Made by a program: the position numbers and the translations under genes
Notes under the pieces: generated by a model
What the model saw: only the letters and a program-made list of their open reading frames with translations
What the model was told of the DNA's origin: nothing
Databases searched by the model: none
Virus record (IMG/VR): IMGVR_UViG_3300014720_000002
Origin: a virus
Reading direction: 5' to 3' (one strand)
Length of the DNA stretch: 64,000 nt
Shown: piece after piece, positions 1 through 64,000 of the stretch
Layout of the letters: each line of letters opens with the position of its first letter
How positions within the stretch are numbered: the first letter of the stretch is position 1

Positions 1-169
1 TTTGCGCGTTGAGATTGAAATCGAAGACACGCTGGTGGCTGAAGGCGGGCAGACTCCCCGCCCAGGGCTGAGCGCCACTTGCTCGCGCTGCGACCACTGC
101 GTTGAAGTAGCCGGCGAAGGCCCTTCAGCGGAGATGGCGCTGCAGACTTTGCTGCGCCGCACCTGTCCG

Positions 170-206
170 TTGCGTGAGCAGAACCGGTATGTGACGCTGC
201 CAGATG
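170..206 (+). promoter_or_regulatory. Candidate class II (sigma70-like, near-leaderless) promoter: TTGCGT-N17-GACGCT-N5-ATG
   Basis: TTGCGT at 170-175, 17-nt spacer, GACGCT at 193-198, ATG at 204. Same geometry as 55645-55683 and 62252-62290. Confidence 0.5.
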
Positions 207-692
207 AGCGAATGGATTGAACCTCGGTCCCGCGCCTGCTACATTGGCCCCATGTTCAAATGCGCAGCAGTAGGACAAGACAGCCTGGGCGAAGCTGCCG
301 GTATCTTGCGCGACATCTACAACGAGAATCCGAGCTACTGGCCGCACGGCCTGTCAGTCGGTCACTTTGACGGCGGGCTGTGGCTGGTTCGTGAGAAGTC
401 TTCCAGCGCTCCGGTAGGTTTCGTCGGTTGGCAGGAGCGGCCTGAGCGTTCGGCGAGCGGCCTCCGCAAGATAGGCTACTATTCCATCGGAGTGCTGCCA
501 GCCTATCGAGGCAACGGCTTTGCGCGCGAGGCGGTGGGCAAGCTACTGAGCTTTAAGTCCGCCGCTGTGGACGAGGTCAGGGCGCTGATCAAGCAGCACA
601 ATCTGCCGTCGTTGCGGCTGGCCGCCAGCCTGGCTGTGCCCGTGGTTAAACTTGCCAGCGCTGCTCCAGCAGGTAAGGTAGCCCGGCGATGA
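204..692 (+). CDS. GNAT-family N-acetyltransferase
   Basis: PVGFVGW...IGYYSIGVLPAYRGNGFAREAV (GNAT motif A, R-G-x-G-x-A) and HNLPSLRLAASL (motif B). Confidence 0.85.
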   Translation: MSEWIEPRSRACYIGPMFKCAAVGQDSLGEAAGILRDIYNENPSYWPHGLSVGHFDGGLWLVREKSSSAPVGFVGWQERPERSASGLRKIGYYSIGVLPAYRGNGFAREAVGKLLSFKSAAVDEVRALIKQHNLPSLRLAASLAVPVVKLASAAPAGKVARR

Positions 693-2161
693 GCAGCCTG
701 AACTACATCCCTTGGCTGGCCGGCGGTGTCGGCCTGGCTGCGTTGGAGAACAAGCTCATTGCAGAGGAGATTCCTGACCCGCTGAAGACGGTCAACCTGG
801 GTGTTGGGGCTGTGACCGGATTTCTGGGTGCTAACCCGACCACGCGGACGGCGGCGCTTAATAGTCTTCCGTTCAAGCAGCTAGGTCTGTTCGGTGTCGG
901 CGCCATGGACAAGTTTCGCCGCCAGCAGCAGTCGTTGGTGGATACCAACCTGACGACGGCCAACATCAACAAGGACACGGCGCGGTTGCATCAAGATGAC
1001 GCCGGTAATCGCAAGGCGATGGCTTTGGCCTTTTTGCTGCCGGCTTTGGTGGGTAGCGGGGCGCTGGCTTACTACGCCTACAACAAGGGGCAGCGGTCTT
1101 CGCCGGGATCTCGGTTTCAGACTGTGGACAGCAAGGGCGCTCCCAAGGGGCGTCGGCGGGTGAAGATCGAGGTGCCGGCGTCGGCCTTGCCGGATGAATT
1201 TTTCTCGTCTTTGATCAACGTGGACGACAATTCCAAGGCGTTCACCCGGGTGCAGGAGAAGAGCGAAGCTCCAGTGCGCAAGCGTGCTTCCGCTGACCGT
1301 TCTATTCCCGGCATGGTTTGGGACACAGCACAGGAGTTCACTGGACTACCTTCGGTGACGCGCTCGCTACGGGAGGCAGGGCAGGCCACTGCGCAAGGCG
1401 TGGCTGGCAACTACGACGAGGCTGGTCGTTATGGTTTGGCCTCGGCGGGTAATCTGGCCATTGGGGCGCTTGGTGCGCAGACCATGCCTTGGCTGCTGGG
1501 CAAGATGCTGACGCAGAAGCGGCTGGCTGACTGGCGCAACTCCCGCAAATTTTCACCGTCGGGATTTTTGGACCCCAAGTTGCCGCACATCGGCAACTGG
1601 ATCTGGCGCCATTCGTTCGGCAATCAGTTGTCACCGCAGCAGGCCAAGGCGCGCAAGGCCATGTCGGCTACCAGCATGGCGGCCGGCGGTAAAGCCGTTG
1701 ACATGCGTGGCGCGTTGGACCGTGCCCGGGACATCAAGTTTCGTTACGATCCCCGCCGGTTTGCGTGGAGTAATCCCGCGGCGGCAAAACCGTATTCCCT
1801 GGGTAGCGTGTTCAATCGACTGCTGACGGAGTCGCCAGGGGGAGCCAGCACCGGCATTCTTGGGCGTGCCGCCGACATCGGACGCTACGGGGCCAACCGC
1901 GCGGTCAATGCCGCCTACTGGACGCACCAGCTTGCCCGGCGCAATCCGATGGCGTCGTTGTTCGCGCTTGGCCTGCCTTTGTCTGGGCTTGGGTCCATCA
2001 AGGACGACGACAATTTGAACGCGGCCCGCGCAGCCGGCGCGGCCAATTCTTTCTTCACGGCGCCCAGCCGCAACGGTCGGCCGGTGAGCCAGACCTTGGA
2101 CTCCATCCTCGGTTTGATCGGCGGCAACCAGCCGCATCCGGTGGTCGGACAGCTTCGTTGA
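689..2161 (+). CDS. Hypothetical 490-aa Ala/Gly-rich protein with hydrophobic segments; possibly virion-associated
   Basis: Long ORF overlapping the GNAT stop (ATGA junction); hydrophobic stretches such as ALAFLLPALVGSGALAYY; no recognisable family. Confidence 0.6.
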   Translation: MSSLNYIPWLAGGVGLAALENKLIAEEIPDPLKTVNLGVGAVTGFLGANPTTRTAALNSLPFKQLGLFGVGAMDKFRRQQQSLVDTNLTTANINKDTARLHQDDAGNRKAMALAFLLPALVGSGALAYYAYNKGQRSSPGSRFQTVDSKGAPKGRRRVKIEVPASALPDEFFSSLINVDDNSKAFTRVQEKSEAPVRKRASADRSIPGMVWDTAQEFTGLPSVTRSLREAGQATAQGVAGNYDEAGRYGLASAGNLAIGALGAQTMPWLLGKMLTQKRLADWRNSRKFSPSGFLDPKLPHIGNWIWRHSFGNQLSPQQAKARKAMSATSMAAGGKAVDMRGALDRARDIKFRYDPRRFAWSNPAAAKPYSLGSVFNRLLTESPGGASTGILGRAADIGRYGANRAVNAAYWTHQLARRNPMASLFALGLPLSGLGSIKDDDNLNAARAAGAANSFFTAPSRNGRPVSQTLDSILGLIGGNQPHPVVGQLR

Positions 2162-2167
2162 ATTCCG

Positions 2168-3220
2168 ATGAGGGTAATTACCATGACCGGGTGGCGGCGC
2201 CCGGAGCTTACGAATGCCGTGCTTGATTCCCTGGCCCAGTGCTGCGGCTCAGACCGTTACGAGGTCTTGTTGCATCTTGAGCCAGGGCACGAGGCTGAGA
2301 TTTTGAAGGTGGTCGGCAAACCGCGTCCGTTTGTGGTGCACACGTCCGTCAACAAGACTGTGCTTGGCATTTCTACCAACACGCTGGCGGCGTTGGAGCA
2401 CGGTTTTGCCCGGTCAGAGTTTGTGGTCCACCTGGAGGATGACTCATTGCTGCTACCCAATGCCCTGCGGTTCTTCGAGTGGTTCGACGATCGTCGGGCT
2501 TTGCGGGAGGTGCATCGGCTGGCGACTCTGTCGGCTTATTCGACGCACCAGGGATTGAACCATGACACTGCTGCACCCGACGAGGTGTTTGTGCAGCGCT
2601 GGTTCAGTTGCTCTGCCTGGGCCACCTGGCGTGATACCTGGCAGGCCATGAAGCGTAGCTGGGGCGGCGACGCGCGCGGTTTTGCCCGCCACGTCTGCGG
2701 CTTTCAACTGCTGCACGACCTTCACCAGGCATATCCTGGCCAGTCCTTGTGCAAGAACATAGGCTTTGGGGCTGCTGGTTCGGTCAACGCCGGGCAAGGC
2801 TTTACGATGCCGGGTCAGGTCTGCGACCACGTCGCGGTGCCTCGTGACTACTGGATCAGCCGTCTGCCATCAACGGCGCGGCCTAGCTTCATGGACGCGG
2901 ACGTGACGCCGGCTGAAGCAGCCGTGGCTTTGCACTGGATTGCCTCCAGCATGCCGGATGGCGGTTGGAGGTATCCGGGTTCAGTGCGGGGGCGCCCGTG
3001 GACTGCGCTTGGGGTGCTGCCTTCTGACGTTGGGCCGCTATTGCTGGACGACAGCATCGCGTGTCCGATGGATGCCAGCATGGCGTTGCTGGAGACTTGG
3101 CCTACCGTGGTGGTGGTATGCGGGACAGGCTGGCCGGCGGTGTTGGTGGAACGCGGCTACCGACTGGAGTTCGAGCATTTGAACGAAGGTGCAGGAGTGC
3201 GGAAGTTTGTGCGGCAATGA
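2168..3220 (+). CDS. GT-A fold glycosyltransferase (GT2-like)
   Basis: N-terminal ITMTGWRRPEL, FVVHLEDDSLL (DxD-type motif), AWATWRDTW, SLCKNIG. Confidence 0.75.
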   Translation: MRVITMTGWRRPELTNAVLDSLAQCCGSDRYEVLLHLEPGHEAEILKVVGKPRPFVVHTSVNKTVLGISTNTLAALEHGFARSEFVVHLEDDSLLLPNALRFFEWFDDRRALREVHRLATLSAYSTHQGLNHDTAAPDEVFVQRWFSCSAWATWRDTWQAMKRSWGGDARGFARHVCGFQLLHDLHQAYPGQSLCKNIGFGAAGSVNAGQGFTMPGQVCDHVAVPRDYWISRLPSTARPSFMDADVTPAEAAVALHWIASSMPDGGWRYPGSVRGRPWTALGVLPSDVGPLLLDDSIACPMDASMALLETWPTVVVVCGTGWPAVLVERGYRLEFEHLNEGAGVRKFVRQ

Positions 3221-3472
3221 AGGAGCATAATCTGGCGGACCTGAGGTCTGCCCTGAAGGCGTCGGGTGTGTCGGCCAGGGATCGCGGCACGGTCTTGGAG
3301 TTCAAGTTCTCCCGGAATTTCGTGAGGCAGTTGGAACTGTTTGCTCCTGGGTGTGGCAGCCGGACCCATGTTCCTGGCACGAATGGCGGACAGATGGAGT
3401 GTGGCGCCTGGCTGACTTGGATGGACGGAACTCGCATCCAGCAGTTCTGTGGTTACTGTGAGTCTCAACTGA

Positions 3473-4132
3473 ATGCACCTGCAGTCGTTTGTTTATCGCA
3501 ATGTCCGGTTTCGCAGCAAGGTAATGGCCGAGATGGCCTGGTGGTTGGACCGGTTTGAACTGGGCTGGGCTTATGAGCCCGAAACTTTGGTTGATGGGCC
3601 GGTCTCGGTGACGCCCGACTTCTGGCTTCCCGACATCCAGACGCTGGTGTTTGTGCAGACCCGTGTGCTGCCCAGCGACCACTGGGAGGCCAGCATGCGC
3701 ATGGTGGGGACGCTTGGCCGTCGGACCGTGTTTCTGGAAATGGACCGGCACGTCGTTGGACCGATGGAGGACATCCCCGATCCAGCGCGCCTGGTGACCT
3801 GCCTCGACGGGTTGTTCAAAGTTGAACCAAACACGGACTGCACCTTCGCCGAGCCGGGTCAGGGTTGGTTCTGGCACAGCCGCTTTGCCCAGTCCGTTTC
3901 GCACATCAAGCAGTTGGCCAGCGGCGCGCATGTGCTGCTGATTCGATGCACCGTGTGCGGCGTGGTGCATTGGACGCATCGGGCGGGCGACATGCTCTGT
4001 CCCCGGTGTCAGTTGGGCAATTCCAGCAAACCTGAGCGCTGGCAGAAGCACATCATTCCCGCGCTGCATCTTCGGACGATGGCTGAGGTGCACCGGCTGG
4101 TTGAACAGGCCCGCAGTTTTTCCGGCGCGTGA
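3473..4132 (+). CDS. PD-(D/E)XK nuclease-like protein, catalytic motif possibly degenerate
   Basis: YRNVRFRSKVMAEMAWWLD...WAYEPE...TPDFWLPD matches the common phage RFRS...YEPE...PDFWLP pattern; FVQT sits where E-x-K is expected. Confidence 0.6.
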   Translation: MHLQSFVYRNVRFRSKVMAEMAWWLDRFELGWAYEPETLVDGPVSVTPDFWLPDIQTLVFVQTRVLPSDHWEASMRMVGTLGRRTVFLEMDRHVVGPMEDIPDPARLVTCLDGLFKVEPNTDCTFAEPGQGWFWHSRFAQSVSHIKQLASGAHVLLIRCTVCGVVHWTHRAGDMLCPRCQLGNSSKPERWQKHIIPALHLRTMAEVHRLVEQARSFSGA

Positions 4133-7100
4133 CGCCGGCGTTAGCCGAGCCAGCCGGTGGGAAGTGGTTTGCCCCACCGGCTGGCTTTCAGCGGCTCGAC
4201 AAACCGTCCGAGGTGGTGTGTCATGTGGACATGCCGACTGCAATCCAGACGCCCCGGCGGGCAGTGGTCCGTGGTAGCACGCTGACCGAGGCCGACGATA
4301 CCGACGTAGAGTTTGAACTGGACAGTCCTGATCAGTTCTTCGGCTCCCACATCGGCCTCATCCCATTGCGTTCCGCGGTGGCTGGTCCGCGGCTGTTCTA
4401 CGGTGCACGGTTCTACAACCAGGCTCTTCCTTTGCCGCAGGCTGAAGCTCCGCTCGTGCAGGCGCTGGCCGACAAGGATGAGCAGGGCCGTTCGTTCGAT
4501 GAGATTCTCGGCAAGGCGGCAGGCGCTAGGCTGGCCAAGGCTGACGGCGTGGTTCGGGACGTGACGCCTGACTGGATTGAACTGGAGCTTTCAGACGGCA
4601 AACGTGAGCAGGTCGAGCTTTACAACAAGCTGCCGTTCAACCGCAAGACCAGCCTGACCAATACCCCGGTGGTGAAGCCCGGCGATCAAGTGCGCTCAGG
4701 ACAGGTGCTGGCCAAGTCAAACTTCACGGATGCAGAAGGCCGGCTGGCGATGGGGTTGAACGCGCGCATTGGGCTGGTGCCCTACCTTGGCAAGTCCATG
4801 GATGATGCCGTGGTGGTGAGCGATGCGTTCGCACGCCGGCTTTCCAGCGAGCACCTCTACGGCTACGACCTGGACAACCGCAATGGCATCAAGTTCGGCA
4901 AGGCCCATTATGCCGGCATCTTCCCTGGACGTTTCATCAAGGACCAGTTGGAGAAGCTGGATGATGACGGGGTGGTGCGTCCTGGCATGCTGGTGCAGCC
5001 TGGCGATCCGCTCATCCTGGCTACCCGGCCTCGCGTAGTGTCCAGCACGTCCGCCCAGCTTGGTTTGCTCAGCAAGCACATGAAGAACGCGCGCACCAAT
5101 GCCGCTTTGCTGTGGGATCACGACGAACCAGGGACAGTGACCGATGTGGTCCGCCTGCCCGACGGTTCGGCCAAGGTCAACGTGCAAGTCATTGAGCCTA
5201 CGCGACTTGGCGATAAGATCGTAATGCGATCCGGGCAAAAAGGGATAATTTCCGAGATCCTCCCTGACGACCAGATGCCACGCACGGCTGACGGCCATCC
5301 GTTGGAGGTTCTGCTCAATCCGCTGGGCATCCCCTCGCGGGTGAACAACTCGCTGGTTTATGAGCTTCTGCTCGGCAAGGCGGCACGCAAGAGCGGCAAG
5401 CCGTTCAAGCTGCCGGCGTTCCTGCCGGAAGGTCAGCAGTGGGACAAGATCGTTGAGCAGCATTTGAAGGATGCTGGGCTGACTGACACTGAGGAGGTCT
5501 ATGACCCCAAGTTTGGGCGCAAGCTGGAGCGGCCGGTGACGGTGGGCGATGGTTACGTGCTCAAGCTTCATCACACGTCAGCATCTAAGATTTCTACTCG
5601 CGGACAAGGGAGCTACACTTGTTTTGATGATATTACTGAAGTGTGCACGCGTCGAGGCTGGGTGGCGTGGCCGGATGTAACAGCCGACGATGAGTTCGCG
5701 ACTGCAGATGACGGCAAGCTTGTGTTCAGTAGGGCCAGCCGTATCACAAAAGAGTTTTACTCTGGAGAATTGGTAGGGTTTGAGGGACGGTATTTGGATT
5801 GGCTTGTGACTCCGAACCATAACCTTTTGGTCAAGTTCAGAAAGCCATCTAGTCGATTGCGTATGGAGCGCGCTGATGCGCTGTTCGGTAGGTCGTTCTA
5901 CGTGCCTCAGTTTGGGTTTGCTGAGTTGCATGGTAGAAATCCTCGGCGTTTTGTTTTGTCCGGTCGCGTAATTAGAGACACTCTTGGTAGGGTGTATAAC
6001 ACTCCTGGGTTTGAGTGCGAGTTTGAAGACTTTGCTGATTTTGCGGGATGGTGGTTGTCCGAAGGCGAGGTTCGTTTGACTGAAGGCAGAGTTAAGTTAT
6101 ACCAGTCAGAGAAAGCCAATCCTGCAAAGTTCCAACAGATTGAGTCGCTTTTGAAGCGGCTAGGCGTGGCCTTCAACGCTATCCGAAGGAATGGGGTGGG
6201 TGTAGGATGGCAGTTCGCCAATAAATCATTGGCTTTTTTTCTGGCTAGTGAATTCGGGTCTGGTTCTGTCAATAAGAAGATACCAGAGTTTATGCTTTCG
6301 GCGGGTTTGTCGGCGCGTCGTAGAATGTATTCCAGCATGATGCTAGGCGACGGGACTGCCGATTCATCCGGTATGGATGTGTGCTACAACACCTGCTCCA
6401 AGAGACTGGCTGATGATTTTCAGCGGCTGTGCATTGGGCTTGGGTTTGGGTCAGTGATAAGTTATAGACCGGCTACTACTAGTAGTGCTATTAGAGGCAG
6501 AGTAGTTCATTCTGGACCTATATGGCGTTGTGGTGTCAGCCTTCGTAGGAAGTTTGCCTTGGTCGAGAATTACAGCAATCGACCCACAAGGCATTATCGC
6601 CAGCACTATGAGGGATTTGTTTATTGCGCTACTATTCCTGTAACCGGCTTGTTGCTAGTCCGCAGAAATGGTAAGCCTATGTGGTCTGGTAATTCAAACG
6701 AGCAACCCGCCCACGGCGGCGGCGAAACGGCTCAGGCCAAGCGGTTGTCTGGACTGGAGTCGCGCGCTTTGATCTCGTCGGGGGCCTACAACGTCCTGCG
6801 CGAAGGAGCTACGCTGCGGGGCCAGCGCAACGACGAGTATTGGCGTCAACTGCACATGGGCCTTCAACCCCGGGACCCAGGTCGTCCGTTCATGTTCTCG
6901 AAGTTCCTGGCCATGCTGTCCGGTGCCGGCTATCTGGCGCGCAAGCTGCCCAAGGACCGGTATCGGCTTCAGTTCATGACCGATCGTGATCTGGATGGGT
7001 TGAATCCAACGGAATTGTCCAACGGTGAGATAGTTGACATCGGCACGTTCGAGCCGGTAAAGGGCGGTCTGTTCGATCCGTCCATCACTGGCCGGCAAAG

Positions 7101-7296
7101 CTGGGGTGCCATCAGGCTGCCCCAGCCCATGCCGAATCCGGCAGCCGAGGATGTGATCAGAAAGCTGCTCGGGTTGACACAGAAAGAGTTTCGTTCGGTG
7201 CTGTCCGGCGAGATGGAGTTGCCGGTAGAGACGCTGCAGAGACTGAGACATGAACAACAAGGAGTTGGACGCGGCAGTGCTGGAAGCGGTGGATAA
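4129..7296 (+). CDS. rpoB: RNA polymerase beta subunit, C-terminal half (from about E. coli residue 660), with an intein, fused to the beta-prime N-terminal segment
   Basis: LIPLRSAVAGPRLFYGARFYNQALP (cf. [25 protein letters not shown]), GDKIVMRSGQKGIIS (GDKMAGRHGNKGVIS), NPLGIPSRVN, YVLKLHH, then GEIVDIGTFEPVKGGLFDPSITG...WGAIRL (beta-prime GEV...DGLF...IFG...MGHIEL). The exact start codon is uncertain. Confidence 0.92.
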   Translation: MTPALAEPAGGKWFAPPAGFQRLDKPSEVVCHVDMPTAIQTPRRAVVRGSTLTEADDTDVEFELDSPDQFFGSHIGLIPLRSAVAGPRLFYGARFYNQALPLPQAEAPLVQALADKDEQGRSFDEILGKAAGARLAKADGVVRDVTPDWIELELSDGKREQVELYNKLPFNRKTSLTNTPVVKPGDQVRSGQVLAKSNFTDAEGRLAMGLNARIGLVPYLGKSMDDAVVVSDAFARRLSSEHLYGYDLDNRNGIKFGKAHYAGIFPGRFIKDQLEKLDDDGVVRPGMLVQPGDPLILATRPRVVSSTSAQLGLLSKHMKNARTNAALLWDHDEPGTVTDVVRLPDGSAKVNVQVIEPTRLGDKIVMRSGQKGIISEILPDDQMPRTADGHPLEVLLNPLGIPSRVNNSLVYELLLGKAARKSGKPFKLPAFLPEGQQWDKIVEQHLKDAGLTDTEEVYDPKFGRKLERPVTVGDGYVLKLHHTSASKISTRGQGSYTCFDDITEVCTRRGWVAWPDVTADDEFATADDGKLVFSRASRITKEFYSGELVGFEGRYLDWLVTPNHNLLVKFRKPSSRLRMERADALFGRSFYVPQFGFAELHGRNPRRFVLSGRVIRDTLGRVYNTPGFECEFEDFADFAGWWLSEGEVRLTEGRVKLYQSEKANPAKFQQIESLLKRLGVAFNAIRRNGVGVGWQFANKSLAFFLASEFGSGSVNKKIPEFMLSAGLSARRRMYSSMMLGDGTADSSGMDVCYNTCSKRLADDFQRLCIGLGFGSVISYRPATTSSAIRGRVVHSGPIWRCGVSLRRKFALVENYSNRPTRHYRQHYEGFVYCATIPVTGLLLVRRNGKPMWSGNSNEQPAHGGGETAQAKRLSGLESRALISSGAYNVLREGATLRGQRNDEYWRQLHMGLQPRDPGRPFMFSKFLAMLSGAGYLARKLPKDRYRLQFMTDRDLDGLNPTELSNGEIVDIGTFEPVKGGLFDPSITGRQSWGAIRLPQPMPNPAAEDVIRKLLGLTQKEFRSVLSGEMELPVETLQRLRHEQQGVGRGSAGSGG
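5620..6693 (+). mobile_element. Intein with LAGLIDADG homing endonuclease (358 aa)
   Basis: Begins CFDDITEV, block B VTPNHNL, LAGLIDADG-like FAGWWLSEG and MMLGDG, ends VYCATIP...VRRNGKPMWSGN followed by Ser(+1). Clearly AT-richer than its flanks. Confidence 0.93.
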
Positions 7297-7690
7297 CGGC
7301 CACGTTGCCCTGAAGCAGTTGAAGGAAAGGTTGGCGGAGGTGTTTAGGAACGACAAAGACATCGGCAAGCCATCGTTTGGTGGGCGCGTAGATATGAGGA
7401 TCGACGCGCTGGTTCAACGCGACCTGTTGCGTCGATTTGGCAAAGATCGATTCAAGCCCACTGGGCGGCGTAGCTGGGAGGTTCACGTCTATGCTCGCCA
7501 GCATTCGGTCGATCCGATTGCCAAGTGGTTGATTGAAGATCGAACTGAGCGAGAGGCGCGCAAGGAGGCTGAGGCTGACATACGCCGGGAGTATCCTGCC
7601 GCTGAGGATTGGACGTTGAACGAAAGACCATGGAGCTTATGCAGATTACCCCGATCCAAGGTTTCAAAGCCATCACAGCCGTCTCGTTGA
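7250..7690 (+). CDS. Hypothetical protein, possible winged-helix DNA-binding domain
   Basis: Helical N-terminus ELDAAVLEAV...LKQLKERLAEVF...RIDALVQRDLLRR; overlaps the rpoB tail. Confidence 0.4.
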   Translation: MNNKELDAAVLEAVDNGHVALKQLKERLAEVFRNDKDIGKPSFGGRVDMRIDALVQRDLLRRFGKDRFKPTGRRSWEVHVYARQHSVDPIAKWLIEDRTEREARKEAEADIRREYPAAEDWTLNERPWSLCRLPRSKVSKPSQPSR

Positions 7691-8160
7691 ACGGCTGCAT
7701 CGGCAAGGATGGGCGACTACCGTGGCATTTGCCGGAAGACCTGCAGTGGTTCAAGGAAACCACCCTGGGTGGAACCCTGGTGATGGGCCGCAAGACCTAC
7801 GACTCGGTTGGCTGCCTGCCTGGTCGTGGGCTGGTGGTCGTCAGCCGTTCTGCGGTGGTCGCCAACTGCTGCGCTTTCGATGTTCCGCCTGCGCACTTGA
7901 TCGAGCATGTGCGAACGCTGACCAGCGGAGGGCACCGGCTGTGGTTGTGCGGTGGTGCCCAGACTTATCGGGAGTTCTTGCCGTGGTGTGAGGAGCTTTA
8001 CGTGACACTGGTGCGGCAGATGGTGGATGGCGACGCCTTCTTTCCGCCCGTCAGTGCACGCGAGTTCCGGGTGCAGGAGGTGCTGCGGGACACGCCCGAG
8101 CTTCAGATTGTGAGGATGAGGAACGCAGCTTTGTTTGGTGACCATGGCCTACGAGATTGA
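7630..8160 (+). CDS. folA: Dihydrofolate reductase
   Basis: AVSLNGCIGKDGRLPWHLPEDLQWFKETTLGGTLVMGRKTYDS...LPGR; CGGAQTY; DGDAFFP. Confidence 0.96.
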   Translation: MELMQITPIQGFKAITAVSLNGCIGKDGRLPWHLPEDLQWFKETTLGGTLVMGRKTYDSVGCLPGRGLVVVSRSAVVANCCAFDVPPAHLIEHVRTLTSGGHRLWLCGGAQTYREFLPWCEELYVTLVRQMVDGDAFFPPVSAREFRVQEVLRDTPELQIVRMRNAALFGDHGLRD

Positions 8161-9132
8161 AGTGTTGGATGGAGACGGTTGGACGGTGCAGATGCTGCTA
8201 TACCTGCGGCTGAATAAAAGCCGATTCTGGGTGCATGAGATGCGGCGGTTTCCGCGTGGCAAAAGGTCGGTGGTGTCGCTGCACAAGATCCGACTGAAGC
8301 ATTCCAAGGGCTACTGCGGCAATCATCCCGGCGCGTGCGCGTTGACGGGTGATGCTGCTCCGCATCGCCGGGGCAACTGGCTTGAGGGTGCTGATTGGGT
8401 GGCGTTTCACGACATGGTCAATGATATGCTGGATGCCGCGAAGGTGCAGGCCAACGTGCATTCGGCGGGTCGGCGGTTTTGGATCCGTCGCGGCAATCAG
8501 CGCCGTGTCCGGTTCTGGGGGCGCAATCTGCTCACGCGCGCGGCAGAGTTCTTTCCAGACGAGCCGGACAGTTACGTGGTCAATGTAGGTGGCAGTGGAC
8601 TGCGCAGCGTATTTCCTCCAGGAACTCCTGGCATCCCAGAATGGCGGGTGGAAGCCGAACAGATGCAACCTTATGTCGAATTGTTCAGAGCCGGTGTGCA
8701 TTGAGCCGGCGCGGTGGAGCAAGGACCATTGGTCCTGCTTGCTGTTCCTGGAGACGGTCATCGTCGATCATCGCGGCACGTTTTCAGACCGGCTGCGCAT
8801 GAGCATGCGAACTAACCCGGAGACGCATCCGGCGTATGGTTACTGGCTGCACGATGCGCCACGTTGGCGGGCTGAGTGGGGCACTCGTGTGTTCTACAGC
8901 GATGTGGGAACCAACCTGGTTCGCCTGGACGCGCATGATGACTGGGATTGCCTGGAAGACATGGAGTCATCCGGTTTGCTGGTGAACCGTGGTTCTGCCA
9001 TGAATCCGGCGCTGCGTCTGACTGACCGAGGGGTTCGTTTGCACGGCATGGCAAGGACGCATCGTGCCGATGGCAAGAAGTTGGTGGACTTCCGGATTTC
9101 TCCGGAGACGTGGGAAGGTCTGGTGCGAATTT

Positions 9133-10056
9133 ATGATCAAGCAGAACGCGGGGTTTAAGCATAAGCTCTCCAAGGAGGCTGTGGATGCGCTGTTCAAGCC
9201 GTGTCCGGTCTGTGCGGCACGGGCGCACTTGCATGTGCAGCGTGGGCGTCCGCTTGGCTGCCGTTGTGCCGATCAGGGCGATCTTTTGACGGCGCTGTAT
9301 CGGCTGGCAGTGCCGGACTTCGACCGGTTTGAGAAGCTGCCCGGGTATCCGGTCGTCAATCTGGCCACTGGCGACTACTTGATGCGGGCCTGGGTGCGTC
9401 GGGATCAGCGCCTGTCTCCGGACGTGATGGCGGGCGGCGCCTGGATGAACAGCGGGTTCTCGTCCCGCGAGCGCGTAGAGGTCACCGGCACGCTGCTGGA
9501 CTTCGAGGTGTGGTTGCCAGAGTCGATGGTGATGTCGGCGCCGACGCCATCGGAAGTCGAGCCGACTCAGTCAGCCGTGACCATCGTGCCCGAACCTTTG
9601 AATCAGTTGCCAGTAACCATGACGACCAACCCGCAAGGTCAGATTGAAGCAGTTGTCATCGGACACGGCTTATCGCCTGTCCTCGCTGATCAGCTACAGG
9701 AATTGTTCCGCATGCAGCGCCTGCTGAACCAGCGCATCGGCGTCAACACGGACTCGATGACGGAAGAGGAGAAGACCAAGTGGCTCCTGAACTACACCCG
9801 CGCCATGCAGCAGGAGATGGCCGAACTGACCGACAGCGTCCCGTGGAAGTGGTGGGCCAAATACCAGAAGTTCGACGAGCAGAACGCGCGCGTGGAGGTT
9901 GTTGACCTGTTCCACTTCCTCATCAGCATGGCGCAGGTGCTTGGGATGAGCGCGGACGACGTCTTCGCCGTCTACGTAAAGAAGAACGCGGTCAACTTCC
10001 AGCGCCAGGAGTCAGGCTACACGCAGAAGGACGCGAACGATTCCAAGCACATCTGA
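9133..10056 (+). CDS. dut: Unknown N-terminal domain fused to a dimeric (all-alpha) dUTPase (domain about 9688-10056)
   Basis: LFRMQRLLNQRI...AMQQEMAELTDSVPWKWW...NARVEVVDLFHFLIS...YVKKNAVNFQRQESGY is the dUTPase_2 / MazG-superfamily signature. Confidence 0.9.
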   Translation: MIKQNAGFKHKLSKEAVDALFKPCPVCAARAHLHVQRGRPLGCRCADQGDLLTALYRLAVPDFDRFEKLPGYPVVNLATGDYLMRAWVRRDQRLSPDVMAGGAWMNSGFSSRERVEVTGTLLDFEVWLPESMVMSAPTPSEVEPTQSAVTIVPEPLNQLPVTMTTNPQGQIEAVVIGHGLSPVLADQLQELFRMQRLLNQRIGVNTDSMTEEEKTKWLLNYTRAMQQEMAELTDSVPWKWWAKYQKFDEQNARVEVVDLFHFLISMAQVLGMSADDVFAVYVKKNAVNFQRQESGYTQKDANDSKHI

Positions 10057-10442
10057 TGAGCGACTGGGTTCTGGAGATGCGGCTGCGGTTGGCTGGCGAT
10101 CCCGTGCAGATGCGGGAGCCGTTGCTGGCCGCAGCCGGCGATCCATGCAGCTTGCTGAATGGCTGGGAGGACATGTCGGCGTCGGTTGTGTCCCAGAGCA
10201 AGTGTGACATCGAGTTCAAGCTGGCGCAGTGCGGCATGCCCGAGACGGCCATCGCCCACAGTGCCCGGCTGGCCAGGCAGTTCTCCAGCACCAAGGTGAC
10301 GCTGTATTGGCTGGCCGTTGAGCAATGCACGGTCGGACGGGTGATGTTTCGCCACGGCCAGCAGCAACTCAACGAGCTGTTCGCGGTGACCAGGAAGTTC
10401 CGCAGGATGACCAAAGCCTGGTTTCAAGTGGACCTGAGTCCT

Positions 10443-10796
10443 TCAGTTCAAAGCTAGGTCTGGATCTTCACCACCTCGCCGGTGTGCCCAAGGCTGTTGT
10501 GGTAGTTTTGGGTTGCGCGGCTGGTTGAGTGGATCAGACAGCATCGGCACGGTCTGTCCGGCCAGATGATGGTCACAGTCTGGCAGGAATGCGATCTGCC
10601 CGTCTTTGATCCAGGCGTGGCACCGAGGGTTGGCTGGCAGCAGCAGTGACGGGCTGACTGTTGGCCGCTCAAGATCACCGTTCCAGGTCCAAATCCCTCC
10701 GGTGATGGGGTTGGGCTTGGTCACCCAGATGCCATGCAACTCCCGGCAGCCTGGACAGTGGAACACCAGAACATCGGAAACTATCGACAATACCAT
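10443..10796 (-). CDS. DUF6527-like small Cys/His protein; the only credible minus-strand gene I recognised
   Basis: FHCPGCRELHGI...WTWNGDLERPTVSPSLL...RCHAWIKDGQIAFLPDCDHHLAGQTVPM. Confidence 0.7.
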   Translation of the reverse strand: MVLSIVSDVLVFHCPGCRELHGIWVTKPNPITGGIWTWNGDLERPTVSPSLLLPANPRCHAWIKDGQIAFLPDCDHHLAGQTVPMLSDPLNQPRNPKLPQQPWAHRRGGEDPDLALN

Positions 10797-13386
10797 GCCT
10801 GATAATGACAGAGGCGCTGAGCCAGCGAAAGACGAGGATGACGACGGTAAGCTGGAATGCTGCGAGTGCGGCAAGACGATAACCGAGGCCGAGGATGTCT
10901 CCAGCTTCTGCGGGTCTATCTGCGAAGAATGTGCGCCCAAGCACGCGCGCCAGTGCGGCGTGTGCTGTAGTGATTTTCTGTCGCGGGGGTTGGTGGAAGA
11001 GGACGACCTGAAAGAATCAGTCAACGAACAAACATGAGCGCTACCACGACGGTGGATCTGGCCAAGGTCAGCTACGCCACATTCTTCTTCGAGACTGCGG
11101 ACGGTCAGTGTCGCGCGAAGCGCAGGCCGGCCAGCATGACCGTGCATGGTCGGCCTGTGGCTGAGCACGAGCCGGCGTTCCGGCTGGACAGTCATCCCGA
11201 CGAGACGGTCGGCCAGCGGGCCGTCCGGCTTGGTCTGGTGGACCGGTGGATTCCGGTGGTGGTCCTGCGCATCTCCAGTGCGGACAAGCTCAGGTTCACC
11301 GGTGAGCGCGCCGAGAAGCTGTGGGATGCCTGGAACGCCCGGGTGTTCGGTGGAGGTCGAAAGGCGTCCCGTGGCTGACGGCGCTTTGTCTGCGGCTCTG
11401 CGCGTGGCGTTCGAGTCCTGGATTTCGCAGATGCCTTACGAGCGGTCGGTGGACCGCTGGCCGGACAACGAAATTGAATTTGCCTGGCCTGGTCAATACA
11501 AGGACATCTCGGTGCAACTGGCCTGGGAGGCCTGGCAGGAAGGAAGAAAACTGTGAATAAACTACACAACGATCTCGACACGGTGGACCGGGCCATGTCG
11601 TTTCAAACGGTGGCTTTTGTGCGCCGCGGCATGCTGCATCGGCGCGGCTTTGGTCTGGACGCGGTCAAGGACTTGTGGGACTGGGTCAGTGATTTCACAT
11701 CCACCGCCGCCGAAGGGCAGTTGGCCAACTGCATTGCGGTGTCTGAGTTGTTGAAGATCGAAGAGGACGACTGCTCGCCGGATGCCGCCAATCTTGCCCG
11801 GATGATCGGCATCATGGCCAAGGTGGGCGGGGCTGAGTCGGTTACCTTTGAACAGTGAGCATGGAAATTCTGCATATCCTTAAAGCGCCGGGTCAGCCGG
11901 TAGTTCGGCTCGCCGGTTTGACTGGTGACAAGTCGGGACCTCCGATCGGTGTCGATGTGGAGATCGGAGGTTATGGGCCAGTCATCGTGCTGCCGTTGAA
12001 GCAGCCTGAAGATCCGCACGGCACGGCCCAGGTAGTGGTGGACTACTTCAACGGCGGTCTTCAGGCACTGATCTATGACTCTCCGTGTGACGAGCAGGCG
12101 GTGGCCATACGTTACAAGGACGATGGCACCATTGCTGAGATTGCGGTTCGGTCCGATCTGCTGGGCAAGGTCATCAATAACGAGCGCGTGAGTGCATGGC
12201 AGGAGGCGCGCGACAAAGGAAAGGCAAGCTGATGGCTGCGCGCACTTACGACGTGGTGCACTTTGCCTACTGCGGTATGTCCATTCCGTTGCTGGAGGAT
12301 GTGGACTACGAGTCGGCCCGGGAACGGTTCAAGCAGAGGATTGGCTATTTCCGGCGTCAGTTTGGTGGCGAGGTGGTGCACCGTGGCCGCAGTGAGGCCG
12401 AACTCTGCGAGCCTGAACAGTGCATGATGGTGCCGGATGCCTGCGGCACGCTGAAGATTGTCCGGCATGGAGAATGGAGCGCCTGATGCCAAAGCAAGTA
12501 GCGCTGGTTTTGACGGAAGAGCAAGTGCGTGACCTGGCTGACTGGCTGGCGTTTTGCCGGCGCAGGGTCGAGGCCGATCAGTCGCATACTTGCATGCTGA
12601 ATTGTTTCAAGTCTTCGCTTGGACCGCTGCAGGATGTGGTTGGTTGTGCGGTCACCAAGCTGGTTGAATCATGAGCGCAGATTCCTCTAAAGCAGTGTTT
12701 TACGGTCCGGAACGGTTGTTCGACCTGGAAGTCTTTCGGACGTTGCCCGAAGATCAGCGCACTGCTGTGTTTATGCTGATTCAGCAGCGCAGCCAGCAGT
12801 TGCGGCTACAACGGTGGAGCCAGGTGTCGGAGGACGTGCTTCATGCCGCGCTGAACATCTACCGGGCTGACGCTGGCGGATGTGTTCCAGACGATGAGAT
12901 TGGTGACGATGTGAACAAGGCGGTCGAGACCAAGTTCTACGACTTCATGCACGTCGTCCGCGATCTGGCGGAGTGGAAACTTCGCCGCCGGCGTTACCGT
13001 CCGGCGTTAAACATCATCGTCTGGCCGTCCTACGAGGACAGCACCGTGTCAATCATCTACGACCAGGACAAGCCGCTGTTCTACCTATGGCACTGTCAGA
13101 AAGCATGGACGTTCAATTTCTCGACCACTGAGGAGGTGGCCGTAGAACTGCTGCGCCTCGCCGGCAACGTCGAGCGCAGCTATGCCCGGTTAAGTAAGGT
13201 GCGTCGCAGTTTGCCGAGGCTCTTCTCGGCGACTTCGGCGATGTAGCTCCCTGGGAAAACCATCATGCAAGCTAACCATCAAACGGCAGGGTGTGGAGTG
13301 ATGAATGTGCGACGTTGAGCGTCCGACAGGCAAGATTTACGGGTGATATTTGGACCGGCCCCGCAGGGGCCAGGTTCTTTAGCTGT

Positions 13387-13740
13387 ATGCCGAAAGAAAG
13401 TTTTGCGGAGACGCTGCATCTGTCCACCAGCAAGATGCTGATGGATCTGGCACGCGAGAATGAGGAAGGCGCCATCATCCTGGATGGGCTTGATGCTGCC
13501 GTGCTGGGGGTGGTTTCCAGATGCGGTCAGGCGCCGTGCCTGCTGTATTCCTCCGAGCGCATCGTGCGCATCCTGATGGAACGGGACGGCATGACTCGCG
13601 AGGACGCGGAGGAGTTCTTCGACTTCAACACCGCTGGAGCCTATATGGGAGAGCGCACGCCGCTTTTCCTGCATGATATTGAGTGCCCTGCGTTGCTGCG
13701 CTGGACCAACGAGAACGAAACTGAAAATGCCAAAAATTAA
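13387..13740 (+). CDS. Conserved phage hypothetical protein
   Basis: DGLDAAVLG...ILMERDGMTREDAEEFFDFNTAGAYMGERTPLF, a pattern I recognise from many phage genomes. Confidence 0.7.
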   Translation: MPKESFAETLHLSTSKMLMDLARENEEGAIILDGLDAAVLGVVSRCGQAPCLLYSSERIVRILMERDGMTREDAEEFFDFNTAGAYMGERTPLFLHDIECPALLRWTNENETENAKN

Positions 13741-14642
13741 GAAGCGGTATTCTCCAGCCCCAGTGCCTGAACTTCGCACAGTGGCGTTCATCCGGAGTGA
13801 CCATAGTTATCCCGATGGCGTTGAAACGCTTGCCTTGCTACAGGTCCGCACACACGTCACCAGCCGGGATGAACTTGCCGTTCGATTGCGCGAGGCTGTG
13901 CACCAGTGGACGCTCTGCACGGAGCTTGGTGCGCGGGTGCGCAAGGAGAGTTCAGAAGACACCAACATCGGGGATCTTGCCAGCTACGACGTGCTGGATG
14001 TCCGCCGGTGCTGGACCGATTGCTGGATGAGCAGGGCTTGACTGAGGTGCGTCTGCTGGCGGTGTTTGATGACGGGCCTTCGCTGCCCTACGACATGCTG
14101 CTGATTCGCCCTACCGAAGATGAAAAGTGATCCTGTTGTTTGGCTGCTCGCGCTGACTGGTCTCGTCTGCCTGTTCCATCTGCTCCAGCATGGGCCTCGT
14201 TCGACTTCTGAGGCTGTGCAGTCGGGATTTAGATGGGCCGGGTTGTTGGGGATCGCTCTGGTGCTGGCCGCACTTGGTGTGGCCTCGTTGGCGGTGCTGC
14301 TCTGCGCACTGCTTGCTGGAGCGGTCCTGCTGGTGGCGCTGCTGGTGCTAGTCCTGCTGACCTGCATCTGCATGCTGCCTGTGTTTCTGCTGGGTAGCGT
14401 GTTGGTGGTTGGATCAATGGAGTTGTTACCATGAGCAAGAAATCTGGAAAGAGACGGCGGCTGACGGACAAGCAGTATGCCGCCTCTGGCGGTTCCATCT
14501 GCCCGTCATGCCGGACGGAGAACCAGCTTACGGCCGGCAGGCATGAGGCTGATGGCGATCGGATTGAGTTCGAGGTGTGCTGTGAAAAGTGCGGCTTCGA
14601 CTTCTTCGACATCTACCAACTGGTTGGCTACAGGAAGGCGGA

Positions 14643-15371
14643 ATGAAGCGCGCAGCATTTACACCCGACCAAGTCGCCCGGCTGATTGACAAGCCTGGCC
14701 GACGCAAGAACAAGCTGGAGGCGGTGTATCGGCTCAAGCTGTCGGACGAGGACTACCGGGAGGAGTTGGAGGCCGAGATTTATCGGGATCCGCTGGCCCG
14801 AGGCTTGGCGTTTGAGCAGGAGATTGCTGCGCACTTCCCCGCTGACCGTGGTGCCGAGGTGCCTGATGAGGGCGCCTGGGTGCTGGTGAAGCACGCGCCC
14901 AGAGTCGGCTTTCCGACGGGGAAATCGTTCCAACCTCCGCCACTCTCGATCTGGTTTGCCTTGGCGGAGTGGCGACCGTCAGCACGGATGCGCGGAACCG
15001 CCTTCCGGCATCTGGCCCGCATCCTGACCCCGGAAGGGGAGATGTGCCTGGAGCCGCACGAGTATGTGGTGTTCAAGAGTGGTCTGAGCAATCTGCTTGG
15101 CGTTGACGACGACAATCAGGTGCGGATCCACTATCTGAGCGGCGATGCCGCCATCGATGAGGACAAGCTTTTCTATCTTCAGTCGCGTGGCATTCCCCGC
15201 AGCCGTGCCGTGCTGATGCTGGTGGATCATGTGCGCAACCAGAACTGGTGCTGGTTTTCGCTGCCCATCGAGTATGCCCAGATGTTTGGGTTTGATCGGG
15301 CTCCGCGTGGTATTGCTGAGCGTCGCCCGGCTGAGCTTGCCCCAGAAGAGGAGGAACTGACACATGCCTGA
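14643..15371 (+). CDS. Hypothetical protein carrying a SufB/SufD C-terminal-like motif
   Basis: IDEDKLFYLQSRGIPRSRAVLMLV matches the SufBD C-terminal IDEEQLFYL.SRGI...A..LL motif; the rest of the protein is unlike SufBD. Confidence 0.6.
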   Translation: MKRAAFTPDQVARLIDKPGRRKNKLEAVYRLKLSDEDYREELEAEIYRDPLARGLAFEQEIAAHFPADRGAEVPDEGAWVLVKHAPRVGFPTGKSFQPPPLSIWFALAEWRPSARMRGTAFRHLARILTPEGEMCLEPHEYVVFKSGLSNLLGVDDDNQVRIHYLSGDAAIDEDKLFYLQSRGIPRSRAVLMLVDHVRNQNWCWFSLPIEYAQMFGFDRAPRGIAERRPAELAPEEEELTHA

Positions 15372-16013
15372 GAAAACGAACAAGCCTGCGCCTGGCTGGT
15401 CGGTGCTGCTGGTGCCGACGGAAGATGCCGAGCTTTTGATGGAGACGCTGAGCATGGACGCCAAGTCCCGTCATTTCGACCGTGAGCTTCGGCTGAAGAT
15501 CGAGAAGTCCTTGGACCAGGTAACTGAGTTCGAGGTCGCGCACGAGCAGGCGATGGCGGTTCAGACGCTGCTTCTACCCATCGTGCGCGGTGCATCCAGC
15601 CATGAAAGTTAGTTACCGACAACCGTTGTCCAACGTCCGCGCTTTGCTGTTGATGTGGTCGTTGATCATCATTCAGGGGCTGATTATCGCCAGCTTCGGT
15701 CTGGGCGTTCCGGTGTCCGCCTTGCTTGGTGGCATTGTCGGAGGTTTGACCGCCTGGCTGACTGCCGATTGGTGGCGTCGCGGGGTGCCTGTGTTCCGGC
15801 TGTTCGACGGCGCTCTTGTGCCTGACGTGTCGATGGTTGTGGATAACGGGCAGGCGTCCAAGCACGACCTTAACCGGTCTGCGCTGATGTGGGACTACGA
15901 GCGCACGCTGGCCGGATTGAACTCGCTGGTGATGGTGAGTTGGACGGAATGGGCATGCGCCGCCACGATCCAGTCTTCCCGGTCGGCGCTGCCTGAGGCC
16001 GGTCGGACGGCCA

Positions 16014-16760
16014 GTGTTGATGCACTGCTTTGGGAGATTCGGAGCAAGTTTGTTGAACTGTATGGAAGAGAGCCCATTATTGCCTGGGTCCGCCGGTGAC
16101 GGCTATGCCGCGCTGGCGGACGAGTGGATGGTGATTGGCGACGGAAAGCGGTTCAACTTTCTGGACCCCAAGCCGGAGGACATCAACATTGCGGACATTG
16201 TTCGCGGGCTGTCCAAGCTGTGCCGGTATTGCGGTCAATGCAACGGCTTCTACAGCGTGGCCCAGCATAGTGTGCTGGTGGCCAAGTGCGTGCCGGCGAA
16301 GTTCAAGCTGGAGGCGCTGCTGCATGACGCCGCGGAGGCCTACCTGGGTGACATCATCCAACCGGTGAAGCGGTTCCTTCCGGAGTTCCGTCGGATGGAG
16401 CATCATGTCTGGAAGGCCATTGCCGCTGCCTTTGAACTGCCGGAGCAGACGTCACCCGAGGTGAAGGAGGCCGACCGGCGGATGATGGTGACCGAGAAGC
16501 GGTCGCTGTTTCCGGCCCTTACTCCGGTGTGGCAGTTGGAGAAGCAGGGGGTCGTGCCTTATCCCGCGCTGCGGATTGTCGGACTCTCGCATGAATCCGC
16601 ACGCGAAGGTTTCCTGCTGTCATTCCACACGTATGTCCGGCTGCAGAAGGCGTTTCGGGACGGTCGTGTGTCTGTGTGCGACCGCTGCACCGAACTTGCG
16701 GTCGAGGATGCTACCGGCGTCTGTTTCAGCCAGGTTTGCCTTCCTTACGACAAAAGATGA
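16014..16760 (+). CDS. HD-domain phosphohydrolase, YfbR-like deoxynucleotidase family; true start probably 16128
   Basis: INIADIVRGLSKLCRYCGQ...FYSVAQHSVLV...ALLHDAAEAYLGDI..PVK...VKEADRRM. Confidence 0.88.
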   Translation: MLMHCFGRFGASLLNCMEESPLLPGSAGDGYAALADEWMVIGDGKRFNFLDPKPEDINIADIVRGLSKLCRYCGQCNGFYSVAQHSVLVAKCVPAKFKLEALLHDAAEAYLGDIIQPVKRFLPEFRRMEHHVWKAIAAAFELPEQTSPEVKEADRRMMVTEKRSLFPALTPVWQLEKQGVVPYPALRIVGLSHESAREGFLLSFHTYVRLQKAFRDGRVSVCDRCTELAVEDATGVCFSQVCLPYDKR

Positions 16761-18383
16761 GTGCTCAAATCGAGATGCCTGAATACTACCGGGCGCCGCT
16801 GACGGAGCGGGACGAAATAACGGCCTGGTTGCTGGATTACAACGCTCGGTCTTGGGACCGGCGAGGTGGTTTTGGCTACGAGGCGCAGCCGTTCTCCAAG
16901 GCAGGCTTCTCCCGCGGACCTTGGCTGTTCTGCTTCAACGTAAAGGTGCGCGCACATCTGGACTGGAGTCACGCTGGACTGCTGACCAGCGCGGTGCAGG
17001 CGGGTCACCTTGACCGTAAAACGGCGACCGATGCGCATTGGCTGTCCGAGACCGAACAGCGGCTGACCGATACGTCGGATGACGCCTTGTGGGATGCTGG
17101 CATTGAGGACAGCCGGGACGTGTTCTGCGGCCGGGACGGCAAGCCGGACGACGACGGCTACTCCATGCTCTGGGATGGCACACACGTCGATACCCGGTTT
17201 GCCTTTCTCGGCAGGTCCGGCGGCTGGCTGGCGCTGACCGGTTTTGAAGGCCACCGGCTGGCTGGAGATGCGGAGGAGGTGCTGGCTGAAATGTCGGATG
17301 AGTGTTTGCGGCGGCTGTATGCCTTTTTGGTGATGCTGCAGCACGACCTGGTCGGTGACCTACCCTCCCGGATGGTTCACGCAGCGGCGGCGTTTCACTT
17401 CTTCCACAATATCTGTGGCGACATCTGCCGGACGGAGGACTTGGTTGGAGCAGGAATCTGAGGTATGGAAGCTACTGAGATACTTAACAGTTATCTGAAC
17501 GTGGCGGAACCAGTTGCCCGGCGTTTGCTGGAGCTTGCCCGAGCCCAGGCTCACACTGACGCAGCGTGTAAGCAGGCGGCGGCTGAACTGGAAGTTTATC
17601 TGGAACGGTTCGACAATGACCGGTTGGTTCGCGATGCGGCCATCCGTGAACTGGCGGAGTCTAACTTGCCGCTGGCTGATGGTGAACTAGAGATGGACCC
17701 CAACGCTGTGGTCAGCGAAGGCGACGACAATGGTGCCTATGTCATGACGTGGTCGTGGGTGTCGTTTGCGGACACTGCCTTGGACAAGGAAAAAGACTAA
17801 TGAACGGACACGTATTTAGGGAAGTGCATGGTGTCATGGTGCAGGAGTTTGATCCTGTGTCGTGCCGGGTGGTGGGTATGCGGTTTCAGCCGGACGACGG
17901 CGAACATCGCTCGCTGGATGCCGTGTTTGACGAGATTGGGTTTGATGCTTCGGTGGACCAGCGCAGCCGCAAGGCGCTGCTGGCGCAGGACCTGCGCAAT
18001 CTGTTCATTCCGCGGCTGGTGGCCCAGACGGAGCGCAGCATGGTATGGCAGATCGACGAGCACATGGTCATGGTCGGACGGATAACCGCCACGGCTGACC
18101 GCAAGGCACAGGTGTTGCACGACGCTGCGCTCATCCCTGCGGCCGACTGGGAAGATCTCGGCTGGCCGGACGGACGCAAGCTGGATGCCTGGTGCAAAAA
18201 GAGATTCAAGCCGGCCAAGCCATGAGTGCTCAGACTATCTTTGAAGCGCATCGCCGCGAGTGTCCACTGACGGATGCCGAGGCGGTGGATGTGCTGTTGG
18301 AATACATCGACAACCAGGAGTCGCCCGAGGGGTTTTCCGACTTCCTGGACAATCGACCGCCGGACTGATGTCATGCGTTAGCC

Positions 18384-19256
18384 ATGAACCAACCGATACT
18401 CGTTGTCCGCACTGATACCGGCACCAACCCGTCGTCGCTGTTCTCCTGGTCGGCTGAACAGGCGGGGCTGCCGGCATGGAACCGGCTGTCAGCCACGCCA
18501 TCCGTATTGCTGGACCATCTCAAGGCACAGGTCCTGCCGGATCTGTCGGACGATGACGTCCTGGTATGTCTGGATGGCACCAGCAGCCTCTGCGTGCGCC
18601 GCCTCTACGCCCCGGACGCGTTCGCCAAGCGGCTGCATCAGACGATGGATGAACTGTCGGCCGATGTGCTGCTGGCCTCCTGCGTCAACTGCTATCCAGC
18701 CACAGCCAAGCTGATGGCCGTCTGTGACCGCAGCTTCGGCAAGTTGAAGCGCAACCGGTATCCTTCGGCAGATGGCTGGGCTGCCCGGGTTGGGGCGTTT
18801 CGGCGGCTGGTGCGCCGGCACGGAGCCCAGTCGCTGATGTCTGAGCGCTGGTGGGCGGAGGTGATCGAGGTGAACTGGGGCAATTACGGAAACCAGCCCC
18901 GGATCGTCATCGATCATGACTGCCATTTGTTTCAGCCGCTGGACGACATGGTGTTGGACCTGGCGCCAGCCCCATTCTCGTTGCTGAACAGCCGCACGGG
19001 CGCGCAGCCGATGTTCCTGCAGCGGACGGGGGTGGCCAGCCTCGGGCCATGGATGGAGATGATCTGGCCGACTGGGCCTGGCAAACCGTGGGAGCGCTTT
19101 CTCGGTGAATATGAGAAGCAGCGCTACGACGTGGTGCTGGATTCGGGCGAGATGTTACTGGACCTGTGGCCGAATGCCGGGCTGTTCGTGGATCATTCCG
19201 CGCAGGATCGGACGGTTGTGGGTGAACGGGTGGTTTGGTTGCGTCCCAGAACATGA
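18384..19256 (+). CDS. PLOD (procollagen galactosyltransferase)-like glycosyltransferase domain, divergent
   Basis: DDDVLVCLDG...ADVLLASCVNCYP...RYPSADGWAARVGAF...IVIDHDCHLFQPL parallels the PLOD GT pattern (VLFSAE.NCWP, YLNSG, LD...IFQ.L). Confidence 0.55.
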   Translation: MNQPILVVRTDTGTNPSSLFSWSAEQAGLPAWNRLSATPSVLLDHLKAQVLPDLSDDDVLVCLDGTSSLCVRRLYAPDAFAKRLHQTMDELSADVLLASCVNCYPATAKLMAVCDRSFGKLKRNRYPSADGWAARVGAFRRLVRRHGAQSLMSERWWAEVIEVNWGNYGNQPRIVIDHDCHLFQPLDDMVLDLAPAPFSLLNSRTGAQPMFLQRTGVASLGPWMEMIWPTGPGKPWERFLGEYEKQRYDVVLDSGEMLLDLWPNAGLFVDHSAQDRTVVGERVVWLRPRT

Positions 19257-22226
19257 ATGCCGACCGAGGAAGGTCCACTGAGTTCGGCGCCTGCAACGGG
19301 TGCCGGACGCACCTCACTGCGCATGGAGTGGCGCCGCACGCCGTCACCCAGTTTTCTTTCAGCGATGGTTCGCTGCTGGGGCTGTGCGATGCGTGCTGCG
19401 AGCAGCTTCGTAACCTGATTGATGAGCAAACAAGAGCTAGAAATAAAACACCTGAGGCGGAAGCTCCGGCTCGCCAGAAGTGCTTTGTCGTTCGCGGCCG
19501 ACTATCCGGCCAACAGCAACAGCGAGCCGGACGTGATGGGCGAGGCGGTTGACCGGATCAGCCAGCAGGCTGTCTCGTGCCTGGCGGCCTGGGCTTGCCT
19601 GGACCGCCAGCATCGTCGAAAGTCTGCCAAGCATGGCTAAAGCCGTCATACCCGGATTTGCGACAACTTCGCTGTTCACGCCAACGGTGCTGCGCTTTGT
19701 GCGTGACCGTGCGATGGACTACCCGCGGCGGTCCCAGCGGCAGGTGGTCAACATGGTTCGACCACTGGCCCGCCGGCCTTTTGAAGAGCGCGTTGTCACC
19801 ACTGAAGATGGCCTGCCGGTGCTGCATGTCGGCCAGCAGATAGTGCTGACCAGCACGGCGGACGGGCTGAATGTGCAGGTGCTCAACCGGTATGTCCGCC
19901 AATGTCCGGATGGTCAGCGCATTCCGCTGTCGATGGACATGGCGCAGTCGCTGGATGAGTTGCAGGGCGTAATGCCGCAGGAGAATTGAGCTATGGATGT
20001 TTCCAAAATGCCGTGGCAGTTGACGCTGCTGCCGCACGAAGACTGTGCGCCGAGCGAGAAAGAGGGCTGGCCAGACTATCTGGTAGGCGGGTTGACCCTG
20101 GCCCAGGCCGCGGTCCGGTTGGACCTGCGGGTGCTGGAGCAGACCGGCAACTTCCTGTCGGCGGCTGATGACGAGTTCTTCTTGCGACTACACCGGATCC
20201 GCAACGGCAAGGACGAGTCGCCGGCATGGGACGAGGAGCGGCAGAGCGGCTGGGTGCTGAAGGTGGTGCACCGTCCAAGCACTCCCGGACACGCATGAGC
20301 CGTTCAACCAGGCCCAGCCCTCAGATGCTGGCCATGCTGCGCAGCCTGCGTGACCATGGCGATTACGGTTATCATCTGCATGGGGCAGCCCAGCATGGCG
20401 GTGCGTCAGGCACGCTGTGCGCACTAATCCATCGCGGGTGGGTGTCCAACAGCGACCGGTGCAAGCTGGCGTTGACGGAGGCAGGACTAAAGATTCTCCA
20501 GGATCATGAGCAGAAAAGTCGAACTGGTGCTTGAAGTGAAGTTGGTGGTGGAGGTGGATGAAGGAGTTTCGATGCAGACGGTGGTGGATGAGTTGGACTA
20601 CGAGTTCAACAACCCCGACTCCGGAAGTTTCAACATCGTGGACACCGAGATCCGAGACTACAAGGTGGTTGATTCCAAATGAGCAAACCGAAGAAGGTCA
20701 AGCTGGTCCCGCCGGACTTGCAGCAGTGTCAGGCGGAAAAGGCTGACGGGTCGTTCATGACGCTGGGACCGGTTCGCCGGGAACGGTGCAAGAACGTGCC
20801 CGTGGTGGTGGCCAAGGAACGCAAGCCTGGCGCGGATGGTCAGCGGGGCAGTATGTCGCTGTGCACTGAGTGCCGGCAGGTCTGCATCGACAGGCTTGGA
20901 AAGGGCTACGCCTCGTTCACCAAGATCAACCGCATCAAGGTATCCAGCCGAAGGTTCTACCGCAGCCGGTTCTGGGTGGAGATCCTGTCCGAGGAGCCAC
21001 TCCCGGACGTGTCGCTGCGCACGCTGATGGATGACTGCGAGAATGGTCCTTACAGCGGCGACAGCGGGCATAGCAAGACGGAAGAGATCGATGGGCCAAA
21101 AGCTGCCAGGTTGCTGCTGAAGCAGGGCAGCGATCCTGGGTTCTTCATGCTGACCAACAAGGGCGAGGACACGGAGGAATAACATGCCAGACGAGCAGAT
21201 TATCAAGCTGGGCACGCGCCAGAAGAATGCGCTGCTGTGGGTGGCTGGACGGACGTCAGCCGCCAAGGTGACACCGTCGTCGCTGCAAGACCTGGTCCGG
21301 CTGAAGCTGATCGAGCGGGATGGCAGCGCACGCAGCGTGGCATTCAAGCTGACCACCACAGGCCAGACGTGGCTGGACCAACACGCACCATGAGCCACAC
21401 CGATCCCGGCAGCTTGCCGCGTGATGTCCGGGTCAAGCTCCTGCAAATTCGCGCAGCGCTGCTGCAGAACGACATGCACGAAGCGCAGCACCTGCTTTAT
21501 TCAATCGCAGACCCTGAGTTCCGCAGCATTGAGGCGTGGGAACGCCTGTCGGACGGCATAACGGAGGTGGCGCCGGCGACAACGACGGAGGCCATGGACG
21601 CCCTAGTGTATCAGATCAATCGGCTTACCCATCGTCCCATCAAGGCATGGTTGGGAGGTGTGGTGTTGATCGGCAACCTGCATTGTCTGGGAGACGAGTC
21701 TTCTGGCGGCCTTCGGTATCGCTGTGTTGAGGTCATCAACCGCGAGGGAGTGGTCCGCGATCATTTGAGTGGCTGGCACACGGAAGGTGAGATGGTGCTG
21801 GCGTTGAAGGTGGCATTGGAACACACACGGGACAAGTATGCACAGTCACGAAATAGAGAAGATGGTTGATGCCTTGAACAAGGCTGGGTTGATTGCCCCG
21901 ACTCTCGTCAATGCGATCATCACCAGTTTGGAGGAATACTGGATCGACCGCATGGCCGTGGTCTGGACTACGGAGGATGTGCACCGGCAGTTAAATCAGC
22001 GTGGGCTGGTAATGGATGACGATCGGGCGGTGCAGATCCTGGGTCAACTGCTGGATGACCATGACGCCAACCATGGCATCAACTGGAACACCATCGACTT
22101 CGCCCTGCCATCGGCAGACGACGAGGCTGTCCGCAAGCTCACCCCAGCACAGAAGCAGGCGGTGGAGAATGGCCACTGGTATCTGCTGGTGCCCAAAGGC
22201 AAGCGCCGGTTCTGCGAAAAGCGCGC

Positions 22227-22254
22227 GTAACACCAGACCAGTCCGTGTCATAAG
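22227..22254 (+). promoter_or_regulatory. Class I promoter GTAAC-N18-ATAAG
   Basis: One of five copies with identical 18-nt spacing; sits at a gene end, followed by hairpins. Confidence 0.7.
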
Positions 22255-22259
22255 TCTTT

Positions 22260-22350
22260 GGGAGACGTCCTCTCCCATTTAACCAGACAGTGAACGCGGC
22301 TTGTTGGCCGCAGCCCGCCCCGGACTTGATCGGTCTGGGGCGGGCCTTTT
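22260..22350 (+). ncRNA. Candidate ~90-nt three-hairpin small RNA ending in an intrinsic terminator
   Basis: GGGAGA-cgtcc-TCTCCC (22260-22276), GCGGC-ttgttg-GCCGC (22296-22311), 13-bp stem 22313-22345 followed by CTTTT; lies just after a class I promoter, and I see no convincing ORF here. Confidence 0.4.
22313..22350 (+). terminator. Rho-independent terminator
   Basis: GCCCGCCCCGGAC / GTCTGGGGCGGGC stem (one G-U pair) followed by CTTTT. Confidence 0.75.
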
Positions 22351-23530
22351 CATGTCCTGGCTGCAGGCCCGTCACCAGGGCCTGGTCCAACCGGGTTATC
22401 CGGAAGCGTGGGAGGCGCCGCCTGCATGGCGGCATCACTGCACATGGCAAAATCCCTGAACCTCGACAAGAAGAAGACCCAACGCATCCTGCCGGCGAGT
22501 GATCCGGTGGACTTCAGCAGCTTGTCGCCCGACGAGGCGATGATGTTGAAGGAGGAGTTGGCCATCGCTACCTCATCGGTGGACCCAAGACACCTGTGGT
22601 TCGCCGCCCAGGAGCAGTCCGGCCCACTGCCCCGTTCGGCGGTGGCACCCACAAAGGAAGGCGACCGCGCGCTGCGGTTGCAACTCTACATCGTCCGGCA
22701 CGGCGGCCAGGCGAAGCCGGTCGTCAAGGACACGGCGTTCGGCATGCTGACGGCCGCTTCGGCTGTGCTCGGGTTTAACCGGGCCTAAACCATCATCCTC
22801 CCGTGGGCTGCCAGCGACAGCCCACGGGAGGTATCCAACTGCTGCCGAATTTTATGCCCGATACTCCCGATGAACCAGTGCTGTGTCCGTTCTGCTGCGG
22901 GGACAAGCTTTTCGTGTGCGTTCAGTGGACCGCCGTAAGCGAACAAGATCCCCACCACAGCGAGGCACTGACCGAGCATCAATGTCGTGATTGTGCACGG
23001 TCGTTCTGGGTGTGACACACCTCATTCACGAGCACCCCTGCAGCCAAAAACGAGCAGGGTGGCGAAAACTTGAAAACCCCACCAAGGGCGCGGCTGCTCA
23101 AATTTAACCATGTCTGCATCACCGTTCACTGAAGAAGAGTTGCAGTTCATCTGCCAGGCTGGCTGGGCCTGCCTCATCAGCAGCCCAGGTGCCATGCCTA
23201 ACCCGATTGCCCGGTTGACGCCGGAGGCGCATACCGCGCTGGCACGCAAGCTGGAGTTGGCACTGGGCAAGGGCAAGCCAGGCGCGGTGCACCTGAAACC
23301 GGATGGCTGGTATTTCTGGGACGAGACAGGTGCGCATGCCCTGGGGCCGTTCGCCACCAGCGACGAGGCGGCGCACATGCTGAAGCGCTACGCTGACAGC
23401 CTTTGACACTTTACCCAGCGTGGCCGCCTATCACCGGCGCGCTGGGTCAACTAACAAACAGTGATGGCTGGCGAAGGAGTCTCCGCTGGACGGGCGAATG
23501 CCAAGCAGTGCTCCAAAACAAACAAACGGT

Positions 23531-24391
23531 ATGATGAAAGAGAACAAGATGGTGATCGCGGTCACGTTGACCGCACCCCTGCTGGGCGGGCTGCCCTTCA
23601 GCGACATTGCGCAGGACCACCTGCGCGTCAAGACGGAGAAGGAGAACAAGAAGGACCTCTCCAACCTGGAGCCTCGCGTCGCGGAGGAACTGGCCGTCGC
23701 TGCTGCCCAGGCCGAGCAGCGCCGGTTGCAACTCCTGGCCGCTGGGCTGGACGCCGAAGAGGCGCGCGGCACCACCGGGTTTGCCCGTGACGACATGGGC
23801 TTGTTCGTGTGGGACTATTGGTTCCGTGGCTTCATCAAGGAAGCCCTGGAGACGGTGATCGAGTGCGGCTGTGCACCCGCCGGCTTCAACCCCTGGAACC
23901 GCAAGAAGAAGGTCGATCAGTTGATCTTCGTGGAGCCGCGGCGCATCTATCTGCGCAAGCCGTCAGCGGAGCGCACGGCGTCATCGTCCACGGTCTGGAC
24001 CGAATCCCCCGGTTTCAACACCCGGCCGATCCGGACGGAGGATCAGCGCACTGGCGCCCAGCGCACGGCCATCGCGCGCAGCGAGGAAGTGCCGGAAGGC
24101 ACCTGGTTCGTGGCCGAGTTGGTGTATCTTGGGCCGGAGGAGGTCAAGGTCAGCAAGAGCGGCAAGTCGCAACCGATCGTGACCAAGGAGTTGATCGCAG
24201 ACATCCTCACCTACGGCCGCCGAAAGGGTCTCGGTCAGTGGCGGTCTGGTGGCTGGGGCACGTTCGACTGGCAGGAGTTGCCGGACAACAAGCTGGTGAT
24301 CAAGGCGTCCCGTGGTGTCGCCTCCGTGCCCAAGCAGGGCATCCACATCGAATGCACTCCCGGCTGTCCCCAGCCGGCCGTTGCGGTCTAG
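23531..24391 (+). CDS. Orphan Cas7-like RAMP protein (candidate Vipr-type guide-RNA-binding effector)
   Basis: RAMP architecture: N-terminal IAVTLTAPLLGG, GTTGFARD..GLFVWDYWFRGFIKEA, DQLIFVEPRRI, RPIR...RTAIARSEEVPEGTWF, and a C-terminal glycine-rich loop YGRRKGLGQWRSGGWGTF. A/C-rich leader AAAACAAACAAACGGT before ATG 23531. Confidence 0.85.
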   Translation: MMKENKMVIAVTLTAPLLGGLPFSDIAQDHLRVKTEKENKKDLSNLEPRVAEELAVAAAQAEQRRLQLLAAGLDAEEARGTTGFARDDMGLFVWDYWFRGFIKEALETVIECGCAPAGFNPWNRKKKVDQLIFVEPRRIYLRKPSAERTASSSTVWTESPGFNTRPIRTEDQRTGAQRTAIARSEEVPEGTWFVAELVYLGPEEVKVSKSGKSQPIVTKELIADILTYGRRKGLGQWRSGGWGTFDWQELPDNKLVIKASRGVASVPKQGIHIECTPGCPQPAVAV

Positions 24392-24407
24392 TTGTCGAGC
24401 ACAGCAC

Positions 24408-24442
24408 CCAGCCGGCCGGAGCATTTGCTTCCGGCCGGCTGG
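24408..24442 (+). terminator. Perfect 13-bp hairpin just downstream of the RAMP gene (terminator or processing site)
   Basis: CCAGCCGGCCGGA-gcatttgct-TCCGGCCGGCTGG; no U-tract follows. Confidence 0.5.
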
Positions 24443-25192
24443 TCTGCTAGTCTGAGCACATGCAAAACGACATTGGTCTCCCTACTGTAGTCCTGGCTGT
24501 GCTGGTGGTGGTCCAACTCTTGTGGATTGTCCGGCAGACGGACTTCGGCAAGCTGGTCAAGCGCAGCAATCAACTGCCCAAGTTCGGCGCCAACCCGGAC
24601 TATCATTGGGTGCAGATTCGGCGTGAGGGCGGCGCGGCCTGGCTGGCGCTGACTGACGTGGAACTCGACACTGCCATCAAACGGGCCGAGGCCAACGACG
24701 AAGATCGACCATGACCAAACAACAGGCCGCGCGCGTGCGGCAACTGATCCGGGCCTTGCGCTCGGGCAAATTCAAGCAGTGCCGAAACCGGCTTCGCTCT
24801 GTGAGGGGTGACCGGTTTTGTGCTTCTGGGGTGGCTTGCGAGCTTTATTCCCGGAACATGAAAGGCACGGACGGAGTCTGGCAGATGTCGGAGGATGGTG
24901 ATGAGCAGGAGTTTCAATCTGGGCCACAGTCGAACTGCCAGACGCTGCCGTATCTGGTGCGGCAGTGGTTAGGCTTCCCCGATGACACCCAGGCTTTCAT
25001 CGGGGCTGCGTTCGTGCATGAGTGGAATCTGGATCCGAATCTTGATGTGGAACGGGTTGGCTTGGAGTTGCTGAACGATGGCGTTCGACAGAGTGCTGGA
25101 TTTTCCAAAAGTCACCGCGGCATGAACTTCAAGCAGATCGCCTGTGTGCTGGAGCGCTGGCTTCGCCACCAGCCCATTTCGGACTGACTCCT

Positions 25193-25396
25193 ATGCTCAC
25201 GCTTACTGATAAGTCTCCCTGCCCTGTGCAAGGCAAGCATCACAACAAGCCAATGGAGAAGGTGCCGGCGGATTATCTGGACTGGCTTGTGGGACAGCCC
25301 TGGTGCCGGAGCAAGTATCCGGAGGTGGACGACTACGTGACGCGCAACCGCAAGGCGCTCGACATGGAGTTGCGGCAGATGGGCAAGCTGGACTGA
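25193..25396 (+). CDS. DUF3820-like small protein
   Basis: PVQGKHHNKPMEKVPADYLDWL fits the P(F)GK(Y)KG...VP..YL.W pattern. Confidence 0.6.
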   Translation: MLTLTDKSPCPVQGKHHNKPMEKVPADYLDWLVGQPWCRSKYPEVDDYVTRNRKALDMELRQMGKLD

Positions 25397-28340
25397 CGCA
25401 TGAACATCAACACCAATCTCTACGACGGCTACGAGGTGCATCCCTGCCGGCTCGTGATGAAGAACGGCACGGTTGTCGCCCGAGGCTCCACCTGGCAACC
25501 CCGGCTGGACCGGTGGATCGCGGTGGAGGTCAACCACGAGCAAGACCAGCATCCGGAGCACACCTGGTTCTGGTGCCTGTATGGGCACGGGTTCAGCGGC
25601 GGGCTGACGGACATCGCAGACGCGCCAACCAAGGACGAAGTCCTGTCGATAGCCAGCTACCTGAACGAGCACAAGCTGCTGCCGCCCTATGCGCGTCTGC
25701 TGTCTGCTGGCGACTTCTCGGCGCTGTTCCGCTACTCCCGGGTGGTGGTTCATCCGTTCAAGCTGGCGAAGCGTGGTGGCAGTTCCATCTACTTCAAGCG
25801 GGGCATGCACGTCCGGCACGGGATGCCGTCGGAGGCCACGGTCTGTGCGCCTGACGACAAGCATCTGTTCGCCTACGGCTTGTATGGTGTGCTGAGTGAG
25901 GGCGAGTGGCTTCAGGGTCGCCGACCGTCCGGAACGGCTGGTCCTTCAGAGTCTCTGGTCGATGACCGAGGAAAGGAAGAGCACCTGCTGGACTTCGCCA
26001 CTGCCGATGAAGCCGAACGTGCGGCCTGCTATGTGGCGACGCATGGCGTCCTTCCACCCATCCTCAAATGGCTGCGTTGAACTCGGCGGGCCTGGTCGAT
26101 GTGTTTGAGATGTTGCTGGCCGTCAGCCGGTTGCTTCCGGAGGGGCATCAACTGGACTTTGCGGTTTCTCCGCATTGCATCCATCTGCACCTGATCGGCA
26201 GGGCTGGAGAGGATGTGGCGACGAACCTGCATGAACTGGACGGACGTCCAGAACAGGTTCAGGAAATGCAGGACAGCCTGGCCGGACTGCTGCGCAAAGT
26301 GGCGGCACCAGAAAAGCTGAGCCCGCAGTCTGGCCTGCAGTCAGTGATGGCTGGTCTGCAGGCTTGGGTGGACGACGACAAACTGCCGGCTGCGTTCCGG
26401 CACAAGGCCGGGCTGATGCTGGCTGGAGTGAGAGAACTGAATGCTAAATCTTGAAAAGGATGAACACCGGCTGTGGGAACTGGCCGCGGCGTTTGCTGCT
26501 GCCAACGCAGGCGCTGGCGCAGCCTGTCAGATAGCGGATGAACTGGTGCTCGCGTTTCGCGCCCGGCGGCAGCACTCCGTAGGTCACTCGGGTCCGCCAC
26601 CTGCAGGCAGGCCGGCACCGGCGGCTCCGCCCCAGTCTGCGCGACAGCCTGAACCAACCGCTCCGCCAGTCTGGAAAGGCCCTAGCAACGATCCGCCGGT
26701 CAAGGCGGCTCCGTTGCCGGGTGCTGCTGCGCCCAAGCCATCGGCGCGTCGCGGCAAAGCGTTGGCGGACATGTCCATCAACGAAAAGCTGGCTGAATTA
26801 CAGCGGCTGCAGGCCAGGTTCACCGAGTCACCCACTAGCCTTAACCCGGAGGAGATGCAGGACATGGTGGTCTTGACGAATGACGAACTGCTGAAACGCA
26901 TCACTCCCGCCCATGCCTAAAGCTGCGCCGTTGATGACGGCCAAGTCCAGCCCGCTGCGACGTAGTCTCAACCAACTGGCCAGGAAGTTTTACCAGGCGC
27001 ATGGCTACACAGTGTCGTCAGAGTATGACTTCGAGCGCGCGGTGCATCCGCAAGAGGCCGGGATGTGGAGCTTGGCGGTAATTGCCCACGAGCATTTCAC
27101 TGGCGATACGCCGGACCCTGGAGAACTGGAGGACCTACCATGATCGATGTGTTTGACCTGACAGGTTTGGATCCGACAGTGACGCCACGGGAGCACGCGC
27201 TGCTGGACAAGCTGGACCGTGCGGAAGCGTCGCTGGTTGACTTGCTGCAGTTCATCCAGGCGCAGACCGACTTGCCCGATGGGCTGGCGGCGCAGGTGCG
27301 CGAGGATCTGGCGGCCATAAAAGTGTCGCTGCACGAGTCCGGATTCAACTACCAGCACTATCCGGAACTGCGGGACGAACTGCCCGTCTATTCGATGACG
27401 GACCAGCCGCCTACCTGCCCCAAGTGCGGGACCAGGATCAAGGTCTGGCTGCAGGGGGAAACTGGAAATAAGCAGGTGGTGAAGTGCCGTCCGTGCAACT
27501 TCATCTACCGGCTGGAGGAAGACGAAGACGATCATGATTAAGCTTAGGAAAGGTGACAAGGTGGTGTGGTGGGACGGAGAGCCAGGACATCTCGGCACGC
27601 GGCATTACGGACGGGTGGAACGGACGAAGCTGAAGAACAAGAACGGCGTGCCATTGGACTTCACGGCGGTGTTCCCGCGTCCTGGTGGCAAGCTGCACAA
27701 GCGGTTCAGCCAGCTTGACCGCGACACGGTGCTGCTGCTGGCGCCCCGTAGCGAGTGGGCCTCGTTCCTTACGTTCAAGCTGCCGGAACATGTCGAGGTG
27801 GCCAGGATTCCCGGCTGTGCGCAGCCGACTTACGGGCTCTTCAACATGAACGTGGCCGGGGTTGGCTGGTCGCAGTTGCACGGGGTCATGCGGTCTGAGC
27901 AGGAGATCCCGCTGGAGTTCTGGCGCCACGGCAGGACCAAGCGCGATCTGGATTGGTGTCTTCGTGCCGGCGAGAGCGAGGTAAAGCTCGACTGGCCCTG
28001 GCCCATCAATGGCGCCATTGCGGCAGCGCTGAAGGGAGTGGACATACATGAGTGACCGCCTGTTCGCCTACTATCTGGTAACAGTGTCGGAGGCTGGCGA
28101 TGTCCTGGAGCGTGGGTTCAGCAGTCCGCACGACGATCTGGCGCAGCGGCCGTATTCTGACGACTGCCCGGTCGTGGTCTGCTCAAATCAGGCGGTGCGG
28201 CGGGTGGACAGCAGGGCAGAACTGGACATGCCGCCCTGTCTAAACCCTGATTGCGGCAGGTCCATTTCCTATTTTGCCTGTGACCGCTGCGACATGTGTG
28301 GCGAGAAAGTGCTGCCGCTGGGGTCGGTCTTGGTTGTCCC

Positions 28341-28688
28341 ATGAAGCCGCCTTGCCATGCCTGCAGGGCGGTCTGCTGCAGGGACACGGGTGCTTGGCCG
28401 TTTGCCTGCGTGCTGAGCAGCCGTGATCTGCGGCAGCCGCATCTCCGCTCGGTGGCGGTGTGGCCCGCCGGCGGCAGCTTGGCGGTGCTGCCTTACAAGC
28501 ACGGTCGCTGCGTGTTTCTGAACCCGAAGACCAACCTGTGCCGGACTTACGCCGACAGACCGGAGGCCTGCCGTGACTTCGACTGCACGCAGTGCATTCC
28601 GGAGGGAGCGTTCCTGAAGACCAACCCTAAGGTGATCGACCTGATTGAAAATGAGCGACGAAAAGCTAAACCCAGAACAGGTCCGTGA
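28341..28688 (+). CDS. YkgJ-family cysteine-cluster (CxxCxxCC) protein
   Basis: PCHACRAVCC...GRCVFLNPKTNLCRTYADRPEACRDFDC. Confidence 0.8.
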   Translation: MKPPCHACRAVCCRDTGAWPFACVLSSRDLRQPHLRSVAVWPAGGSLAVLPYKHGRCVFLNPKTNLCRTYADRPEACRDFDCTQCIPEGAFLKTNPKVIDLIENERRKAKPRTGP

Positions 28689-31600
28689 GGCCATCCTGTC
28701 CGAGATGGCCCGGACGTTCTTTGTCACCGCCTACGCGGACGCGTGGGACAACAAGGAGCTTCCACCAACTGCACCTCACGCAGGGCCTGGCGACGAGTGG
28801 TTCGCTTGCGCTCCCGAGGAGACACCCCGCGCTGCGAGGGTGCTGGCTGAAAGCCTGGTGACGGCCATCGAGACACATGACGATGTGAAGGTGGAGGAGG
28901 TCTTTCAGCGCAACGCGGACCTGACCGAAGGCCATCTGAGCGAACCCACTCCGGACAGCTTCGGGTATTGCCTGGCCATGGAGTGCCTTGGGCATGGCGT
29001 TGGCTGGGGTGATGACCATCCGGAGCACAACCTCAACCTGCCGTATCTGGAGTGCTGGCTGGAGATCAGCATTCCGCCTTTGCCGATCACTGTGCGCAGT
29101 GACTGGATACTTCTGGACTCTCTGGAGGGTGGTCCTCTTTGGCTGACTATCGACCACACTGGCCACCGGTTCTTCGGCGATGAGGGCGTTCCGCCGCCGT
29201 TTCAGACTGTCTGCCGACCAGCCACCAAGCCATGATCCACATCGAAGTCATGGTTGAATCGCACCCGACGCTGATCTGCTGCCTTCACCGGCTGCCTGAT
29301 GGCGATCTGTTCAAACGCAAATACATCGGATACGGGCGGCGGGCCGCGGTGGCGCAGTTTCGTCGGGAAGTGCGGGAAGAACTGAGAAAGTTGAAAGCAT
29401 GAGCAATCCATTGGTCGAGAAGTTGAACGAGCAGGTGAAGTCGCTGTGCCAGTGCTGCCAAGACCGGCTGTGCGACATCGCCAGGCACGAGTCGGCCGTC
29501 AGACTGTGGCGGGACGAGTTTTGGCCAGGCACCCGGCTGGACACTGTGCGCGAACGGCTCCGTGAGGCGTTTGTTGGCATGGACCTGCGGCAGGGCACGC
29601 CCTATTTCCGGCTGCATGGTCGCCCAGTCATCAAATCGCCTGTCGAGCATCTGCCGGTGGCTCAGCTTACGGGTAGCCTGGCCGACACGCTGATATGGCT
29701 GGAGTTCCGCAAAAGTCAGCGGGACAAGCGGCAGGTCGCTGAAGCGGCTGCCATGCGGCGTGGCATCATTAGCCGGGAGCGGGATTGGCGGCGGCTGCCG
29801 CTGGCCATCCGCACGGCGGCAGCCGCCATCATTGAGGAACAAGAACATGCCACTGGCTAAGAAGTGCTGGCGCGCTCGGGTGCGCGAGATCTACGACAGT
29901 CCCGAGGAGTTGGAGGCGTATGACCGCAACTACCGCATCTGTGCCCGGCTGGGATTCTTAGATGTGGCTGAACTGTGGGAGACCAACCCTAAGATCGAAG
30001 GTTCGGTTTATCCTGCTGACTTGCGCGTGGTGCCTTCGCCAGACGCCAAGCGACAGCCGGTAAAGGTGCAGATCGAGCCGGAAGGTGCCGCGGGTCCGTA
30101 TCTGGTTGGGCTGTTGCCGAAGTCGATGAGCGGGGTGTCGGCGCGGGATATTGTGTTCCGGGTCAAGACGCGCAAGGACGACGGCTTCAAGATTCTCCAG
30201 GTGCTTACGGAGGGTCGTTGGCGTCCGGTGTGGGCCTGCAATCCGACATTCTTCAAGCAGCACTTCCGAGCAGTCAAATGAGCAGAAAAACTCACAGGCA
30301 GGACGCGTGGCGTGCGCATGAGGAGATGGCGGCGGCGCTGGCCAATGACATTGCCGAGGGGATCGATAATGGCGAGTCACGCAGGAAGCTGCGACAGGCC
30401 GTCACCTACTTCGCCATGAAGGCACATTACGAGCAGCAGGCCCGTCTGCTGGTTGAGAGCCGGCTGAAGGTCATGACACTCGGGTTGGAGTTGATGCAGT
30501 CGGTGGTGGTTAGATAAACGAAGTAAAACCATGTCAGAATACGATGTAGAAGTGACCCGCACGGCGGCTGAAACAAAGACGTTTCGCGTGATGGCCGAGG
30601 ACGCCGAAGCGGCCAAGGACAAGGCCGTGGAAGCCGCGGCCAACACGGTATTCAACAACCCCGGATGTCCGACCTACGAGGCGCTGCTTCCTTACCGTGT
30701 CTTGGGCCATCAAAAGTAGCATGAGCGAAACGACCAAGTTCAAAATGGAGTGCCTGGCCGAGAATGCGGCGCTGTTCCTGGAATGGCTACGCACGCGCGG
30801 CGGGCTGGCGATCTGGGAGAGTGCTGACTTTGGCCGGGCTGGTGAGTCTTGGACAACACCTGCCCGGACGGTCTGCGGAAAGGTCATGCAGAAGCCGTAT
30901 TGGTTCTGCAAATCCGAGCCGAAGCAGATCGTTGCAGATCCGGCCGAGGTGGGCGTGTTCACGGCGGCGCTGTTCAAGGAGTTTCCGGTGCGGTTGCGTG
31001 CTGCCCGAGGTGGATTGGTGTTCAAGCTGCAGGACTCCAGCCAGCGCAGCCTGGACCGGGTCATGCAGTCGTGTCGCAACAAGCATCCCGGTTGTGAGGT
31101 GTATTGGGAACGTGGCGGCATCGAAATAACGGATCGGCCGGCCATGCGTGTCTATTACGTCACCGGCGTGAGGCCATTGCTGGAATGGGCGGCAGAGAAA
31201 GGATTGTGACTTATGAGAATTCGATTGAGCCAGCAACATGGAGTCGCTCCGATGCTGACCTGCTGCCAGTTGTGCGGCGGGGATACGAACGAGTTGCTGT
31301 TGTTGGGCGCCAGTGCTGACAAGGTGTGTCGGGAGACGTTCGGCCAGTCTTATAGCGGCAGCAGTTGCCAGCGCATTCCGCACGGCATCTGCGACAAGTG
31401 CAAGGCGATGCTGGACGGCGGCGCTGCGTGCTACATCTGCCCTGAGCGCCAGGCTATCCTGATGTTCTCCGCGGAGTGCGTCAGCCGCAACGGCTGGCCC
31501 GGCGCTGGCAAGGTCTCCCGGCTTCGGCCTGAAGACATGGCGAAGCTGCAGGCGATGGTGGCTGAAGCGCCGGCACCTGGTGTCGAGCATGCAGCATGAA

Positions 31601-32323
31601 GACTACCGCAGAACGGTTCGCGGCCTTGTCGGGTCTGATTCATGGACGCGTGGGCAAGACGTCGGCAGGGCTGGGTCTGGTTGACTATCCGGTTATCGAA
31701 CTGGAGATGGAGCGCGACGATCAGCCGCAATTTCCATCACGTTACGTGATCTTTGCCCTGCGGCTGGATGATCGACGGGTCTGTTACGAGGTCACACCCA
31801 TGCTTAAACCCGAGCATGGAGATGCCAGCCAGGATGTCTGGCGTTCGGCGCGCGAGCACCAGCGGTTTTGCCGGATCGTCCGCGGCTGGCGTGACTGGCT
31901 GCGTCCCCGGCTGCGCAAGCTCGGTCTGCGGCTTGGGAGACGGGTCGAGAGTGTCTATTTAACATGAACAATAGCTTGATGGATCTGGCCCGCCGCCGGG
32001 CTTGGGTTTGGCTGCCGGTTTTCCTGGCGGCAGTGCTGATAAACCCGTTTCTCCACGCAGGCCACCCCTGGAAAGGGCGCAGGGAAAGCCTGGATAGCTG
32101 GCGTGAGTATGGCACTGAACTAGCCCTCGGCTTTGCGCTGATCTTCTGGTGGTGCGCACTGCTGAGCCTGGCGTGCATCATCAAGATACTCGCGGTCCGC
32201 GCTGGACAATGACTTTCGGCGCCCCTGCACGGGTGCCGGTAAATACGCGGCAGTCACCTGGCCGCAACTAGGGCGATAAAGCCCGATGGTGAGGAAAGCC
32301 ACCCGCTGGGGAGCAATCATCAC

Positions 32324-32524
32324 ATGGCAAGAAAACACAAGGGATCGGTTCGTCACAACAGCGTGGTAGCGGCCTACAAGTTCACGCCGCCACCGCGCAG
32401 CACCACCCCGCCGGCCGTCATTGCGCCGTCGCATCTGATTTCGGCGCATGCCGACATCAAGGGTATCACCTTCCGCAGCCTCGGGCGCGGCGGGGTTATC
32501 CGTTCGCAGACCCAGGCCTGGTAG
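32324..32524 (+). CDS. Small basic protein with a structured leader, followed by a hairpin
   Basis: MARKHKGSVRHNS..., 66 aa; hairpin-rich leader at 32210-32323 and a 12-bp stem at 32538-32577. Confidence 0.45.
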   Translation: MARKHKGSVRHNSVVAAYKFTPPPRSTTPPAVIAPSHLISAHADIKGITFRSLGRGGVIRSQTQAW

Positions 32525-32796
32525 GCCGCAACCATCAACGGCTGCCCGGGATCGCGCTGGCGGTTCCGGGCAGCCGTCTTTATGTTCAAGATCGAGCACT
32601 TTTTTCTGAGCGGCTGGGAGGATGCTGGTTGGATTGAGACGGGTGCGGATGATGCGGATCGCCCGTCGCGATTTGCGACTTTGGAGGCGGCCAACCAGGC
32701 CATCGACGAGTTTATCGCCGACAGCGTGGCTGCCCATGCTGCAGGGGATTTATCCGCTGCTTACGACCGCGCGGAGTTCCGGGCGGTTACTGTTGA

Positions 32797-33720
32797 ATGA
32801 GCTACCCAATTTTAGATTTTACCTCGCCTGGTCCAGGGCTTGAGCCAGACGCCGACCGGTCGTCGTTGATGATCGTGCCAGGTCCCACGGACCTGGTGCT
32901 CTACCACTGGAAGGACTTTGATCATAAGGCACCGCGCGACCGCAGTATTTCGCCCATGACTTGGGCGGAGTTCATGGACTTTTGCCAGGAACGCTGCGAT
33001 CTGCCTTACCAGTGCGTCGATACGGTGTGCTTCAGCGGCGGCAAGCTGCTGGTGGATGCCTGGTGTGACAACTACAAGTGGGGCCGGGCACGCTCCCGCT
33101 ACACGCGCGGACTGGTGCCCATGCTGACGCGTGTGTGCGACGCCGGTCTGATTGATCGAAGTCGGACCCCGGTGTGTCTGGGTAACTGGGCTAATGGCGA
33201 GGCGTATGAGCCGCTGGGAACACTGGCCGAGATCGTGGATGACTTGATGTCAGCCCGGACGATGGTGCTGTGGCACGGCACCACTTCCCTTAACGCCAAG
33301 CGGATCGCCAAGCAGGGGTTCAAGCTGGATACGGTCAGCCTCAACAAGAGCAAGAAAGAAGCGATCTACTTTTCTGCCTCGGCATTCCGGGCCAGCTATT
33401 TTGCCCGTGATGCGGTGGTGCGGCAGCGCAAGCTGTTGAAGAAGGAAGCGCCGGCTGATTGGAGCAAGCAGAAGCTGGCGGCTATCGAGCCCTGCGTGAT
33501 TCGGTGTCTGTTCGATCGTGCTGAGGTGCTGCCGCATCTGCTGCCGGATGACGACTGGTTATCGCTGGCCAGTCATGAGGGAATTGACCCAGGTCGTGGG
33601 TTTGCCAGCCTGGCTGAGTTCGGACAGGTGGCTATGCGGGAAGTGCCAGAACACAGTCGGGACATCTGGATGTTGGACAAGCTCAGCCACGACCGAGGAG
33701 AAATCCGGAATGAAGATTAA
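32797..33720 (+). CDS. Protein with a C-terminal ADP-ribosyltransferase (PARP/ART-like) domain
   Basis: VLWHGTT...IAKQGF...AIYFSASAFRASYFA is the H-G-T / Y-F-S / Y-A core of H-Y-E clade ARTs. Confidence 0.65.
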   Translation: MSYPILDFTSPGPGLEPDADRSSLMIVPGPTDLVLYHWKDFDHKAPRDRSISPMTWAEFMDFCQERCDLPYQCVDTVCFSGGKLLVDAWCDNYKWGRARSRYTRGLVPMLTRVCDAGLIDRSRTPVCLGNWANGEAYEPLGTLAEIVDDLMSARTMVLWHGTTSLNAKRIAKQGFKLDTVSLNKSKKEAIYFSASAFRASYFARDAVVRQRKLLKKEAPADWSKQKLAAIEPCVIRCLFDRAEVLPHLLPDDDWLSLASHEGIDPGRGFASLAEFGQVAMREVPEHSRDIWMLDKLSHDRGEIRNED

Positions 33721-34228
33721 GTTCGCCGACATAGCCAACGGCACGCGGGTGACGGTCACTAACGAACCATGGGGCGCCGATGAGGAAGTGATGCCCAAGG
33801 TGGAGGTGTCTGGCGTGCTGGTCCTGGCTGATCCGAGAGATTCGTCTGACTCGCACTTTGTCCGGGTGAAGGAGGATGGGGACGGCGTGTCCGGGGTGAG
33901 CTTCAACTCTGATGATGTGCGGGAGGTGGAGGTGCTACCTAGCGGTAGAATCGTGGTGTCGCTTCAATTCACATGAACGGATTCATCGTGGTGGTCCGGC
34001 CGTATGACGATCTGGCGCTGCTGCCGGACCTCTGGCTGGTGCATGGTCTGGCTACGAAGCAGCGCCAGGCCAAGTTTGAGCAGGCGTTCAACTCAGCCCT
34101 GGCGAAGTGCAAGCAGCGCGACCCGGACGAGTGGAACATCGACGATGTCCGGCGTGAACTGCAGGGCTCGCGGCGCTGGGAAATAACAACGCTGGAGACA
34201 GGCGTTTCAGTGACCTACTGAGACTGGC

Positions 34229-34564
34229 ATGCCCAACGAGTTTATCTACAACATGGCTACTAAAGTCGTGGCGCGGGTGTGGACGTTCGTCTCGGACTCC
34301 AACCCCGACAAGGAATACGAGACGCTCCAATACACGGACGCCTCTACGTCCTGCAACTGCCCAGGCTGGACCCGTCGGGTGACCGCTGACGGCCAGCGCA
34401 CCTGCAAGCATACCCGGCTGGTGGACCAGGGGCGTGCCGACGCGGTGGCGGTGTCGTCGCAGAACTATCAGGCGGTGAACCGACCGACCCCATCGGCAGC
34501 CAAACCCAAGAGCAAGAAGGCCGAAGGGTTCAGTGAACCAGGCAAGCGGGAGTTTGTGTTGTGA
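34229..34564 (+). CDS. SWIM zinc-finger protein
   Basis: SCNCPGW...TCKHTRLV (CxC...CKH). Confidence 0.8.
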   Translation: MPNEFIYNMATKVVARVWTFVSDSNPDKEYETLQYTDASTSCNCPGWTRRVTADGQRTCKHTRLVDQGRADAVAVSSQNYQAVNRPTPSAAKPKSKKAEGFSEPGKREFVL

Positions 34565-37533
34565 AACTGACCGAAGCACAAGAGCGCTGGCTGGCCGCGC
34601 TGGAGAGCGAACAGTATGCGCAATACACCGGCGCTCTTTGTCGTGTGGATGATGATGACTCCCGCAGCTATTGCTGCCTGGGCGTGGCTGAGATGTCGCT
34701 CGGGACCGAGACGGCCGGCCCGGTGGTGAGTGACGGTAAAAGGGTCATGTCGTTCTTGTCGCGTGACGAGGACGGCGATGTGGAGGATTCGGCACGATGT
34801 GCTGTGTTGTCTGAGTCTGTGTGTCGGCTCGGGTTGAGGTCTCCGACAGGGGAGATAGCACGGGAACACAAGGACGCATTTGACGCCGCGTTGCTGCGCC
34901 ACAGTCCTGACCTGCCGTTCAAGGAGCTAAAGCTGGCGGGTTGCCTGGCCAGTCTAAACGACAAGGTAAGGCCTCCGTTCAAAACCATCGCAGCGGCCAT
35001 CCGTGAGGTTCCCGAAGCAGTGTTTGAAGTATGCTAAAACCAAGTTTGTTCTACACCCGGCAGCCGCACGACGCGGTGATGTCGTCGAATGAGGCCCAGG
35101 TAACGGCCAGGCTGTGCATGAAGTGGCTGATGGAGCAGGGCGATCGCTGGCAGAAGATTCCTCTGCTGTTGATCAACCGCTTTTACCAGGAGGCTGGCGG
35201 CGACCGTAAGCTGTCGATGGATGAGCGGAAGGAGTTTCGCCGCTGGTGCGCCAGTCCCTGGCGGGCCATGGCGTTCTCGCCGGTTTGGTTGAACCTTGGA
35301 CTGGACAAGCTGAGCGTCTTCTTCGCGGCAGCACAGCCAGACGAGCTTCAGGCGTTCCTGGAGTTCCGCCGGCAAGGACTGCATCTGGTCGAGGTGGCCG
35401 AATTGGCCCGGCTGGCGCTGGCGGACGGTGACATGTTCGACAGCGCGGCGGATCAGATGGACTTGTCTGACGCCTACATGAAGAAGGTGCAGACTGGTCT
35501 GCATTACTTCTGCGGTCCCGACCATGGACGCCCCTACCGTTAAGGAACTGCTGCCGGTCATCACGGCGTTTGCCAACCGGCAGCCGATTCAGTTCCGCGA
35601 GCGCAAGACGGATGGCCTGGCCAAGCCGGGCCAGTGGGTTGATGTGAATCCCGACACCACGCAGTTCAGGCTGACGGAGTATGATCTGCTGGTGAGGGAC
35701 TGGAGGGTTAAACCTCAATGAGCAGAAAGCGCAGTCCAGCGAATAAACGTCGGCCGCGTGAGCAGGCGTTCAAGGTGGTGTGGGAGCTAGACCTGGTTAT
35801 GGCGCGGACCCCGCGCGCCGCCGCCGAACAGGCGTTCAAGATCATCCAGGAGCCGGGCACGGAGTGCACGGTGTTCCAGGTGCGCGATCAGTCGGGCAAA
35901 GTGCACGACATCGATCTGTCGGTTGCGGAAGAAGATACAAGCAAATGAACAATCCGAACGAAGCAGAAAAATCTGGGGCCAAGATGCTGGCCGACATCCA
36001 GGTCTGGTTGAAGGCGACCGGGATCGATGCCGCGATGGCGCTTATCGATCTGGTCCGGCGCGGAGAGATCGGTTCGTCCACGGCGGTTGATCCTGAGCAT
36101 GGCACCGTGTTTTTGCTGGCCATGGCGCCAGCGAACCGGCTCGGCTCGCTGGCAGGCATGCCGACCGGGATCCCGGGTGACACCCTGATTCCGATGCCGG
36201 TGGCGCAGCTACTCACGGGCGAACAGGCGCAACAGGTTTCTCAGGCCGGTGCCTCTGGCCGCATGGTGCTCTTCGATGCCACCGCGGCTACCCGCCAGCC
36301 CGCGGCGAATGAGCCGCCTGCGCCGTTCAGCAGCGAGCAGACGCAGGACTGGCGTTACGAGGTGGCCAACGGTGACACTGTGCTGGGTCTTTCGGAGTGG
36401 TGTGCCCATCAGCGGGAGAGCCGTGTCGCAGACAACGCCCAGCCAACGAATGAGCAAACCAAGTCCGGACAGCCGTGAGCAGATGCAGGAGGTCATGGTC
36501 AGGATGCAGGTTTCCCTGACCGTGCCGGCTCGGCTGTCCACCGACGAAGTTCGCCGGCTGGTGCAGCGGGGGCTGAACGGAATGTTTCCGGCTTACCACC
36601 GCCACTACCACCGGACGCAGTTCGCCGAGGAGGCCGACATCTACCGTCCGGAGACGGCCCACACGCGCTGGCACGAGGTGTTCCAGGCGGCAGAAGCAGG
36701 CCAGGACTGTTCGCTTACCCTGACGGAGGCCCTGGAGGCCCTGCGTCGTCCGCTGTCGATTACGGCCGCAGAGTGGCCAGCCGGCACGTCTTTGACGGAT
36801 GCCTGCCGCAAGGTGGAGAATCAACGGCTGCAGATGTGGCAGCATGTCATGGACACGCTGGGCGAGGCGCTGCCGTCGGTCTGGGAAACCATGCCGGGTG
36901 AGGCGGCGCGCTGCGTGTTTGTGGGCACCATGCAAGAGGTCAAGGAGTTCCTGGCAGGGCTTACTCCCCGAGAGGGAGCAAAGTTGGAGATCAGGCACAA
37001 AGGGACAGCGTAACATGAGCAAACCAACAGTCAGGTCGGTGAAGATGTGGGCGCCGGTTATCTGGAACGGCAAGAAGCGCGAGCCGGACTTCTCCACGCT
37101 CAGCCGCCGGCGCAAGGACGCCGAGCAGGTCAGCAATTATCCGCCGGTCCAGGTGGTGGTGCAGTGGGACGGCAAGATCGGCGGCTCCAGCTTCGTCACC
37201 CGGGTGATCTGGGTGCATCAGGTCGAGCTTGCCTTTGCCGGCGGCGAGAAGTTCCTGGGTATTGAGGCGGTGTGTCGCGGGCCGGTTGACCTGGGTCGCG
37301 GGGTCGCGGGGTCAAGGGGCTGATGGTGCGCAGTCCCATTACCGGCCAGGAGTATGTGGTCGAGGCTTCGGCGGGCGGCCTCGTCGGCACTTCTGTGGCT
37401 GTCATCAAGGCGGCTCTGGCGGGATGCAGCCGGGCTGAGGTCAAGGCGCAGCTTGCCAAAGGCCGGGAGCAGTTGCAGCGGGTCAGCCTGGCCGGCACGC
37501 CGGAGTTTTGGTGGGCGGTGGAGAAGATCGTTG

Positions 37534-37955
37534 GGTGATGGCGAGGCAGCGGCAGGTTCTGTTGCTCATTGGTAAGGTCCGTTAATGTCCGGCGCTGTGG
37601 AGTAAAGTGACGGTGAGGCTGGGCTGGGTCACGCATGGTGTTGGTATCGTCCCGATAGGTTACGTTCAGCAAGGTAGCGTGAAGGTGCAGCGCCGGTATG
37701 TCGGCGCCTGGTTTGATCTGGTCTTGCGCAGGTGGTGATCCGTAGCGTCAGGTGAAGTTTCGTCCGGGTGTGGCTCGTCAATGTCGCGCACTGTTCAGCG
37801 AAGGCACTGTGGATCTGGGCCTCGTTCTGTGGCGGTGTTGTGTTGTCCCGTGAGGTTTCGTATTGGTGCGGTAATGCACGCCTCGGCGCAGTGCCGGCAG
37901 GCTACGGTTAGGCCGGGCAATACAAGGCAACGCTTAGCAAAGGTTCAGCAACGCA
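37534..37955 (+). repeat. Degenerate NGY-NN pentamer array A (candidate VIPR-like guide RNA array)
   Basis: 81 pentamers from 37540, 69 exactly NGY. Units of 31,41,31,41,11,36,36,36,31,31,31,46 nt each start with GGY. Fills the gap from a stop codon (37536-38) to the next ATG (37956). Confidence 0.85.
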
Positions 37956-40900
37956 ATGAGCATATTCAATCCCAACGCACTCCCAGACCGGTCACCGATG
38001 GCCGCCATCCGGCCTGAGCACTGGCCGGAAACGCTGGCCGAGTTGTCCTGCCATGACGTGGTCGTGAACTCGGTGCTGCAGGCCAGCGGCCCGCATTATG
38101 CAAACCTGTCGGAGCAGGAATCACTGCGGCTGATGGTGGTGCTGATGGCGCAGCGGCATCAGCATGTGCTGGCGGAAGCCATAACGCAGGAATTCAAACG
38201 TGCTCCGCAGCCAATCGTGCTACCCCACAAACGAGATGATCAGAAAGTTCGGTGAAGGACTCAGCACCCGGCGCGAGACGCACGAGGAACTGGGCGGCGG
38301 CTACGGACCAGACAAGCACAAACCGCTGGTGGCGGAGTTCATCGCCAACGACCAGGTGCAGATCTGGCCCAAGCGTTCCAGCCGCAAAGTGCAGATCGGC
38401 CTGCTGGATCTCTACGCCATTATCGTGCGCAAGAACGCCAACCTGGCCACCCTGGAGAAGGCGCGGGATCGGAAAGCTAAAAAGGAGAGCCAGCGAAAGG
38501 CGCGGCAGATTGCCGCCGCGGATCGACGGCTGCGCAAGGCGGCCAAAACAAACCTATGTTGAGTGAACAAGAGCGGCTGTGCTACCGGTCGCTGAAGGAA
38601 GGCGAAATCATCCAGCATGGTGATTTGGAGCTTGGTGGCGGTGAGCACGACCACTGGACGCCCGTCCTTCATCGGATCGGAAGCCCAGCCCCAGCGCCGG
38701 AATATCCGGCCCACAGCAAGTTCCTGCGACGCATCCTGTGCGCCTGGAAAGCCGACGATGACGGTGTCCTGCATGCCGCCTGCGGACAGGCGTATTGCTT
38801 CGAGCACGAGTTCACCGTTGGTGGTGCCTACCAGTTCTGCCCAGGATGTGGAAAACCCATTCGCCTATGCCCACCAACCTTGATCCCGGAAAGCGAGAGT
38901 TGAAGCGCACCCAGCGCACCAAGCCATGCCACGACTGCCCGTTTGCCAAGCACACGGCACCTGGTGCGTTGGGCGGTTCCACCCCTGAGGTGTATATGGG
39001 GCAGATCCAGGGTCCGTTCTGGCTGCCCTGTCACAACAGCAGCGGCTACGAGGAAAGCCGACGCGACCCGGGACATGAGCAGTGCGCGGGTGCTGCCATC
39101 TTCCGGGCTAATACGGGGCTGGAGCAGTTGATGCCTTCGGCCTTGCTGCATCTGCCTGCGGATGACAGCCAGGTGTTCCGAGGACCGGTGGAGTTCCTGC
39201 AGCACCATCTGGGCTTTACGCCGGAGCAGGTGCTGGCCTGGTTTCGCGCCAACCCGCCACAGAAGCTGCTGCAGGACGAGCTTGCCAAACAGGAAGCACA
39301 GGTGATGTTGCTGCCCAAGAAACCATGAGCGACCTCAAAACCTACGGCAAAGGCACCCGGGTCATGTGCGACCACCATTTCAGCGGCAAGCCGCGCGGCG
39401 TGGTGGTGGCCGTGCTGGAGCCTGGGCGGGGTAGCAGTGCCACGGAAGGCCGGATTCAGGTTCGGCTGACTGAGACGGTTGGGCCTTGGAAGAAAGGCGA
39501 GCTTCGGGAACTGCCGGCCTGGCTGGCGGTGCCACTGGCTCAGCTTCGTCCGCCGCGCGCTGGCGAGTTTTTCACCCGCGTCCTCACCGACTATCAATGG
39601 GCATGAAACAACTGAGCGACCTACAGCCGGAGCCATCCGTGGTGGATGCCAAGGTGGATGAGGTGCTCATGCCTGGCCAACTGAGCCAGGCGGAAGTGAA
39701 GCAGGCCGCCGACAAGGCGGGTCGTGACAAGCTGCGCGTCCAGGGTGCGGCGATACGGATGATTTTCAGTGGCCTTGGTCCGACGAACGACTGGTTTTCT
39801 CATTATGACTGACCGAAAGTTTTACTACCGGGAGTTTCTCATCCGGGTTGTCTCACCTGAGCCGGTGGATTCCATTGATGCGCTGCAGCGGGTGCTGAAC
39901 GATGAGCAGATGGGTGTCTGGTGCTCGCGCGAGCCTCAGCCCGCCCGTATGCTGGACGGCAAACAGACGGCTGACGAATTGAAGCAGATGGGGGCCACGC
40001 CACCGCTCTTCGACCTCGACGACGCCGGCAACGATCTCGATCCGGACGAGTGAACACCATTTTCGATGTTTATCGCCATGGCGCCAACCTCGGTTGGTCG
40101 GCTGACCAGGTGGTGACGGAGGTGCAGCGGCGGTTTAAGGCTGGCACCAAGCTGGGCGCCAACCATCTGCGCAAGCAGTATGCCGACACGGTGATGATGG
40201 ACCGGATCCAACTGCTGGCCATGTGCAAGGACCTGCGGGCCGTGTTGCACAGCTTCAGCCCGGACGGTCGTCCGCATGTGCCGTCGCTGGAAGATCCAGC
40301 CTGGCCGATGGTGCCGGCGGCGCTGCAGTCCAGCGCGGAACTGATTCAGAAACTAACCCCGACCGAAAATGAGTGATCCGATTGAGCATGCCGTGGCCGG
40401 ACTGTTACAGAAGGCCATCGACGAAGGCACCAAGGAAGCGACCCATGCTGCGGTGGAGATGATGTCGGCGGCCTGTGGTTACCTGCTGCCCCGGGTTTCT
40501 TCCGTGGACGTGAACTTGAAGAACGGGCATGCGCGCATCGAGTTTCATTCTCCATGGCGGTCGCTCAACCGCAAGCCGTTGCCGAAGACGCAGCAGCGGG
40601 TGGCTTTACTGAAGGTGCGGCTTGCCCTGACCAGGTATTTCCGGCTGTTCCCACAGTCTGCCGTGCCTCCGATCTCGGTGGTCAACTGCCCGACCTGTAT
40701 CGGCCGAGCGCCCATCAAATGTGCGGAAATGGCCTGGCAGGAGTGGCGTCAGCGGTGCACCAAGGTGGTGCAGGACGCCATCGACCAGAAGGGCTGGGTG
40801 GCTGGCTCGCTGGATGTGGACAAGGCCCATGGGCGGCGGGTGGAGATTCACGGCTATCTGATCGACGCCAAGACCGCCAAGCCGGTGAGCGCCGTCGAAT

Positions 40901-43900
40901 GGGAGGCGTTTGCGCAGATGTTCGATGCTGCGCTGTTGGGACCGGACCAGCAGAAGATCCAGGTGGTGCGGTGCCAGAAGTGTGCCAGGAAGTCCGCGGC
41001 TATCATGAATGGCATCGAGCAGGCCGATCGTCCGTCTCCGGACGCGCAGGATAGTTGTGGTAGCCAGAGTTTCGCCGCATGAAGGGGCTGCATCGCTGGA
41101 TCCGGCATGTGGTGGTGCGCCAGCCGGAGATGAAGCAACAGCAGAGGTTTCCTGGACGCGGCGGGTTCAGGCTGCTGGCTGACGCCCTGCTGTTCATCGA
41201 AGCACACGCTCCGCTCTGGAAGCTGGATTACGCGCCGCCAGGGGTGGAGTCGATCGGCAGCCCAGCCTATTTACCAGGCTTCAGCTATTGTCCCGGTCGT
41301 GCGTTGTCGGAGGTGCAGCGGGAGCTTGATTACATGCTGGCCTGGCGGCATCCGGCTGGGTCGATCAGCCGATGGGGTGTGGTGTCAACGGACCATGCGC
41401 GACTGACGAACCTGGCCGACGAACTGCACATGCTATTCCCGCATCTGGTGCACCGGGTGGTGGAGGTCCCAGAGTTGGCGGAAGTCCCGTGGAGTTCCTG
41501 GGACGAGCCAGTGAACGGCACGCATCCGCTGTGGAAGCTGCCGCAGGTTCCGCTGGGAATTCAAGTTGTGCTGGGCGGACGCTGGATGAAGCACTCCGTG
41601 CCGGTGCCTACGCCGGCAGGGGCGGATGCGCAGACGGGTGAGTTGGGTGAGCGAAGCATGATTCTATGATGAGTGAACCGTTGGCGGAAGGTCATCTGAG
41701 ACTGAGAGACAGGGAGGGCTGTGACCACGGAGTGCTGGAGGATCTGTTCAGCCGCATCTCCCGGCATCTGCTGAAGCAGAACGCCAAGGCCAAGAACGAC
41801 AAGGGCGCCTGCCGGTATTTTCAGCCCGACACCGGGCGCAAGTGTGCGGTGGGCTGCCTCATCCGGCCGGACACCTACGTGGAGACCATTGAGGGCTGCG
41901 AAGTGGACAGCGATGAAGTTCGTCAGGTGCTGGAACACTCTGGCGTGAGTGTCGCCCATCGGGCGGTTCGTGATCTGCTGATCCTGCTGCAGCGGGTGCA
42001 CGATCACGAGGATGTCGAGGACTGGGCGCATGTGCTGACGCACATGGCCAAGGAAAACGGATTTGAAATGCCATGCCTAAAGAACTGACTTACGGCGATC
42101 TGCTCAGCCAGACCGGCACCGCGGGTCCGCGGCCGTTCCTGCACTGCCCAGCGTGCGATACGCGCTACTCGGCCAACGCGGCCGACTACTGGGATCGCGA
42201 CAAGTGCGAGGTCATCCGCTGTTGGCGCTGTGAAGAGCCGTTGCTGCGGGTCCGAGAGGAAACCAGACTGGTGGAGACTTGAGCATGAACTTGCATATCG
42301 ACGCGGAAGATCTGGTCAGTGCGTTTGGACGGCAGTTGCTGGGTGTCCGGGTGTTTGTCCTTGAACCCCGGGGCGAGGTGCCTGCTGGTTGGGCCACGAT
42401 CCGGCAAGTTGTGCCTGACAAAGAGGAGCCAACCATCGTGCTGCAGGTGACCCAGGACAACTACGGGTCGATCGGTGTTTTTGACAACGAGCGGCTGATG
42501 GTCCCCATCAAGAAGGGGAAACGGCCAGGACAGTTCCAACTGTTGCATGCCGTGCCGTCCAAGCGTAAAGCCCGAAAAGCATGAAGCCAAAATTCTACAC
42601 CCCGCCGAAGTTCGAGTGGGACGGCCCTTATGACGGAGGCAAAAGCCCGCGCTGGTGCTGCCAGCACAAGGAACTGCGAGGGTTGGATGTGGTCGAGCCG
42701 CTGGGGAACAACAAAGGCTGTCTGCTGGTCTATTTCCGAAACGACCACCTGCAGGACTTGTTTGGCGAAGGCACAGGCGGTTCTACGCTGCTGGATGGAG
42801 ACCAGTTCAAGGACAAGGACGAGCTTGCGGGGTTCGCCCTGCGGCTGGTCCGCTGGCACGCCAAGGCGGTGGAGAAGGTGCCGGTGCCGACCGAGGTCAA
42901 GGCGCTGGTGGGCCGAATCCGCCACGAACTGCACGCGCAGGCGCAGAAGCTGCGCGAGCAGTGCGTCTATCACGAGATCCTGCGCCAGGCTGTGGACCGC
43001 GTGCTGCCGACCGTCGGGCTGGAGCCTTACGACGAACCAGGAGACCTGGCCGCCAATCTAATCCGCAAGCTCAACGAGTTCGTCCTGCCCTGCGATCCGC
43101 CCAAGTCGCCGCCCTTCTTCAGCGAGGGCAAGCTCTACGACCTGCTCGGCAAGACTGATGCCCGGGATGTGCTCAGCCTGATCGCCGAGGTGAAGCGCCG
43201 ACTGGACCCGGTGAGAGGTGCGCTATGAAAGGCAAGCACAAGGACCGTCAGCCGGACACCATCCGGGCGGAGATCAAGCGCTGGGAAGATTACCTGGCGC
43301 AGCGCCTTCAGCAGCAGGTGGCCCGCGATGAGGAGTTGAAGCGCCTGCGGATGGAGGAAGAGCAGGTGAACAAGGAATGGCGGGCCAGGCAGGCCGAGTT
43401 TCGTGCTGCAGGCAGCCGGCGGTTTCAGTTACTGCAGGAGTTGGTCCGCCGGGACAACGCAGCAGTGCTGGAAAAGCTGACCGGATTGCGGAGCCAGCTT
43501 GCCCTGTCTGAGCGGGTGGCGGAAGGGTCACCACGGGTGCAGGCGTTCATCAAGGTCATCTCTCGCGGCATCGACTGGAGCGGGCGGTGGGTCTGTGTCT
43601 GGGAACAGGGTGACTTCTGCATACTCACCAAGCGCACCGGGTCGGTGTTCGCCGGCATCGGCTGTCGGGCCGTGGCGCCGGCCCTGCATGGACTCTACGA
43701 CCTGCGGAGGCTGGACCAGCCTGCTGACCACGGTGGTATCGCTGTTGGTCAGGCGCTGGAGCGGAAGTGCTGTCTGGCCAAGCAGGAGGGCGGTCGCCTG
43801 ACTCCGACCATGAAGCAGGAGTGGATCAAGGTGGCGGAAAGGAGTGCGTGAGCATGGCAAAACCAACCATCTATCAAAAGGCCGTGGGCAAGTGCCCCGT

Positions 43901-45208
43901 CTGCGGCCGGTATCCAACCTGGTTCAACGACGTGCCGCTGACGGCCTTCTGCTGGGGACCGACCAAGGGCAGGCGCAACCACGAGAACCGCGAGGCCAGG
44001 TGCATCGTTCCCGGAAAGGCGCAGCCTTATGGGCGTGGTCCGAGGAAGGCGGTGTGGGCAGTGCAAGCAGCAATATGGATAAAGAAATCGAAGCAAGCTT
44101 CCACCAGCAGATCGAAGCGTTCCGTCAGTGTCGGACGAGGTTGATCGACTACAAGGCGCAGGTGTTTCCCAGGGAGCAGCCGGTGCAGGTGAACTGTGCA
44201 CGGTATCAGGGCACGGCCATTGTCATCCTGGACGCGGAGTGTCCGCCTGACATGCTGGCGGTGGGTCTGCCCAATGGAAACCACCACTGGTATCCGTTGG
44301 AGGCATGCACGCCGGCGAATTGGCCTGACCCCGAGCCGCCGGTCAGCGCGGGGACGGCGCTGTTGAAGTTCGGCGCACCGCCGGCTCGCCTACTCACCCG
44401 ACCAATCATCTCGGTGGATCGCCGCACGGGCAAGCTGGGAATCTTTGACGAGTTCGACCTGATCTGGGGTTTCCGGGCGTTCGAGGACGAGGCGCATGCC
44501 GTAGAGATGGCCAAGCTCTGGCTCAAGTCCTTCTGCAACCTGGATCCGGAGGTGGTGCATCCCAACGTGACCAAGATGAAAGTGAACTGATGACCAAAAT
44601 GCCGTTGGTAGTTCCGCGCATGCCGCTGGATGACGCCAAGCCCGACGGTTACATGGAGAGTCTTGACGACTGGATCAAGGCCAACCTGGAGGCGGTGAAG
44701 TGGTTCTTGGAGAACGCCACCGCGGTTAGCACGACTATGTCACCGGCCGTGCGCCTGGTGGTCATCCATTACCACTCCAAACCCGACCGTGCTGGTAACG
44801 TCTATTGGGCGTTCCGCTGCATCGAGCCGAGCACGGGTGGAATGGTGGAGGGCCGGCACGGCGGCGGCGACCCGAACCTGACCCAGGCGCTCTGGCGCAT
44901 GGCTGATGACAACTCTCCCGGCAGCAAGGTGCTGAGGATTCCAAAGGAACTGGGCATCCGTCAGTTTGCCCGGATGATCGACGAACCTGGCTGCGACATG
45001 GCCGGCACGTCCGGCGGTCAGATCTTGGACTACATCTCCAGCCGGATGCCGGCTGGCTTCTTGGAAAGGTTCAGAGCATGACGGACAAGGAAGAAATCGA
45101 ACGGTGGTTGGCCACGCTGCCCGACGGCATGCCGGTGGGTGTCGATGAAGGCGGCCTGACGCTGGTGGCAGAGGATGGGTCGTATTTGGAAGTCGGAGGA
45201 ATATCAGG

Positions 45209-45973
45209 ATGAGCACTCCAAAATGGGTGGCGCCCGCCGGCAGCCAGGAAGGGTATCAGGTGGCCCGGACCAAATTCGTAGCCCACGCACTGCTGGCCGA
45301 GTTCGTGTTACAGAAAGCGCAGCAGGAAGATCGGCCGCTTGAGGTGCTGTCATTTCCCGGCACGTCTTTTCAGTGGGAGCACATGCTGCATGCGGCATCG
45401 TCCGGAGAGATCCGGCTGACCGGGCTTGAGTCCAATCCGAAGGTGTTTCTGAAAGGCGAAACCAAGCTGGAGGCGCTGCAGATGCCGATGCGCTACATCC
45501 ACACTACGGACCTGAACTTCTGGAAGCAGGAAGGCGCGCAGAAGGACGTGGTGTGGCTGGACTACTGCGGACCGTGGTCCAAGCTCAAGATGGCCTCGGT
45601 CAAGGCCATGATAGCCAATCGGCGGCTACGTCACGGCCAGACCGGACCCTTGCTGGCCGTTACGCTCATGGATGGGATGGACTTCCAGACCATCGGCGAA
45701 CTGATGTTGCTGGCCAACACGAAGACCCGGCGATTCAAGGCCCGAGTGGGCGGGATACCGAAGTGGATTGACCAGGTGGCGCGCGAGCATGGCGGCGCGG
45801 CGGAGTTGAAGTTTCTGCTGCATTATCGTGATGGTTTGCGCAAGGCCACGCCCATGCTGACGTTCGTGCTTCAGTTGCACGACCGGCCGAAGAAATTCGA
45901 TGTTTGGAATGCTGCCACGATGGATCTTCTACAGGATCGCCTGACCGCCATCATCAACCGAATAGGAAGGTAG
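45209..45973 (+). CDS. Possible class I SAM-dependent methyltransferase-like protein
   Basis: LEVLSFPG...IRLTGLESN...DVVWLDYCG resemble motifs I, II and IV of Rossmann-fold methyltransferases. Confidence 0.5.
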   Translation: MSTPKWVAPAGSQEGYQVARTKFVAHALLAEFVLQKAQQEDRPLEVLSFPGTSFQWEHMLHAASSGEIRLTGLESNPKVFLKGETKLEALQMPMRYIHTTDLNFWKQEGAQKDVVWLDYCGPWSKLKMASVKAMIANRRLRHGQTGPLLAVTLMDGMDFQTIGELMLLANTKTRRFKARVGGIPKWIDQVAREHGGAAELKFLLHYRDGLRKATPMLTFVLQLHDRPKKFDVWNAATMDLLQDRLTAIINRIGR

Positions 45974-48373
45974 CTGCATGAACTACATCTCGGACGGGAC
46001 AGTGATCGATCAGCGCACCTACGACGGGCTGTGTGACATCTTCAACCGGGTGGCGAGCCATCTGCTGAAGCAGGCCCGGCGAGCCGTTGCGCACTCGGCC
46101 ACGGGCGGGATGGGCTGCCGCTATCGGTTGTGCGACGGACGGGCCTGCGCGGTCGGTTGTCTCATCACCGATCAGAATTATCATGACGGGCTGGAGCGCA
46201 AGAATTCCGATGACCCGCTGGTTGTTTCCGCCGTGACGGCCAGCCTCGGCCGGTCGCTCACCAAGCATGAGCAGCAGTTGCTGGAAGCGCTGCAGCATGT
46301 GCATGACATCGACCTGGCGACCTGGGGCGATGATTCCGGCATCCCAGCTTGGTCGATCGTGGCGTCGCTGAACCGGGTGGCGCACCGGTTTGACCTGCCT
46401 GGACTACCGAAACCCAAAGACGCACCAGCCGGCGTATGAGCACTCCGAGACTGGAAATTCGGCAGCTTGGTCTGACGCACGTCACCCAAAGCTGCCCGTG
46501 GGGCCTCTACAGCCGTCACGGGCATCGACTGCTGTGCTCGGACGGACAGGTGCGCGCCGCCACTCTCGCCTCTACCCCGGACACGTTCTTCAGCGTGCCG
46601 GCGTCGGTGCGGGTGAAGGGCAAGACTGTCTCGGGCTACATGACGGTTGAGGAGGCTGGTGGCGGCAAGCTGCGTGCCTACGTGTTCCGCCATCATACGG
46701 CTCACCGGGACAAGCTGCCGGCCTGGCCTGACCGGTTCACTCCGGAGCATGAGAGGCTGGTGAACAGTGTGATTACGCATGATCAATCAAAAGGAACTGA
46801 CCGCGCTGGTCGCTGAGGGGGCGACGCTGCTGGCGGTGTATCGGTTGCGGGAGGATGGCGATGGCGATTTCATCGCCTTGTTCGACATCGAGAACTGCGC
46901 GGAGCGGTTCGCCGACAATACCGGCGACGGTGCGGCTGTGTTGGCTGCCGTTGTTCAGGCCGGCCTTGCGGACGACGGCGAGGAAGCCGTGTGGGTCTGC
47001 TTCCAACGGATGGCTGATGTGGTGGACATTCTGGAGGGAGCCCAGGAACGGTGGGAAGCTCAACGTGAAAAGCCGCACAACCCCGTGCCGTGAATGTCCC
47101 TGGCGCCGAGCTTCGGCGCCAGGATGGCTGGGTAGCGAGCAGACGCCGGAGGAGTGGGTGAAGACAGCGCATGGTGAGGTGACCGTGGAATGCCACACGG
47201 AAGCGCCCAAGCTGTGTGCTGGCATCGCCATTTACCGCACCAACGTCGCCAAGAAACTTCGCAACGCCAGCGTGCCCATCCTGTCCGGCGATAAGTCTAA
47301 GGTGTTTGCTACGCCGGCGGAGTTCATCCAACACCACCGGTCTGGTGTGGTCAGCAGTGAGATCAAAACATGAGCAAACTTGATGCAGCGGTCGAAGAAG
47401 TGCAGCGCGCTTTGGAAGGGTTCACCGAGGACTGCTTGACCAATCATCCGGAACAACGGGTGGAACTGGAGGCGGCCTGGTTGCTTATCCGGCGTCGGCT
47501 GTTGCGCCTTCCCTCAGATGGGTTGCGATGTGGGGAGCGGTTGTATCTGGATGGCAATCTGCATGCGGTCTGCACTCAGCCAGGAGGGGTTGAGCACACG
47601 CATCACGATCTGGACGCTCAGCAGGCCATCGCGGCAGGGCTGGCCCGTCCGGCCTCGGACACAGATCGGCCGCATGCGCCAAGTGAGGTGCAGAACCAGC
47701 AGGTGGCTGAGTGGCCTTGGCAGGATGCCGGGGTGCATCCATTCTCTCCGCATGAACTTGGCCTGAGGGATAGCGAGGGCGCGCAAGACTGGATCAGCAA
47801 TGATGAGTTGGTAGGGTTGTCGGAGGCCCGCCCTGGCGGCATCATCGGCTACATTCATCGACTGCACGCCGACCGGATTGCCGGTCTTTTGAACCTGGCC
47901 GGGATGGTGGTTGAGAACGAACATGATTAACATGGTGGAACACATTCGGGCAGACCGGCGGTTGACTGCCCAGGCCAAGGTCAGTCAATTCTCTTGATCT
48001 ACATGACCACCGAGGAACTCTTCGACGCGGTGGCGCCCATCGCCATCTACCACTGCACGGACGTGCGGTTCCAGCAGCGGGCCAAGGTTGGCCTGCGCAA
48101 GCTGAAGGCTGCCGGAGTGCAGCTTCCGGACGAACCGCTGGATGATTTGGCTGACTGGGCCAAGGACGAGCACGACCGGCTGTTCATTGAGATCGTCAGC
48201 GATCTCGCCCCGGAGTGGACCTGGGATTACGACCGCTGGGGTGCCAAGGCATGGAAAGATGAACGCGGCGCGCTGGTGTTCGCCGGTGACGCGCACGATC
48301 AGTTTCCTTGGTATGAGACGGCGGCTCTGCTGAAGGAGCGGGTGCTGGAGCATCAACTGGAGGGAGCGACGGC

Positions 48374-49030
48374 GTGAACGACGAGCAACTGATCAGTTTG
48401 ATGGACAAGGTCGCGGAGGATCACGCCAGCCGAGGGCAGACCTACGCCGGCGGACCCTATCGCAAGCACCTGGAGGATGTGGAGCGCCTGCTGAGGACCG
48501 CCTGTAACGTCGCCTGGGTGGAAGAGGAGTCGGTCGGCGCTTTGCTTGCCGCCGGCATCCTGCACGACTGGTTCGAGGACTGCTTTGACGGGTCGCACAA
48601 GTTCTCACACTGGCGCCTGACCGGAACGCTGATTGACTGGCAGGGTGAGTTTGGCGTGCCAGCCGTCAGCCTGATGATGGCGCTGCGCTGCTCCGATCCG
48701 CCCGGCATGTCGCGACGTGAGGCCAAACGGGCTATCTTGCCGGTTATCGTGGCCTGCGAAGGTGCCCGGGCAGTCAAGCTGGCTGATCGGATGGCGAATC
48801 TGGAGCAGAGCATTGCTGACCGCAATCGAAAGCATCTGGAACGCTACATTGAAGAGGCTAGGCAGTTAGCGCCGGTGGCGGACCAGCTTGAGACTCCGGT
48901 TGATGCAGTGCAGGAGACTCGACACTACGCCCCGGTGCGAGACTACTTGGCTGGTTGCTATGCGGATGTCCTGGCTCGGGCCGCCGAGAGTTTTCATACT
49001 CTGCGCGGCCCGACCAATGCGGTGAAGTGA
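48374..49030 (+). CDS. RelA/SpoT-type HD-domain (p)ppGpp hydrolase-like protein (small alarmone hydrolase-like)
   Basis: H..GQTYAGGPYRKHL..V...AAGILHDWFEDC...EFG...RAVKLADRMANL. Confidence 0.78.
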   Translation: MNDEQLISLMDKVAEDHASRGQTYAGGPYRKHLEDVERLLRTACNVAWVEEESVGALLAAGILHDWFEDCFDGSHKFSHWRLTGTLIDWQGEFGVPAVSLMMALRCSDPPGMSRREAKRAILPVIVACEGARAVKLADRMANLEQSIADRNRKHLERYIEEARQLAPVADQLETPVDAVQETRHYAPVRDYLAGCYADVLARAAESFHTLRGPTNAVK

Positions 49031-49376
49031 CGGTATTGGAACGCTTAGCCGCGTGCCGCCATGCCTAGCACAGGCTACGTGCGGTCCGGTCAGGTCTCGT
49101 AATGGTAAAGTGACGCAAAGTCGGGCTTCGTCGAGCGATGGCCGGGTGTGGTCAAGCAGGGTGTGGTGGTTCAAAGTTAAGGTGTCGCGTCGCCTAGTCA
49201 GGTCACGCGCCGGCAATGGATGGTGCCGTCCGGTTTAGCAGCGCAGCGGCATAGTGACGAAAAGGCCTGTAACGTGAAGCACAGGTAAGGTGCCGTGAGG
49301 CATGGTGAGGTCTGGCACAGGTAAAGCAGAGTCACGCGGGGTCCGGTTCAGGCGAGGATAGGTGGAGTCACGCAGC
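49021..49376 (+). repeat. Degenerate NGY-NN pentamer array B (candidate VIPR-like guide RNA array)
   Basis: 69 pentamers, 68 with central G, 63 exactly NGY. Units of 11,41,31,36,41,31,36,36,36,31,26 nt, all starting with GGY. Ends directly at ATG 49377. Confidence 0.9.
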
Positions 49377-50708
49377 ATGCAGATTCGATTGAAAGAACGC
49401 TGGCAGGCGTGGGTGGAGGTGTGGACCGCCATCCGCGCCTGCCATGCCGGCAGGAACGAGAAGCTGGAGGTGCGGCGCACCGGACAGGTCTGGGACGTCG
49501 GTGCCAGACAGTATCGCGAGCGGCTGGAGTTCCGGGCCGCCGACAACCCCGGCTGGGAAGGCTACAACCGCTCCCGGAACCTGCTGGCGACGAAGGTGCC
49601 GCGCCTGTCCAAGGCGCTGGAAAAGTTGAAGTGGATATGAGCAAGAAGACGATGACCCTGGTGGTCGAGATCGAGTATGATGGGTTGGAAGGACCGTTCC
49701 GACCTGCCCTGGTGAACAAGCTCAAGGACCGGCTGCACGCCATGGTTGAGCGCGAGGCTGGCGAGGGCGGGCTGTCGCCGGACGATGGCAGTGTGGCCGT
49801 GGCAAGCTGGGACGCCCGGGTGGCTGATGGGCCGCTCACGCTGCTGAACCCGGCGCAGGTGCGCGATCTCAGCAAGCTGCTGGATTACACTGAGGCGGAT
49901 GAAGAGCGACACTACGAGGAGAGCAAACCCTGCCGCAACCACATCTGGCATTCGATTCGCCGGCTGAGGAAAGCTACACCCGAACCATGAACCTTTACTC
50001 ATTCGGAGCCGCGGCCAGGGAAGGCGCCTGCCGAGCAACCTGGGACCCTAAGCACAGCAACTTCGTGATGCACATCTGGCAGAAGGGTAAGCCGACGCCC
50101 ATCGCCACCTGCCGGGATACCACGCAGGAGAAGTGCGAGGCGGCGGCGCGGCAGGTCAAGGAGGCGCTGGAGCTTCAGGCGCGGCTGGAGTCGCCGGAGT
50201 TCAGCGCCGCGCTTAGGCTTGCCCTGGAGGGCACGCTGACTACCCGGCTGCGTTCGGTGCACGGGCTGGACCCGTTCTCACGGAAGCGCACCAAGCGCGC
50301 GGCTGAGTTGGAAGTCGAGTTCTTGGTTGGCGCCATGAGCGCCATCAACGCGACGTTTCCTGGGCGTGACTCCGAACTCAGCAGCAAGGTGCCGGTTTAT
50401 TGGCCCATGTGCCTTATGAGTGGGCGCTCGGTGCTGCAGTCCGCGAAGAAGTCATGAAGCCACTATATTACTACGTCCTCATCGACAGTGAAACCTTGGC
50501 GCGGTTGCAAGCACGGGTTGCCACCAGGTTCCGATTCCACGGGCGCATCCAGGTATTTCGGATCGAGCGCAACCAGGTGATCAAGGCAGAGAGTCTCTGC
50601 ATCCAGTGCCCAGACCAGTTGTCCGCTGAAGTGCGGGATGATCTGCTCAGCTTTGTGGCTGGTTTCGTTGAGGGGGCCGACCTGCAGTCATCGACCGCCC
50701 ACCTGGGT

Positions 50709-50736
50709 GTAACGGAGCCGTCGGTTGTGACATAAG
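50709..50736 (+). promoter_or_regulatory. Class I promoter GTAAC-N18-ATAAG
   Basis: Exact 18-nt spacing; followed by a structured leader and ATG at 50800. Confidence 0.7.
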
Positions 50737-51194
50737 ATGGTGAAGGAAGAGCTTCCTTTACCGGCAGTGTTGCCGGGCAACCATCAACGAAAGCCAAGTA
50801 TGAAAGCACTGTGGAACCACCTGAGAATCGATCAACGTGCCGCCCTGGCCACTGCCTTTGGCGTGGTCTTGATCGTGGCCATCGGCCTGCTGCTCGCCCG
50901 TTACGGCGTGCCGGGCAGCCAGAATGCCGGGATCGTCCGGCTGTCGGTTGAACTGCCGCCGGGTCAGTCCCGTGCGGAGATCCTCCTGCCGGGCGGCTCG
51001 TCCGGTAGCTGGGACGAGATCCAGCAGATGATCAGCAGCATCCGCATCACGCGGAATGACGGCAGCACGCGGGACTTCAGTCCCCATCAGTTCGACAAGC
51101 TCAGCCAGGAGACACACGCGTTCCGGGAGGTCACGTTAATCACGACCAACCACGCCAGGATCACTTTGGCCAGGCAACCTTGAACGCAGCGAAC

Positions 51195-51250
51195 GGCCCG
51201 CTGCCGGTCCAGTAGGATCGGCAGCGGGCCGGTTATCCAATCCTTTAGTT
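51195..51250 (+). terminator. 16-bp hairpin followed by CCTTTAG
   Basis: GGCCCGCTGCCGGTCC-agta-GGATCGGCAGCGGGCC (one G-U pair), then TCCTTTAGTT at 51241. Confidence 0.6.
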
Positions 51251-52012
51251 TATGGGTGTGCATCAGCGTAAATTCGGGAAGGAGAATCCTCTCAAGTTCG
51301 ATTGCGTCACGTTCATGACGCTGGCGACCAGGCATCGCTTTCGCGAGGTAAGCGGCTGGTTTCCGCAGGAGGAAGAAACCTACCGTCTGCCGGCTGAACT
51401 GCAGTTGGCCAACTGGTATGGTAATGCGCCGCAGCAACCGGATCAGGCGGCCATGCAGCATGATGAGTCGGCTGACCTGGACGCGCTGGCCGATGTTACT
51501 CGACCGTTCGGCTCCGAGCGGTGGCATGACTTTGATCGTCTGCCATTGGCAGAGCGGTTGGAGGCTCTGAAGCTGTTCTACGATGATCTCACCTGCGACC
51601 TGCAGTCGCTGCGGCAGAGATTCAAACCGGAGGAGGTAGAGAACTACACCGGCCCTGACAGTCCTGCTGCTGAGTTGAAAAAGCTGGTCCGTTACCGGCA
51701 ACGTGTGGCGCGAAAAATCGAGCGCGTGCGCCGCACGATCGACAAGCAGGAAAAGCTACGGCTGCAGATGCAGGCGTCGCGCGACCGCCTACGGATTGTT
51801 TGGGAGAGGTCGGACCGCGCTAAGGAGGAAAAGCAGGCGTCGGCGAAATGGCAGCGTCAGTTGGAGTTGCTGACCTATCTCGCCGAGGCCAAGGCGAAGA
51901 GCGATCACTACGCCAACAAATCCCGGAGGCACAGCCCGCAGGCTGCCATGGCTGATCGTGGAAGTCAGGCACTCGGCGGGTAAAACCGAGTGCCAACAAA
52001 AGTAAAAAATCT

Positions 52013-52312
52013 ATGTCAAATCCAAGCGCAACGCCGAAGCCCAAGACGCCAGCCGAGTTGTCCTGCACTGACTTGTTAGGATGCCCGTTCTGTGGTGAAC
52101 AGCCGGAATACTCGCCAGCCGCCAAAGACCCAAACAACCCGCCGTATGGCTGGCCACACACGCTAAACCACAACTGCAAAATCATCGGAAGGCAAATCTG
52201 CATCCGCTGCGACTACTCCAAATGTGAGGACACAAGAGCGGCGGTGACTGCCGTGTGGAACACTCGCTGGCATCCTAACCATCAATCTGCGGCGCGACAA
52301 CTGTTCGCTTAA
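52013..52312 (+). CDS. Lar-like (restriction alleviation) zinc-finger protein
   Basis: LLGCPFCGEQ...C...AAVTAVWNTR matches the CPFCG...A...WN.R pattern. Confidence 0.65.
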   Translation: MSNPSATPKPKTPAELSCTDLLGCPFCGEQPEYSPAAKDPNNPPYGWPHTLNHNCKIIGRQICIRCDYSKCEDTRAAVTAVWNTRWHPNHQSAARQLFA

Positions 52313-53404
52313 ACTATGAGTAAGTCGGAGAAGCTGAGAAAATTGGCCAACGCCGTTCGGCGTTACCGCGGCCTGCTTGGATCGCCTGGGCATGACGGCG
52401 TGGTCCGGTGGAAGCAGCCACCCATACCTTCAGCCAAGGACGATGTCCGGCGCTGGCTGGGCAGGCTGGGCCTGGATGTGGAAGCGCATCTGCGGCGTGT
52501 GGACGAGTTTCCTTCGCTGCAGCAGTTCGCGGAATGGCTGGAAGAGTTGGAGAATGGCAATGAGCACGTTGTGGCAGGAACTTCGGAAGTGGGAAAATCA
52601 TGAAAAGAAACTGGCTGATCAGGCATTACCAGGCGGCGCTGGTGTTCGCGAGCCGGACCCGCAATCGCCCCCTGTCCGACTACGTTCGACAGGAGTTGAA
52701 AAGGTGGTCGGCGGCACCGTCCTCTGGAAGCCGGTCGATCGCCTAGCGGCTAAGATGCTGGCCAAGTCGCCCTGGTGGGCGCAGCCAGTGCATGTGCCGA
52801 CACCGCCACCAGCGGCGCCGGCTGCAGTTGAGAAGGCAAAAAAGAAGAGAACACACAAGATTATGGGAGACAACGCTGTCATTGTGGAGACAGGAGACAA
52901 GCGTGCGCCACAGGATGTCCGTCCGCGGATGAACGACGCGAGCTACACGAGCGCATGCGGGCTGGAGGTGCACCGGATCAACGGGCAGGACATGATTTCG
53001 CTGGAGAGTGCGCAGACTGTCCTCTGTGCCGAGATTGCGAAAATGCCCAAGGAGACGCGACCGCTGGTTTTGGCCGCCCAGGACGCCCGACGGATCGTTA
53101 ATGAGTTGACGGACGGCATTGGCGCCGATCAGGAAAAGTTCAGGGTCAGTGCCAAGATGTTCCTGGAGGATGTCCGCCAGACCCGGTTTGCGGTGGTGCA
53201 GGAGGCCAGCGCAATGATGACGCCATTGCGCGATGTCCGCACTTTCTTCCTGGGGCCGGATTACAAGGAGCAGGTGACCAGGTTGAAGGAGTTCGTGGAA
53301 CTTTGCGAGCGGCTGCAGAAGCTCAAGGAGTCGGGTTTCCTGGATAACGTCGCGGACACCATGCTGCGACTGGCAGATCGGCCAGCCACCGGCGCCTGAT
53401 TGAA

Positions 53405-53486
53405 TGCGCTGTGGTGCTTGGAAAGGTCTCGTGCGGTCGCGTTAAGTCACGGTCCAGTGAGGGCGTGGCAAAGTCCTGCGCGGAAC
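53405..53486 (+). repeat. Short NGY-NN pentamer array D
   Basis: 16 pentamers, all with central G, 14 NGY; two 6-nt phase steps at 53451 and 53462, each followed by GGY. Starts 6 nt after the stop at 53399. Confidence 0.7.
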
Positions 53487-53529
53487 CGCACCAGTTGGGC
53501 TTCGGCCCGCTGGTGCGGTTTCCTTTAGC
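53484..53529 (+). terminator. Nested hairpin (11-bp outer stem plus GGGC-UUCG-GCCC) followed by CCTTTAGC; closes array D
   Basis: AACCGCACCAG / CTGGTGCGGTT is a perfect stem. Confidence 0.7.
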
Positions 53530-53540
53530 CATCCACTCCC

Positions 53541-53568
53541 GCAACCAAGCACGCCGCTGTGTCATAAG
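53541..53568 (+). promoter_or_regulatory. Class I promoter GCAAC-N18-ATAAG
   Basis: Exact spacing; lies upstream of the MYG1-like gene. Confidence 0.7.
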
Positions 53569-53647
53569 CCTTTGGACAGGACTGTTTCTTGTCTGGGAGC
53601 ATCCGGCCTCCAACCATTTAAGCAACTGCCGGAAGGAGAACTGTAAC

Positions 53648-54730
53648 ATGTCAAAGATCAAAGAGGCGGCGATCCTCAAAATCGTCACTCATCCCGGCCG
53701 GGCGCACCGGGATGAGTTTCTGGCCATCGCCATCGTGCTGGCCAGCCTGCCCGCCGCGCAGATGCGGCAGGTCGCCATCGAACGCCGTCAACCCAAGCGC
53801 GAGGACACCCTGGATAAGGGCGTGCTGGTGCTGGACATCGGCGGCGGTGAATTCGACCACCACCAACTGTCCCCAGAGGCGCCGGCGACCTGTGCGCTCA
53901 CCCTGGTGCTCAAGGACCTCGGGCTGCTGGAGCAGGCGCGCGAGGTCTGGTCGTGGCTGGAGTTTGTCGAGGTCATGGACAGCAAGGGACCGGGGGCGGT
54001 CGCCTCGCGCGCCGGCGTGCCCTGGGACAAGCTCTCCGGGCTGACCATGAATCCGGTCGAGATGTGGGCGCTCCATTGGTTCGCCAACAACCCGGACAAC
54101 ATGAAGGACGTGCTCAACGGCGTCGGTGCCCGGTTGTTGTCCGAGCTTGCGGACTACCGGTCGGCCCTGACCCTCCTGGACGCGCACGCCCATGTGGTGT
54201 TCGTGCGCGGGGTGGCGTTGCTCGACCTCACATTCACGAGCGACACGACCGCCGTCAACAAGTGGCGCATGCAGCACTGCCCTCACGCCAAGGGCAGCAT
54301 CATGAAGGACGACCGCGGCGGGGGCTACACGCTCTACGCCTGGCAGATGGGCGGCGGGTCCGGCTGGCTGGACTTCCGCCGGCTGGCGCATCCCGGCATC
54401 ACCTTCATCCACAATGGAGGGTTCCTGGCCAAGACGCGGATGACGGTGACGTTCCGTGAGGTTCTGGATCTGCTGACACAGGCGCTGCCGTCGGAGCCGG
54501 TCTGCCTCGGCAGCATGGTGGGCAATGGGTTCTCGGTGCAGGGAAGCTGGCAGCCGGCGCCGACAGATGACGGATCGCATTTCGTCATGGTGACGATCGG
54601 GACGGCCAAGCACGGGTGTGTGGAAGGTATGCTCTGCTTCCGCACGGAGGCGGCGCTGCGCTCGGCCATGAGCCATGTGCGCAACCGCATTGAGATCAGC
54701 CTGTCGAAGGGGGAGGTGGCCCATGCTTGA
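53648..54730 (+). CDS. MYG1-family (UPF0160) metal-dependent nuclease-like protein
   Basis: IVTHPGRAHRDEFLA...VLDIGGGEFDHHQ...DSKGP...FIHNGGFLAKT. Confidence 0.85.
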   Translation: MSKIKEAAILKIVTHPGRAHRDEFLAIAIVLASLPAAQMRQVAIERRQPKREDTLDKGVLVLDIGGGEFDHHQLSPEAPATCALTLVLKDLGLLEQAREVWSWLEFVEVMDSKGPGAVASRAGVPWDKLSGLTMNPVEMWALHWFANNPDNMKDVLNGVGARLLSELADYRSALTLLDAHAHVVFVRGVALLDLTFTSDTTAVNKWRMQHCPHAKGSIMKDDRGGGYTLYAWQMGGGSGWLDFRRLAHPGITFIHNGGFLAKTRMTVTFREVLDLLTQALPSEPVCLGSMVGNGFSVQGSWQPAPTDDGSHFVMVTIGTAKHGCVEGMLCFRTEAALRSAMSHVRNRIEISLSKGEVAHA

Positions 54731-55208
54731 AGTGCGCATGCACTGGCGCCGAGGTCATCTGCACACAGTGAAGTTCGGCAAGGGTCGGGAGAGTTCCCGG
54801 CTGGACTGGTTCGAGCCGATATTGGTCAATGCGCCGGAAGGAAAGGAGGTGAACGTATGAGCGAAAAGAGTGAGCAAGTGCTGCGGGACGCCATCGAAAA
54901 ACATGTTGGCGCACTACTTCACGCAGAGTTGCAACGGGACGAACTGCATGTCTATCTGTCCTGGGACAAAGCTAGTGGAAAAGTCACGGTTAATTGCTTC
55001 TCGACCTTGGCGCTGAACCTTCTCGATCGATCGCATAAGACCACCGTCGGCGGCTTGGACGAGTTGATCGACAGCGTGTTGGAGGGCTGCGACCGAAAGC
55101 AGGCCAAGGTTTGTCTGGACCAGATACAGGCAAGCTTGGACAAGGCTCGTGCTGGCTGGCAGAAAGTATGCGCTGAGTGGGATCGGGAACATCGACCTGC
55201 GAATCGCA

Positions 55209-55593
55209 GGTAAAGCAAAGGTGAGGCGAGGTGTAGCATCGTTGCGTGCGGTTCAGGTGTAGTGCCGTGAAGATGGGTAATGTAAAGCGCCGGCGAGGTG
55301 ATGCTTGGTGTGGTGGCATCGCGTTTGGAACAGTATTGGAGACGCGGCGCACAGCATGGTAGCGCAATGTGGTGGCGTCGTATCGAGGCGCTGAGTATTG
55401 GCCTGGCACGGCGGCGGTGGGCACCGTAAAGCTACGGCATGGTCACGTCAGGTTCAGTGCAGCACAGGTAACGCGACGCAAGGTTCGGTTTCGTGCTGTC
55501 ACGTATCGGTTTGGGTGGGTCGAGCGCTGGGCTGTCAGGCAAAGGCGAGGCGGGGTCTGGTCCGGTTTCGTTACGTCGTGCGCTGTGCCGACG
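55209..55593 (+). repeat. Degenerate NGY-NN pentamer array C (candidate VIPR-like guide RNA array)
   Basis: 75 pentamers, 74 with central G, 66 NGY. Units of 11,36,36,46,36,26,36,31,41,36 nt plus a final ~50-nt unit. The upstream TAA (55211-13) is embedded in the first pentamer. Confidence 0.9.
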
Positions 55594-55639
55594 AACACCA
55601 GTTGGGGCGCAAGCCCTGGCTGGTGTTCGTCCTTTAGCT
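55591..55639 (+). terminator. Nested hairpin (11-bp outer stem plus GGGC-GCAA-GCCC) followed by CCTTTAGCT; closes array C
   Basis: ACGAACACCAG / CTGGTGTTCGT is a perfect stem; same architecture as 53484. Confidence 0.7.
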
Positions 55640-55644
55640 ATCAG

Positions 55645-55683
55645 TTGAAACTCCCGCCGGATTGCGGCACGCTCCGCCTGATG
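55645..55683 (+). promoter_or_regulatory. Class II leaderless-type promoter TTGAAA-N17-CACGCT-N7-ATG
   Basis: Spacing identical to 62252-62290. Confidence 0.6.
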
Positions 55684-56433
55684 TCTGAGCCCCGTGTCAC
55701 CGCCATCGTCGTCAACTGGCGCCGTCCCGACAACGTCCAGCGGATTCTCCGCGCACTGCGCCAGTCGTCGGCGCGCTGCCACATCATCGTCTGCGATGTC
55801 CGGGTGGATGAGACCTATCGGAAGGACACCTTCTTTGAAGGCGCCGACGAGGTTCTCCACCTGTCCCGCAACCACGGCGGTTTCAACCGGCTGGTGCCCG
55901 CCATGCTTGTGCAGACCGAGTTCACCTACTTCCATGACGATGACCTGCTGCCCGGACCCGAGGCGCTCGCCGCCCTGATGCGTTGCGCTGACGGCATGCT
56001 GGGCATGGGCGTGCTTGGCCAGATCGGACGGGTCTATCCAGACGGGCAGTTCGGGACGGATGATGTGCTGCGCGATGAGCACGTCTGCGTGCCGGTGGAC
56101 AACGTCATCCGCGGCGCGCTCGTCCGCTCGGCACTGCTGCCCGGCGTCATGCACTTCTGGCATCGCCACGGGCGCAACTTCATCACGCCGGAGGGGTTGG
56201 TGCATGATGACCTGATGCTGAGCTTCGCGCTCCGCTCCGCCGGGCACATCAACCGGCTCACGCCCGCTGACCACCGCAACGACACCATGATCAACAGCGA
56301 GGAGTTGCCGGACCAGTATGCACTCAGCCGCCGGCCCCAGCACCGACCCGAGCGCGCCGCCATTGTGGCATGGTTCAATCAGCAGTTTCCCGGCCGGCTC
56401 ACCCCGCTGCTGCCGGCGGTCCATGTTGTATGA
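55681..56433 (+). CDS. GT-A glycosyltransferase (GT2/GT64-like)
   Basis: VTAIVVNWRRPDNV...HIIVCD...TEFTYFHDDDLLP...HDDLMLS. Confidence 0.8.
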   Translation: MSEPRVTAIVVNWRRPDNVQRILRALRQSSARCHIIVCDVRVDETYRKDTFFEGADEVLHLSRNHGGFNRLVPAMLVQTEFTYFHDDDLLPGPEALAALMRCADGMLGMGVLGQIGRVYPDGQFGTDDVLRDEHVCVPVDNVIRGALVRSALLPGVMHFWHRHGRNFITPEGLVHDDLMLSFALRSAGHINRLTPADHRNDTMINSEELPDQYALSRRPQHRPERAAIVAWFNQQFPGRLTPLLPAVHVV

Positions 56434-57188
56434 AGCCGCTCGTCAAACTAGCCCTGGCCCACTGGATGCGTGAGGACGCCCAACCTGATCCGGCGGCTGG
56501 GTTGGCGGCTTTGGCGGGTGTGTCAGCGGCCAGCCTGGCGGGTCAGCCGCTGCTGAACATTTTGAAGCGCGAGCCGGCTGGTCCGCTGAGTGTCACGCCC
56601 GAGCGCGCCACGCGCATACTGCAGGCGTTGTCGCCGGGAATTGACTTGCGGGTGGAGTCAGGTGCCGCGGCTCAGTATCGACCGACCTGGCTGGGTGGTG
56701 CGAAACCCAAAGGGACGATTCTCACTTCAGCCACCACCTCGGGAAAACTACCATTGGATGTCCTGCTCCACGAGTTGGGGCACTCTGATGTCCACGCTGG
56801 CCCCTCCCGCGCCCTACGCGCGCTGGGTCCGCTCCGCATGCTGGGTCAGGTCGGCGGGCTGGGATTTGCCGGGCTGGCACCGCTGGCCTATTTCACGGAG
56901 ATGGAAGACGGCCAGCGGGACAAGCTGATGGACTGGGCGTCCATTGCCGGCGGGACGGGCGGGACGCCGGTGCTCATAGATGAAGCCCTGGCCAGTATCA
57001 AGGCGCTCAAGCACTTCGACACGTTGGGACGGACGGGACGCCTGGGGCCGGCCTCCCGTCTGGCCGTGGCCCGAGGGCTGATGCGCAAGCGTCTGCTGGC
57101 GGCTTTCGGCACCTACGGGCTGTCCACCGCCGGCGCCGTGGCCGCTCCCCAGGTGGCCAAGTGGTGGGCGCACCGTGATCCGCAATAG
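56430..57188 (+). CDS. Putative membrane zinc metallopeptidase (HExxH)
   Basis: LLHELGH, a hydrophobic segment, IDEALASIKAL and LLAAFGTY resemble YugP/Zn_peptidase_2-like proteins. Confidence 0.65.
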   Translation: MKPLVKLALAHWMREDAQPDPAAGLAALAGVSAASLAGQPLLNILKREPAGPLSVTPERATRILQALSPGIDLRVESGAAAQYRPTWLGGAKPKGTILTSATTSGKLPLDVLLHELGHSDVHAGPSRALRALGPLRMLGQVGGLGFAGLAPLAYFTEMEDGQRDKLMDWASIAGGTGGTPVLIDEALASIKALKHFDTLGRTGRLGPASRLAVARGLMRKRLLAAFGTYGLSTAGAVAAPQVAKWWAHRDPQ

Positions 57189-57209
57189 GAGGTCTTTCCG
57201 TGCCATAAG
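57182..57209 (+). promoter_or_regulatory. Class I promoter GCAAT-N18-ATAAG
   Basis: Exact spacing; followed by two hairpins, an A-rich stretch and GTG at 57305. Confidence 0.7.
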
Positions 57210-57304
57210 GAGGTGACGGAGGTCTGTTATCTTCGTCCATCTGCCCCGGCTCGTCATGGCTGGGGGTGGTGGCATCCTGCAGTGGCAAAGAGAAAGACAA
57301 GACA

Positions 57305-58333
57305 GTGAAAGCAATCAATCAGTTGGTGGCGAAGTTGAAAGCCTGGGCCGTGGCGGTGTGCACGGACAGCAAGCTCGAACCGCGCCTGCAGACGCTGGCC
57401 AACATCGAGAGCCAATCCTGGACCGAGCTTGGCAGCCCAGATCGCGACAATGACAGCATCGACAAGCACCTGCGAGTGGTCTTCATGGCCCAGCGCACGC
57501 GCAGCCAGATGCGGGTCAACGCGCTGTTGGATTCGTTCGGCCCGCAGTTGGCCGCACTGCCGGTGATGCTGCGGACGGCCATTGAGACGTCGGCCAGCAA
57601 GAAGCCCGGTGAGGCAGCGCTCCTGCGCCGCTTCTTCGAGAGCGAGGCGGAGACGAAGGCCGCCGAGGCCGGTGTGGACATGGTCGTTGCCATGTGCAGC
57701 AAGGATGAGGACGGGCACCCACTCAACCCGGAGATTGCCGCCCTGCATTTGGAAACCCGTCGGGTGGAGGCAGAGATCAGCAAGCTGCGCGATGCCGGAT
57801 GGTATCGCGATGAGTTGAACCAGAAGCGCAAGCAACTGGCCGACATCATCGAGCAGCGCAATCGCCGTCCAGAGGCAGAGGTGCAGGACACCCAGATGCT
57901 GGTCCTGGTGCCGCACTATCTGGAGCAGCGTGCGCGGCTGGCCGAGTTGGAAGAGTCCATTGCCAAGTCCGGCGATTTCGATGTGCTGGACAAGGAAATC
58001 GCCGGGGTCATGTCGGTGGACAGCCTGCCCAAGTGGCGCGATGGGTCGGCCGACAGCCTGCAAGGGCTGGCGGACTTGATCAGCCGGATGGTGTCCTTCA
58101 GCCGCCTGACCGGCAGCGCGGCGCTCGCGGACGAGCACAACCGGCTGGCGTTGATTGCTGCCGCGTTGAACGTGCACGCCGTGGCCCAGGGATCGCCGGC
58201 GACCGGCAGCCGGTTCACCATTGCCCCGGACGGTCGGGTGGTGGGCGTGTGGTCGCTGCCGGGCGAGGTGCAGCAGGTGCTAAACCGCCCGGTCTCTCGG
58301 CTGAGTGGTGAACCGCTGCCGGAACAGGAGTAA
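57305..58333 (+). CDS. Hypothetical coiled-coil protein
   Basis: Long helical ORF with host-like C-ending codons; GTG start after an A-rich leader. Confidence 0.6.
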   Translation: MKAINQLVAKLKAWAVAVCTDSKLEPRLQTLANIESQSWTELGSPDRDNDSIDKHLRVVFMAQRTRSQMRVNALLDSFGPQLAALPVMLRTAIETSASKKPGEAALLRRFFESEAETKAAEAGVDMVVAMCSKDEDGHPLNPEIAALHLETRRVEAEISKLRDAGWYRDELNQKRKQLADIIEQRNRRPEAEVQDTQMLVLVPHYLEQRARLAELEESIAKSGDFDVLDKEIAGVMSVDSLPKWRDGSADSLQGLADLISRMVSFSRLTGSAALADEHNRLALIAAALNVHAVAQGSPATGSRFTIAPDGRVVGVWSLPGEVQQVLNRPVSRLSGEPLPEQE

Positions 58334-58666
58334 CGCCATGCGATACCATCAGATCATCCGGGAGGCTCTGAATCCTCCGCAGGGCAGAGTCACCGTGCGT
58401 TCGCTCACCCGCAGGCTGGCTGAGGCTGGCCTGCGGGTGAAGGTCTGGCGCAGAGCCAGCGCAGAAGAAGTTCGGCGCGCGTTTGAGGCGGGCGAGATCG
58501 TGTTGCTGCCGGTGTTCAAGCAGCGTCTGTTTGGGCGCAACGGCACTGGTTGGCATACCGTGAGCAAGCGTCTCGTCAGTCGGGGCTTCGTTAAACTCGA
58601 ACGCTTGGGGCTGGAGTTGAGTCTCCGGGAATGGACACCCAAAGGCACAGCCATCATCTGCGACCC

Positions 58667-59227
58667 ATGAGCATCCTGCGCGAAGTCCTGGACGACGTGG
58701 TCCAGGCATTTGGCATGACCTCGGTGCCTGACCGGCCCGAGGTCTTCGCTGGCGGTGTGCGGCTGGATGTGCCGCTGCGCTGCCAGTTGGACAGTTACTC
58801 CTGCGGCGCCCAGGCGGGCTTCACAGTCGCCCGGGCCTTGGGGAGCCGGGTTTCATACGGGCAGTTCCGGCGCAGCCTCAAGCTGTCCCGGGATGGCAGT
58901 GAGCCGGGTCAACTGGTCCGGGCACTGGTGCGGCATGGCGTCAAGGCGGACACGGTGTGCAAGCTGTCCATGGACCGCCTGCGGGACTGCATCGACCAGG
59001 GTCAGCCCGTCATCATCGGGGTGCAGAACCCCAAGGCGGATGCTGGGCACTGGGTGGTGGTCTATGGCTACGACCTGGACGCTGGCACGGTGTTCATGGG
59101 TGTCAACGGGATGCCGTGGTTCAACCGCCGGGAGTATCCCGTGCGGGAGTTCCGCAAACTGTGGGAGCCCAAGGGCTGGGGGCTGGTGTGCTCTGGCCGC
59201 CGGCGCCTGCGCTGCCGGATGAAGTGA
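58667..59227 (+). CDS. C39-like papain-fold cysteine peptidase
   Basis: QLDSYSCGAQA (catalytic Cys), PVIIGV...GHWVVVYGYD (catalytic His). Confidence 0.85.
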   Translation: MSILREVLDDVVQAFGMTSVPDRPEVFAGGVRLDVPLRCQLDSYSCGAQAGFTVARALGSRVSYGQFRRSLKLSRDGSEPGQLVRALVRHGVKADTVCKLSMDRLRDCIDQGQPVIIGVQNPKADAGHWVVVYGYDLDAGTVFMGVNGMPWFNRREYPVREFRKLWEPKGWGLVCSGRRRLRCRMK

Positions 59228-59231
59228 GCAA

Positions 59232-59283
59232 GAAGTGGGCGGGCTGGGGCGCAAGCCCTGGGCTGTCCACTTCCTTTTAGCTG
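59232..59283 (+). terminator. Nested hairpin (GGGC-GCAA-GCCC inner stem) followed by CTTTTAGCT
   Basis: GAAGTGGGCGG / CTGTCCACTTC outer stem with two G-U pairs; shares TGGGGCGCAAGCCCTGG with the 55591 element. Confidence 0.65.
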
Positions 59284-59326
59284 TCGGGTCTTGAACTGAC
59301 CGGCCTGGCTGTGCTTCACTGCGGCT

Positions 59327-61672
59327 GTGCCGACCTTGTCTCCCATGCAGAAGCTGATGGCCGCCCTGGGCACCTCGGTCCCGGAAGGTATCCTCGGTCC
59401 CCGGCTGCGCGACCTGGCGCGCGAGGGTGGGCTGGCGTTCGCGCATCCTGGTGGATGGACCGATGCCTACCGCTCCCGCAAGCGGTATGCCCCAATCTGG
59501 CGGACGGCGCAGGAACTTGGCGTGCTGCCGACCGTCACTGCTGACAAGCGCCGGCTGCGTGACTTTGCTGACGGGGCGGTGGTCAATCTCGGGACGGACA
59601 AACCGCCGTTCAAGACCACTTGGAATGCCCGTGCGCCTGACTACGCCAGAAACTGGGCCTTGTCCGACGGCTCCGTGGACAAGCTGCGTGAGGCCGAATT
59701 GTTGCACGGATTCATACCAAAGACGGAAAGCCTTCGCCGGTTCACCCGTTCTGTCAGTCTTTCTCCGGCACGACAGGCTGCGTTGAAGCAGAAGCTGGAT
59801 GCGGCATATCCCGAAGGCTGGCTCATCAAGTCGCGCGGTTATATCGGGCAGATGACATCTGACATGCCGACGGACCTGGCCGCGGCGGGCAAATGGCCGG
59901 TGTTAGACGGGCAGGCCGCCGACTGGATCGTCCAGTCCCGGCAGGACATAGGTCGGTTTGCCCAGCCGCAGGCGCAGGTTGAGCGCTGGCTGTCCAAGCG
60001 TTTCGGTGCGCGTCCGCACGGCACGCACGAATACAGGGTGCATGTGCTCAATGGTCGGGTGGTGCCTTATGCCACAAAGCACAAAGGCGGTCCGGCGCAG
60101 GGTTTTTTGGAACGCTGGATGCCGTGGAATACGGCGCGCATAAACCAGGCCGAGGCGTTGACCCAGCGGGCCGCGAACCAGCTTGGTCGCGGCGATCGTA
60201 ACAAGACTTTCTATGCTTTTGACATAGGCTTCACTAACCGAGGAAAGCCGTTTGTCATCGAGGCCAATCCTTCAGCCACTGATGGAATGTCCGGCGAGTT
60301 CGCGGACCCTCATGTTCAGGACGCCATCGCGGCGGCCATCAAGGGCCAGTTACCCAACTACGTGAAAGCGCGGCGTGGGCTGTGGGCAGGCGGCACCGGG
60401 CTGGGAGTCTATCAGGCGTTCAAGCCAGAGGATGACACCCGCCCCGCCTGGCAGCGCTGGATGGGCAAGCAGTCGAGCCGGCGCGGTGGCTGGCTGGGCG
60501 CGTTTCCAGAGTATGTCGGTCTGTTGGAGTATGTTGGTCGTCCTGGCCTGTATAAGTCGGGAGGTATGGTAACGTCTGCGCTGGCCGGAATGCTGGCCGG
60601 TCGGGGAGTTGACGTAGCCGCCACCAAACTGCTGCGCCCGCTGGTGCCGGGGTGGAATTCATGGATGCACCGTATGGGACTTGAAGCCGGCTTGACGGGC
60701 GGGACCAGGGCGTTTTTACCAAACACCAGAAGGGCTTTGGGCGCCATCTCTGGCGGCGGCACTGGGGTGGTGGATTATGAGCTTGGCAACCAGATCGGCA
60801 GCGAGGTGCGCGGACGTTACCTTAAATCGCCTGGCCTGGTGGCCCGCGACACGGCTTCCCGGCTCACCGCGGACCGCTACCTGCAGGCATTGCGGACGAA
60901 TAAGGTGCCAGGACTGGCGCGGCGAGAAGCACAGCTATTGCGTCGGTCGGCACCATCCTTCGTTCGGAGCATCGCTGCGGGAGAGGTCAGCATGACCGGA
61001 CTGACTGGTGAAAATCTGACCTCGCCGTTGCTGCGGCACGCCCGGGCCGCGTATCAACACACTGCACCTGAGTTGTTGGCGCAGGATGTGACGCAATGGA
61101 CCCGCTGGTTGCCGAAGAGGTTCAGACCGGATCCGGCAACGACGGGCATGCGGATGCAACAACATCTTTCCAAACTGACTGGACCAGATCGTCCCTGGCG
61201 GCAAGCTATCGCGGGACCGGCGGTATCGGGAGGTTTGGGAGGTTTGGGAAGTTTGGCTGAAAATCTGGGGCAGGAGTTGATTTCGGGCAGCATGGCAGGA
61301 CCAATCATTCCCAGCGTGATCGCCAGCGCCGCCGGGCATCTACCTAACACTGCCGTCAATAATGTGTTGACGGCAGGTGCGGCGGCGGGGGCGTCCAATA
61401 CACTGCAGGCATTGAAATACAAATTGATGCTAACTGGTCACCAGCAACCTCGGCCGCTGGGATGGGGCGCACGGCTGCTGGACGCGACCTTCGAGCCGAC
61501 GGCTTCAGAATTCATACGGGCTGGGCAGGATTTACGACGGCTGCAGGATTCATCGCGCAGACTGTCGGCAACCCGACAGCCGGTTCAGGCTAGGCTCCAG
61601 GCGCATTCAAATGTAGGGCAAGGATTGCAGGCCGACGCGCGTCAGCTACAGCAGGCATGGTTTAACCGGTGA
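59327..61672 (+). CDS. ATP-grasp (RimK-like) ligase domain with a long Gly/Ala-rich C-terminal extension
   Basis: WLIKSRG, WIVQ, EYRVHVLNGRVV, FYAFDIG...PFVIEANPS. Start may be GTG 59327 or ATG 59345. Confidence 0.75.
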   Translation: MPTLSPMQKLMAALGTSVPEGILGPRLRDLAREGGLAFAHPGGWTDAYRSRKRYAPIWRTAQELGVLPTVTADKRRLRDFADGAVVNLGTDKPPFKTTWNARAPDYARNWALSDGSVDKLREAELLHGFIPKTESLRRFTRSVSLSPARQAALKQKLDAAYPEGWLIKSRGYIGQMTSDMPTDLAAAGKWPVLDGQAADWIVQSRQDIGRFAQPQAQVERWLSKRFGARPHGTHEYRVHVLNGRVVPYATKHKGGPAQGFLERWMPWNTARINQAEALTQRAANQLGRGDRNKTFYAFDIGFTNRGKPFVIEANPSATDGMSGEFADPHVQDAIAAAIKGQLPNYVKARRGLWAGGTGLGVYQAFKPEDDTRPAWQRWMGKQSSRRGGWLGAFPEYVGLLEYVGRPGLYKSGGMVTSALAGMLAGRGVDVAATKLLRPLVPGWNSWMHRMGLEAGLTGGTRAFLPNTRRALGAISGGGTGVVDYELGNQIGSEVRGRYLKSPGLVARDTASRLTADRYLQALRTNKVPGLARREAQLLRRSAPSFVRSIAAGEVSMTGLTGENLTSPLLRHARAAYQHTAPELLAQDVTQWTRWLPKRFRPDPATTGMRMQQHLSKLTGPDRPWRQAIAGPAVSGGLGGLGSLAENLGQELISGSMAGPIIPSVIASAAGHLPNTAVNNVLTAGAAAGASNTLQALKYKLMLTGHQQPRPLGWGARLLDATFEPTASEFIRAGQDLRRLQDSSRRLSATRQPVQARLQAHSNVGQGLQADARQLQQAWFNR

Positions 61673-61676
61673 GCCT

Positions 61677-61704
61677 GCAACGGAAGTCGTCCGCGGGGTA
61701 TAAG
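61677..61704 (+). promoter_or_regulatory. Class I promoter GCAAC-N18-ATAAG
   Basis: Exact spacing; followed by the hairpin GAGCAGAC/GTTTGCTT. Confidence 0.65.
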
Positions 61705-61822
61705 ACTGTGAGCAGACCGTTGTTTGCTTGGTCGTCCTGTGGACGGCGTAATTCGTGGAGCATATACGTGTATGTTGAAAGCATTACTAAGCGGGATTAA
61801 CGGCGCCGTAAATGGGGCGGAG

Positions 61823-62191
61823 ATGAAACAGCAAAACGACGCCTTGCGAAAAGTATTGGAGCAAGCGATCAAGGTCGCAGTCAGCCCGGAAGCAACACCG
61901 GACGAGATGGATAAACTGAGTCAGCGGCTGGGCGTAGCTGCCTTAGCTGCGGAGGGCTTGGCCGCGCTGGAGCAACAGGAGGCCTACAGCAGGTTTAACC
62001 GGCTGGCCCGCAACTTCGACCTTCAACTGGAGGCGCTGCCGGCGCTGCTGACTGCCGCCCATGAAACCTTGCCAGCCGGAGATCCAGGCAAGGCGGTGCT
62101 GCAGTTCCTTACGGCCCGGACACCGCTGGAACTGGCGGCCGCTATACTCGCGCTCAAGAAGCTCCGGCGCGAAGAAGCTCCGGCGGTCTAG
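61823..62191 (+). CDS. Hypothetical helical protein (start may be 61772)
   Basis: ORF between a class I promoter and the 62193 hairpin. Confidence 0.55.
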   Translation: MKQQNDALRKVLEQAIKVAVSPEATPDEMDKLSQRLGVAALAAEGLAALEQQEAYSRFNRLARNFDLQLEALPALLTAAHETLPAGDPGKAVLQFLTARTPLELAAAILALKKLRREEAPAV

Positions 62192-62192
62192 C

Positions 62193-62237
62193 CAGCTAAA
62201 AGAAAGCTATCCGACGGGGGTAGTTTTCTTTTAGCTG
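62193..62237 (+). terminator. 17-bp hairpin immediately after the stop at 62191
   Basis: CAGCTAAAAGAAAGCTA / TAGTTTTCTTTTAGCTG (one G-U pair). Confidence 0.65.
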
Positions 62238-62251
62238 TTGGGTGTGTGGTG

Positions 62252-62290
62252 TTGCCATTCCGCTACCGGGCTGGCACGCTGTCCGGCATG
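62252..62290 (+). promoter_or_regulatory. Class II leaderless-type promoter TTGCCA-N17-CACGCT-N7-ATG
   Basis: Spacing identical to 55645-55683. Confidence 0.6.
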
Positions 62291-64000
62291 ATTCAAGCCA
62301 GCACCGAACCCTACGACCCCCTGCTGGACGCGAAGGCCGCCGGCATCCGCGCCGATCTGCGCGCCGCCGAGTCTACCACCAACCGGGAGCCGACCAAGGC
62401 TCAGATCCGCGCAGAAAATTACGCCAAAGGTGAGTTCAAGTGGCAGGGGTTGACGGTGCGCATCGAGAATCCCCGGGGCAGTGTGCGCAGCGGTGTCACA
62501 AAAGACGGACAGCCTTGGAGCCGAACGCTCAGGCACATTTACGGCCATCTCTGCACGAAGCGACATGGGCGCAGCGATGCGGACGGCGACGGTATCGACA
62601 TCTTTGTGGGCGATCATCCCGACAGCGCGTTGGTGGGTGTGATAGACCAGTTCATCGACGGCAAGTTCGATGAGGTAAAGTGCGTCATCGGATGCCTGGA
62701 CGCAGCCGACGCAGAACGCGTCTATCTGGCCAACTACCAGAAGAATTGGGACGGTTGCGGAGGGGTGACACTACTGACCGCCGAGCAGTTCAAGTCCTGG
62801 GCGAAGAACGGCGACACCGGCAAGCCGCTCAAGGGGCAGGACATGGCTTCGTTTCACAAGACCGCGCTGGACTTCAGCGAGGAGAGGCGCAAGCCGATTG
62901 GCTACGACGCCGACGGCAACATGGTCTGCGGTGACGGTTCAATCTTCGCTACCCGGGAGGAGATGGAAAAGCTTCGCCGACCGGCCGGCGCGCGGCTGGA
63001 CCAACTGGCTGTGCTGCCGCCAGGAATCACCGTTGAGCCAGGCAATGCGAAGGCAGCCGACGACCGCGCCTGGCATGTGGGGCGGAACACCGGCGAGATC
63101 AAGGAGGCCCGCACCGGCTTCCATCGCCCTGAGAACTTCGACCTCCTCAAGGAGCACAGCACGGAGAAGCTCAAGGTGGAGGCCGGCTGCAATGACTGGG
63201 AATCCGCCTGGACCGGCATCACCTTCACGTTCCCCGACCTGGGGCGTCAGGTCTGGGCGCACTTGACACCGCCCGCCACCTGTATCGACTCCGAGACGCC
63301 CAGCAAGGACCTGCCGCCCAGGGAGGAAATCCACGACTGGCAGGACAAGCTGGTGAAGGCATGGCTGTCTGCGGCCAAGGAACTGGCCCGCCAGGAGGAC
63401 GCCAAGCTGCATCCCGAACACTTCCTGCAGGCGGCCAAGGACACCCAGGTCAAGCAGTGGGTGGAGGCGGTGGGCGAGAACCGCATGAAGTGGGATCCGG
63501 TGAAGCAGGCATCCGTGGCGCCTCCAGCCGCCCAGCCGGAGGTCCAGGCTGGTCCGCCGCGCACCGGCCCCGAGGCCATCCTGCACGCCCTGCAGAACCT
63601 CGACCTGGACAAGCTCCGGGCTGACTCGATGGACGTGGTCCACCGCAAGCTCAAGAGCAAGCGCCCCGCTGCCGTGCAGATCCTGGGCTATCTGGAGGGT
63701 CTCAAGCGCGCCGAGATTCAGCCACACCAGTTGATGATCAGCCGGGTGCCGGTGCTGCCGCCCCAGTTCCGGCCGTTCTCTGCGGCTGGCGAGGCATTCA
63801 TCCCCGGCGATGCCAACGAGCTTTACCGCGACCTGTTCAACGTCCGGTCGGTCTATGAGCAGATGCGCGAGCGGCTGGGCGAGGAGGGGTCGCGGGCCGC
63901 GCGGCTCAACCTCTATGACGCCATGTCCGCGGTTTATGGGTTTGGCGAGCCGGTGTCCCCCAAGACGCGGGAGCGCGGGGTGACGGGGTTCCTGAAGACC
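62288..64000 (+). CDS. rpoC: InPase-like domain plus an unknown domain fused to the RNA polymerase beta-prime continuation; 3-prime partial and absent from the supplied ORF track
   Basis: Open frame from ATG 62288 to the window end (my translation). IENPRGSVRSG...PWS...YG...DGDGIDIFVG...IDQ...FDEVK...YLANYQKNWDG is the InPase of polyvalent proteins. From about 63561, TGPEAILHALQNLDLD...LMISRVPVLPPQFRP...DANELYRDL matches RpoC GAEAI..LL..DL...MIL.VLPVLPP.LRP...DLN.LYR. Confidence 0.9.
   Translation, partial: MIQASTEPYDPLLDAKAAGIRADLRAAESTTNREPTKAQIRAENYAKGEFKWQGLTVRIENPRGSVRSGVTKDGQPWSRTLRHIYGHLCTKRHGRSDADGDGIDIFVGDHPDSALVGVIDQFIDGKFDEVKCVIGCLDAADAERVYLANYQKNWDGCGGVTLLTAEQFKSWAKNGDTGKPLKGQDMASFHKTALDFSEERRKPIGYDADGNMVCGDGSIFATREEMEKLRRPAGARLDQLAVLPPGITVEPGNAKAADDRAWHVGRNTGEIKEARTGFHRPENFDLLKEHSTEKLKVEAGCNDWESAWTGITFTFPDLGRQVWAHLTPPATCIDSETPSKDLPPREEIHDWQDKLVKAWLSAAKELARQEDAKLHPEHFLQAAKDTQVKQWVEAVGENRMKWDPVKQASVAPPAAQPEVQAGPPRTGPEAILHALQNLDLDKLRADSMDVVHRKLKSKRPAAVQILGYLEGLKRAEIQPHQLMISRVPVLPPQFRPFSAAGEAFIPGDANELYRDLFNVRSVYEQMRERLGEEGSRAARLNLYDAMSAVYGFGEPVSPKTRERGVTGFLKT

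What the first reader, a model, noticed from the sequence alone, without database searches (positions are those of the whole stretch)
49021..49376. Array B: the cleanest array, fitted exactly between a stop codon and an ATG
Seen: 68 of 69 triplets have the central G, for example ggt aa|ggt gc|cgt ga|ggc at|ggt ga|ggt ct|ggc aca (49284). It ends ...cgc agc|ATG at 49377. Nine complete unique units. This is the best candidate for experimental work.
Basis: seen in the sequence. Interest (0 to 1): 0.85.

Follow-up and report, generated by a model that had tools for sequence, protein, structure and literature searches.

The report
Phage VIPR guide-RNA array (staggered)
This 345-base gap between two phage genes is very probably a string of about ten short guide RNAs for the phage's own Cas7-like Vipr protein, a new example of the CRISPR-related VIPR systems first described in 2026; what the guides target is still unknown.

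Summary
From 49022 to 49372 a G recurs every 5 nt (68 of 69 positions), followed by C/T in 63 of 68. The register slips +1 ten times, and ten tiles of 26-41 nt fill the gap between TGA (49028-30) and ATG (49377). The chain score is 50.5; shuffles reach 13.5 at most.

It matches the "staggered", YNNNG-type vrRNA array of VIPR systems (bioRxiv 10.64898/2026.04.26.720920). The same 168-kb phage contig encodes a Cas7-fold protein (23531-24391). Its G-loop aligns with that of the phiSUSP1 Vipr. In 78 of 80 IMG/VR loci encoding relatives of this protein, a same-strand staggered array lies within the 4 kb fetched on either side, mostly directly next to the gene. Here the four arrays lie 13-31 kb from the gene.

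Three related phages carry array B at the same position. Some units are 100% identical, although the neighbouring gene is only 63-74% identical.

Substitution patterns suggest three informative letters per repeat, not two. I found no convincing target and had no expression data. The scan has already noted VIPR-like pentamer arrays in at least 260 other genomes.

Verdict: a new member of a known kind, of moderate interest.

The parts
49022..49376 (+). Array B: staggered vrRNA-type array with motif N-G-Y-N-N, 68 invariant G and ten +1 register slips. It fills the gap between the TGA at 49028-30 and the ATG at 49377.
49032..49072 (+). Unit 1, 8 repeats, 41 nt. Conserved in L012, L013 and L014, with changes mostly at the Y position.
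49073..49103 (+). Unit 2, 6 repeats, 31 nt
49104..49139 (+). Unit 3, 7 repeats, 36 nt
49140..49180 (+). Unit 4, degenerate: 6 repeats, then the one missing G (T at 49170) and a lone hexamer
49181..49211 (+). Unit 5, 6 repeats, 31 nt. Its decoded triplets match 17 of 18 bases in L098 (a lead only).
49212..49247 (+). Unit 6, 7 repeats, 36 nt. Its first six repeats are conserved in L012 and L014.
49248..49283 (+). Unit 7, 7 repeats, 36 nt
49284..49319 (+).
49320..49350 (+). Unit 9, 6 repeats, 31 nt. It is 31 of 31 identical in L013 and L014.
49351..49376 (+). Unit 10, 5 repeats, 26 nt. Its GGTGGAG also sits where a ribosome-binding site for the ATG at 49377 would be.
23531..24391 (+). vipr: 286-aa Cas7-fold RAMP with G-loop GLGQWRSGGWGTF, the presumed partner acting in trans
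48374..49030 (+). Upstream gene, 218 aa, matching phrog_990 (annotated metal-dependent phosphohydrolase). It is the syntenic anchor of array B in related phages.
49377..49640 (+). Downstream 87-aa ORF with no family match
37494..37958 (+). Array A, 85 G, less regular
53406..53509 (+). Array D, a short chain of 21 G in the 248-nt gap before the likely ATG at 53648 of the MYG1-like gene. L013 has a counterpart just upstream of its MYG1-like gene.
55210..55590 (+). Array C, 74 G. L012 and L013 carry an array at a similar place, just downstream of their AcrVA2-like gene.

Best explanation
Array B is a staggered array of about ten vrRNA guides belonging to a VIPR system. Inferred steps: it is transcribed on the + strand together with the flanking genes. 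Protomers of the phage's Vipr protein (23531-24391) each bind one 5-nt repeat. The invariant G and the following pyrimidine are held by the G-loop (W237, R238) and the thumb. The other three bases (positions 4 and 5, and position 1 of the next repeat) are presented for pairing. An extra G every 5-8 repeats shifts the register by one base; this ends one short filament and starts the next, so the transcript yields guides of 26-41 nt. By analogy with the tested type II VIPR, each complex then binds matching double-stranded DNA and silences transcription, most likely in a rival mobile element. Shown here: the sequence pattern, the Cas7 fold, the G-loop match to the phiSUSP1 Vipr, the gene-array association across the clade, and strong conservation of some units. 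Not shown: transcription, processing, binding, the pairing rule and the targets.
For: Pattern and significance.

Published class: vrRNAs with GGY/NN repeats, the alternative YNNNG, NNNGG and NNNNG repeats, and 'staggered arrays' offset by 1 nt. One Vipr protomer binds one repeat.

Partner protein:
- The AF2 model has pLDDT 76.
- All top Foldseek PDB hits are Cas7/Csm3, E 1e-7.
- A profile of the family hits a PDB Cas7 G-loop at E 0.002.
- hhalign to the phiSUSP1 Vipr (KT454805.2, 28474-29061, minus strand) gives E 3e-4. It aligns SUSP1 G-D-W-R with our invariant G-Q-W-R. In SUSP1, D177 reads G1, W178 stacks on G2 and R179 holds Y3. D to Q fits the relaxed first G here.

Association: staggered same-strand arrays directly flank the homologues in L002, L003 and L004. 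They also occur in 78 of 80 IMG/VR loci encoding relatives.

Conservation: array B sits at the same place, starting 3 nt after the stop codon, in L012, L013 and L014. Shared units are up to 31 of 31 identical, while the flanking gene is 63-74% identical at the nucleotide level.

Other points: unit lengths of 5n+1 nt do not keep a reading frame. The RNA is no more structured than its shuffles, z +0.81. No guide matches the phage's own genome better than shuffled controls do, as the preprint reports for VIPR.
Against: No natural target was found under any pairing rule tried. No vap gene was recognised next to vipr. The arrays lie 13-31 kb from vipr, which is unlike 78 of 80 relatives. There is no conserved 3' tail such as type II vrRNAs have. 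Each unit has only 5-8 repeats, against 9-16 in the tested systems. The hhalign match to the SUSP1 Vipr is short (46 columns, probability 39%).
Confidence: 0.85

Rival explanations
1. The arrays are 'solo' or decoy vrRNAs whose main role is to load and redirect the Vipr proteins of rival phages, rather than to arm this phage's own Vipr. This has been shown for satellite-encoded vrRNAs.
For: Solo vrRNAs that redirect a foreign Vipr are described in bioRxiv 10.64898/2026.10.15.759431. The arrays here are not adjacent to vipr, unlike in 78 of 80 relatives.
Against: The same genome carries an intact vipr of exactly the clade that is associated with this array type. Close vipr homologues (75-86% identity) exist in other samples. 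The two roles are not mutually exclusive.
Confidence: 0.1
2. The array is a binding track, on RNA or single-stranded DNA, for some other oligomeric protein that reads one G per 5 nt. Examples would be a TRAP-like ring or a nucleoprotein filament used for regulation or packaging, unrelated to Vipr.
For: A triplet plus a 2-3-nt spacer resembles TRAP sites (from my own knowledge). Four arrays are spread through one co-directional gene block.
Against: The triplets are NGY, not GAG/UAG. The pattern travels with the Vipr gene in 78 of 80 loci from unrelated phages. No other candidate protein was seen, and Rfam finds nothing.
Confidence: 0.03
3. The array is a decayed pentanucleotide microsatellite or an unrecognised coding region with no function as RNA.
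For: An ORF of 61 aa (49053-49238) overlaps the array. A gene caller placed an 82-aa gene inside the L012 array.
Against: One position is invariant and the next is nearly fixed, while three vary freely. Unit gains and losses of 5n+1 nt break any reading frame. Some units are far better conserved than the flanking gene. Neutral decay would not keep 68 of 69 G.
Confidence: 0.01

Closest known systems
VIPR systems with staggered vrRNA arrays and YNNNG-type repeats (bioRxiv 10.64898/2026.04.26.720920, fig. S18 and methods)
   Same: Phage-encoded. A lone Cas7-like Vipr. 5-nt repeats with a fixed G and a pyrimidine and hypervariable other positions. Guides abut with a 1-nt register offset. No CRISPR repeats and no other cas genes.
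   Different: All four arrays lie 13-31 kb from vipr, wedged between ordinary genes. No vap gene was recognised. The preprint's main text names this array class but gives no tested targeting rule for it.
Type II VIPR of Escherichia phage phiSUSP1 and the P. fulva prophage (the tested systems; also 10.64898/2026.04.26.720927 and 2026.10.15.759431)
   Same: RAMP fold and a G-loop G-x-W-R motif that aligns. One protomer per 5-nt repeat is expected. The RNA is read on the same strand as vipr.
   Different: SUSP1 vrRNAs are about 100 nt, with 9-16 GGY/NN repeats, a structured 3' tail with a pseudoknot, and a vap1 gene next to vipr. Here the units have 5-8 repeats and no tail. The first G is not fixed. 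The G1-reading Asp is Gln. Three positions per repeat, not two, behave as informative.
Class 1 CRISPR crRNA bound by a Cas7 backbone
   Same: A Cas7-fold protein is expected to polymerise on a guide RNA and periodically flip bases out.
   Different: The period is 5 nt, not 6. There are no direct repeats or spacers and no Cas5, Cas6, Cas8, Cas1 or Cas2. The guides lie head to tail without repeats.
TRAP-binding RNA of the Bacillus trp leader (from my own knowledge)
   Same: Triplets separated by 2-3-nt spacers, read by an oligomer.
   Different: TRAP triplets are GAG/UAG and number 11. Here there are 68 NGY triplets, and the pattern is tied to a RAMP gene. This is only a formal resemblance.

Membership tests
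VIPR system | A Vipr protein: a minimal RAMP with an RRM core, a glycine-rich loop and a thumb | tested here: met
   The AF2 model gives only Cas7/Csm3 as top PDB folds, E 1e-7. The G-loop GLGQWRSGGxGRF is invariant in 18 homologues. hhalign to the phiSUSP1 Vipr gives E 3e-4 over the G-loop.
VIPR system | vrRNA made of tandem 5-nt repeats with conserved G(G)Y and hypervariable other positions | tested here: met
   G at 68 of 69 positions and Y at 63 of 68; positions 1, 4 and 5 vary. The variant matches the YNNNG form named in the preprint's methods.
VIPR system | Staggered array architecture: successive vrRNAs offset by 1 nt | tested here: met
   Ten +1 slips, each reopening with GG, and tiles of 5n+1 nt. 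The figure legend is quoted.
VIPR system | Compact locus: vipr flanked by the vrRNA-bearing intergenic regions, usually with a vap gene | tested here: not met
   The nearest array starts 13.1 kb downstream of vipr. The neighbours of vipr have no DNA-binding or nuclease family hit. In 78 of 80 relatives an array lies within the fetched flanks of the gene.
VIPR system | Encoded by a phage or provirus | tested here: met
   A 167.6-kb virus record with split RNA polymerase beta and virion-protein hits.
VIPR system | vrRNAs are expressed as small RNAs and co-purify with Vipr | not testable with these tools
VIPR system | Guides match DNA of rival mobile elements under a gapped code (1-nt skip in type II), with no self-targets | tested here: inconclusive
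   There are no self-targets beyond shuffled controls. No convincing external target was found under the NNx, NNN, NNNx or NNNxx rules.
Type II VIPR (SUSP1 clade) | About 100-nt vrRNAs with 9-16 GGY/NN repeats and a conserved structured 3' tail | tested here: not met
   Units have 5-8 repeats with no shared tail. The fold z-score is +0.81. The SUSP1 vrRNAs with tails are seen.
CRISPR-Cas | A direct repeat-spacer array plus cas genes other than a single RAMP | tested here: not met
   There are no direct repeats in the region, and the units are unique. I did not run a genome-wide cas gene scan.

The most novel reading that the evidence does not exclude
This Vipr clade has Gln in place of the G1-reading Asp in its G-loop. 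It may read three letters per 5-nt repeat, with only G and Y sequestered, which would be a different code from the published two-letter, 1-nt-skip rule. Array B would then hold guides kept nearly unchanged across at least four distant large phages because they are aimed at a conserved, still unidentified target. Support: position 1 behaves like positions 4 and 5 both where guides are conserved and where they diverge. Also, 5-10 repeats of 3 letters give the same 15-30 informative bases as 9-16 repeats of 2 letters. The spacing on the target (contiguous or gapped) is not resolved.
Probability: 0.45. Interest if true: 0.6.

Novelty: new member of a known kind. Interest (0 to 1): 0.42.

Why it matters
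VIPR systems were described only in 2026, and only type II has been tested. This locus gives a clean, compact test case for the untested staggered YNNNG class: ten guides in 345 nt. It comes with a defined partner protein, a large natural family (at least 526 relatives in IMG/VR) and orthologous arrays in three related phages. It also shows that vrRNA arrays can be scattered far from vipr between ordinary genes, so searches limited to the neighbourhood of vipr will miss them. The Asp-to-Gln change in the G-loop, paired with loss of the first fixed G, is a concrete hypothesis for how the code was widened from two letters to three. It could be tested by mutagenesis.

Tried and rejected
- Rfam, tRNA scan, Tandem Repeats Finder and a promoter/terminator scan found nothing useful in the array.
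- BLAST of 46000-52000 against GenBank phages gave no match. The search for related loci with the 218-aa protein in IMG/VR found no relative.
- Coding reading of the variable triplets: no stop-codon depletion (23 observed, 29 expected, p 0.11) and no codon-usage signal (z 1.2).
- Exact target scans:
  - Unit 49032 as NNx in IMG/VR gave 7 hits, which look like chance. Only L010 is GC-rich and in frame, and no second guide converges on it.
  - The 10-repeat units of arrays A and C as NNx gave 0 hits in IMG/VR, in the metagenomes (C only) and in the species genomes (A only).
  - Conserved units read as contiguous NNN gave 0 hits.
  - Unit 55467 as NNx gave 32 hits in about 14 AT-rich lineages, including a MazG-like gene. 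I judged these chance hits for an A-rich, codon-like pattern.
- Cross-search of 476 guides from 86 sources (85 loci plus this genome) against 1.28 Mb of fetched DNA showed no excess over shuffled controls under any rule.
- The best single hit was unit 49181 at 17 of 18 bases in L098. It lies antisense in a DUF932 gene, and about one such hit is expected by chance.
- The second RAMP-like gene (genome 164416-165342) was rejected as the array partner. Its profile match is weak (E 0.003, probability 10%). Its homologues sit in a fixed SbcD-SbcC-x-helicase block with no arrays.
- The genome search cannot draw relatives for a virus record or for these loci. No supplementary files of the preprint are held.

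Full report
**Observation.** The gap between the TGA at 49028-49030 and the ATG at 49377 carries a G at every fifth base. A chaining script finds 68 G from 49022 to 49372, with 56 steps of 5 nt, ten steps of 6 nt and one step of 10 nt. The step of 10 is the single missing G. The next base is C or T in 63 of 68 cases. Positions 4, 5 and 1 vary. Each 6-nt step shifts the register by +1, and the next unit reopens with GG. Ten tiles of 41, 31, 36, 41, 31, 36, 36, 36, 31 and 26 nt exactly fill 49032-49376.

Over the whole 167,647-bp genome only four such chains exist. All are on the + strand and all lie inside the window: A 37494-37958, B, D 53406-53509 and C 55210-55590. Their scores are 49, 50.5, 16.5 and 56.5, against at most 13.5 in shuffles. 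No chain exists for any other base. Tandem Repeats Finder and Rfam report nothing.

**What it is.** A first-stage note on this genome used the word VIPR, so I read the papers. VIPR systems pair a minimal Cas7-like protein, Vipr, with vrRNAs built from 5-nt repeats, GGY plus NN. One protomer binds one repeat. The tested type II systems bind double-stranded DNA by a gapped code and silence transcription. The preprint also names YNNNG, NNNGG and NNNNG repeats, and 'staggered arrays' in which successive vrRNAs are offset by 1 nt. Array B fits the staggered YNNNG description.

**The partner.** The ORF at 23531-24391 (286 aa) has 18 homologues with an invariant G-loop, GLGQWRSGGxGRF. Its AlphaFold model (pLDDT 76) returns only Cas7/Csm3 chains as top PDB matches, at E 1e-7. 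A profile of the family touches a PDB Cas7 G-loop at E 0.002.

I fetched phiSUSP1 (KT454805.2). Its Vipr locus is the 195-aa gene at 28474-29061 on the minus strand, flanked by GGY/NN tracts with tails. hhalign aligns its G-loop GVGDWRPRFGRF with ours at E 3e-4. In SUSP1, D177 reads G1, W178 stacks on G2 and R179 holds Y3. Here W and R are invariant and D is replaced by an invariant Q. That agrees with the loss of the first fixed G (inference).

**Association.** Homologues on three unrelated contigs are directly flanked by staggered arrays on the same strand. One of these arrays uses G-A instead of G-Y. IMG/VR holds at least 526 relatives. Among the best 80 loci, 78 carry a same-strand staggered array, mostly starting within about 100 nt of the gene. 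In this phage no array is adjacent to vipr: they lie 13-31 kb downstream, each wedged between ordinary + strand genes.

A second RAMP-like ORF (genome 164416-165342) is only weakly similar. It sits in a conserved SbcD-SbcC-x-helicase block without arrays, so it is not the partner.

**Conservation.** The upstream 218-aa gene (phrog_990) led to three related phage contigs and one near-identical contig. In each of the three related contigs an array starts 3 nt after the stop of that gene, with 91, 126 and 136 G. Units are gained and lost as whole blocks, but several are shared. Unit 49320-49350 is 31 of 31 identical in two relatives. L012 and L014 share 70 consecutive pentamers with 13 differences. 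The flanking gene is only 63-74% identical at the nucleotide level. This points to strong purifying selection or to recent exchange of guides.

**How many letters per repeat.** Within this phage group, aligned pentamers differ at G2 0 times, at Y3 48 times and at positions 1, 4 and 5 23, 29 and 27 times, out of 250. Between repeats with unchanged positions 4 and 5, Y3 changed 19 times and position 1 only 5 times. In 13 independent pairs from the wider clade the counts are position 1: 53, G2: 0, Y3: 22, position 4: 36 and position 5: 53, out of 604. Position 1 therefore behaves like positions 4 and 5 in both settings. With 5-10 repeats per unit, three letters give 15-30 informative bases. That is similar to 9-16 repeats of two letters in type II. 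I conclude, with moderate confidence, that the code has three letters per repeat. The spacing on the target is unresolved.

**Targets.** No guide matches the phage's own genome better than shuffled controls do. Exact scans of IMG/VR, JGI metagenomes and species genomes with decoded units gave nothing or chance-like hits. A cross-search of 476 guides against 1.28 Mb of fetched DNA showed no excess under four rules. One 17-of-18 match of unit 49181 to a DUF932 gene in L098 is a lead at chance level.

**Other points.** The array RNA is no more structured than its shuffles, z +0.81, and has no tail. Unit lengths of 5n+1 nt rule out a conserved reading frame. Expression could not be examined.

**Verdict.** This is a new member of the VIPR class, of the staggered YNNNG kind. 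Its unusual feature is that the arrays are dispersed far from vipr. The scan has already noted VIPR-like pentamer arrays in at least 260 other genomes.

Noticed in passing
genome G000:C1:164416-165342 (L016:617-1543), outside the window: A second ORF with a RAMP-like C-terminal G-rich loop (GLSPFGSKFGFGRF). Its homologues of about 170-210 aa always sit between SbcD/SbcC and an SF2 helicase in phage replication modules, with no pentamer arrays nearby.
   Followed up: partly
L004:2881-3251 (relative of vipr at 3280-3927): A Mu-like phage contig carries a staggered array with N-G-A-N-N repeats, a purine after the fixed G. Its Vipr G-loop reads AGFGQWR instead of KGLGQWR, which may reflect a change in the pocket for position 3.
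   Followed up: no
L012:13074-14135 and 16039-17094; L013:17442-18491: In the related phages, precomputed Pfam hits label the ~350-aa genes near the array C counterpart as AcrVA2-like (PF26125). The window's 340-aa ORF at 52377-53399 gave no Pfam hit in my scan.
   Followed up: no
window 4129-7296: A 1055-aa ORF matches the RNA polymerase beta subunit in its first half. It also has short matches to thymidylate synthase and terminase PHROGs further on, which may be an intein or homing-endonuclease insertion.
   Followed up: no
window 53411-53647: The longest ORF of the MYG1-like gene starts at 53411, but a good ribosome-binding site and ATG lie at 53648. The 5' 240 nt are probably non-coding and hold the short array D.
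   Followed up: partly
L098:956-973 (IMGVR_UViG_3300033485_000083): A GC-rich phage contig that has its own Vipr and a 163-repeat array carries a 17-of-18 match to the decoded unit 49181. The match is antisense in a DUF932 gene (phrog_1362), and this phage has no DUF932 gene.
   Followed up: partly

What the first reader, a model, noticed from the sequence alone, without database searches (positions are those of the whole stretch)
55209..55639. Array C: nine complete units plus a long terminal run, capped by a GNRA nested hairpin at the end of the accessory block
Seen: 74 of 75 triplets have the central G, for example ggt aa|cgc ga|cgc aa|ggt tc|ggt tt|cgt gc|tgt ca|cgt atc (55467). The last ten pentamers run without a slip into the hairpin at 55591. 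The array lies exactly at the boundary between the small-gene region and the large-gene region.
Basis: seen in the sequence. Interest (0 to 1): 0.85.

Follow-up and report, generated by a model that had tools for sequence, protein, structure and literature searches.

The report
Phage VIPR staggered guide-RNA array
This 430-base non-coding stretch of a 168-kb phage genome is an array of about ten short guide RNAs for the phage's own Cas7-like (Vipr) protein, so it is a new example of the CRISPR-related VIPR systems first described in 2026, not a new kind of element.

Summary
From 55220 to 55593, 72 of 73 five-base steps carry G at the same position (score 52.5 against 7.8 ± 2.0 in shuffles). 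The tract splits into ten units of 5n+1 bases, each opening with GGY. It runs into a 19-bp GCAA hairpin at 55590-55631.

The same grammar occurs in only three other places in the 167,647-bp genome, all on the + strand and all intergenic.

The phage encodes one Cas7/Csm3-fold protein (23531-24391). Its family has 505 relatives in IMG/VR, and 78 of 81 fetched loci carry the same "+1-slipped" NG(Y)-NN arrays, usually directly after the gene. None of 54 control loci does.

This matches the published VIPR systems (bioRxiv 10.64898/2026.04.26.720920), specifically their "staggered" vrRNA arrays and YNNNG repeat variant.

A related phage (about 80% identical flanks) has arrays at the same two sites with the same hairpin but no shared guide.

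The overlapping ORF from 55369 is not a gene extension.

No target was found, and expression could not be tested.

This scan has already reported VIPR-like arrays in more than 260 other genomes. Verdict: a new member of a known kind, of modest interest.

The parts
55209..55219 (+). Two-pentamer fragment (ggtaa agcaa a) that overlaps the TAA stop of the upstream ORF. It is the 5' edge of the array.
Evidence: Read directly from the sequence.
55220..55593 (+). Array C: ten staggered vrRNA-like units (C1-C10) of NGY-NN pentamers. Each unit is 5n+1 nt and opens with GGY. Unit starts are 55220, 55256, 55292, 55338, 55374, 55400, 55436, 55467, 55508 and 55544.
   Evidence: 72 of 73 anchors are G, more than 20 sd above shuffles. 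Position 3 is Y in 86% of pentamers. Positions 4 and 5 have near-uniform composition.
55590..55631 (+). Terminal hairpin: a 19-bp stem with a GCAA tetraloop. It overlaps the last pentamer of C10. It is most likely a terminator or a 3'-end protecting structure.
   Evidence: dG -36.9, z -6.8; against the relative L175 there are 2 compensatory and 2 one-sided changes, and no pair is broken.
55632..55642 (+). Conserved CCTTTAGCTATC tail after the hairpin.
   Evidence: TTTAGC[CT]A[TC]C occurs only twice in the 167.6-kb genome, both times after an array hairpin. It is conserved in L175.
53405..53495 (+). Array M: a small fourth array with units of 9, 2 and 6 pentamers. It runs into the same kind of hairpin.
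   Evidence: score 15 against 4.6 ± 1.2 in shuffles, with 21 of 21 anchors G.
53482..53522 (+). Hairpin capping array M, with a UUCG loop, followed by CCTTTAGCCATC.
   Evidence: dG -34.3, z -6.3.
49032..49376 (+). Array B: nine units between a stop codon and the ATG at 49377.
   Evidence: 64 of 65 anchors are G.
37540..37955 (+). Array A: thirteen units between the stop at 37538 and the ATG at 37956.
   Evidence: 74 of 79 anchors are G.
23531..24391 (+). vipr gene: a 286-aa Cas7/Csm3-fold RAMP with the C-terminal G-loop KGLGQWRSGGWGTF. It is the only member of its family in the genome.
   Evidence: pLDDT 77. (Foldseek E 1e-8 to type VII Cas7 and Csm3). (Z up to 11.7). (G-loop aligns to SUSP1 Vipr). 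(single hit in the genome).
24460..25187 (+). Two genes of 84 aa and 158 aa that follow vipr in all close relatives. They are candidate accessory (vap-like) genes, untested.
   Evidence: The order vipr, then an ~85-aa gene, then a DUF8296 gene is seen in L001, L195, L196 and the P0005 contigs. My own Pfam scan gave no hit.
55681..56433 (+). Downstream glycosyltransferase-like gene. Its true start is the ATG at 55681, not the GTG at 55369.
   Evidence: Glyco_tranf_2_3, E 7.7e-6. (homologues of 247-250 aa).
54857..55213 (+). Upstream 118-aa ORF of unknown function. Its stop codon abuts the array.

Best explanation
Array C is one of four dispersed 'staggered' vrRNA arrays of a VIPR system carried by this 168-kb phage.

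The + strand is transcribed. Each unit has the form G-(Y-NNN-G)n, with n = 5-10. Neighbouring units share the GG junction, and this produces the apparent +1 slip.

Protomers of the phage's Cas7-like Vipr protein (23531-24391) polymerise on the RNA, one per 5-nt repeat. They hold the invariant G and the pyrimidine and present the variable bases for pairing with foreign double-stranded DNA, most likely to silence competing mobile elements. The register break at each GG junction delimits separate filaments, and so separate guides.

The 19-bp GCAA hairpin plus CCUUUAGC ends the transcript or protects its 3' end.

What is shown here: the periodic grammar, its restriction to four intergenic + strand sites, the RAMP fold, the family-wide link between this RAMP and such arrays, the conservation of the hairpin with covariation, and the complete replacement of guides in a relative.

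What is inferred from the VIPR papers and not shown here: transcription, processing, filament formation, DNA binding, and the identity of the targets.
For: (1) Periodicity: 72 of 73 anchors are G, score 52.5 against 7.8 ± 2.0. Only base G and only period 5 score.

(2) Logo over 237 pentamers: position 2 is G in 96-100%, position 3 is Y in 86%, and positions 4 and 5 are near-uniform. Position 1 is G in 31 of 35 unit-initial pentamers but matches background elsewhere. This is the published YNNNG variant with 1-nt overlapping 'staggered' units (fig. S18 legend).

(3) A genome-wide scan finds four arrays, all on the + strand and all exactly filling intergenic gaps, and none on the - strand.

(4) The Vipr candidate gives an AF2 model with pLDDT 77. 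Foldseek top hits are type VII Cas7 and Csm3 at E 1e-8. With VIA-align, 44 of the top 50 hits are CRISPR RAMPs, Z up to 11.7. Its G-loop GQWR aligns with GDWR of SUSP1 Vipr, PDB 36pp. W178 and R179 there contact G2 and Y3, and D177 contacts G1.

(5) 505 relatives of this protein were found in IMG/VR. 78 of 81 fetched loci have arrays with the same slip grammar on the vipr strand, mostly starting at the vipr stop. 0 of 54 unrelated viral loci do.

(6) The relative L175 has arrays at the same two slots with the same hairpin. BLASTN identity (76-80%) begins exactly at each hairpin, and no guide is shared beyond chance.

(7) There is no above-chance self-match in the phage's own genome under any rule.

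(8) SUSP1 vrRNAs, used as a positive control, are recovered by the same scanner.
Against: - No RNA evidence.
- No target was found in IMG/VR, JGI metagenomes or GTDB genomes.
- The arrays lie 14-32 kb from vipr, whereas in relatives they abut it.
- Units are shorter (5-10 repeats) than characterised vrRNAs (9-16) and have no per-guide 3' tail.
- Sequence similarity to published Vipr is weak: E 0.72 against the PDB, and 1e-3 within the SUSP1 proteome.
- Staggered arrays have not been confirmed experimentally in the papers read.
Confidence: 0.85

Rival explanations
1. The arrays are 'solo' or decoy vrRNAs. They are not mainly guides for the phage's own Vipr. Instead they load onto, and misdirect or titrate, the Vipr proteins of competing phages, as shown for satellite-encoded solo vrRNAs of SUSP1 satellites.
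For: All four arrays are detached from vipr by 14-32 kb, unlike 78 of 81 relatives. Solo vrRNAs that redirect a rival's VIPR are documented in bioRxiv 10.64898/2026.10.15.759431. No natural target was found for any guide.
Against: The genome does encode a cognate Vipr whose family uses exactly this grammar. The relative L175 keeps arrays at the same detached slots, and its phage also carries vipr (P0003, from the same sequencing runs). Detachment is therefore a stable lineage trait, not a sign of orphan status.
Confidence: 0.07
2. The tract is a binding platform or sponge for some other multimeric RNA- or ssDNA-binding protein with a 5-nt footprint (TRAP-like or nucleocapsid-like). It is unrelated to the RAMP gene.
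For: A G every 5 nt resembles the spaced triplets that wrap ring proteins such as TRAP (background knowledge). The arrays are not adjacent to the RAMP gene in this genome.
Against: The triplets are NGY, not (G/U)AG. The same grammar sits directly after the RAMP gene in 78 of 81 relatives and in 0 of 54 controls. A sponge would not need positions 4 and 5 to be hypervariable, nor every unit to be unique.
Confidence: 0.04
3. The stretch is protein-coding: either the N-terminal extension of the glycosyltransferase from GTG 55369, or one of the overlapping small ORFs.
For: Open reading frames do cover it: 55369-56433, 55398-55637 and 55298-55429.
Against: Homologues of the glycosyltransferase are 247-250 aa and start at the ATG at 55681. 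The extension has no Pfam match. The signal has period 5, with no period-3 signal. The region has no similarity to the relative, while the flanking genes are 76-80% identical.
Confidence: 0.01

Closest known systems
VIPR systems with 'staggered' vrRNA arrays and YNNNG-type repeats (bioRxiv 10.64898/2026.04.26.720920, fig. S18 and Methods 'VIPR type classification')
   Same: - It is phage-encoded, with a single minimal Cas7-like RAMP.
- The repeat is 5 nt with an invariant G and a pyrimidine, and the other positions are hypervariable.
- Units abut with a 1-nt overlap (the GG junction), so each is 5n+1 nt.
- There are no CRISPR repeats and no cas1/cas2.
- There are no self-targets.
   Different: - The arrays are split over four intergenic sites 14-32 kb downstream of vipr, not flanking it.
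- Two of the four arrays end in a conserved 19-bp hairpin plus CCUUUAGC.
- I could not see the paper's figures or tables, so I cannot say which of the seven types this is, or whether this phage is among the 667 listed loci.
Type II VIPR of Escherichia phage SUSP1 and the Pseudomonas fulva prophage (same preprint; structures in 10.64898/2026.04.26.720927; PDB 36pp)
   Same: - RAMP fold with a G-loop. W and R of the D-W-R triad that grips G2 and Y3 are conserved (GQWR here).
- One protomer per 5-nt repeat is the likely binding mode.
- The likely role is silencing of rival mobile elements.
   Different: - SUSP1 vrRNAs are separate ~100-nt RNAs of 9-16 GGY-NN repeats, each with an invariant pseudoknotted 3' tail. 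Here units have 5-10 repeats, no individual tail, and G1 is required only in the first repeat.
- The G1-contacting Asp is Gln here.
- The 1-nt-skip (NNx) rule is demonstrated only for type II. Whether it holds here is untested.
Class 1 CRISPR crRNA-Cas7 backbone (type III Csm3/Cmr4, type VII Cas7)
   Same: These are the best structural matches of the protein (Foldseek E 1e-8; Z 10-12). Both involve periodic protein binding along a guide, with flipped bases.
   Different: - The period is 5 nt, not 6 nt.
- There are no repeat-spacer units, no Cas6-type handle, and no Cas5, Cas8, Cas10 or Cas1-2.
- The guide is interrupted at every repeat.
TRAP-binding sites of the Bacillus trp leader
   Same: Spaced triplets about 5 nt apart on an RNA.
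   Different: TRAP needs about 11 (G/U)AG triplets. Here the triplets are NGY, there are about 240 of them in 35 unique units, and they are linked to a RAMP family.

Membership tests
VIPR system | A Vipr protein is encoded in the same element: a minimal RAMP with an RRM core, a glycine-rich loop and a thumb. | tested here: met
   The ORF at 23531-24391 gives an AF2 model with pLDDT 77. Foldseek top hits are type VII Cas7 and Csm3 at E 1e-8, probability 1.0. VIA-align Z is up to 11.7, and 44 of the top 50 hits are CRISPR RAMPs. It has an invariant G-loop GLGQWRSGGxGxF.
VIPR system | Sequence homology of the RAMP to a published Vipr (SUSP1 Vipr, PDB 36pp). | tested here: inconclusive
   The profile hit is limited to the G-loop: E 0.72 against the PDB and E 1e-3 within the SUSP1 proteome, where it is the top ORF. 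The Foldseek PDB copy predates the Vipr entries, so no direct structural comparison was possible.
VIPR system | Tandem 5-nt repeats with a conserved G(G)Y motif alternating with hypervariable bases. | tested here: met
   G2 in 96-100%, Y3 in 86%, N4 and N5 near-uniform. G1 is fixed only in the first repeat of each unit, which is the YNNNG variant named in the paper's Methods.
VIPR system | Staggered array architecture: successive vrRNAs overlap by 1 nt. | tested here: met
   All 31 internal junctions in the four arrays are steps of 6. 31 of 35 units open with GG, so the first G is in register with the previous unit and the second with the next. The same holds in 78 relatives.
VIPR system | vrRNA genes lie in the intergenic regions flanking vipr. 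| tested here: not met
   In this genome the nearest array is 14 kb downstream, and there is none within ±10 kb of vipr (for L001). The feature is met in most of the 78 relatives with arrays. Detached 'solo' vrRNAs are also documented, so this does not exclude membership.
VIPR system | An invariant structured 3' tail on each vrRNA. | tested here: not met
   There is no per-unit tail. Only arrays M and C end in a conserved hairpin. The tail is described for type II, and staggered arrays are drawn without one.
VIPR system | Guides match foreign mobile elements under the 1-nt-skip rule and do not match the element itself. | tested here: inconclusive
   No self-match above shuffled controls. No convincing foreign target in 8 IMG/VR, 2 JGI and 2 GTDB scans or in 1.76 Mb of fetched loci. 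Only exact matches of a few guides could be searched.
VIPR system | vrRNAs are expressed as small RNAs and co-purify with Vipr. | not testable with these tools
No RNA data were available.
VIPR system | An accessory vap gene next to vipr. | tested here: inconclusive
   An ~85-aa gene and a DUF8296 gene follow vipr in all close relatives. They have no assigned function, and my Pfam scan was blank.
CRISPR array | Identical direct repeats of 20-40 nt separating unique spacers, with cas1/cas2 nearby. | tested here: not met
   Tandem Repeats Finder reports nothing in any of the four arrays. No unit is repeated. No CRISPR family was found in Rfam.
TRAP-type RNA target | About 11 (G/U)AG triplets separated by 2-3 nt. 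| tested here: not met
   The triplets are NGY. Position 3 is G in 7% of the 237 pentamers (16 of 237), and position 1 is variable.

The most novel reading that the evidence does not exclude
In this staggered YNNNG subtype the base before each G (N1) may be read as well. Each protomer would then pair three contiguous bases, and a unit G-(Y-NNN-G)n would specify an unbroken 15-30-nt target instead of the published gapped NNx code.

Short guides of 5-10 repeats would need this. Under NNx with the published 80% threshold, the average guide of six or more repeats has a best match of about 81% somewhere in the phage's own genome.

The arrays would also be fast-turnover cassettes inserted at fixed genomic slots by an unknown, Cas1-independent route for acquiring guides.
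Probability: 0.3. Interest if true: 0.6.

Novelty: new member of a known kind. Interest (0 to 1): 0.33.

Why it matters
It adds a clear, well-delimited example of the least-studied VIPR architecture, in a large RNAP-encoding phage. Staggered arrays were reported without experimental confirmation.

It carries 35 unique guides in four detached arrays. Two conserved genomic slots have entirely different guide content in a relative that is about 80% identical. This gives a natural system for two open questions:
- How are staggered arrays transcribed, terminated and cut into guides?
- How are new guides acquired without Cas1-Cas2?

It also exposes a specificity problem. Guides of 5-7 repeats carry only 10-14 specified bases under the published rule.

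None of this changes the picture of what VIPR is.

Tried and rejected
- **Rfam, tRNA and tandem-repeat scans of the window:** nothing at the arrays.
- **Protein-coding reading of 55369-55680:** rejected.
- **Close relatives in GenBank phages:** none by blastn.
- **The tail motif CACCAGTTGGG...CTGGTG in IMG/VR:** 54 hits, all chance. None has an array or a TTTAG tail.
- **An exact 39-mer from the glycosyltransferase start in JGI metagenomes:** 0 hits.
- **Target searches with exact NNx patterns:**
  - C10, A7, C3 and M1 in IMG/VR: 0 hits.
  - C8 in IMG/VR: 32 hits that collapse into a few AT-rich families (a small protein with a MazG-like motif by eye, and a 204-226-aa protein) unrelated to a 61% GC phage, with no convergence of other guides.
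  - First nine repeats of C10 in JGI metagenomes: 14 scattered hits, wobble concordance at most 6 of 9.
  - A7 in GTDB genomes: 0 hits.
- **The contiguous 20-mer of B8 in GTDB genomes:** 12 hits in unrelated genes.
- **Our guides against 1.76 Mb of fetched viral loci, and 339 family guides all-against-all under four rules:** no excess over shuffled guides, so the reading rule could not be settled.
- **Cross-targeting between this phage and its relative:** none.
- **Codon-usage association of N1 with N4N5:** weak (z 1.7, p 0.04).
- **Substitution rates in 29 near-identical unit pairs:** G2 is conserved and the junction base is the most variable, but N1 cannot be told apart from N4/N5.
- **Family-wide enrichment of hairpins after arrays:** not significant by MFE, although many arrays do end in terminator-like stems.
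- **A second RAMP-like ORF at genome position 164473:** hhalign probability only 8%.
- **Single-sequence AF2 of Vipr:** useless, pLDDT 33.

Full report
**Observation**

The window is all-plus-strand, 61% GC phage DNA. It lies in a single 167,647-bp contig.

The stretch 55214-55680 lies between the stop of a 118-aa ORF and the ATG of a glycosyltransferase-like gene. I parsed it with a dynamic-programming scan that takes steps of 5 bases and penalises steps of 6.

- The parse finds 73 anchors from 55221 to 55590, and 72 of them are G.
- The score is 52.5, against 7.8 ± 2.0 (maximum 16) in 500 dinucleotide-preserving shuffles.
- A, C and T score 3-7, and periods 3, 4, 6 and 7 score 5-7.

The tract falls into ten units of 7, 7, 9, 7, 5, 7, 6, 8, 7 and 10 pentamers. 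Each unit is 5n+1 nt long and opens with GGY.

The last unit runs into a hairpin. This hairpin is one uninterrupted 19-bp stem (55590-55631) with a GCAA loop, dG -36.9 kcal/mol and z -6.8. It is not a nested structure.

**The grammar**

I pooled 237 pentamers from the four arrays of this genome.

| Position | Composition |
|---|---|
| 1 | G in 31 of 35 unit-initial pentamers; otherwise matches genome background |
| 2 | G in 96-100% |
| 3 | pyrimidine in 86% |
| 4 and 5 | close to 25% for each base |

Each junction is a GG. The first G is in register with the preceding unit and the second with the following unit. A unit is therefore best written G-(Y-NNN-G)n, with neighbours sharing one G.

**Where else it occurs**

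A scan of both strands of the whole genome finds exactly four such tracts:

- A: 37540-37955
- B: 49032-49376
- M: 53405-53495
- C: 55220-55593

All four are on the + strand and each fills an intergenic gap exactly. In 0.87 Mb of unrelated viral DNA the best score is 15.5, against 45-57 for arrays A, B and C.

**The protein partner**

The ORF at 23531-24391 has no Pfam match but does have homologues. Folded with their alignment, it gives pLDDT 77.

- Foldseek's top hits are type VII Cas7 and type III Csm3, at E 1e-8 and probability 1.0.
- In an independent all-against-representatives search, 44 of the top 50 chains are CRISPR RAMPs, with Z up to 11.7.
- The family has an invariant C-terminal loop GLGQWRSGGxGxF.
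- A profile of the family picks the SUSP1 Vipr ORF as the best hit in the SUSP1 proteome. It aligns GQWR to that protein's GDWR.

In the SUSP1 structure, D177 reads G1, W178 stacks on G2 and R179 helps hold Y3. W and R are kept here, while the Asp is Gln. This fits an array in which G2 and Y3 are fixed but G1 is not. That link is an inference.

It is the only member of the family in the genome.

**Association of protein and array**

IMG/VR holds 505 relatives of this protein.

- Of 81 fetched loci, 78 carry arrays with the same slip grammar on the vipr strand, usually beginning at the vipr stop. Units are modally 5-6 pentamers and open with GG in 88%.
- None of 54 control loci does.
- The same scanner recovers the bona fide vrRNAs of SUSP1 as unslipped runs of 13-19 GGY-NN repeats.

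**What is known**

VIPR systems were described in 2026. They consist of a minimal phage-encoded RAMP (Vipr) that polymerises one protomer per 5-nt repeat on vrRNAs of alternating GGY/NN. They recognise dsDNA through the NN bases, with one target base skipped per repeat, and they silence rival mobile elements.

The first paper also reports 'staggered arrays with overlapping vrRNAs', derived from positions that overlap by 1 nt. Its text says only that the hammerhead-interspersed and single-vrRNA architectures were confirmed by sRNA-seq. It also reports alternative repeats NNNGG, YNNNG and NNNNG. Array C fits the staggered architecture and the YNNNG repeat.

A later paper documents detached 'solo' vrRNAs. 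This scan has already flagged VIPR-like arrays in more than 260 genomes.

**Comparative evidence at this very site**

Homologues of the downstream glycosyltransferase are 247-250 aa long, so the GTG-55369 extension is not conserved.

One homologue (81% aa identity) lies on Logan contigs L175-L177, which come from the same runs as an 86%-identical Vipr.

- L175 has arrays at the two corresponding slots: 944-1233 before the MYG1-like gene and 3584-4110 before the glycosyltransferase. Each ends in the same hairpin and TTTAGC tail.
- BLASTN identity of 76-80% begins exactly at the hairpins (window 53484 and 55582). There is no alignment inside the arrays.
- The longest shared run of NN dinucleotides is 4, the same as in shuffles.
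- Between the two C-slot hairpins, all six substitutions preserve pairing: two are compensatory and two are G-C to G-U.
- The M-slot hairpins use a UUCG loop instead of GCAA.

The scaffold and the cap are therefore under selection, while the guide content has turned over completely.

**Mechanism**

I take the arrays to be transcribed from the + strand and coated by Vipr in 5-nt register, with each GG junction breaking the register and so separating guides.

The hairpin most likely terminates transcription or blocks 3' exonucleases. It is not a universal VIPR handle:

- Arrays A and B lack it.
- Family-wide enrichment of structure after arrays was not significant, although many arrays end in terminator-like stems.

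**Targets and reading rule: unresolved**

No guide matches the phage's own genome above shuffled controls. I found no convincing foreign target. Exact-pattern scans of IMG/VR, JGI metagenomes and GTDB genomes gave either nothing or scattered hits explainable by chance and codon bias.

Local all-against-all tests lacked power.

Under the published NNx rule with an 80% threshold, the average guide of six or more repeats has a best match of about 81% somewhere in the phage's own genome. Guides this short must therefore either need near-perfect pairing or read the N1 base as well.

- N1 shows only a weak codon-like association with N4N5 (p 0.04).
- An earlier unchecked note of this scan (e1-5666125) proposed contiguous NNN reading for another jumbo phage. 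I could not test it.

**Verdict**

This is a new member of a known kind.

Its particular features are four detached arrays, a conserved array-terminal hairpin, and total guide replacement at fixed slots. These features are useful for follow-up but not surprising to a specialist who has read the 2026 preprints.

Noticed in passing
window 53405-53527: A fourth, small array (17 pentamers) sits between the 52377-53399 ORF and the MYG1-like gene. It ends in a hairpin of the same family as the one after array C (UUCG loop) plus CCTTTAGCCATC. The motif TTTAGC[CT]A[TC]C occurs only at these two places in the genome.
   Followed up: yes
L175:2521-3582 versus window 54732-55213: In the relative, a 353-aa gene with a precomputed AcrVA2-like Pfam hit (PF26125) lies between the MYG1-like gene and the C-slot array. 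In the window only a 107-nt remnant (54732-54838, 90% identical) remains, and an unrelated 118-aa ORF takes its place. My own Pfam scan of the L175 protein gave no hit.
   Followed up: partly
window 24460-25187: An ~85-aa gene and a 158-163-aa DUF8296 gene follow vipr in every close relative (L001, L195, L196, and the P0005 contigs). They are candidates for accessory (vap-like) genes.
   Followed up: partly
hhalign against the Vipr family aligns the analogous G-loop region, but with probability of only 8%, and there is no PDB sequence hit. Whether it is a second RAMP is open.
   Followed up: partly
L001 (JGI 3300013131 contig Ga0172373_10001622) versus window 13531-34391: A 36-kb metagenome contig is 99.94% identical to the window. 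By extrapolation it ends near window 37318, about 220 nt before array A. This may reflect strain heterogeneity in the array breaking the assembly.
   Followed up: no
window 23531-24391 (protein residues ~26-80 and 258-286): This clade's Vipr has a ~25-residue helical insertion (KKDLSNLEP...RRLQLLAAG) and a ~40-residue low-confidence C-terminal extension. Both are absent from the other family members.
   Followed up: no
L175:3733-3800 and 3943-4020: The relative's C-slot array contains an internal duplication of about one and a half units (5 identical NN in a row) that has since diverged. This suggests duplication and divergence as one route of array growth.
   Followed up: partly
window 49285-49319 (guide B8): Read as N4-N5-N1 triplets, B8 spells AAG GCC GAG ATG GAG CTG ACA, all codons that are common in GC-rich genomes. 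9 of 12 exact 20-mer hits in GTDB genomes lie in frame in long ORFs (KAEMELT), but of unrelated genes.
   Followed up: yes
window 4129-7296: A large RNA polymerase beta-like ORF. Its best phage matches (31-34% identity) are Salmonella phage Arash and Vibrio phages of about 180-187 kb. There is no close cultured relative, and the host is unknown.
   Followed up: no

Follow-up and report, generated by a model that had tools for sequence, protein, structure and literature searches.

A viral gene in which a predicted inorganic pyrophosphatase domain precedes the N-terminal half of an RNA polymerase beta-prime subunit: a candidate virion-delivered precursor

Introduction

The window analysed here, 64,000 nucleotides of the IMG/VR virus record IMGVR_UViG_3300014720_000002, comes from a large, uncultured phage and closes on a gene in which an inorganic pyrophosphatase (InPase) domain appears to be joined to part of beta-prime, one of the subunits of multisubunit RNA polymerase (RNAP). 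The question raised by this locus is why a phage should place the two in one polypeptide. The first-pass annotation offered two answers: a polymerase with a permanently tethered scavenger of pyrophosphate (PPi), or a polyprotein delivered with the virion. The second is favoured by the analysis below, in which the borders between modules, the exchange of modules among relatives and the virion content of a cultured relative carry most of the argument.

Gene structure and reading frame

An open frame on the + strand extends from a GTG at position 62246 to the end of the window (585 aa), and a stop lies upstream of it in the same frame at 62189. In the genome record the whole open reading frame (ORF) measures 1304 aa and ends at genome position 82701, which corresponds to window position 66160, 2.2 kb past the window. 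Because close homologues begin with M-x-EPYDP, the true start is probably the first ATG, at 62288. InPase comes first among the domains, followed by a disordered stretch and a 120-aa domain of unrecognised fold; a Pro/Ala linker then leads into the N-terminal half of beta-prime (Table 1).

The in-frame fusion proposed in the first-pass annotation is borne out: the window and the genome record both keep the frame open throughout, with no stop between the domains. The two versions differ at 28 single bases, two of them inside the ORF and both of these substitutions. Three proteins from other, independent metagenomic contigs (P0003, P0152 and P0153) carry the same continuous fusion with cores 91-93% identical, and 28 more distant proteins likewise join an InPase domain to the beta-prime core. 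That a sequencing or assembly error masks a stop or frameshift between the two parts is scarcely credible given two open versions and relatives on other contigs; the 28 differing bases, which show that small errors or variants exist, were the only indication of it found. Near-identical DNA was absent from the GenBank phage collection, and no close relative beyond the source record was found in IMG/VR, where an alignment-based scan returned 15 distant loci, none with InPase and two with NUDIX.

Table 1. Modules, candidate cleavage sites and partner gene, in window coordinates unless marked as genome coordinates
Feature	Residues	Position	Strand	E-value
RNAP beta subunit gene, 1055 aa, with its own LAGLIDADG intein		4129..7296	+	
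5' 1755 bases of the 1304-aa ORF (InPase, domain of unrecognised fold, RNAP beta-prime N-terminal half with intein)		62246..64000	+	
Lys30-Ala-Ala32, K-x-A closing the short N-terminal leader; candidate head-protease site	30-32	62333..62341	+	
InPase domain (PF18823)	52-187	62399..62806	+	1.5e-37
Lys205-Thr-Ala207 in the conserved 'F-H-K-x-A' tail after InPase; candidate cleavage site	205-207	62858..62866	+	
Mostly disordered, low-confidence stretch	208-291	62867..63118	+	
Compact alpha/beta domain 'mid2', motifs PEN and NDWE	292-414	63119..63487	+	
Lys420-Gln-Ala422 (VKQA|S) in the disordered linker before the core; candidate head-protease site	420-422	63503..63511	+	
Pro/Ala-rich linker	423-438	63512..63559	+	
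Start of beta-prime core (E. coli beta-prime 179 onward)	439 onward	63560..64000	+	
LAGLIDADG intein, 496 aa, directly after NADFDGD	721-1216	genome 80947-82434	+	
C-extein	1217-1304	beyond the window	+	

InPase module, linkers and middle domain

A short leader of 18-32 aa precedes the InPase module, which had been placed at about 62400-62820 and is matched there by the Pfam InPase profile with 128.9 bits (cut-off 26.8), covering profile positions 2-135 of 135. In the PDB its sequence matches the portal-fused InPase (9b41_L, E 2e-23) and none of the classical pyrophosphatases (PPases). The catalytic constellation is present (E74, R81, Y99, D113/D115/D118, D142-E143-x-K145 and Y160), and E74, D113, D115, D118, D142, E143 and K145 are conserved in 70-90% or more of 27 InPase modules. 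The acidic residues are taken here to be equivalent to the active-site residues of E. coli PPase and other family I PPases. The module looks catalytically intact and is probably a pyrophosphatase, as predicted from these residues; the literature searched gave no measured substrate or biochemical data for any PF18823 member. InPase domains of this kind have been described as free of the beta-hairpin insert found in classical PPases (PMC5512222).

Between the InPase module and the core, an unknown segment of about 240 aa had been described. The segment is real, but it is not a single unit: it consists of a disordered stretch, in whose place the three closest relatives have a HAD/PNKP-like phosphatase, and a separate compact domain, mid2, which in relatives always lies directly upstream of the beta-prime core. 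The fold of mid2 is predicted with good confidence (pLDDT 87.6, pTM 0.81). An ESM Atlas look-up scored at chance level (0.83), Foldseek against PDB and BFVD gave nothing at E 0.001 or better, and the best hit of a wide VIA-align search was at noise level (Z 5.3). After these searches the fold is best called unrecognised rather than new. Residues 285-435 also precede the core in 515-aa 'solo' forms and were considered as the missing N-terminus of beta-prime. This assignment was rejected because Gp206 of Salmonella phage Arash has just ~35 residues there and because the 3' end of the beta gene apparently supplies region A. The Pro/Ala linker noticed earlier follows mid2.

The beta-prime core, its split site and its intein

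Inside the window the beta-prime part is weakly detectable (Rpb1_1, E 0.003, below the cut-off). The full ORF matches Rpb1_2 (PF00623) with 58 bits (cut-off 25.3, E 1.8e-15), and in a phmmer search the core aligns to residues 179-464 of E. coli beta-prime (E 1e-27). The NADFDGD motif, which the first-pass annotation had advised seeking in the downstream sequence, is found once that sequence is recovered: it begins 385 bases past the window end and occupies aa 714-720 (genome 80926-80946). The predicted core fold agrees with RNAP beta-prime structures (8w9z_C, Z 13.3 over 200 aligned residues; 6edt_D, Z 12.7 over 241) and also resembles those of the jumbo phages AR9 (7s00_d, Z 10.1) and phiKZ (Z 8.7). 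The earlier identification of a beta-prime clamp fragment is correct. Rpb1 domain 1 (PF04997), which comprises region A, the zipper and the zinc-binding element, scores 15.7-17.3 bits against a cut-off of 39.7, over profile positions 193-250. As read from these matches, the gene is the N-terminal half of a multisubunit RNAP beta-prime that lacks region A in the same chain.

The closest cultured relatives of the core are Arash Gp206/Gp216 and the Vibrio phages D69, D148 and D181 (33% identity, E 2e-34). Arash likewise has a single bacterial-type RNAP set. In Arash, beta and the N-terminal part of beta-prime form one 1525-aa chain without InPase and without intein, whereas in this phage the chain is broken at the equivalent of Gp206 ~1104-1139, that is, between ~100 and 179 of beta-prime, and cargo lies at the break. 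The C-terminal ~200 aa of the beta subunit align to Arash Gp206 926-1104, the stretch that holds the first ~100 beta-prime residues. By a mapping that depends on Arash alone, the beta gene appears to supply these residues at its end; when the tail of that gene was searched by sequence against the PDB, nothing was found. By alignment, the fragment begins between regions A and B, at a site known to be permissive, a point overlooked in the first-pass annotation. The non-conserved domain of Thermus beta-prime occupies the same chain position, and the phage core starts at Thermus 454, equivalent to E. coli 179. The Thermus insert is a structural domain within one chain, whereas the phage site is a gene break carrying enzymes. 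The genome record, 86% complete, contains a single RNAP set: beta, this gene and the C-terminal part of beta-prime.

Also overlooked earlier was the interruption of NADFDGD by an intein. Its extein borders are exact, with an N-terminal Cys721 and Thr1217 as the +1 nucleophile, and removal of aa 721-1216 yields NADFDGD-TVAVHLP, which is colinear with relatives that lack the interruption. Thr stands at +1 in all 76 interrupted relatives, whereas the uninterrupted ones have Thr, Ala or Gln. The profile LAGLIDADG_3 is matched with 23.5 bits (cut-off 22.5), and Intein_splicing stays below its cut-off (20.1 against 35.8). The intein ends in Gln-Asp, not His-Asn; across 22 relatives of this site the ending is conserved as QD, YD, ND or FD. 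Inteins ending in a C-terminal Asp are reported to splice. The element is polymorphic, being absent from P0003, whose core is 92% identical, and present in P0152 and P0153. Lying directly behind NADFDGD, it would have to splice out to give an active catalytic loop.

A variable slot ahead of the core

Relatives of the core number 1532, and in hundreds of them what lies ahead of beta-prime is NUDIX, InPase, MazG, a LigD phosphoesterase, a HAD phosphatase, GNAT or the beta subunit. Among the best 120 relatives of the core, 14 carry InPase, 15 NUDIX, five the LigD phosphoesterase and ~25 the beta subunit; further partners are a 2H phosphoesterase, LysM/glucosaminidase and the classical PPase PF00719. 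In the sister clade, NUDIX takes this N-terminal place. Other proteins combine InPase with MazG, GNAT and the LigD phosphoesterase (P0013), combine it with beta and the N-terminal half of beta-prime (P0124) or carry it at the C-terminus (P0025). The InPase state was gained or lost at least 15 times on a tree of 216 cores. Judged from these architectures, the InPase-beta-prime fusion is one state of a variable slot.

Unrelated enzyme domains thus share one polypeptide whose architecture varies among relatives, as in polyvalent proteins. The polyvalent and portal InPases (PMC5512222; portal gp19, PDB 9b41) belong to the same family (E 1e-37), have been discussed in the same terms of enzymes packed in the virion and injected, and share highly variable multi-domain architectures, with NUDIX, GNAT and 2H among their listed partners. 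They are anchored to MuF, portal or DarB-like modules, whereas the anchor here is a multisubunit RNAP subunit; among the listed polyvalent partners the only polymerase is the N4-like single-subunit virion polymerase (PMC5512222). The present protein also lacks an embedded protease domain; K-x-A marks its borders instead. In a polyvalent-protein scheme the RNAP core would serve as the virion anchor.

Lys-x-Ala at the module borders

Every module border in this protein has a K-x-A in a flexible or disordered linker. Among the 28 InPase-bearing relatives, the motif lies just upstream of the InPase module in 18 and after it in 25, and it occurs within the 50 residues before the core in 136 of 166 relatives. 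In that 50-residue stretch 30% of Lys residues are in a K-x-A context against 8.5% elsewhere, 3.5-fold over background. At least 90% of alignment rows keep K420 and A422, and the linker around them has pLDDT below 50. Arash Gp206 has a K-x-A of its own, within MPKSA.

Across the genome, enrichment of K-x-A is confined to the head module and the putative head protease, a protein of 487 aa encoded at genome 108225-109688. A protein matching the head-maturation protease PHROG has K-x-A at 16 of 28 Lys (p 2e-8), and an 856-aa protein of the head module at 17 of 40. The other RNAP subunits of the genome are not enriched, nor is the 1304-aa ORF as a whole (K-x-A at 11 of its 82 Lys, where the mean over the genome is 12%); the K-x-A argument rests on the position and conservation of the three sites. 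Read in this way, the border motif may be a site of the phage's head-maturation protease.

Virion delivery and alternative readings

The homologous polymerase is abundant in virions of Arash, in which Gp206 gave 3516 spectra, the highest of all proteins in purified particles; Gp216 was detected too, as were sigma factor Gp10 and helicase Gp217 (PMC10585845). The same proteome lists 116 of 272 Arash proteins as virion-associated, so carry-over is possible (PMC10585845). Arash itself has no InPase. Its Gp23, a 'pyrophosphatase' detected in virions, was set aside as support; the protein belongs outside the InPase family, and its gene is surrounded by genes of nucleotide metabolism.

The reading to which about an even chance is given is that of a virion-delivered polymerase precursor whose enzyme cargo is probably cut free; packaging is carried over from Arash, and we infer cleavage, activity and substrate. 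It is favoured because K-x-A brackets the InPase module and is enriched only in the head module and protease, and because the slot swaps enzymes and the Arash homologue tops the virion proteins. The product would be the precursor of the beta-prime N-terminal half of the phage's only multisubunit RNAP, with a chain starting between regions A and B and with the leader, InPase, disordered spacer and mid2 as cargo ahead of the core. It would join beta and the C-terminal part of beta-prime and be packed into the capsid, and trimming at the K-x-A sites would release InPase as a free 19-kDa enzyme. Polymerase and InPase would then be ejected with the DNA; in the infection's first minutes the polymerase would transcribe early genes and the InPase would hydrolyse either PPi or a nucleotide that contains pyrophosphate.

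Several observations run against this model. Among them are the absence of K-x-A enrichment in the ORF as a whole and in the other RNAP subunits, the possible carry-over in the Arash proteome, the lack of InPase in Arash and the Gln-Asp end of the intein. By Pfam, neither this protein nor 15 scanned relatives have a MuF, portal or protease domain, unlike classical polyvalent proteins, and the neighbouring genes have no recognisable structural function. The 20 neighbouring ORFs gave almost no matches to PHROGs and Pfam, the sole ones being a weak R2K ATP-grasp, an HNH endonuclease and a dNMP kinase; gene context is therefore neutral on whether the gene lies in a structural module.

Precedents for packaged polymerases exist in several forms. 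The virion RNAPs of phiKZ and AR9 are likewise split multisubunit enzymes of similar fold that are packaged and injected, and in AR9 one fragment of beta has an HD phosphohydrolase attached (Sokolova et al. 2020, PMC7598289). Those phages have two RNAP sets, whereas this one has a single set; the present core resembles bacterial beta-prime much more closely, its fusion partner is InPase instead of HD, and that partner can be exchanged. In Thermus phage P23-45, with its tape-measure-fused virion RNAP (PMC10770324), and in crAss-like and N4 phages, a polymerase is also joined to a virion-delivered protein and transcribes upon injection. There a single-chain, highly diverged polymerase is joined to a structural protein, whereas here a canonical beta-prime fragment is joined to small enzymes.

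A broader version of the preferred reading is judged less likely than not. In this large and little-studied phage lineage the RNAP would be a capsid-loading chassis for swappable InPase, NUDIX, MazG, RNA-end phosphoesterases and GNAT, freed by a head protease of undescribed Lys-x-Ala specificity and co-injected, and the cargo would act on a nucleotide or RNA end rather than on plain PPi.

A related possibility, rated slightly lower, is that InPase, like NUDIX and MazG, is a counter-defence or RNA-end enzyme that cuts the pyrophosphate bond of a nucleotide-like molecule. Candidates include alarmones, signalling nucleotides, non-canonical NTPs and RNA ends that are capped or bear a 5'-triphosphate; the polymerase would be mainly a vehicle into the cell. 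NUDIX takes the same position in the sister clade, and the partners MazG, LigD phosphoesterase, HAD/PNKP-like and 2H phosphoesterases and GNAT amount to a conflict-related polyvalent repertoire. The catalytic constellation is nonetheless presumably that of family I PPases, by comparison with E. coli PPase, and no substrate-binding extension is evident, although the module matched only the portal-fused InPase in the PDB. A nucleotide-like substrate has been argued from the linkage of polyvalent InPases to NUDIX and GNAT (Iyer, Burroughs, Anand, de Souza & Aravind 2017, PMC5512222).

The same authors proposed that packaged InPase domains clear PPi for early transcription, and a permanently tethered scavenger would extend this idea: InPase would stay on beta-prime, with K-x-A uncut, and remove PPi at each nucleotide addition, aiding elongation and suppressing pyrophosphorolysis. 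This reading is unlikely, and less likely than a virion-delivered precursor. The fusion is recurrent, in frame and has intact catalytic residues, and the place of InPase relative to the core varies (N-terminal, internal or C-terminal), which would fit a role that depends on nearness alone; yet, going by established RNAP structure, attachment at the beta-prime A-B spacer would lie on the outer clamp surface, away from the secondary channel by which PPi exits. Partners that release or cleave pyrophosphate (NUDIX, MazG and the classical PPase) dominate the slot, but it also holds the LigD 3'-phosphoesterase, HAD/PNKP phosphatase, GNAT and LysM/glucosaminidase, which are unrelated to PPi. A conserved K-x-A in a disordered linker at every border also argues against permanent attachment, and most relatives lack InPase, so polymerase function does not need it.

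The least probable biological explanation, given little weight, is a neutral by-product: the A-B spacer, or split point, would tolerate insertions, upstream genes would fuse to it by stop loss, the polymerase would be unpackaged and InPase would function equally well as a separate gene. Partner turnover is high, InPase and beta-prime are encoded separately and far apart in Vibrio phages 1.031.O and 150E35-1, and the same site hosts a lineage-specific domain in Thermus. However, the slot strongly favours hydrolases of phosphoester and pyrophosphate bonds, accidental fusions would not be expected to share a conserved motif at their borders, and the Arash homologue is abundant in virions.

Significance

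The theme of cargo fused to RNAP beta-prime was not found in the literature searched. Two known strategies of early infection, virion-packaged polymerases and injected arrays of polyvalent enzymes, appear to be merged here in one gene. If the virion-delivery reading is true, the locus would be a natural example, open to testing, of physical coupling between a pyrophosphatase and an RNA polymerase of the cellular type, and Lys-x-Ala would be a candidate new protease specificity, usable to predict capsid cargo from sequence alone. If the chassis version is true, these proteins would form a new class of polyvalent proteins with a cellular-type RNAP as anchor. On the virion-delivery reading, the partners in the slot would amount to a catalogue of enzymes of use to phages as their DNA enters (InPase, NUDIX, MazG and 3'-phosphoesterases), one that would point to host defences or metabolic limits acting on early transcripts or nucleotides.

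InPase-beta-prime fusion gene and its domains

The IMG/VR record (167,647 bp, linear) is 86% complete by CheckV, and the window covers its positions 16542-80541. A single copy each of beta, beta-prime-N, beta-prime-C and InPase was found in it. The InPase is joined to beta-prime-N in a frame that follows a stop at window 62189, runs on past the end of the window and gives, in the genome record, a 1304-aa product (the fusion protein). The ATG favored as the start in the first-pass annotation fits close homologs, which begin M-x-EPYDP. Between window and record, 28 single bases (0.04%) disagree, one of them being 63283 T/G, which turns Cys346 into Trp; the two differences within the ORF are substitutions, and the frame is unbroken in both sequences, with no hidden stop between the domains. 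The protein encoded just upstream has weak, sub-threshold R2K-clade ATP-grasp matches (E 1e-4) and no PHROG match.

Coordinates of the fusion protein and related genes (a slash marks a candidate cleavage point)
Feature	Position	Details
Fusion-protein gene, + strand	first GTG, window 62246; first ATG, window 62288; end, genome 82701	1304 aa
K-x-A site before InPase	K30-A32	18/28 InPase carriers
InPase (PF18823)	aa 52-187	E 1.4e-37; 129 bits, cut-off 26.8
F-H-K-x-A site after InPase	K205-A207	25/28 InPase carriers
Mostly disordered stretch	aa 208-291	AlphaFold
Alpha/beta domain	aa 292-414	AlphaFold, confident
Disordered segment	aa 415-434	AlphaFold
Candidate site before core, VKQA/S	aa 420-423	
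Beta-prime core, up to intein	aa 439-720	
NADFDGD	aa 714-720; genome 80926-80946	
Insert in catalytic loop	aa 721-1216	
Beta gene	window 4129-7296	1055 aa; Rpb2_6 E 9e-52
Insert in beta	~aa 500-855	
Upstream gene	window 59327-61672	781 aa
Free-standing HNH endonuclease gene	genome 85556-86227	
Beta-prime-C gene	genome 95669-98671, beyond window	1000 aa
Head-module protein	genome 100959-103529	856 aa
Protein matching protease PHROG	genome 108225-109688	487 aa

The N-terminal domain, first recognized as InPase from the sequence alone, matches the full PF18823 profile. When 27 InPase modules from fusions with this polymerase family are aligned, at least 90% of rows conserve E74, P76, R81, G83, W91, Y99, G100, D113, D118, D142, E143, K145, Y160 and Y164, and at least 70% conserve D115. 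Every one of these residues is present in the fusion protein; we take their counterparts in E. coli pyrophosphatase to be E20, the Y55 region, the D65/D67/D70 triad and D102/K104. Judged by these residues, the InPase looks active. Sequence search reached only one solved structure, 9b41_L (E 2e-23), a portal protein whose C-terminal domain is an InPase.

The 240 aa beyond the InPase, initially described as one unknown segment, are not a single unit: an AlphaFold model built with 27 homologs separates a mostly disordered stretch from an alpha/beta domain. Modeled alone, this domain reaches a pLDDT of 87.6 and a pTM of 0.81, and no convincing structural match to it was found in PDB or BFVD. It occurs in about 20 of 150 relatives, always immediately before the core, and its carriers include 515-aa forms with only this domain and the core. 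In the three closest relatives (P0003, P0152 and P0153), an extra HAD/PNKP-like phosphatase, absent from this phage's protein, lies between the InPase and the alpha/beta domain.

Position of the break in beta-prime

The first-pass identification of beta-prime was correct; because the window alone gives only a sub-threshold match, its proof needed the downstream sequence, where NADFDGD was found. Over the whole protein, Pfam RNA_pol_Rpb1_2 matches in two stretches (E 1.8e-15) and Rpb1_1 weakly. The core aligns with E. coli beta-prime 179-464 and Thermus beta-prime 454-743 and therefore starts just past the spacer that separates conserved regions A and B, the position at which Thermus carries a non-conserved domain.

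The closest cultured relative, Salmonella phage Arash, has beta and beta-prime-N in one chain of 1525 aa, Gp206, whose gene adjoins the portal gene. Searched against this genome with tblastn, Gp206 falls into five pieces, including residues 19-468 (matching a pair of genes that lie outside the window, upstream of it), 492-1104 (the beta gene) and 1139-1439 (fusion protein aa 432-721). At residues ~1030-1062 Gp206 shows a weak alignment to beta-prime 33-65, and from residue 1142 it aligns to beta-prime 183 onward. Given this mapping, the first ~100 residues of beta-prime appear to be encoded by the last part of the beta gene. The last ~200 aa of the beta-gene product align to the Gp206 part holding the beginning of beta-prime; thus, the gene border falls inside beta-prime. 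These alignments place the break in the chain at the A-B spacer, with all of aa 1-422 as extra material there.

Inteins

Cys721 directly follows NADFDGD, and 496 residues later the insert ends in FVQD, followed by TVAVHLP. Excision would restore NADFDGD-TVAVHLP, colinear with bacterial beta-prime and uninterrupted relatives. LAGLIDADG_3 scores barely above the Pfam cut-off, and Intein_splicing matches weakly. An insert lies at exactly this site in 76 of 204 relatives, with Thr at +1 in all 76; in relatives lacking an insert that residue is T, A or Q. The insert ends in Gln-Asp, as do others of its subfamily, and P0003, whose core is 92% identical, has no insert. The insert is thus predicted to be a mobile LAGLIDADG intein.

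The insert in the beta gene is a LAGLIDADG intein and beta-prime-C carries a Hint plus LAGLIDADG intein, so that all three large polymerase genes are intein-invaded. The HNH gene follows the intein-bearing fusion gene at a distance of 3 kb. A second insertion hot spot in the core, at aa ~594-596 (K-F-S/L-V-Q-R-N-L-L), holds inserts of 150-480 aa in relatives P0004, P0012, P0019, P0026, P0041 and others, and is probably another intein site. One class of catalytic-loop inteins (in relatives P0010, P0058, P0086, P0088, P0092, P0116, P0117 and P0126) has Asn before the intein Cys (NADFDGN/C...YD/T), which would mean either splice borders displaced by one residue or a spliced loop without its third Asp.

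A variable slot in relatives

A full HMMER search with aa 1-720 against 1.84 billion representatives gave 12,917 hits. Among the best 150 of these, the core occupies widely differing positions in proteins of 270-2230 aa, and segment searches place InPase in 23, mainly N-terminally (internal in P0007, P0008, P0010 and P0022; C-terminal in P0025). When hits were scored by the core only, so as to be unbiased with regard to InPase, the search returned 1532 relatives of 717-2282 aa. Precomputed Pfam lists for the best 120 of them include NUDIX (15), InPase (14), LigD 3'-phosphoesterase (5) and the beta subunit (about 25), as well as HAD_PNKP, 2H phosphoesterase, LysM/glucosaminidase and many inteins; P0203 combines a classical pyrophosphatase with NUDIX and InPase. 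Domain orders include InPase-MazG-GNAT-LigD_PE-core (P0013) and InPase-beta-core (P0124). On a FastTree of 216 cores with 28 carriers, the InPase state changes at least 15 times, against ~26 under shuffled labels, and the nearest clade outside the four-member group of this phage and its three closest relatives has an N-terminal NUDIX where InPase sits. The slot is variable, and the InPase fusion is one of its states.

No InPase/beta-prime fusion is on record in GenBank phages, Vibrio phages 1.031.O and 150E35-1 encode the two as separate genes, and none of 15 IMG/VR relatives has InPase in this gene. The partners fall under two themes: enzymes that act on pyrophosphate by releasing or cleaving it (NUDIX, MazG and pyrophosphatases) and enzymes that heal RNA or DNA ends (LigD-PE, HAD/PNKP and 2H). 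By itself, this list is compatible with both helping the polymerase and countering host defenses.

Candidate protease sites at the borders, and the polymerase in Arash virions

A Lys-x-Ala motif (K-x-A) lies within 50 residues before the core in 136 of 166 relatives, where x-Ala comes after 30% of lysines, versus 8.5% elsewhere in the same proteins. K420 and A422, in a segment of pLDDT below 50, are kept in at least 90% of alignment rows; the adjacent linker is not conserved. Across the whole genome, the only proteins enriched in K-x-A are those encoded at genome 99.9-114 kb, most strongly (16 of 28 lysines, p 2e-8) in the 487-aa protein matching a head-maturation protease PHROG (E 2.6e-5) and next in the 856-aa head-module protein (17 of 40). 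Neither the whole fusion protein (11 of 82 lysines) nor the other polymerase subunits of this genome are enriched, and the claim is therefore limited to the three positioned, conserved sites. The module borders look like protease sites.

In gradient-purified Arash virions, Gp206 gave the most LC-MS spectra (3516), and beta-prime-C (Gp216), sigma factor Gp10 and helicase Gp217 were also detected among 116 listed proteins, with a warning by the authors of possible carry-over of abundant intracellular proteins (PMC10585845). Arash has no PF18823 domain. Its "pyrophosphatase" Gp23 sits among nucleotide-metabolism genes and for that reason was not counted as support.

A 2017 paper described InPase domains within injected polyvalent proteins and put forward pyrophosphate clearing by them for early transcription, listing N4-type single-subunit polymerase as the only polymerase partner (PMC5512222); here the partner is beta-prime of a multisubunit enzyme. 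Jumbo-phage virion polymerases are known, AR9-type enzymes carrying a fused HD phosphohydrolase rather than InPase (PMC7598289), and phage P23-45 joins its polymerase to the tape measure (PMC10770324), whereas this phage joins a polymerase subunit to InPase. Inteins in RNA polymerase genes were already known. The literature searched held no description of InPase or NUDIX fused to phage beta-prime, or of a K-x-A protease code.

Because the borders resemble protease sites and a relative's polymerase is in the virion, the gene is best read as encoding a precursor, a polymerase subunit carrying enzyme cargo. Independently of this, the InPase substrate may be a nucleotide or RNA end rather than pyrophosphate, a lesser though real possibility. 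Of the two functions first suggested for the fusion, a permanently tethered pyrophosphate scavenger seems the less likely beside such borders, and a virion-delivered polyprotein gains from them and from the Arash data. As a precursor with cargo, the fusion protein would be packaged in the virion and trimmed at its borders, polymerase and cargo would be injected, and the InPase would act early in infection, a full sequence of events to which we give roughly even chances.
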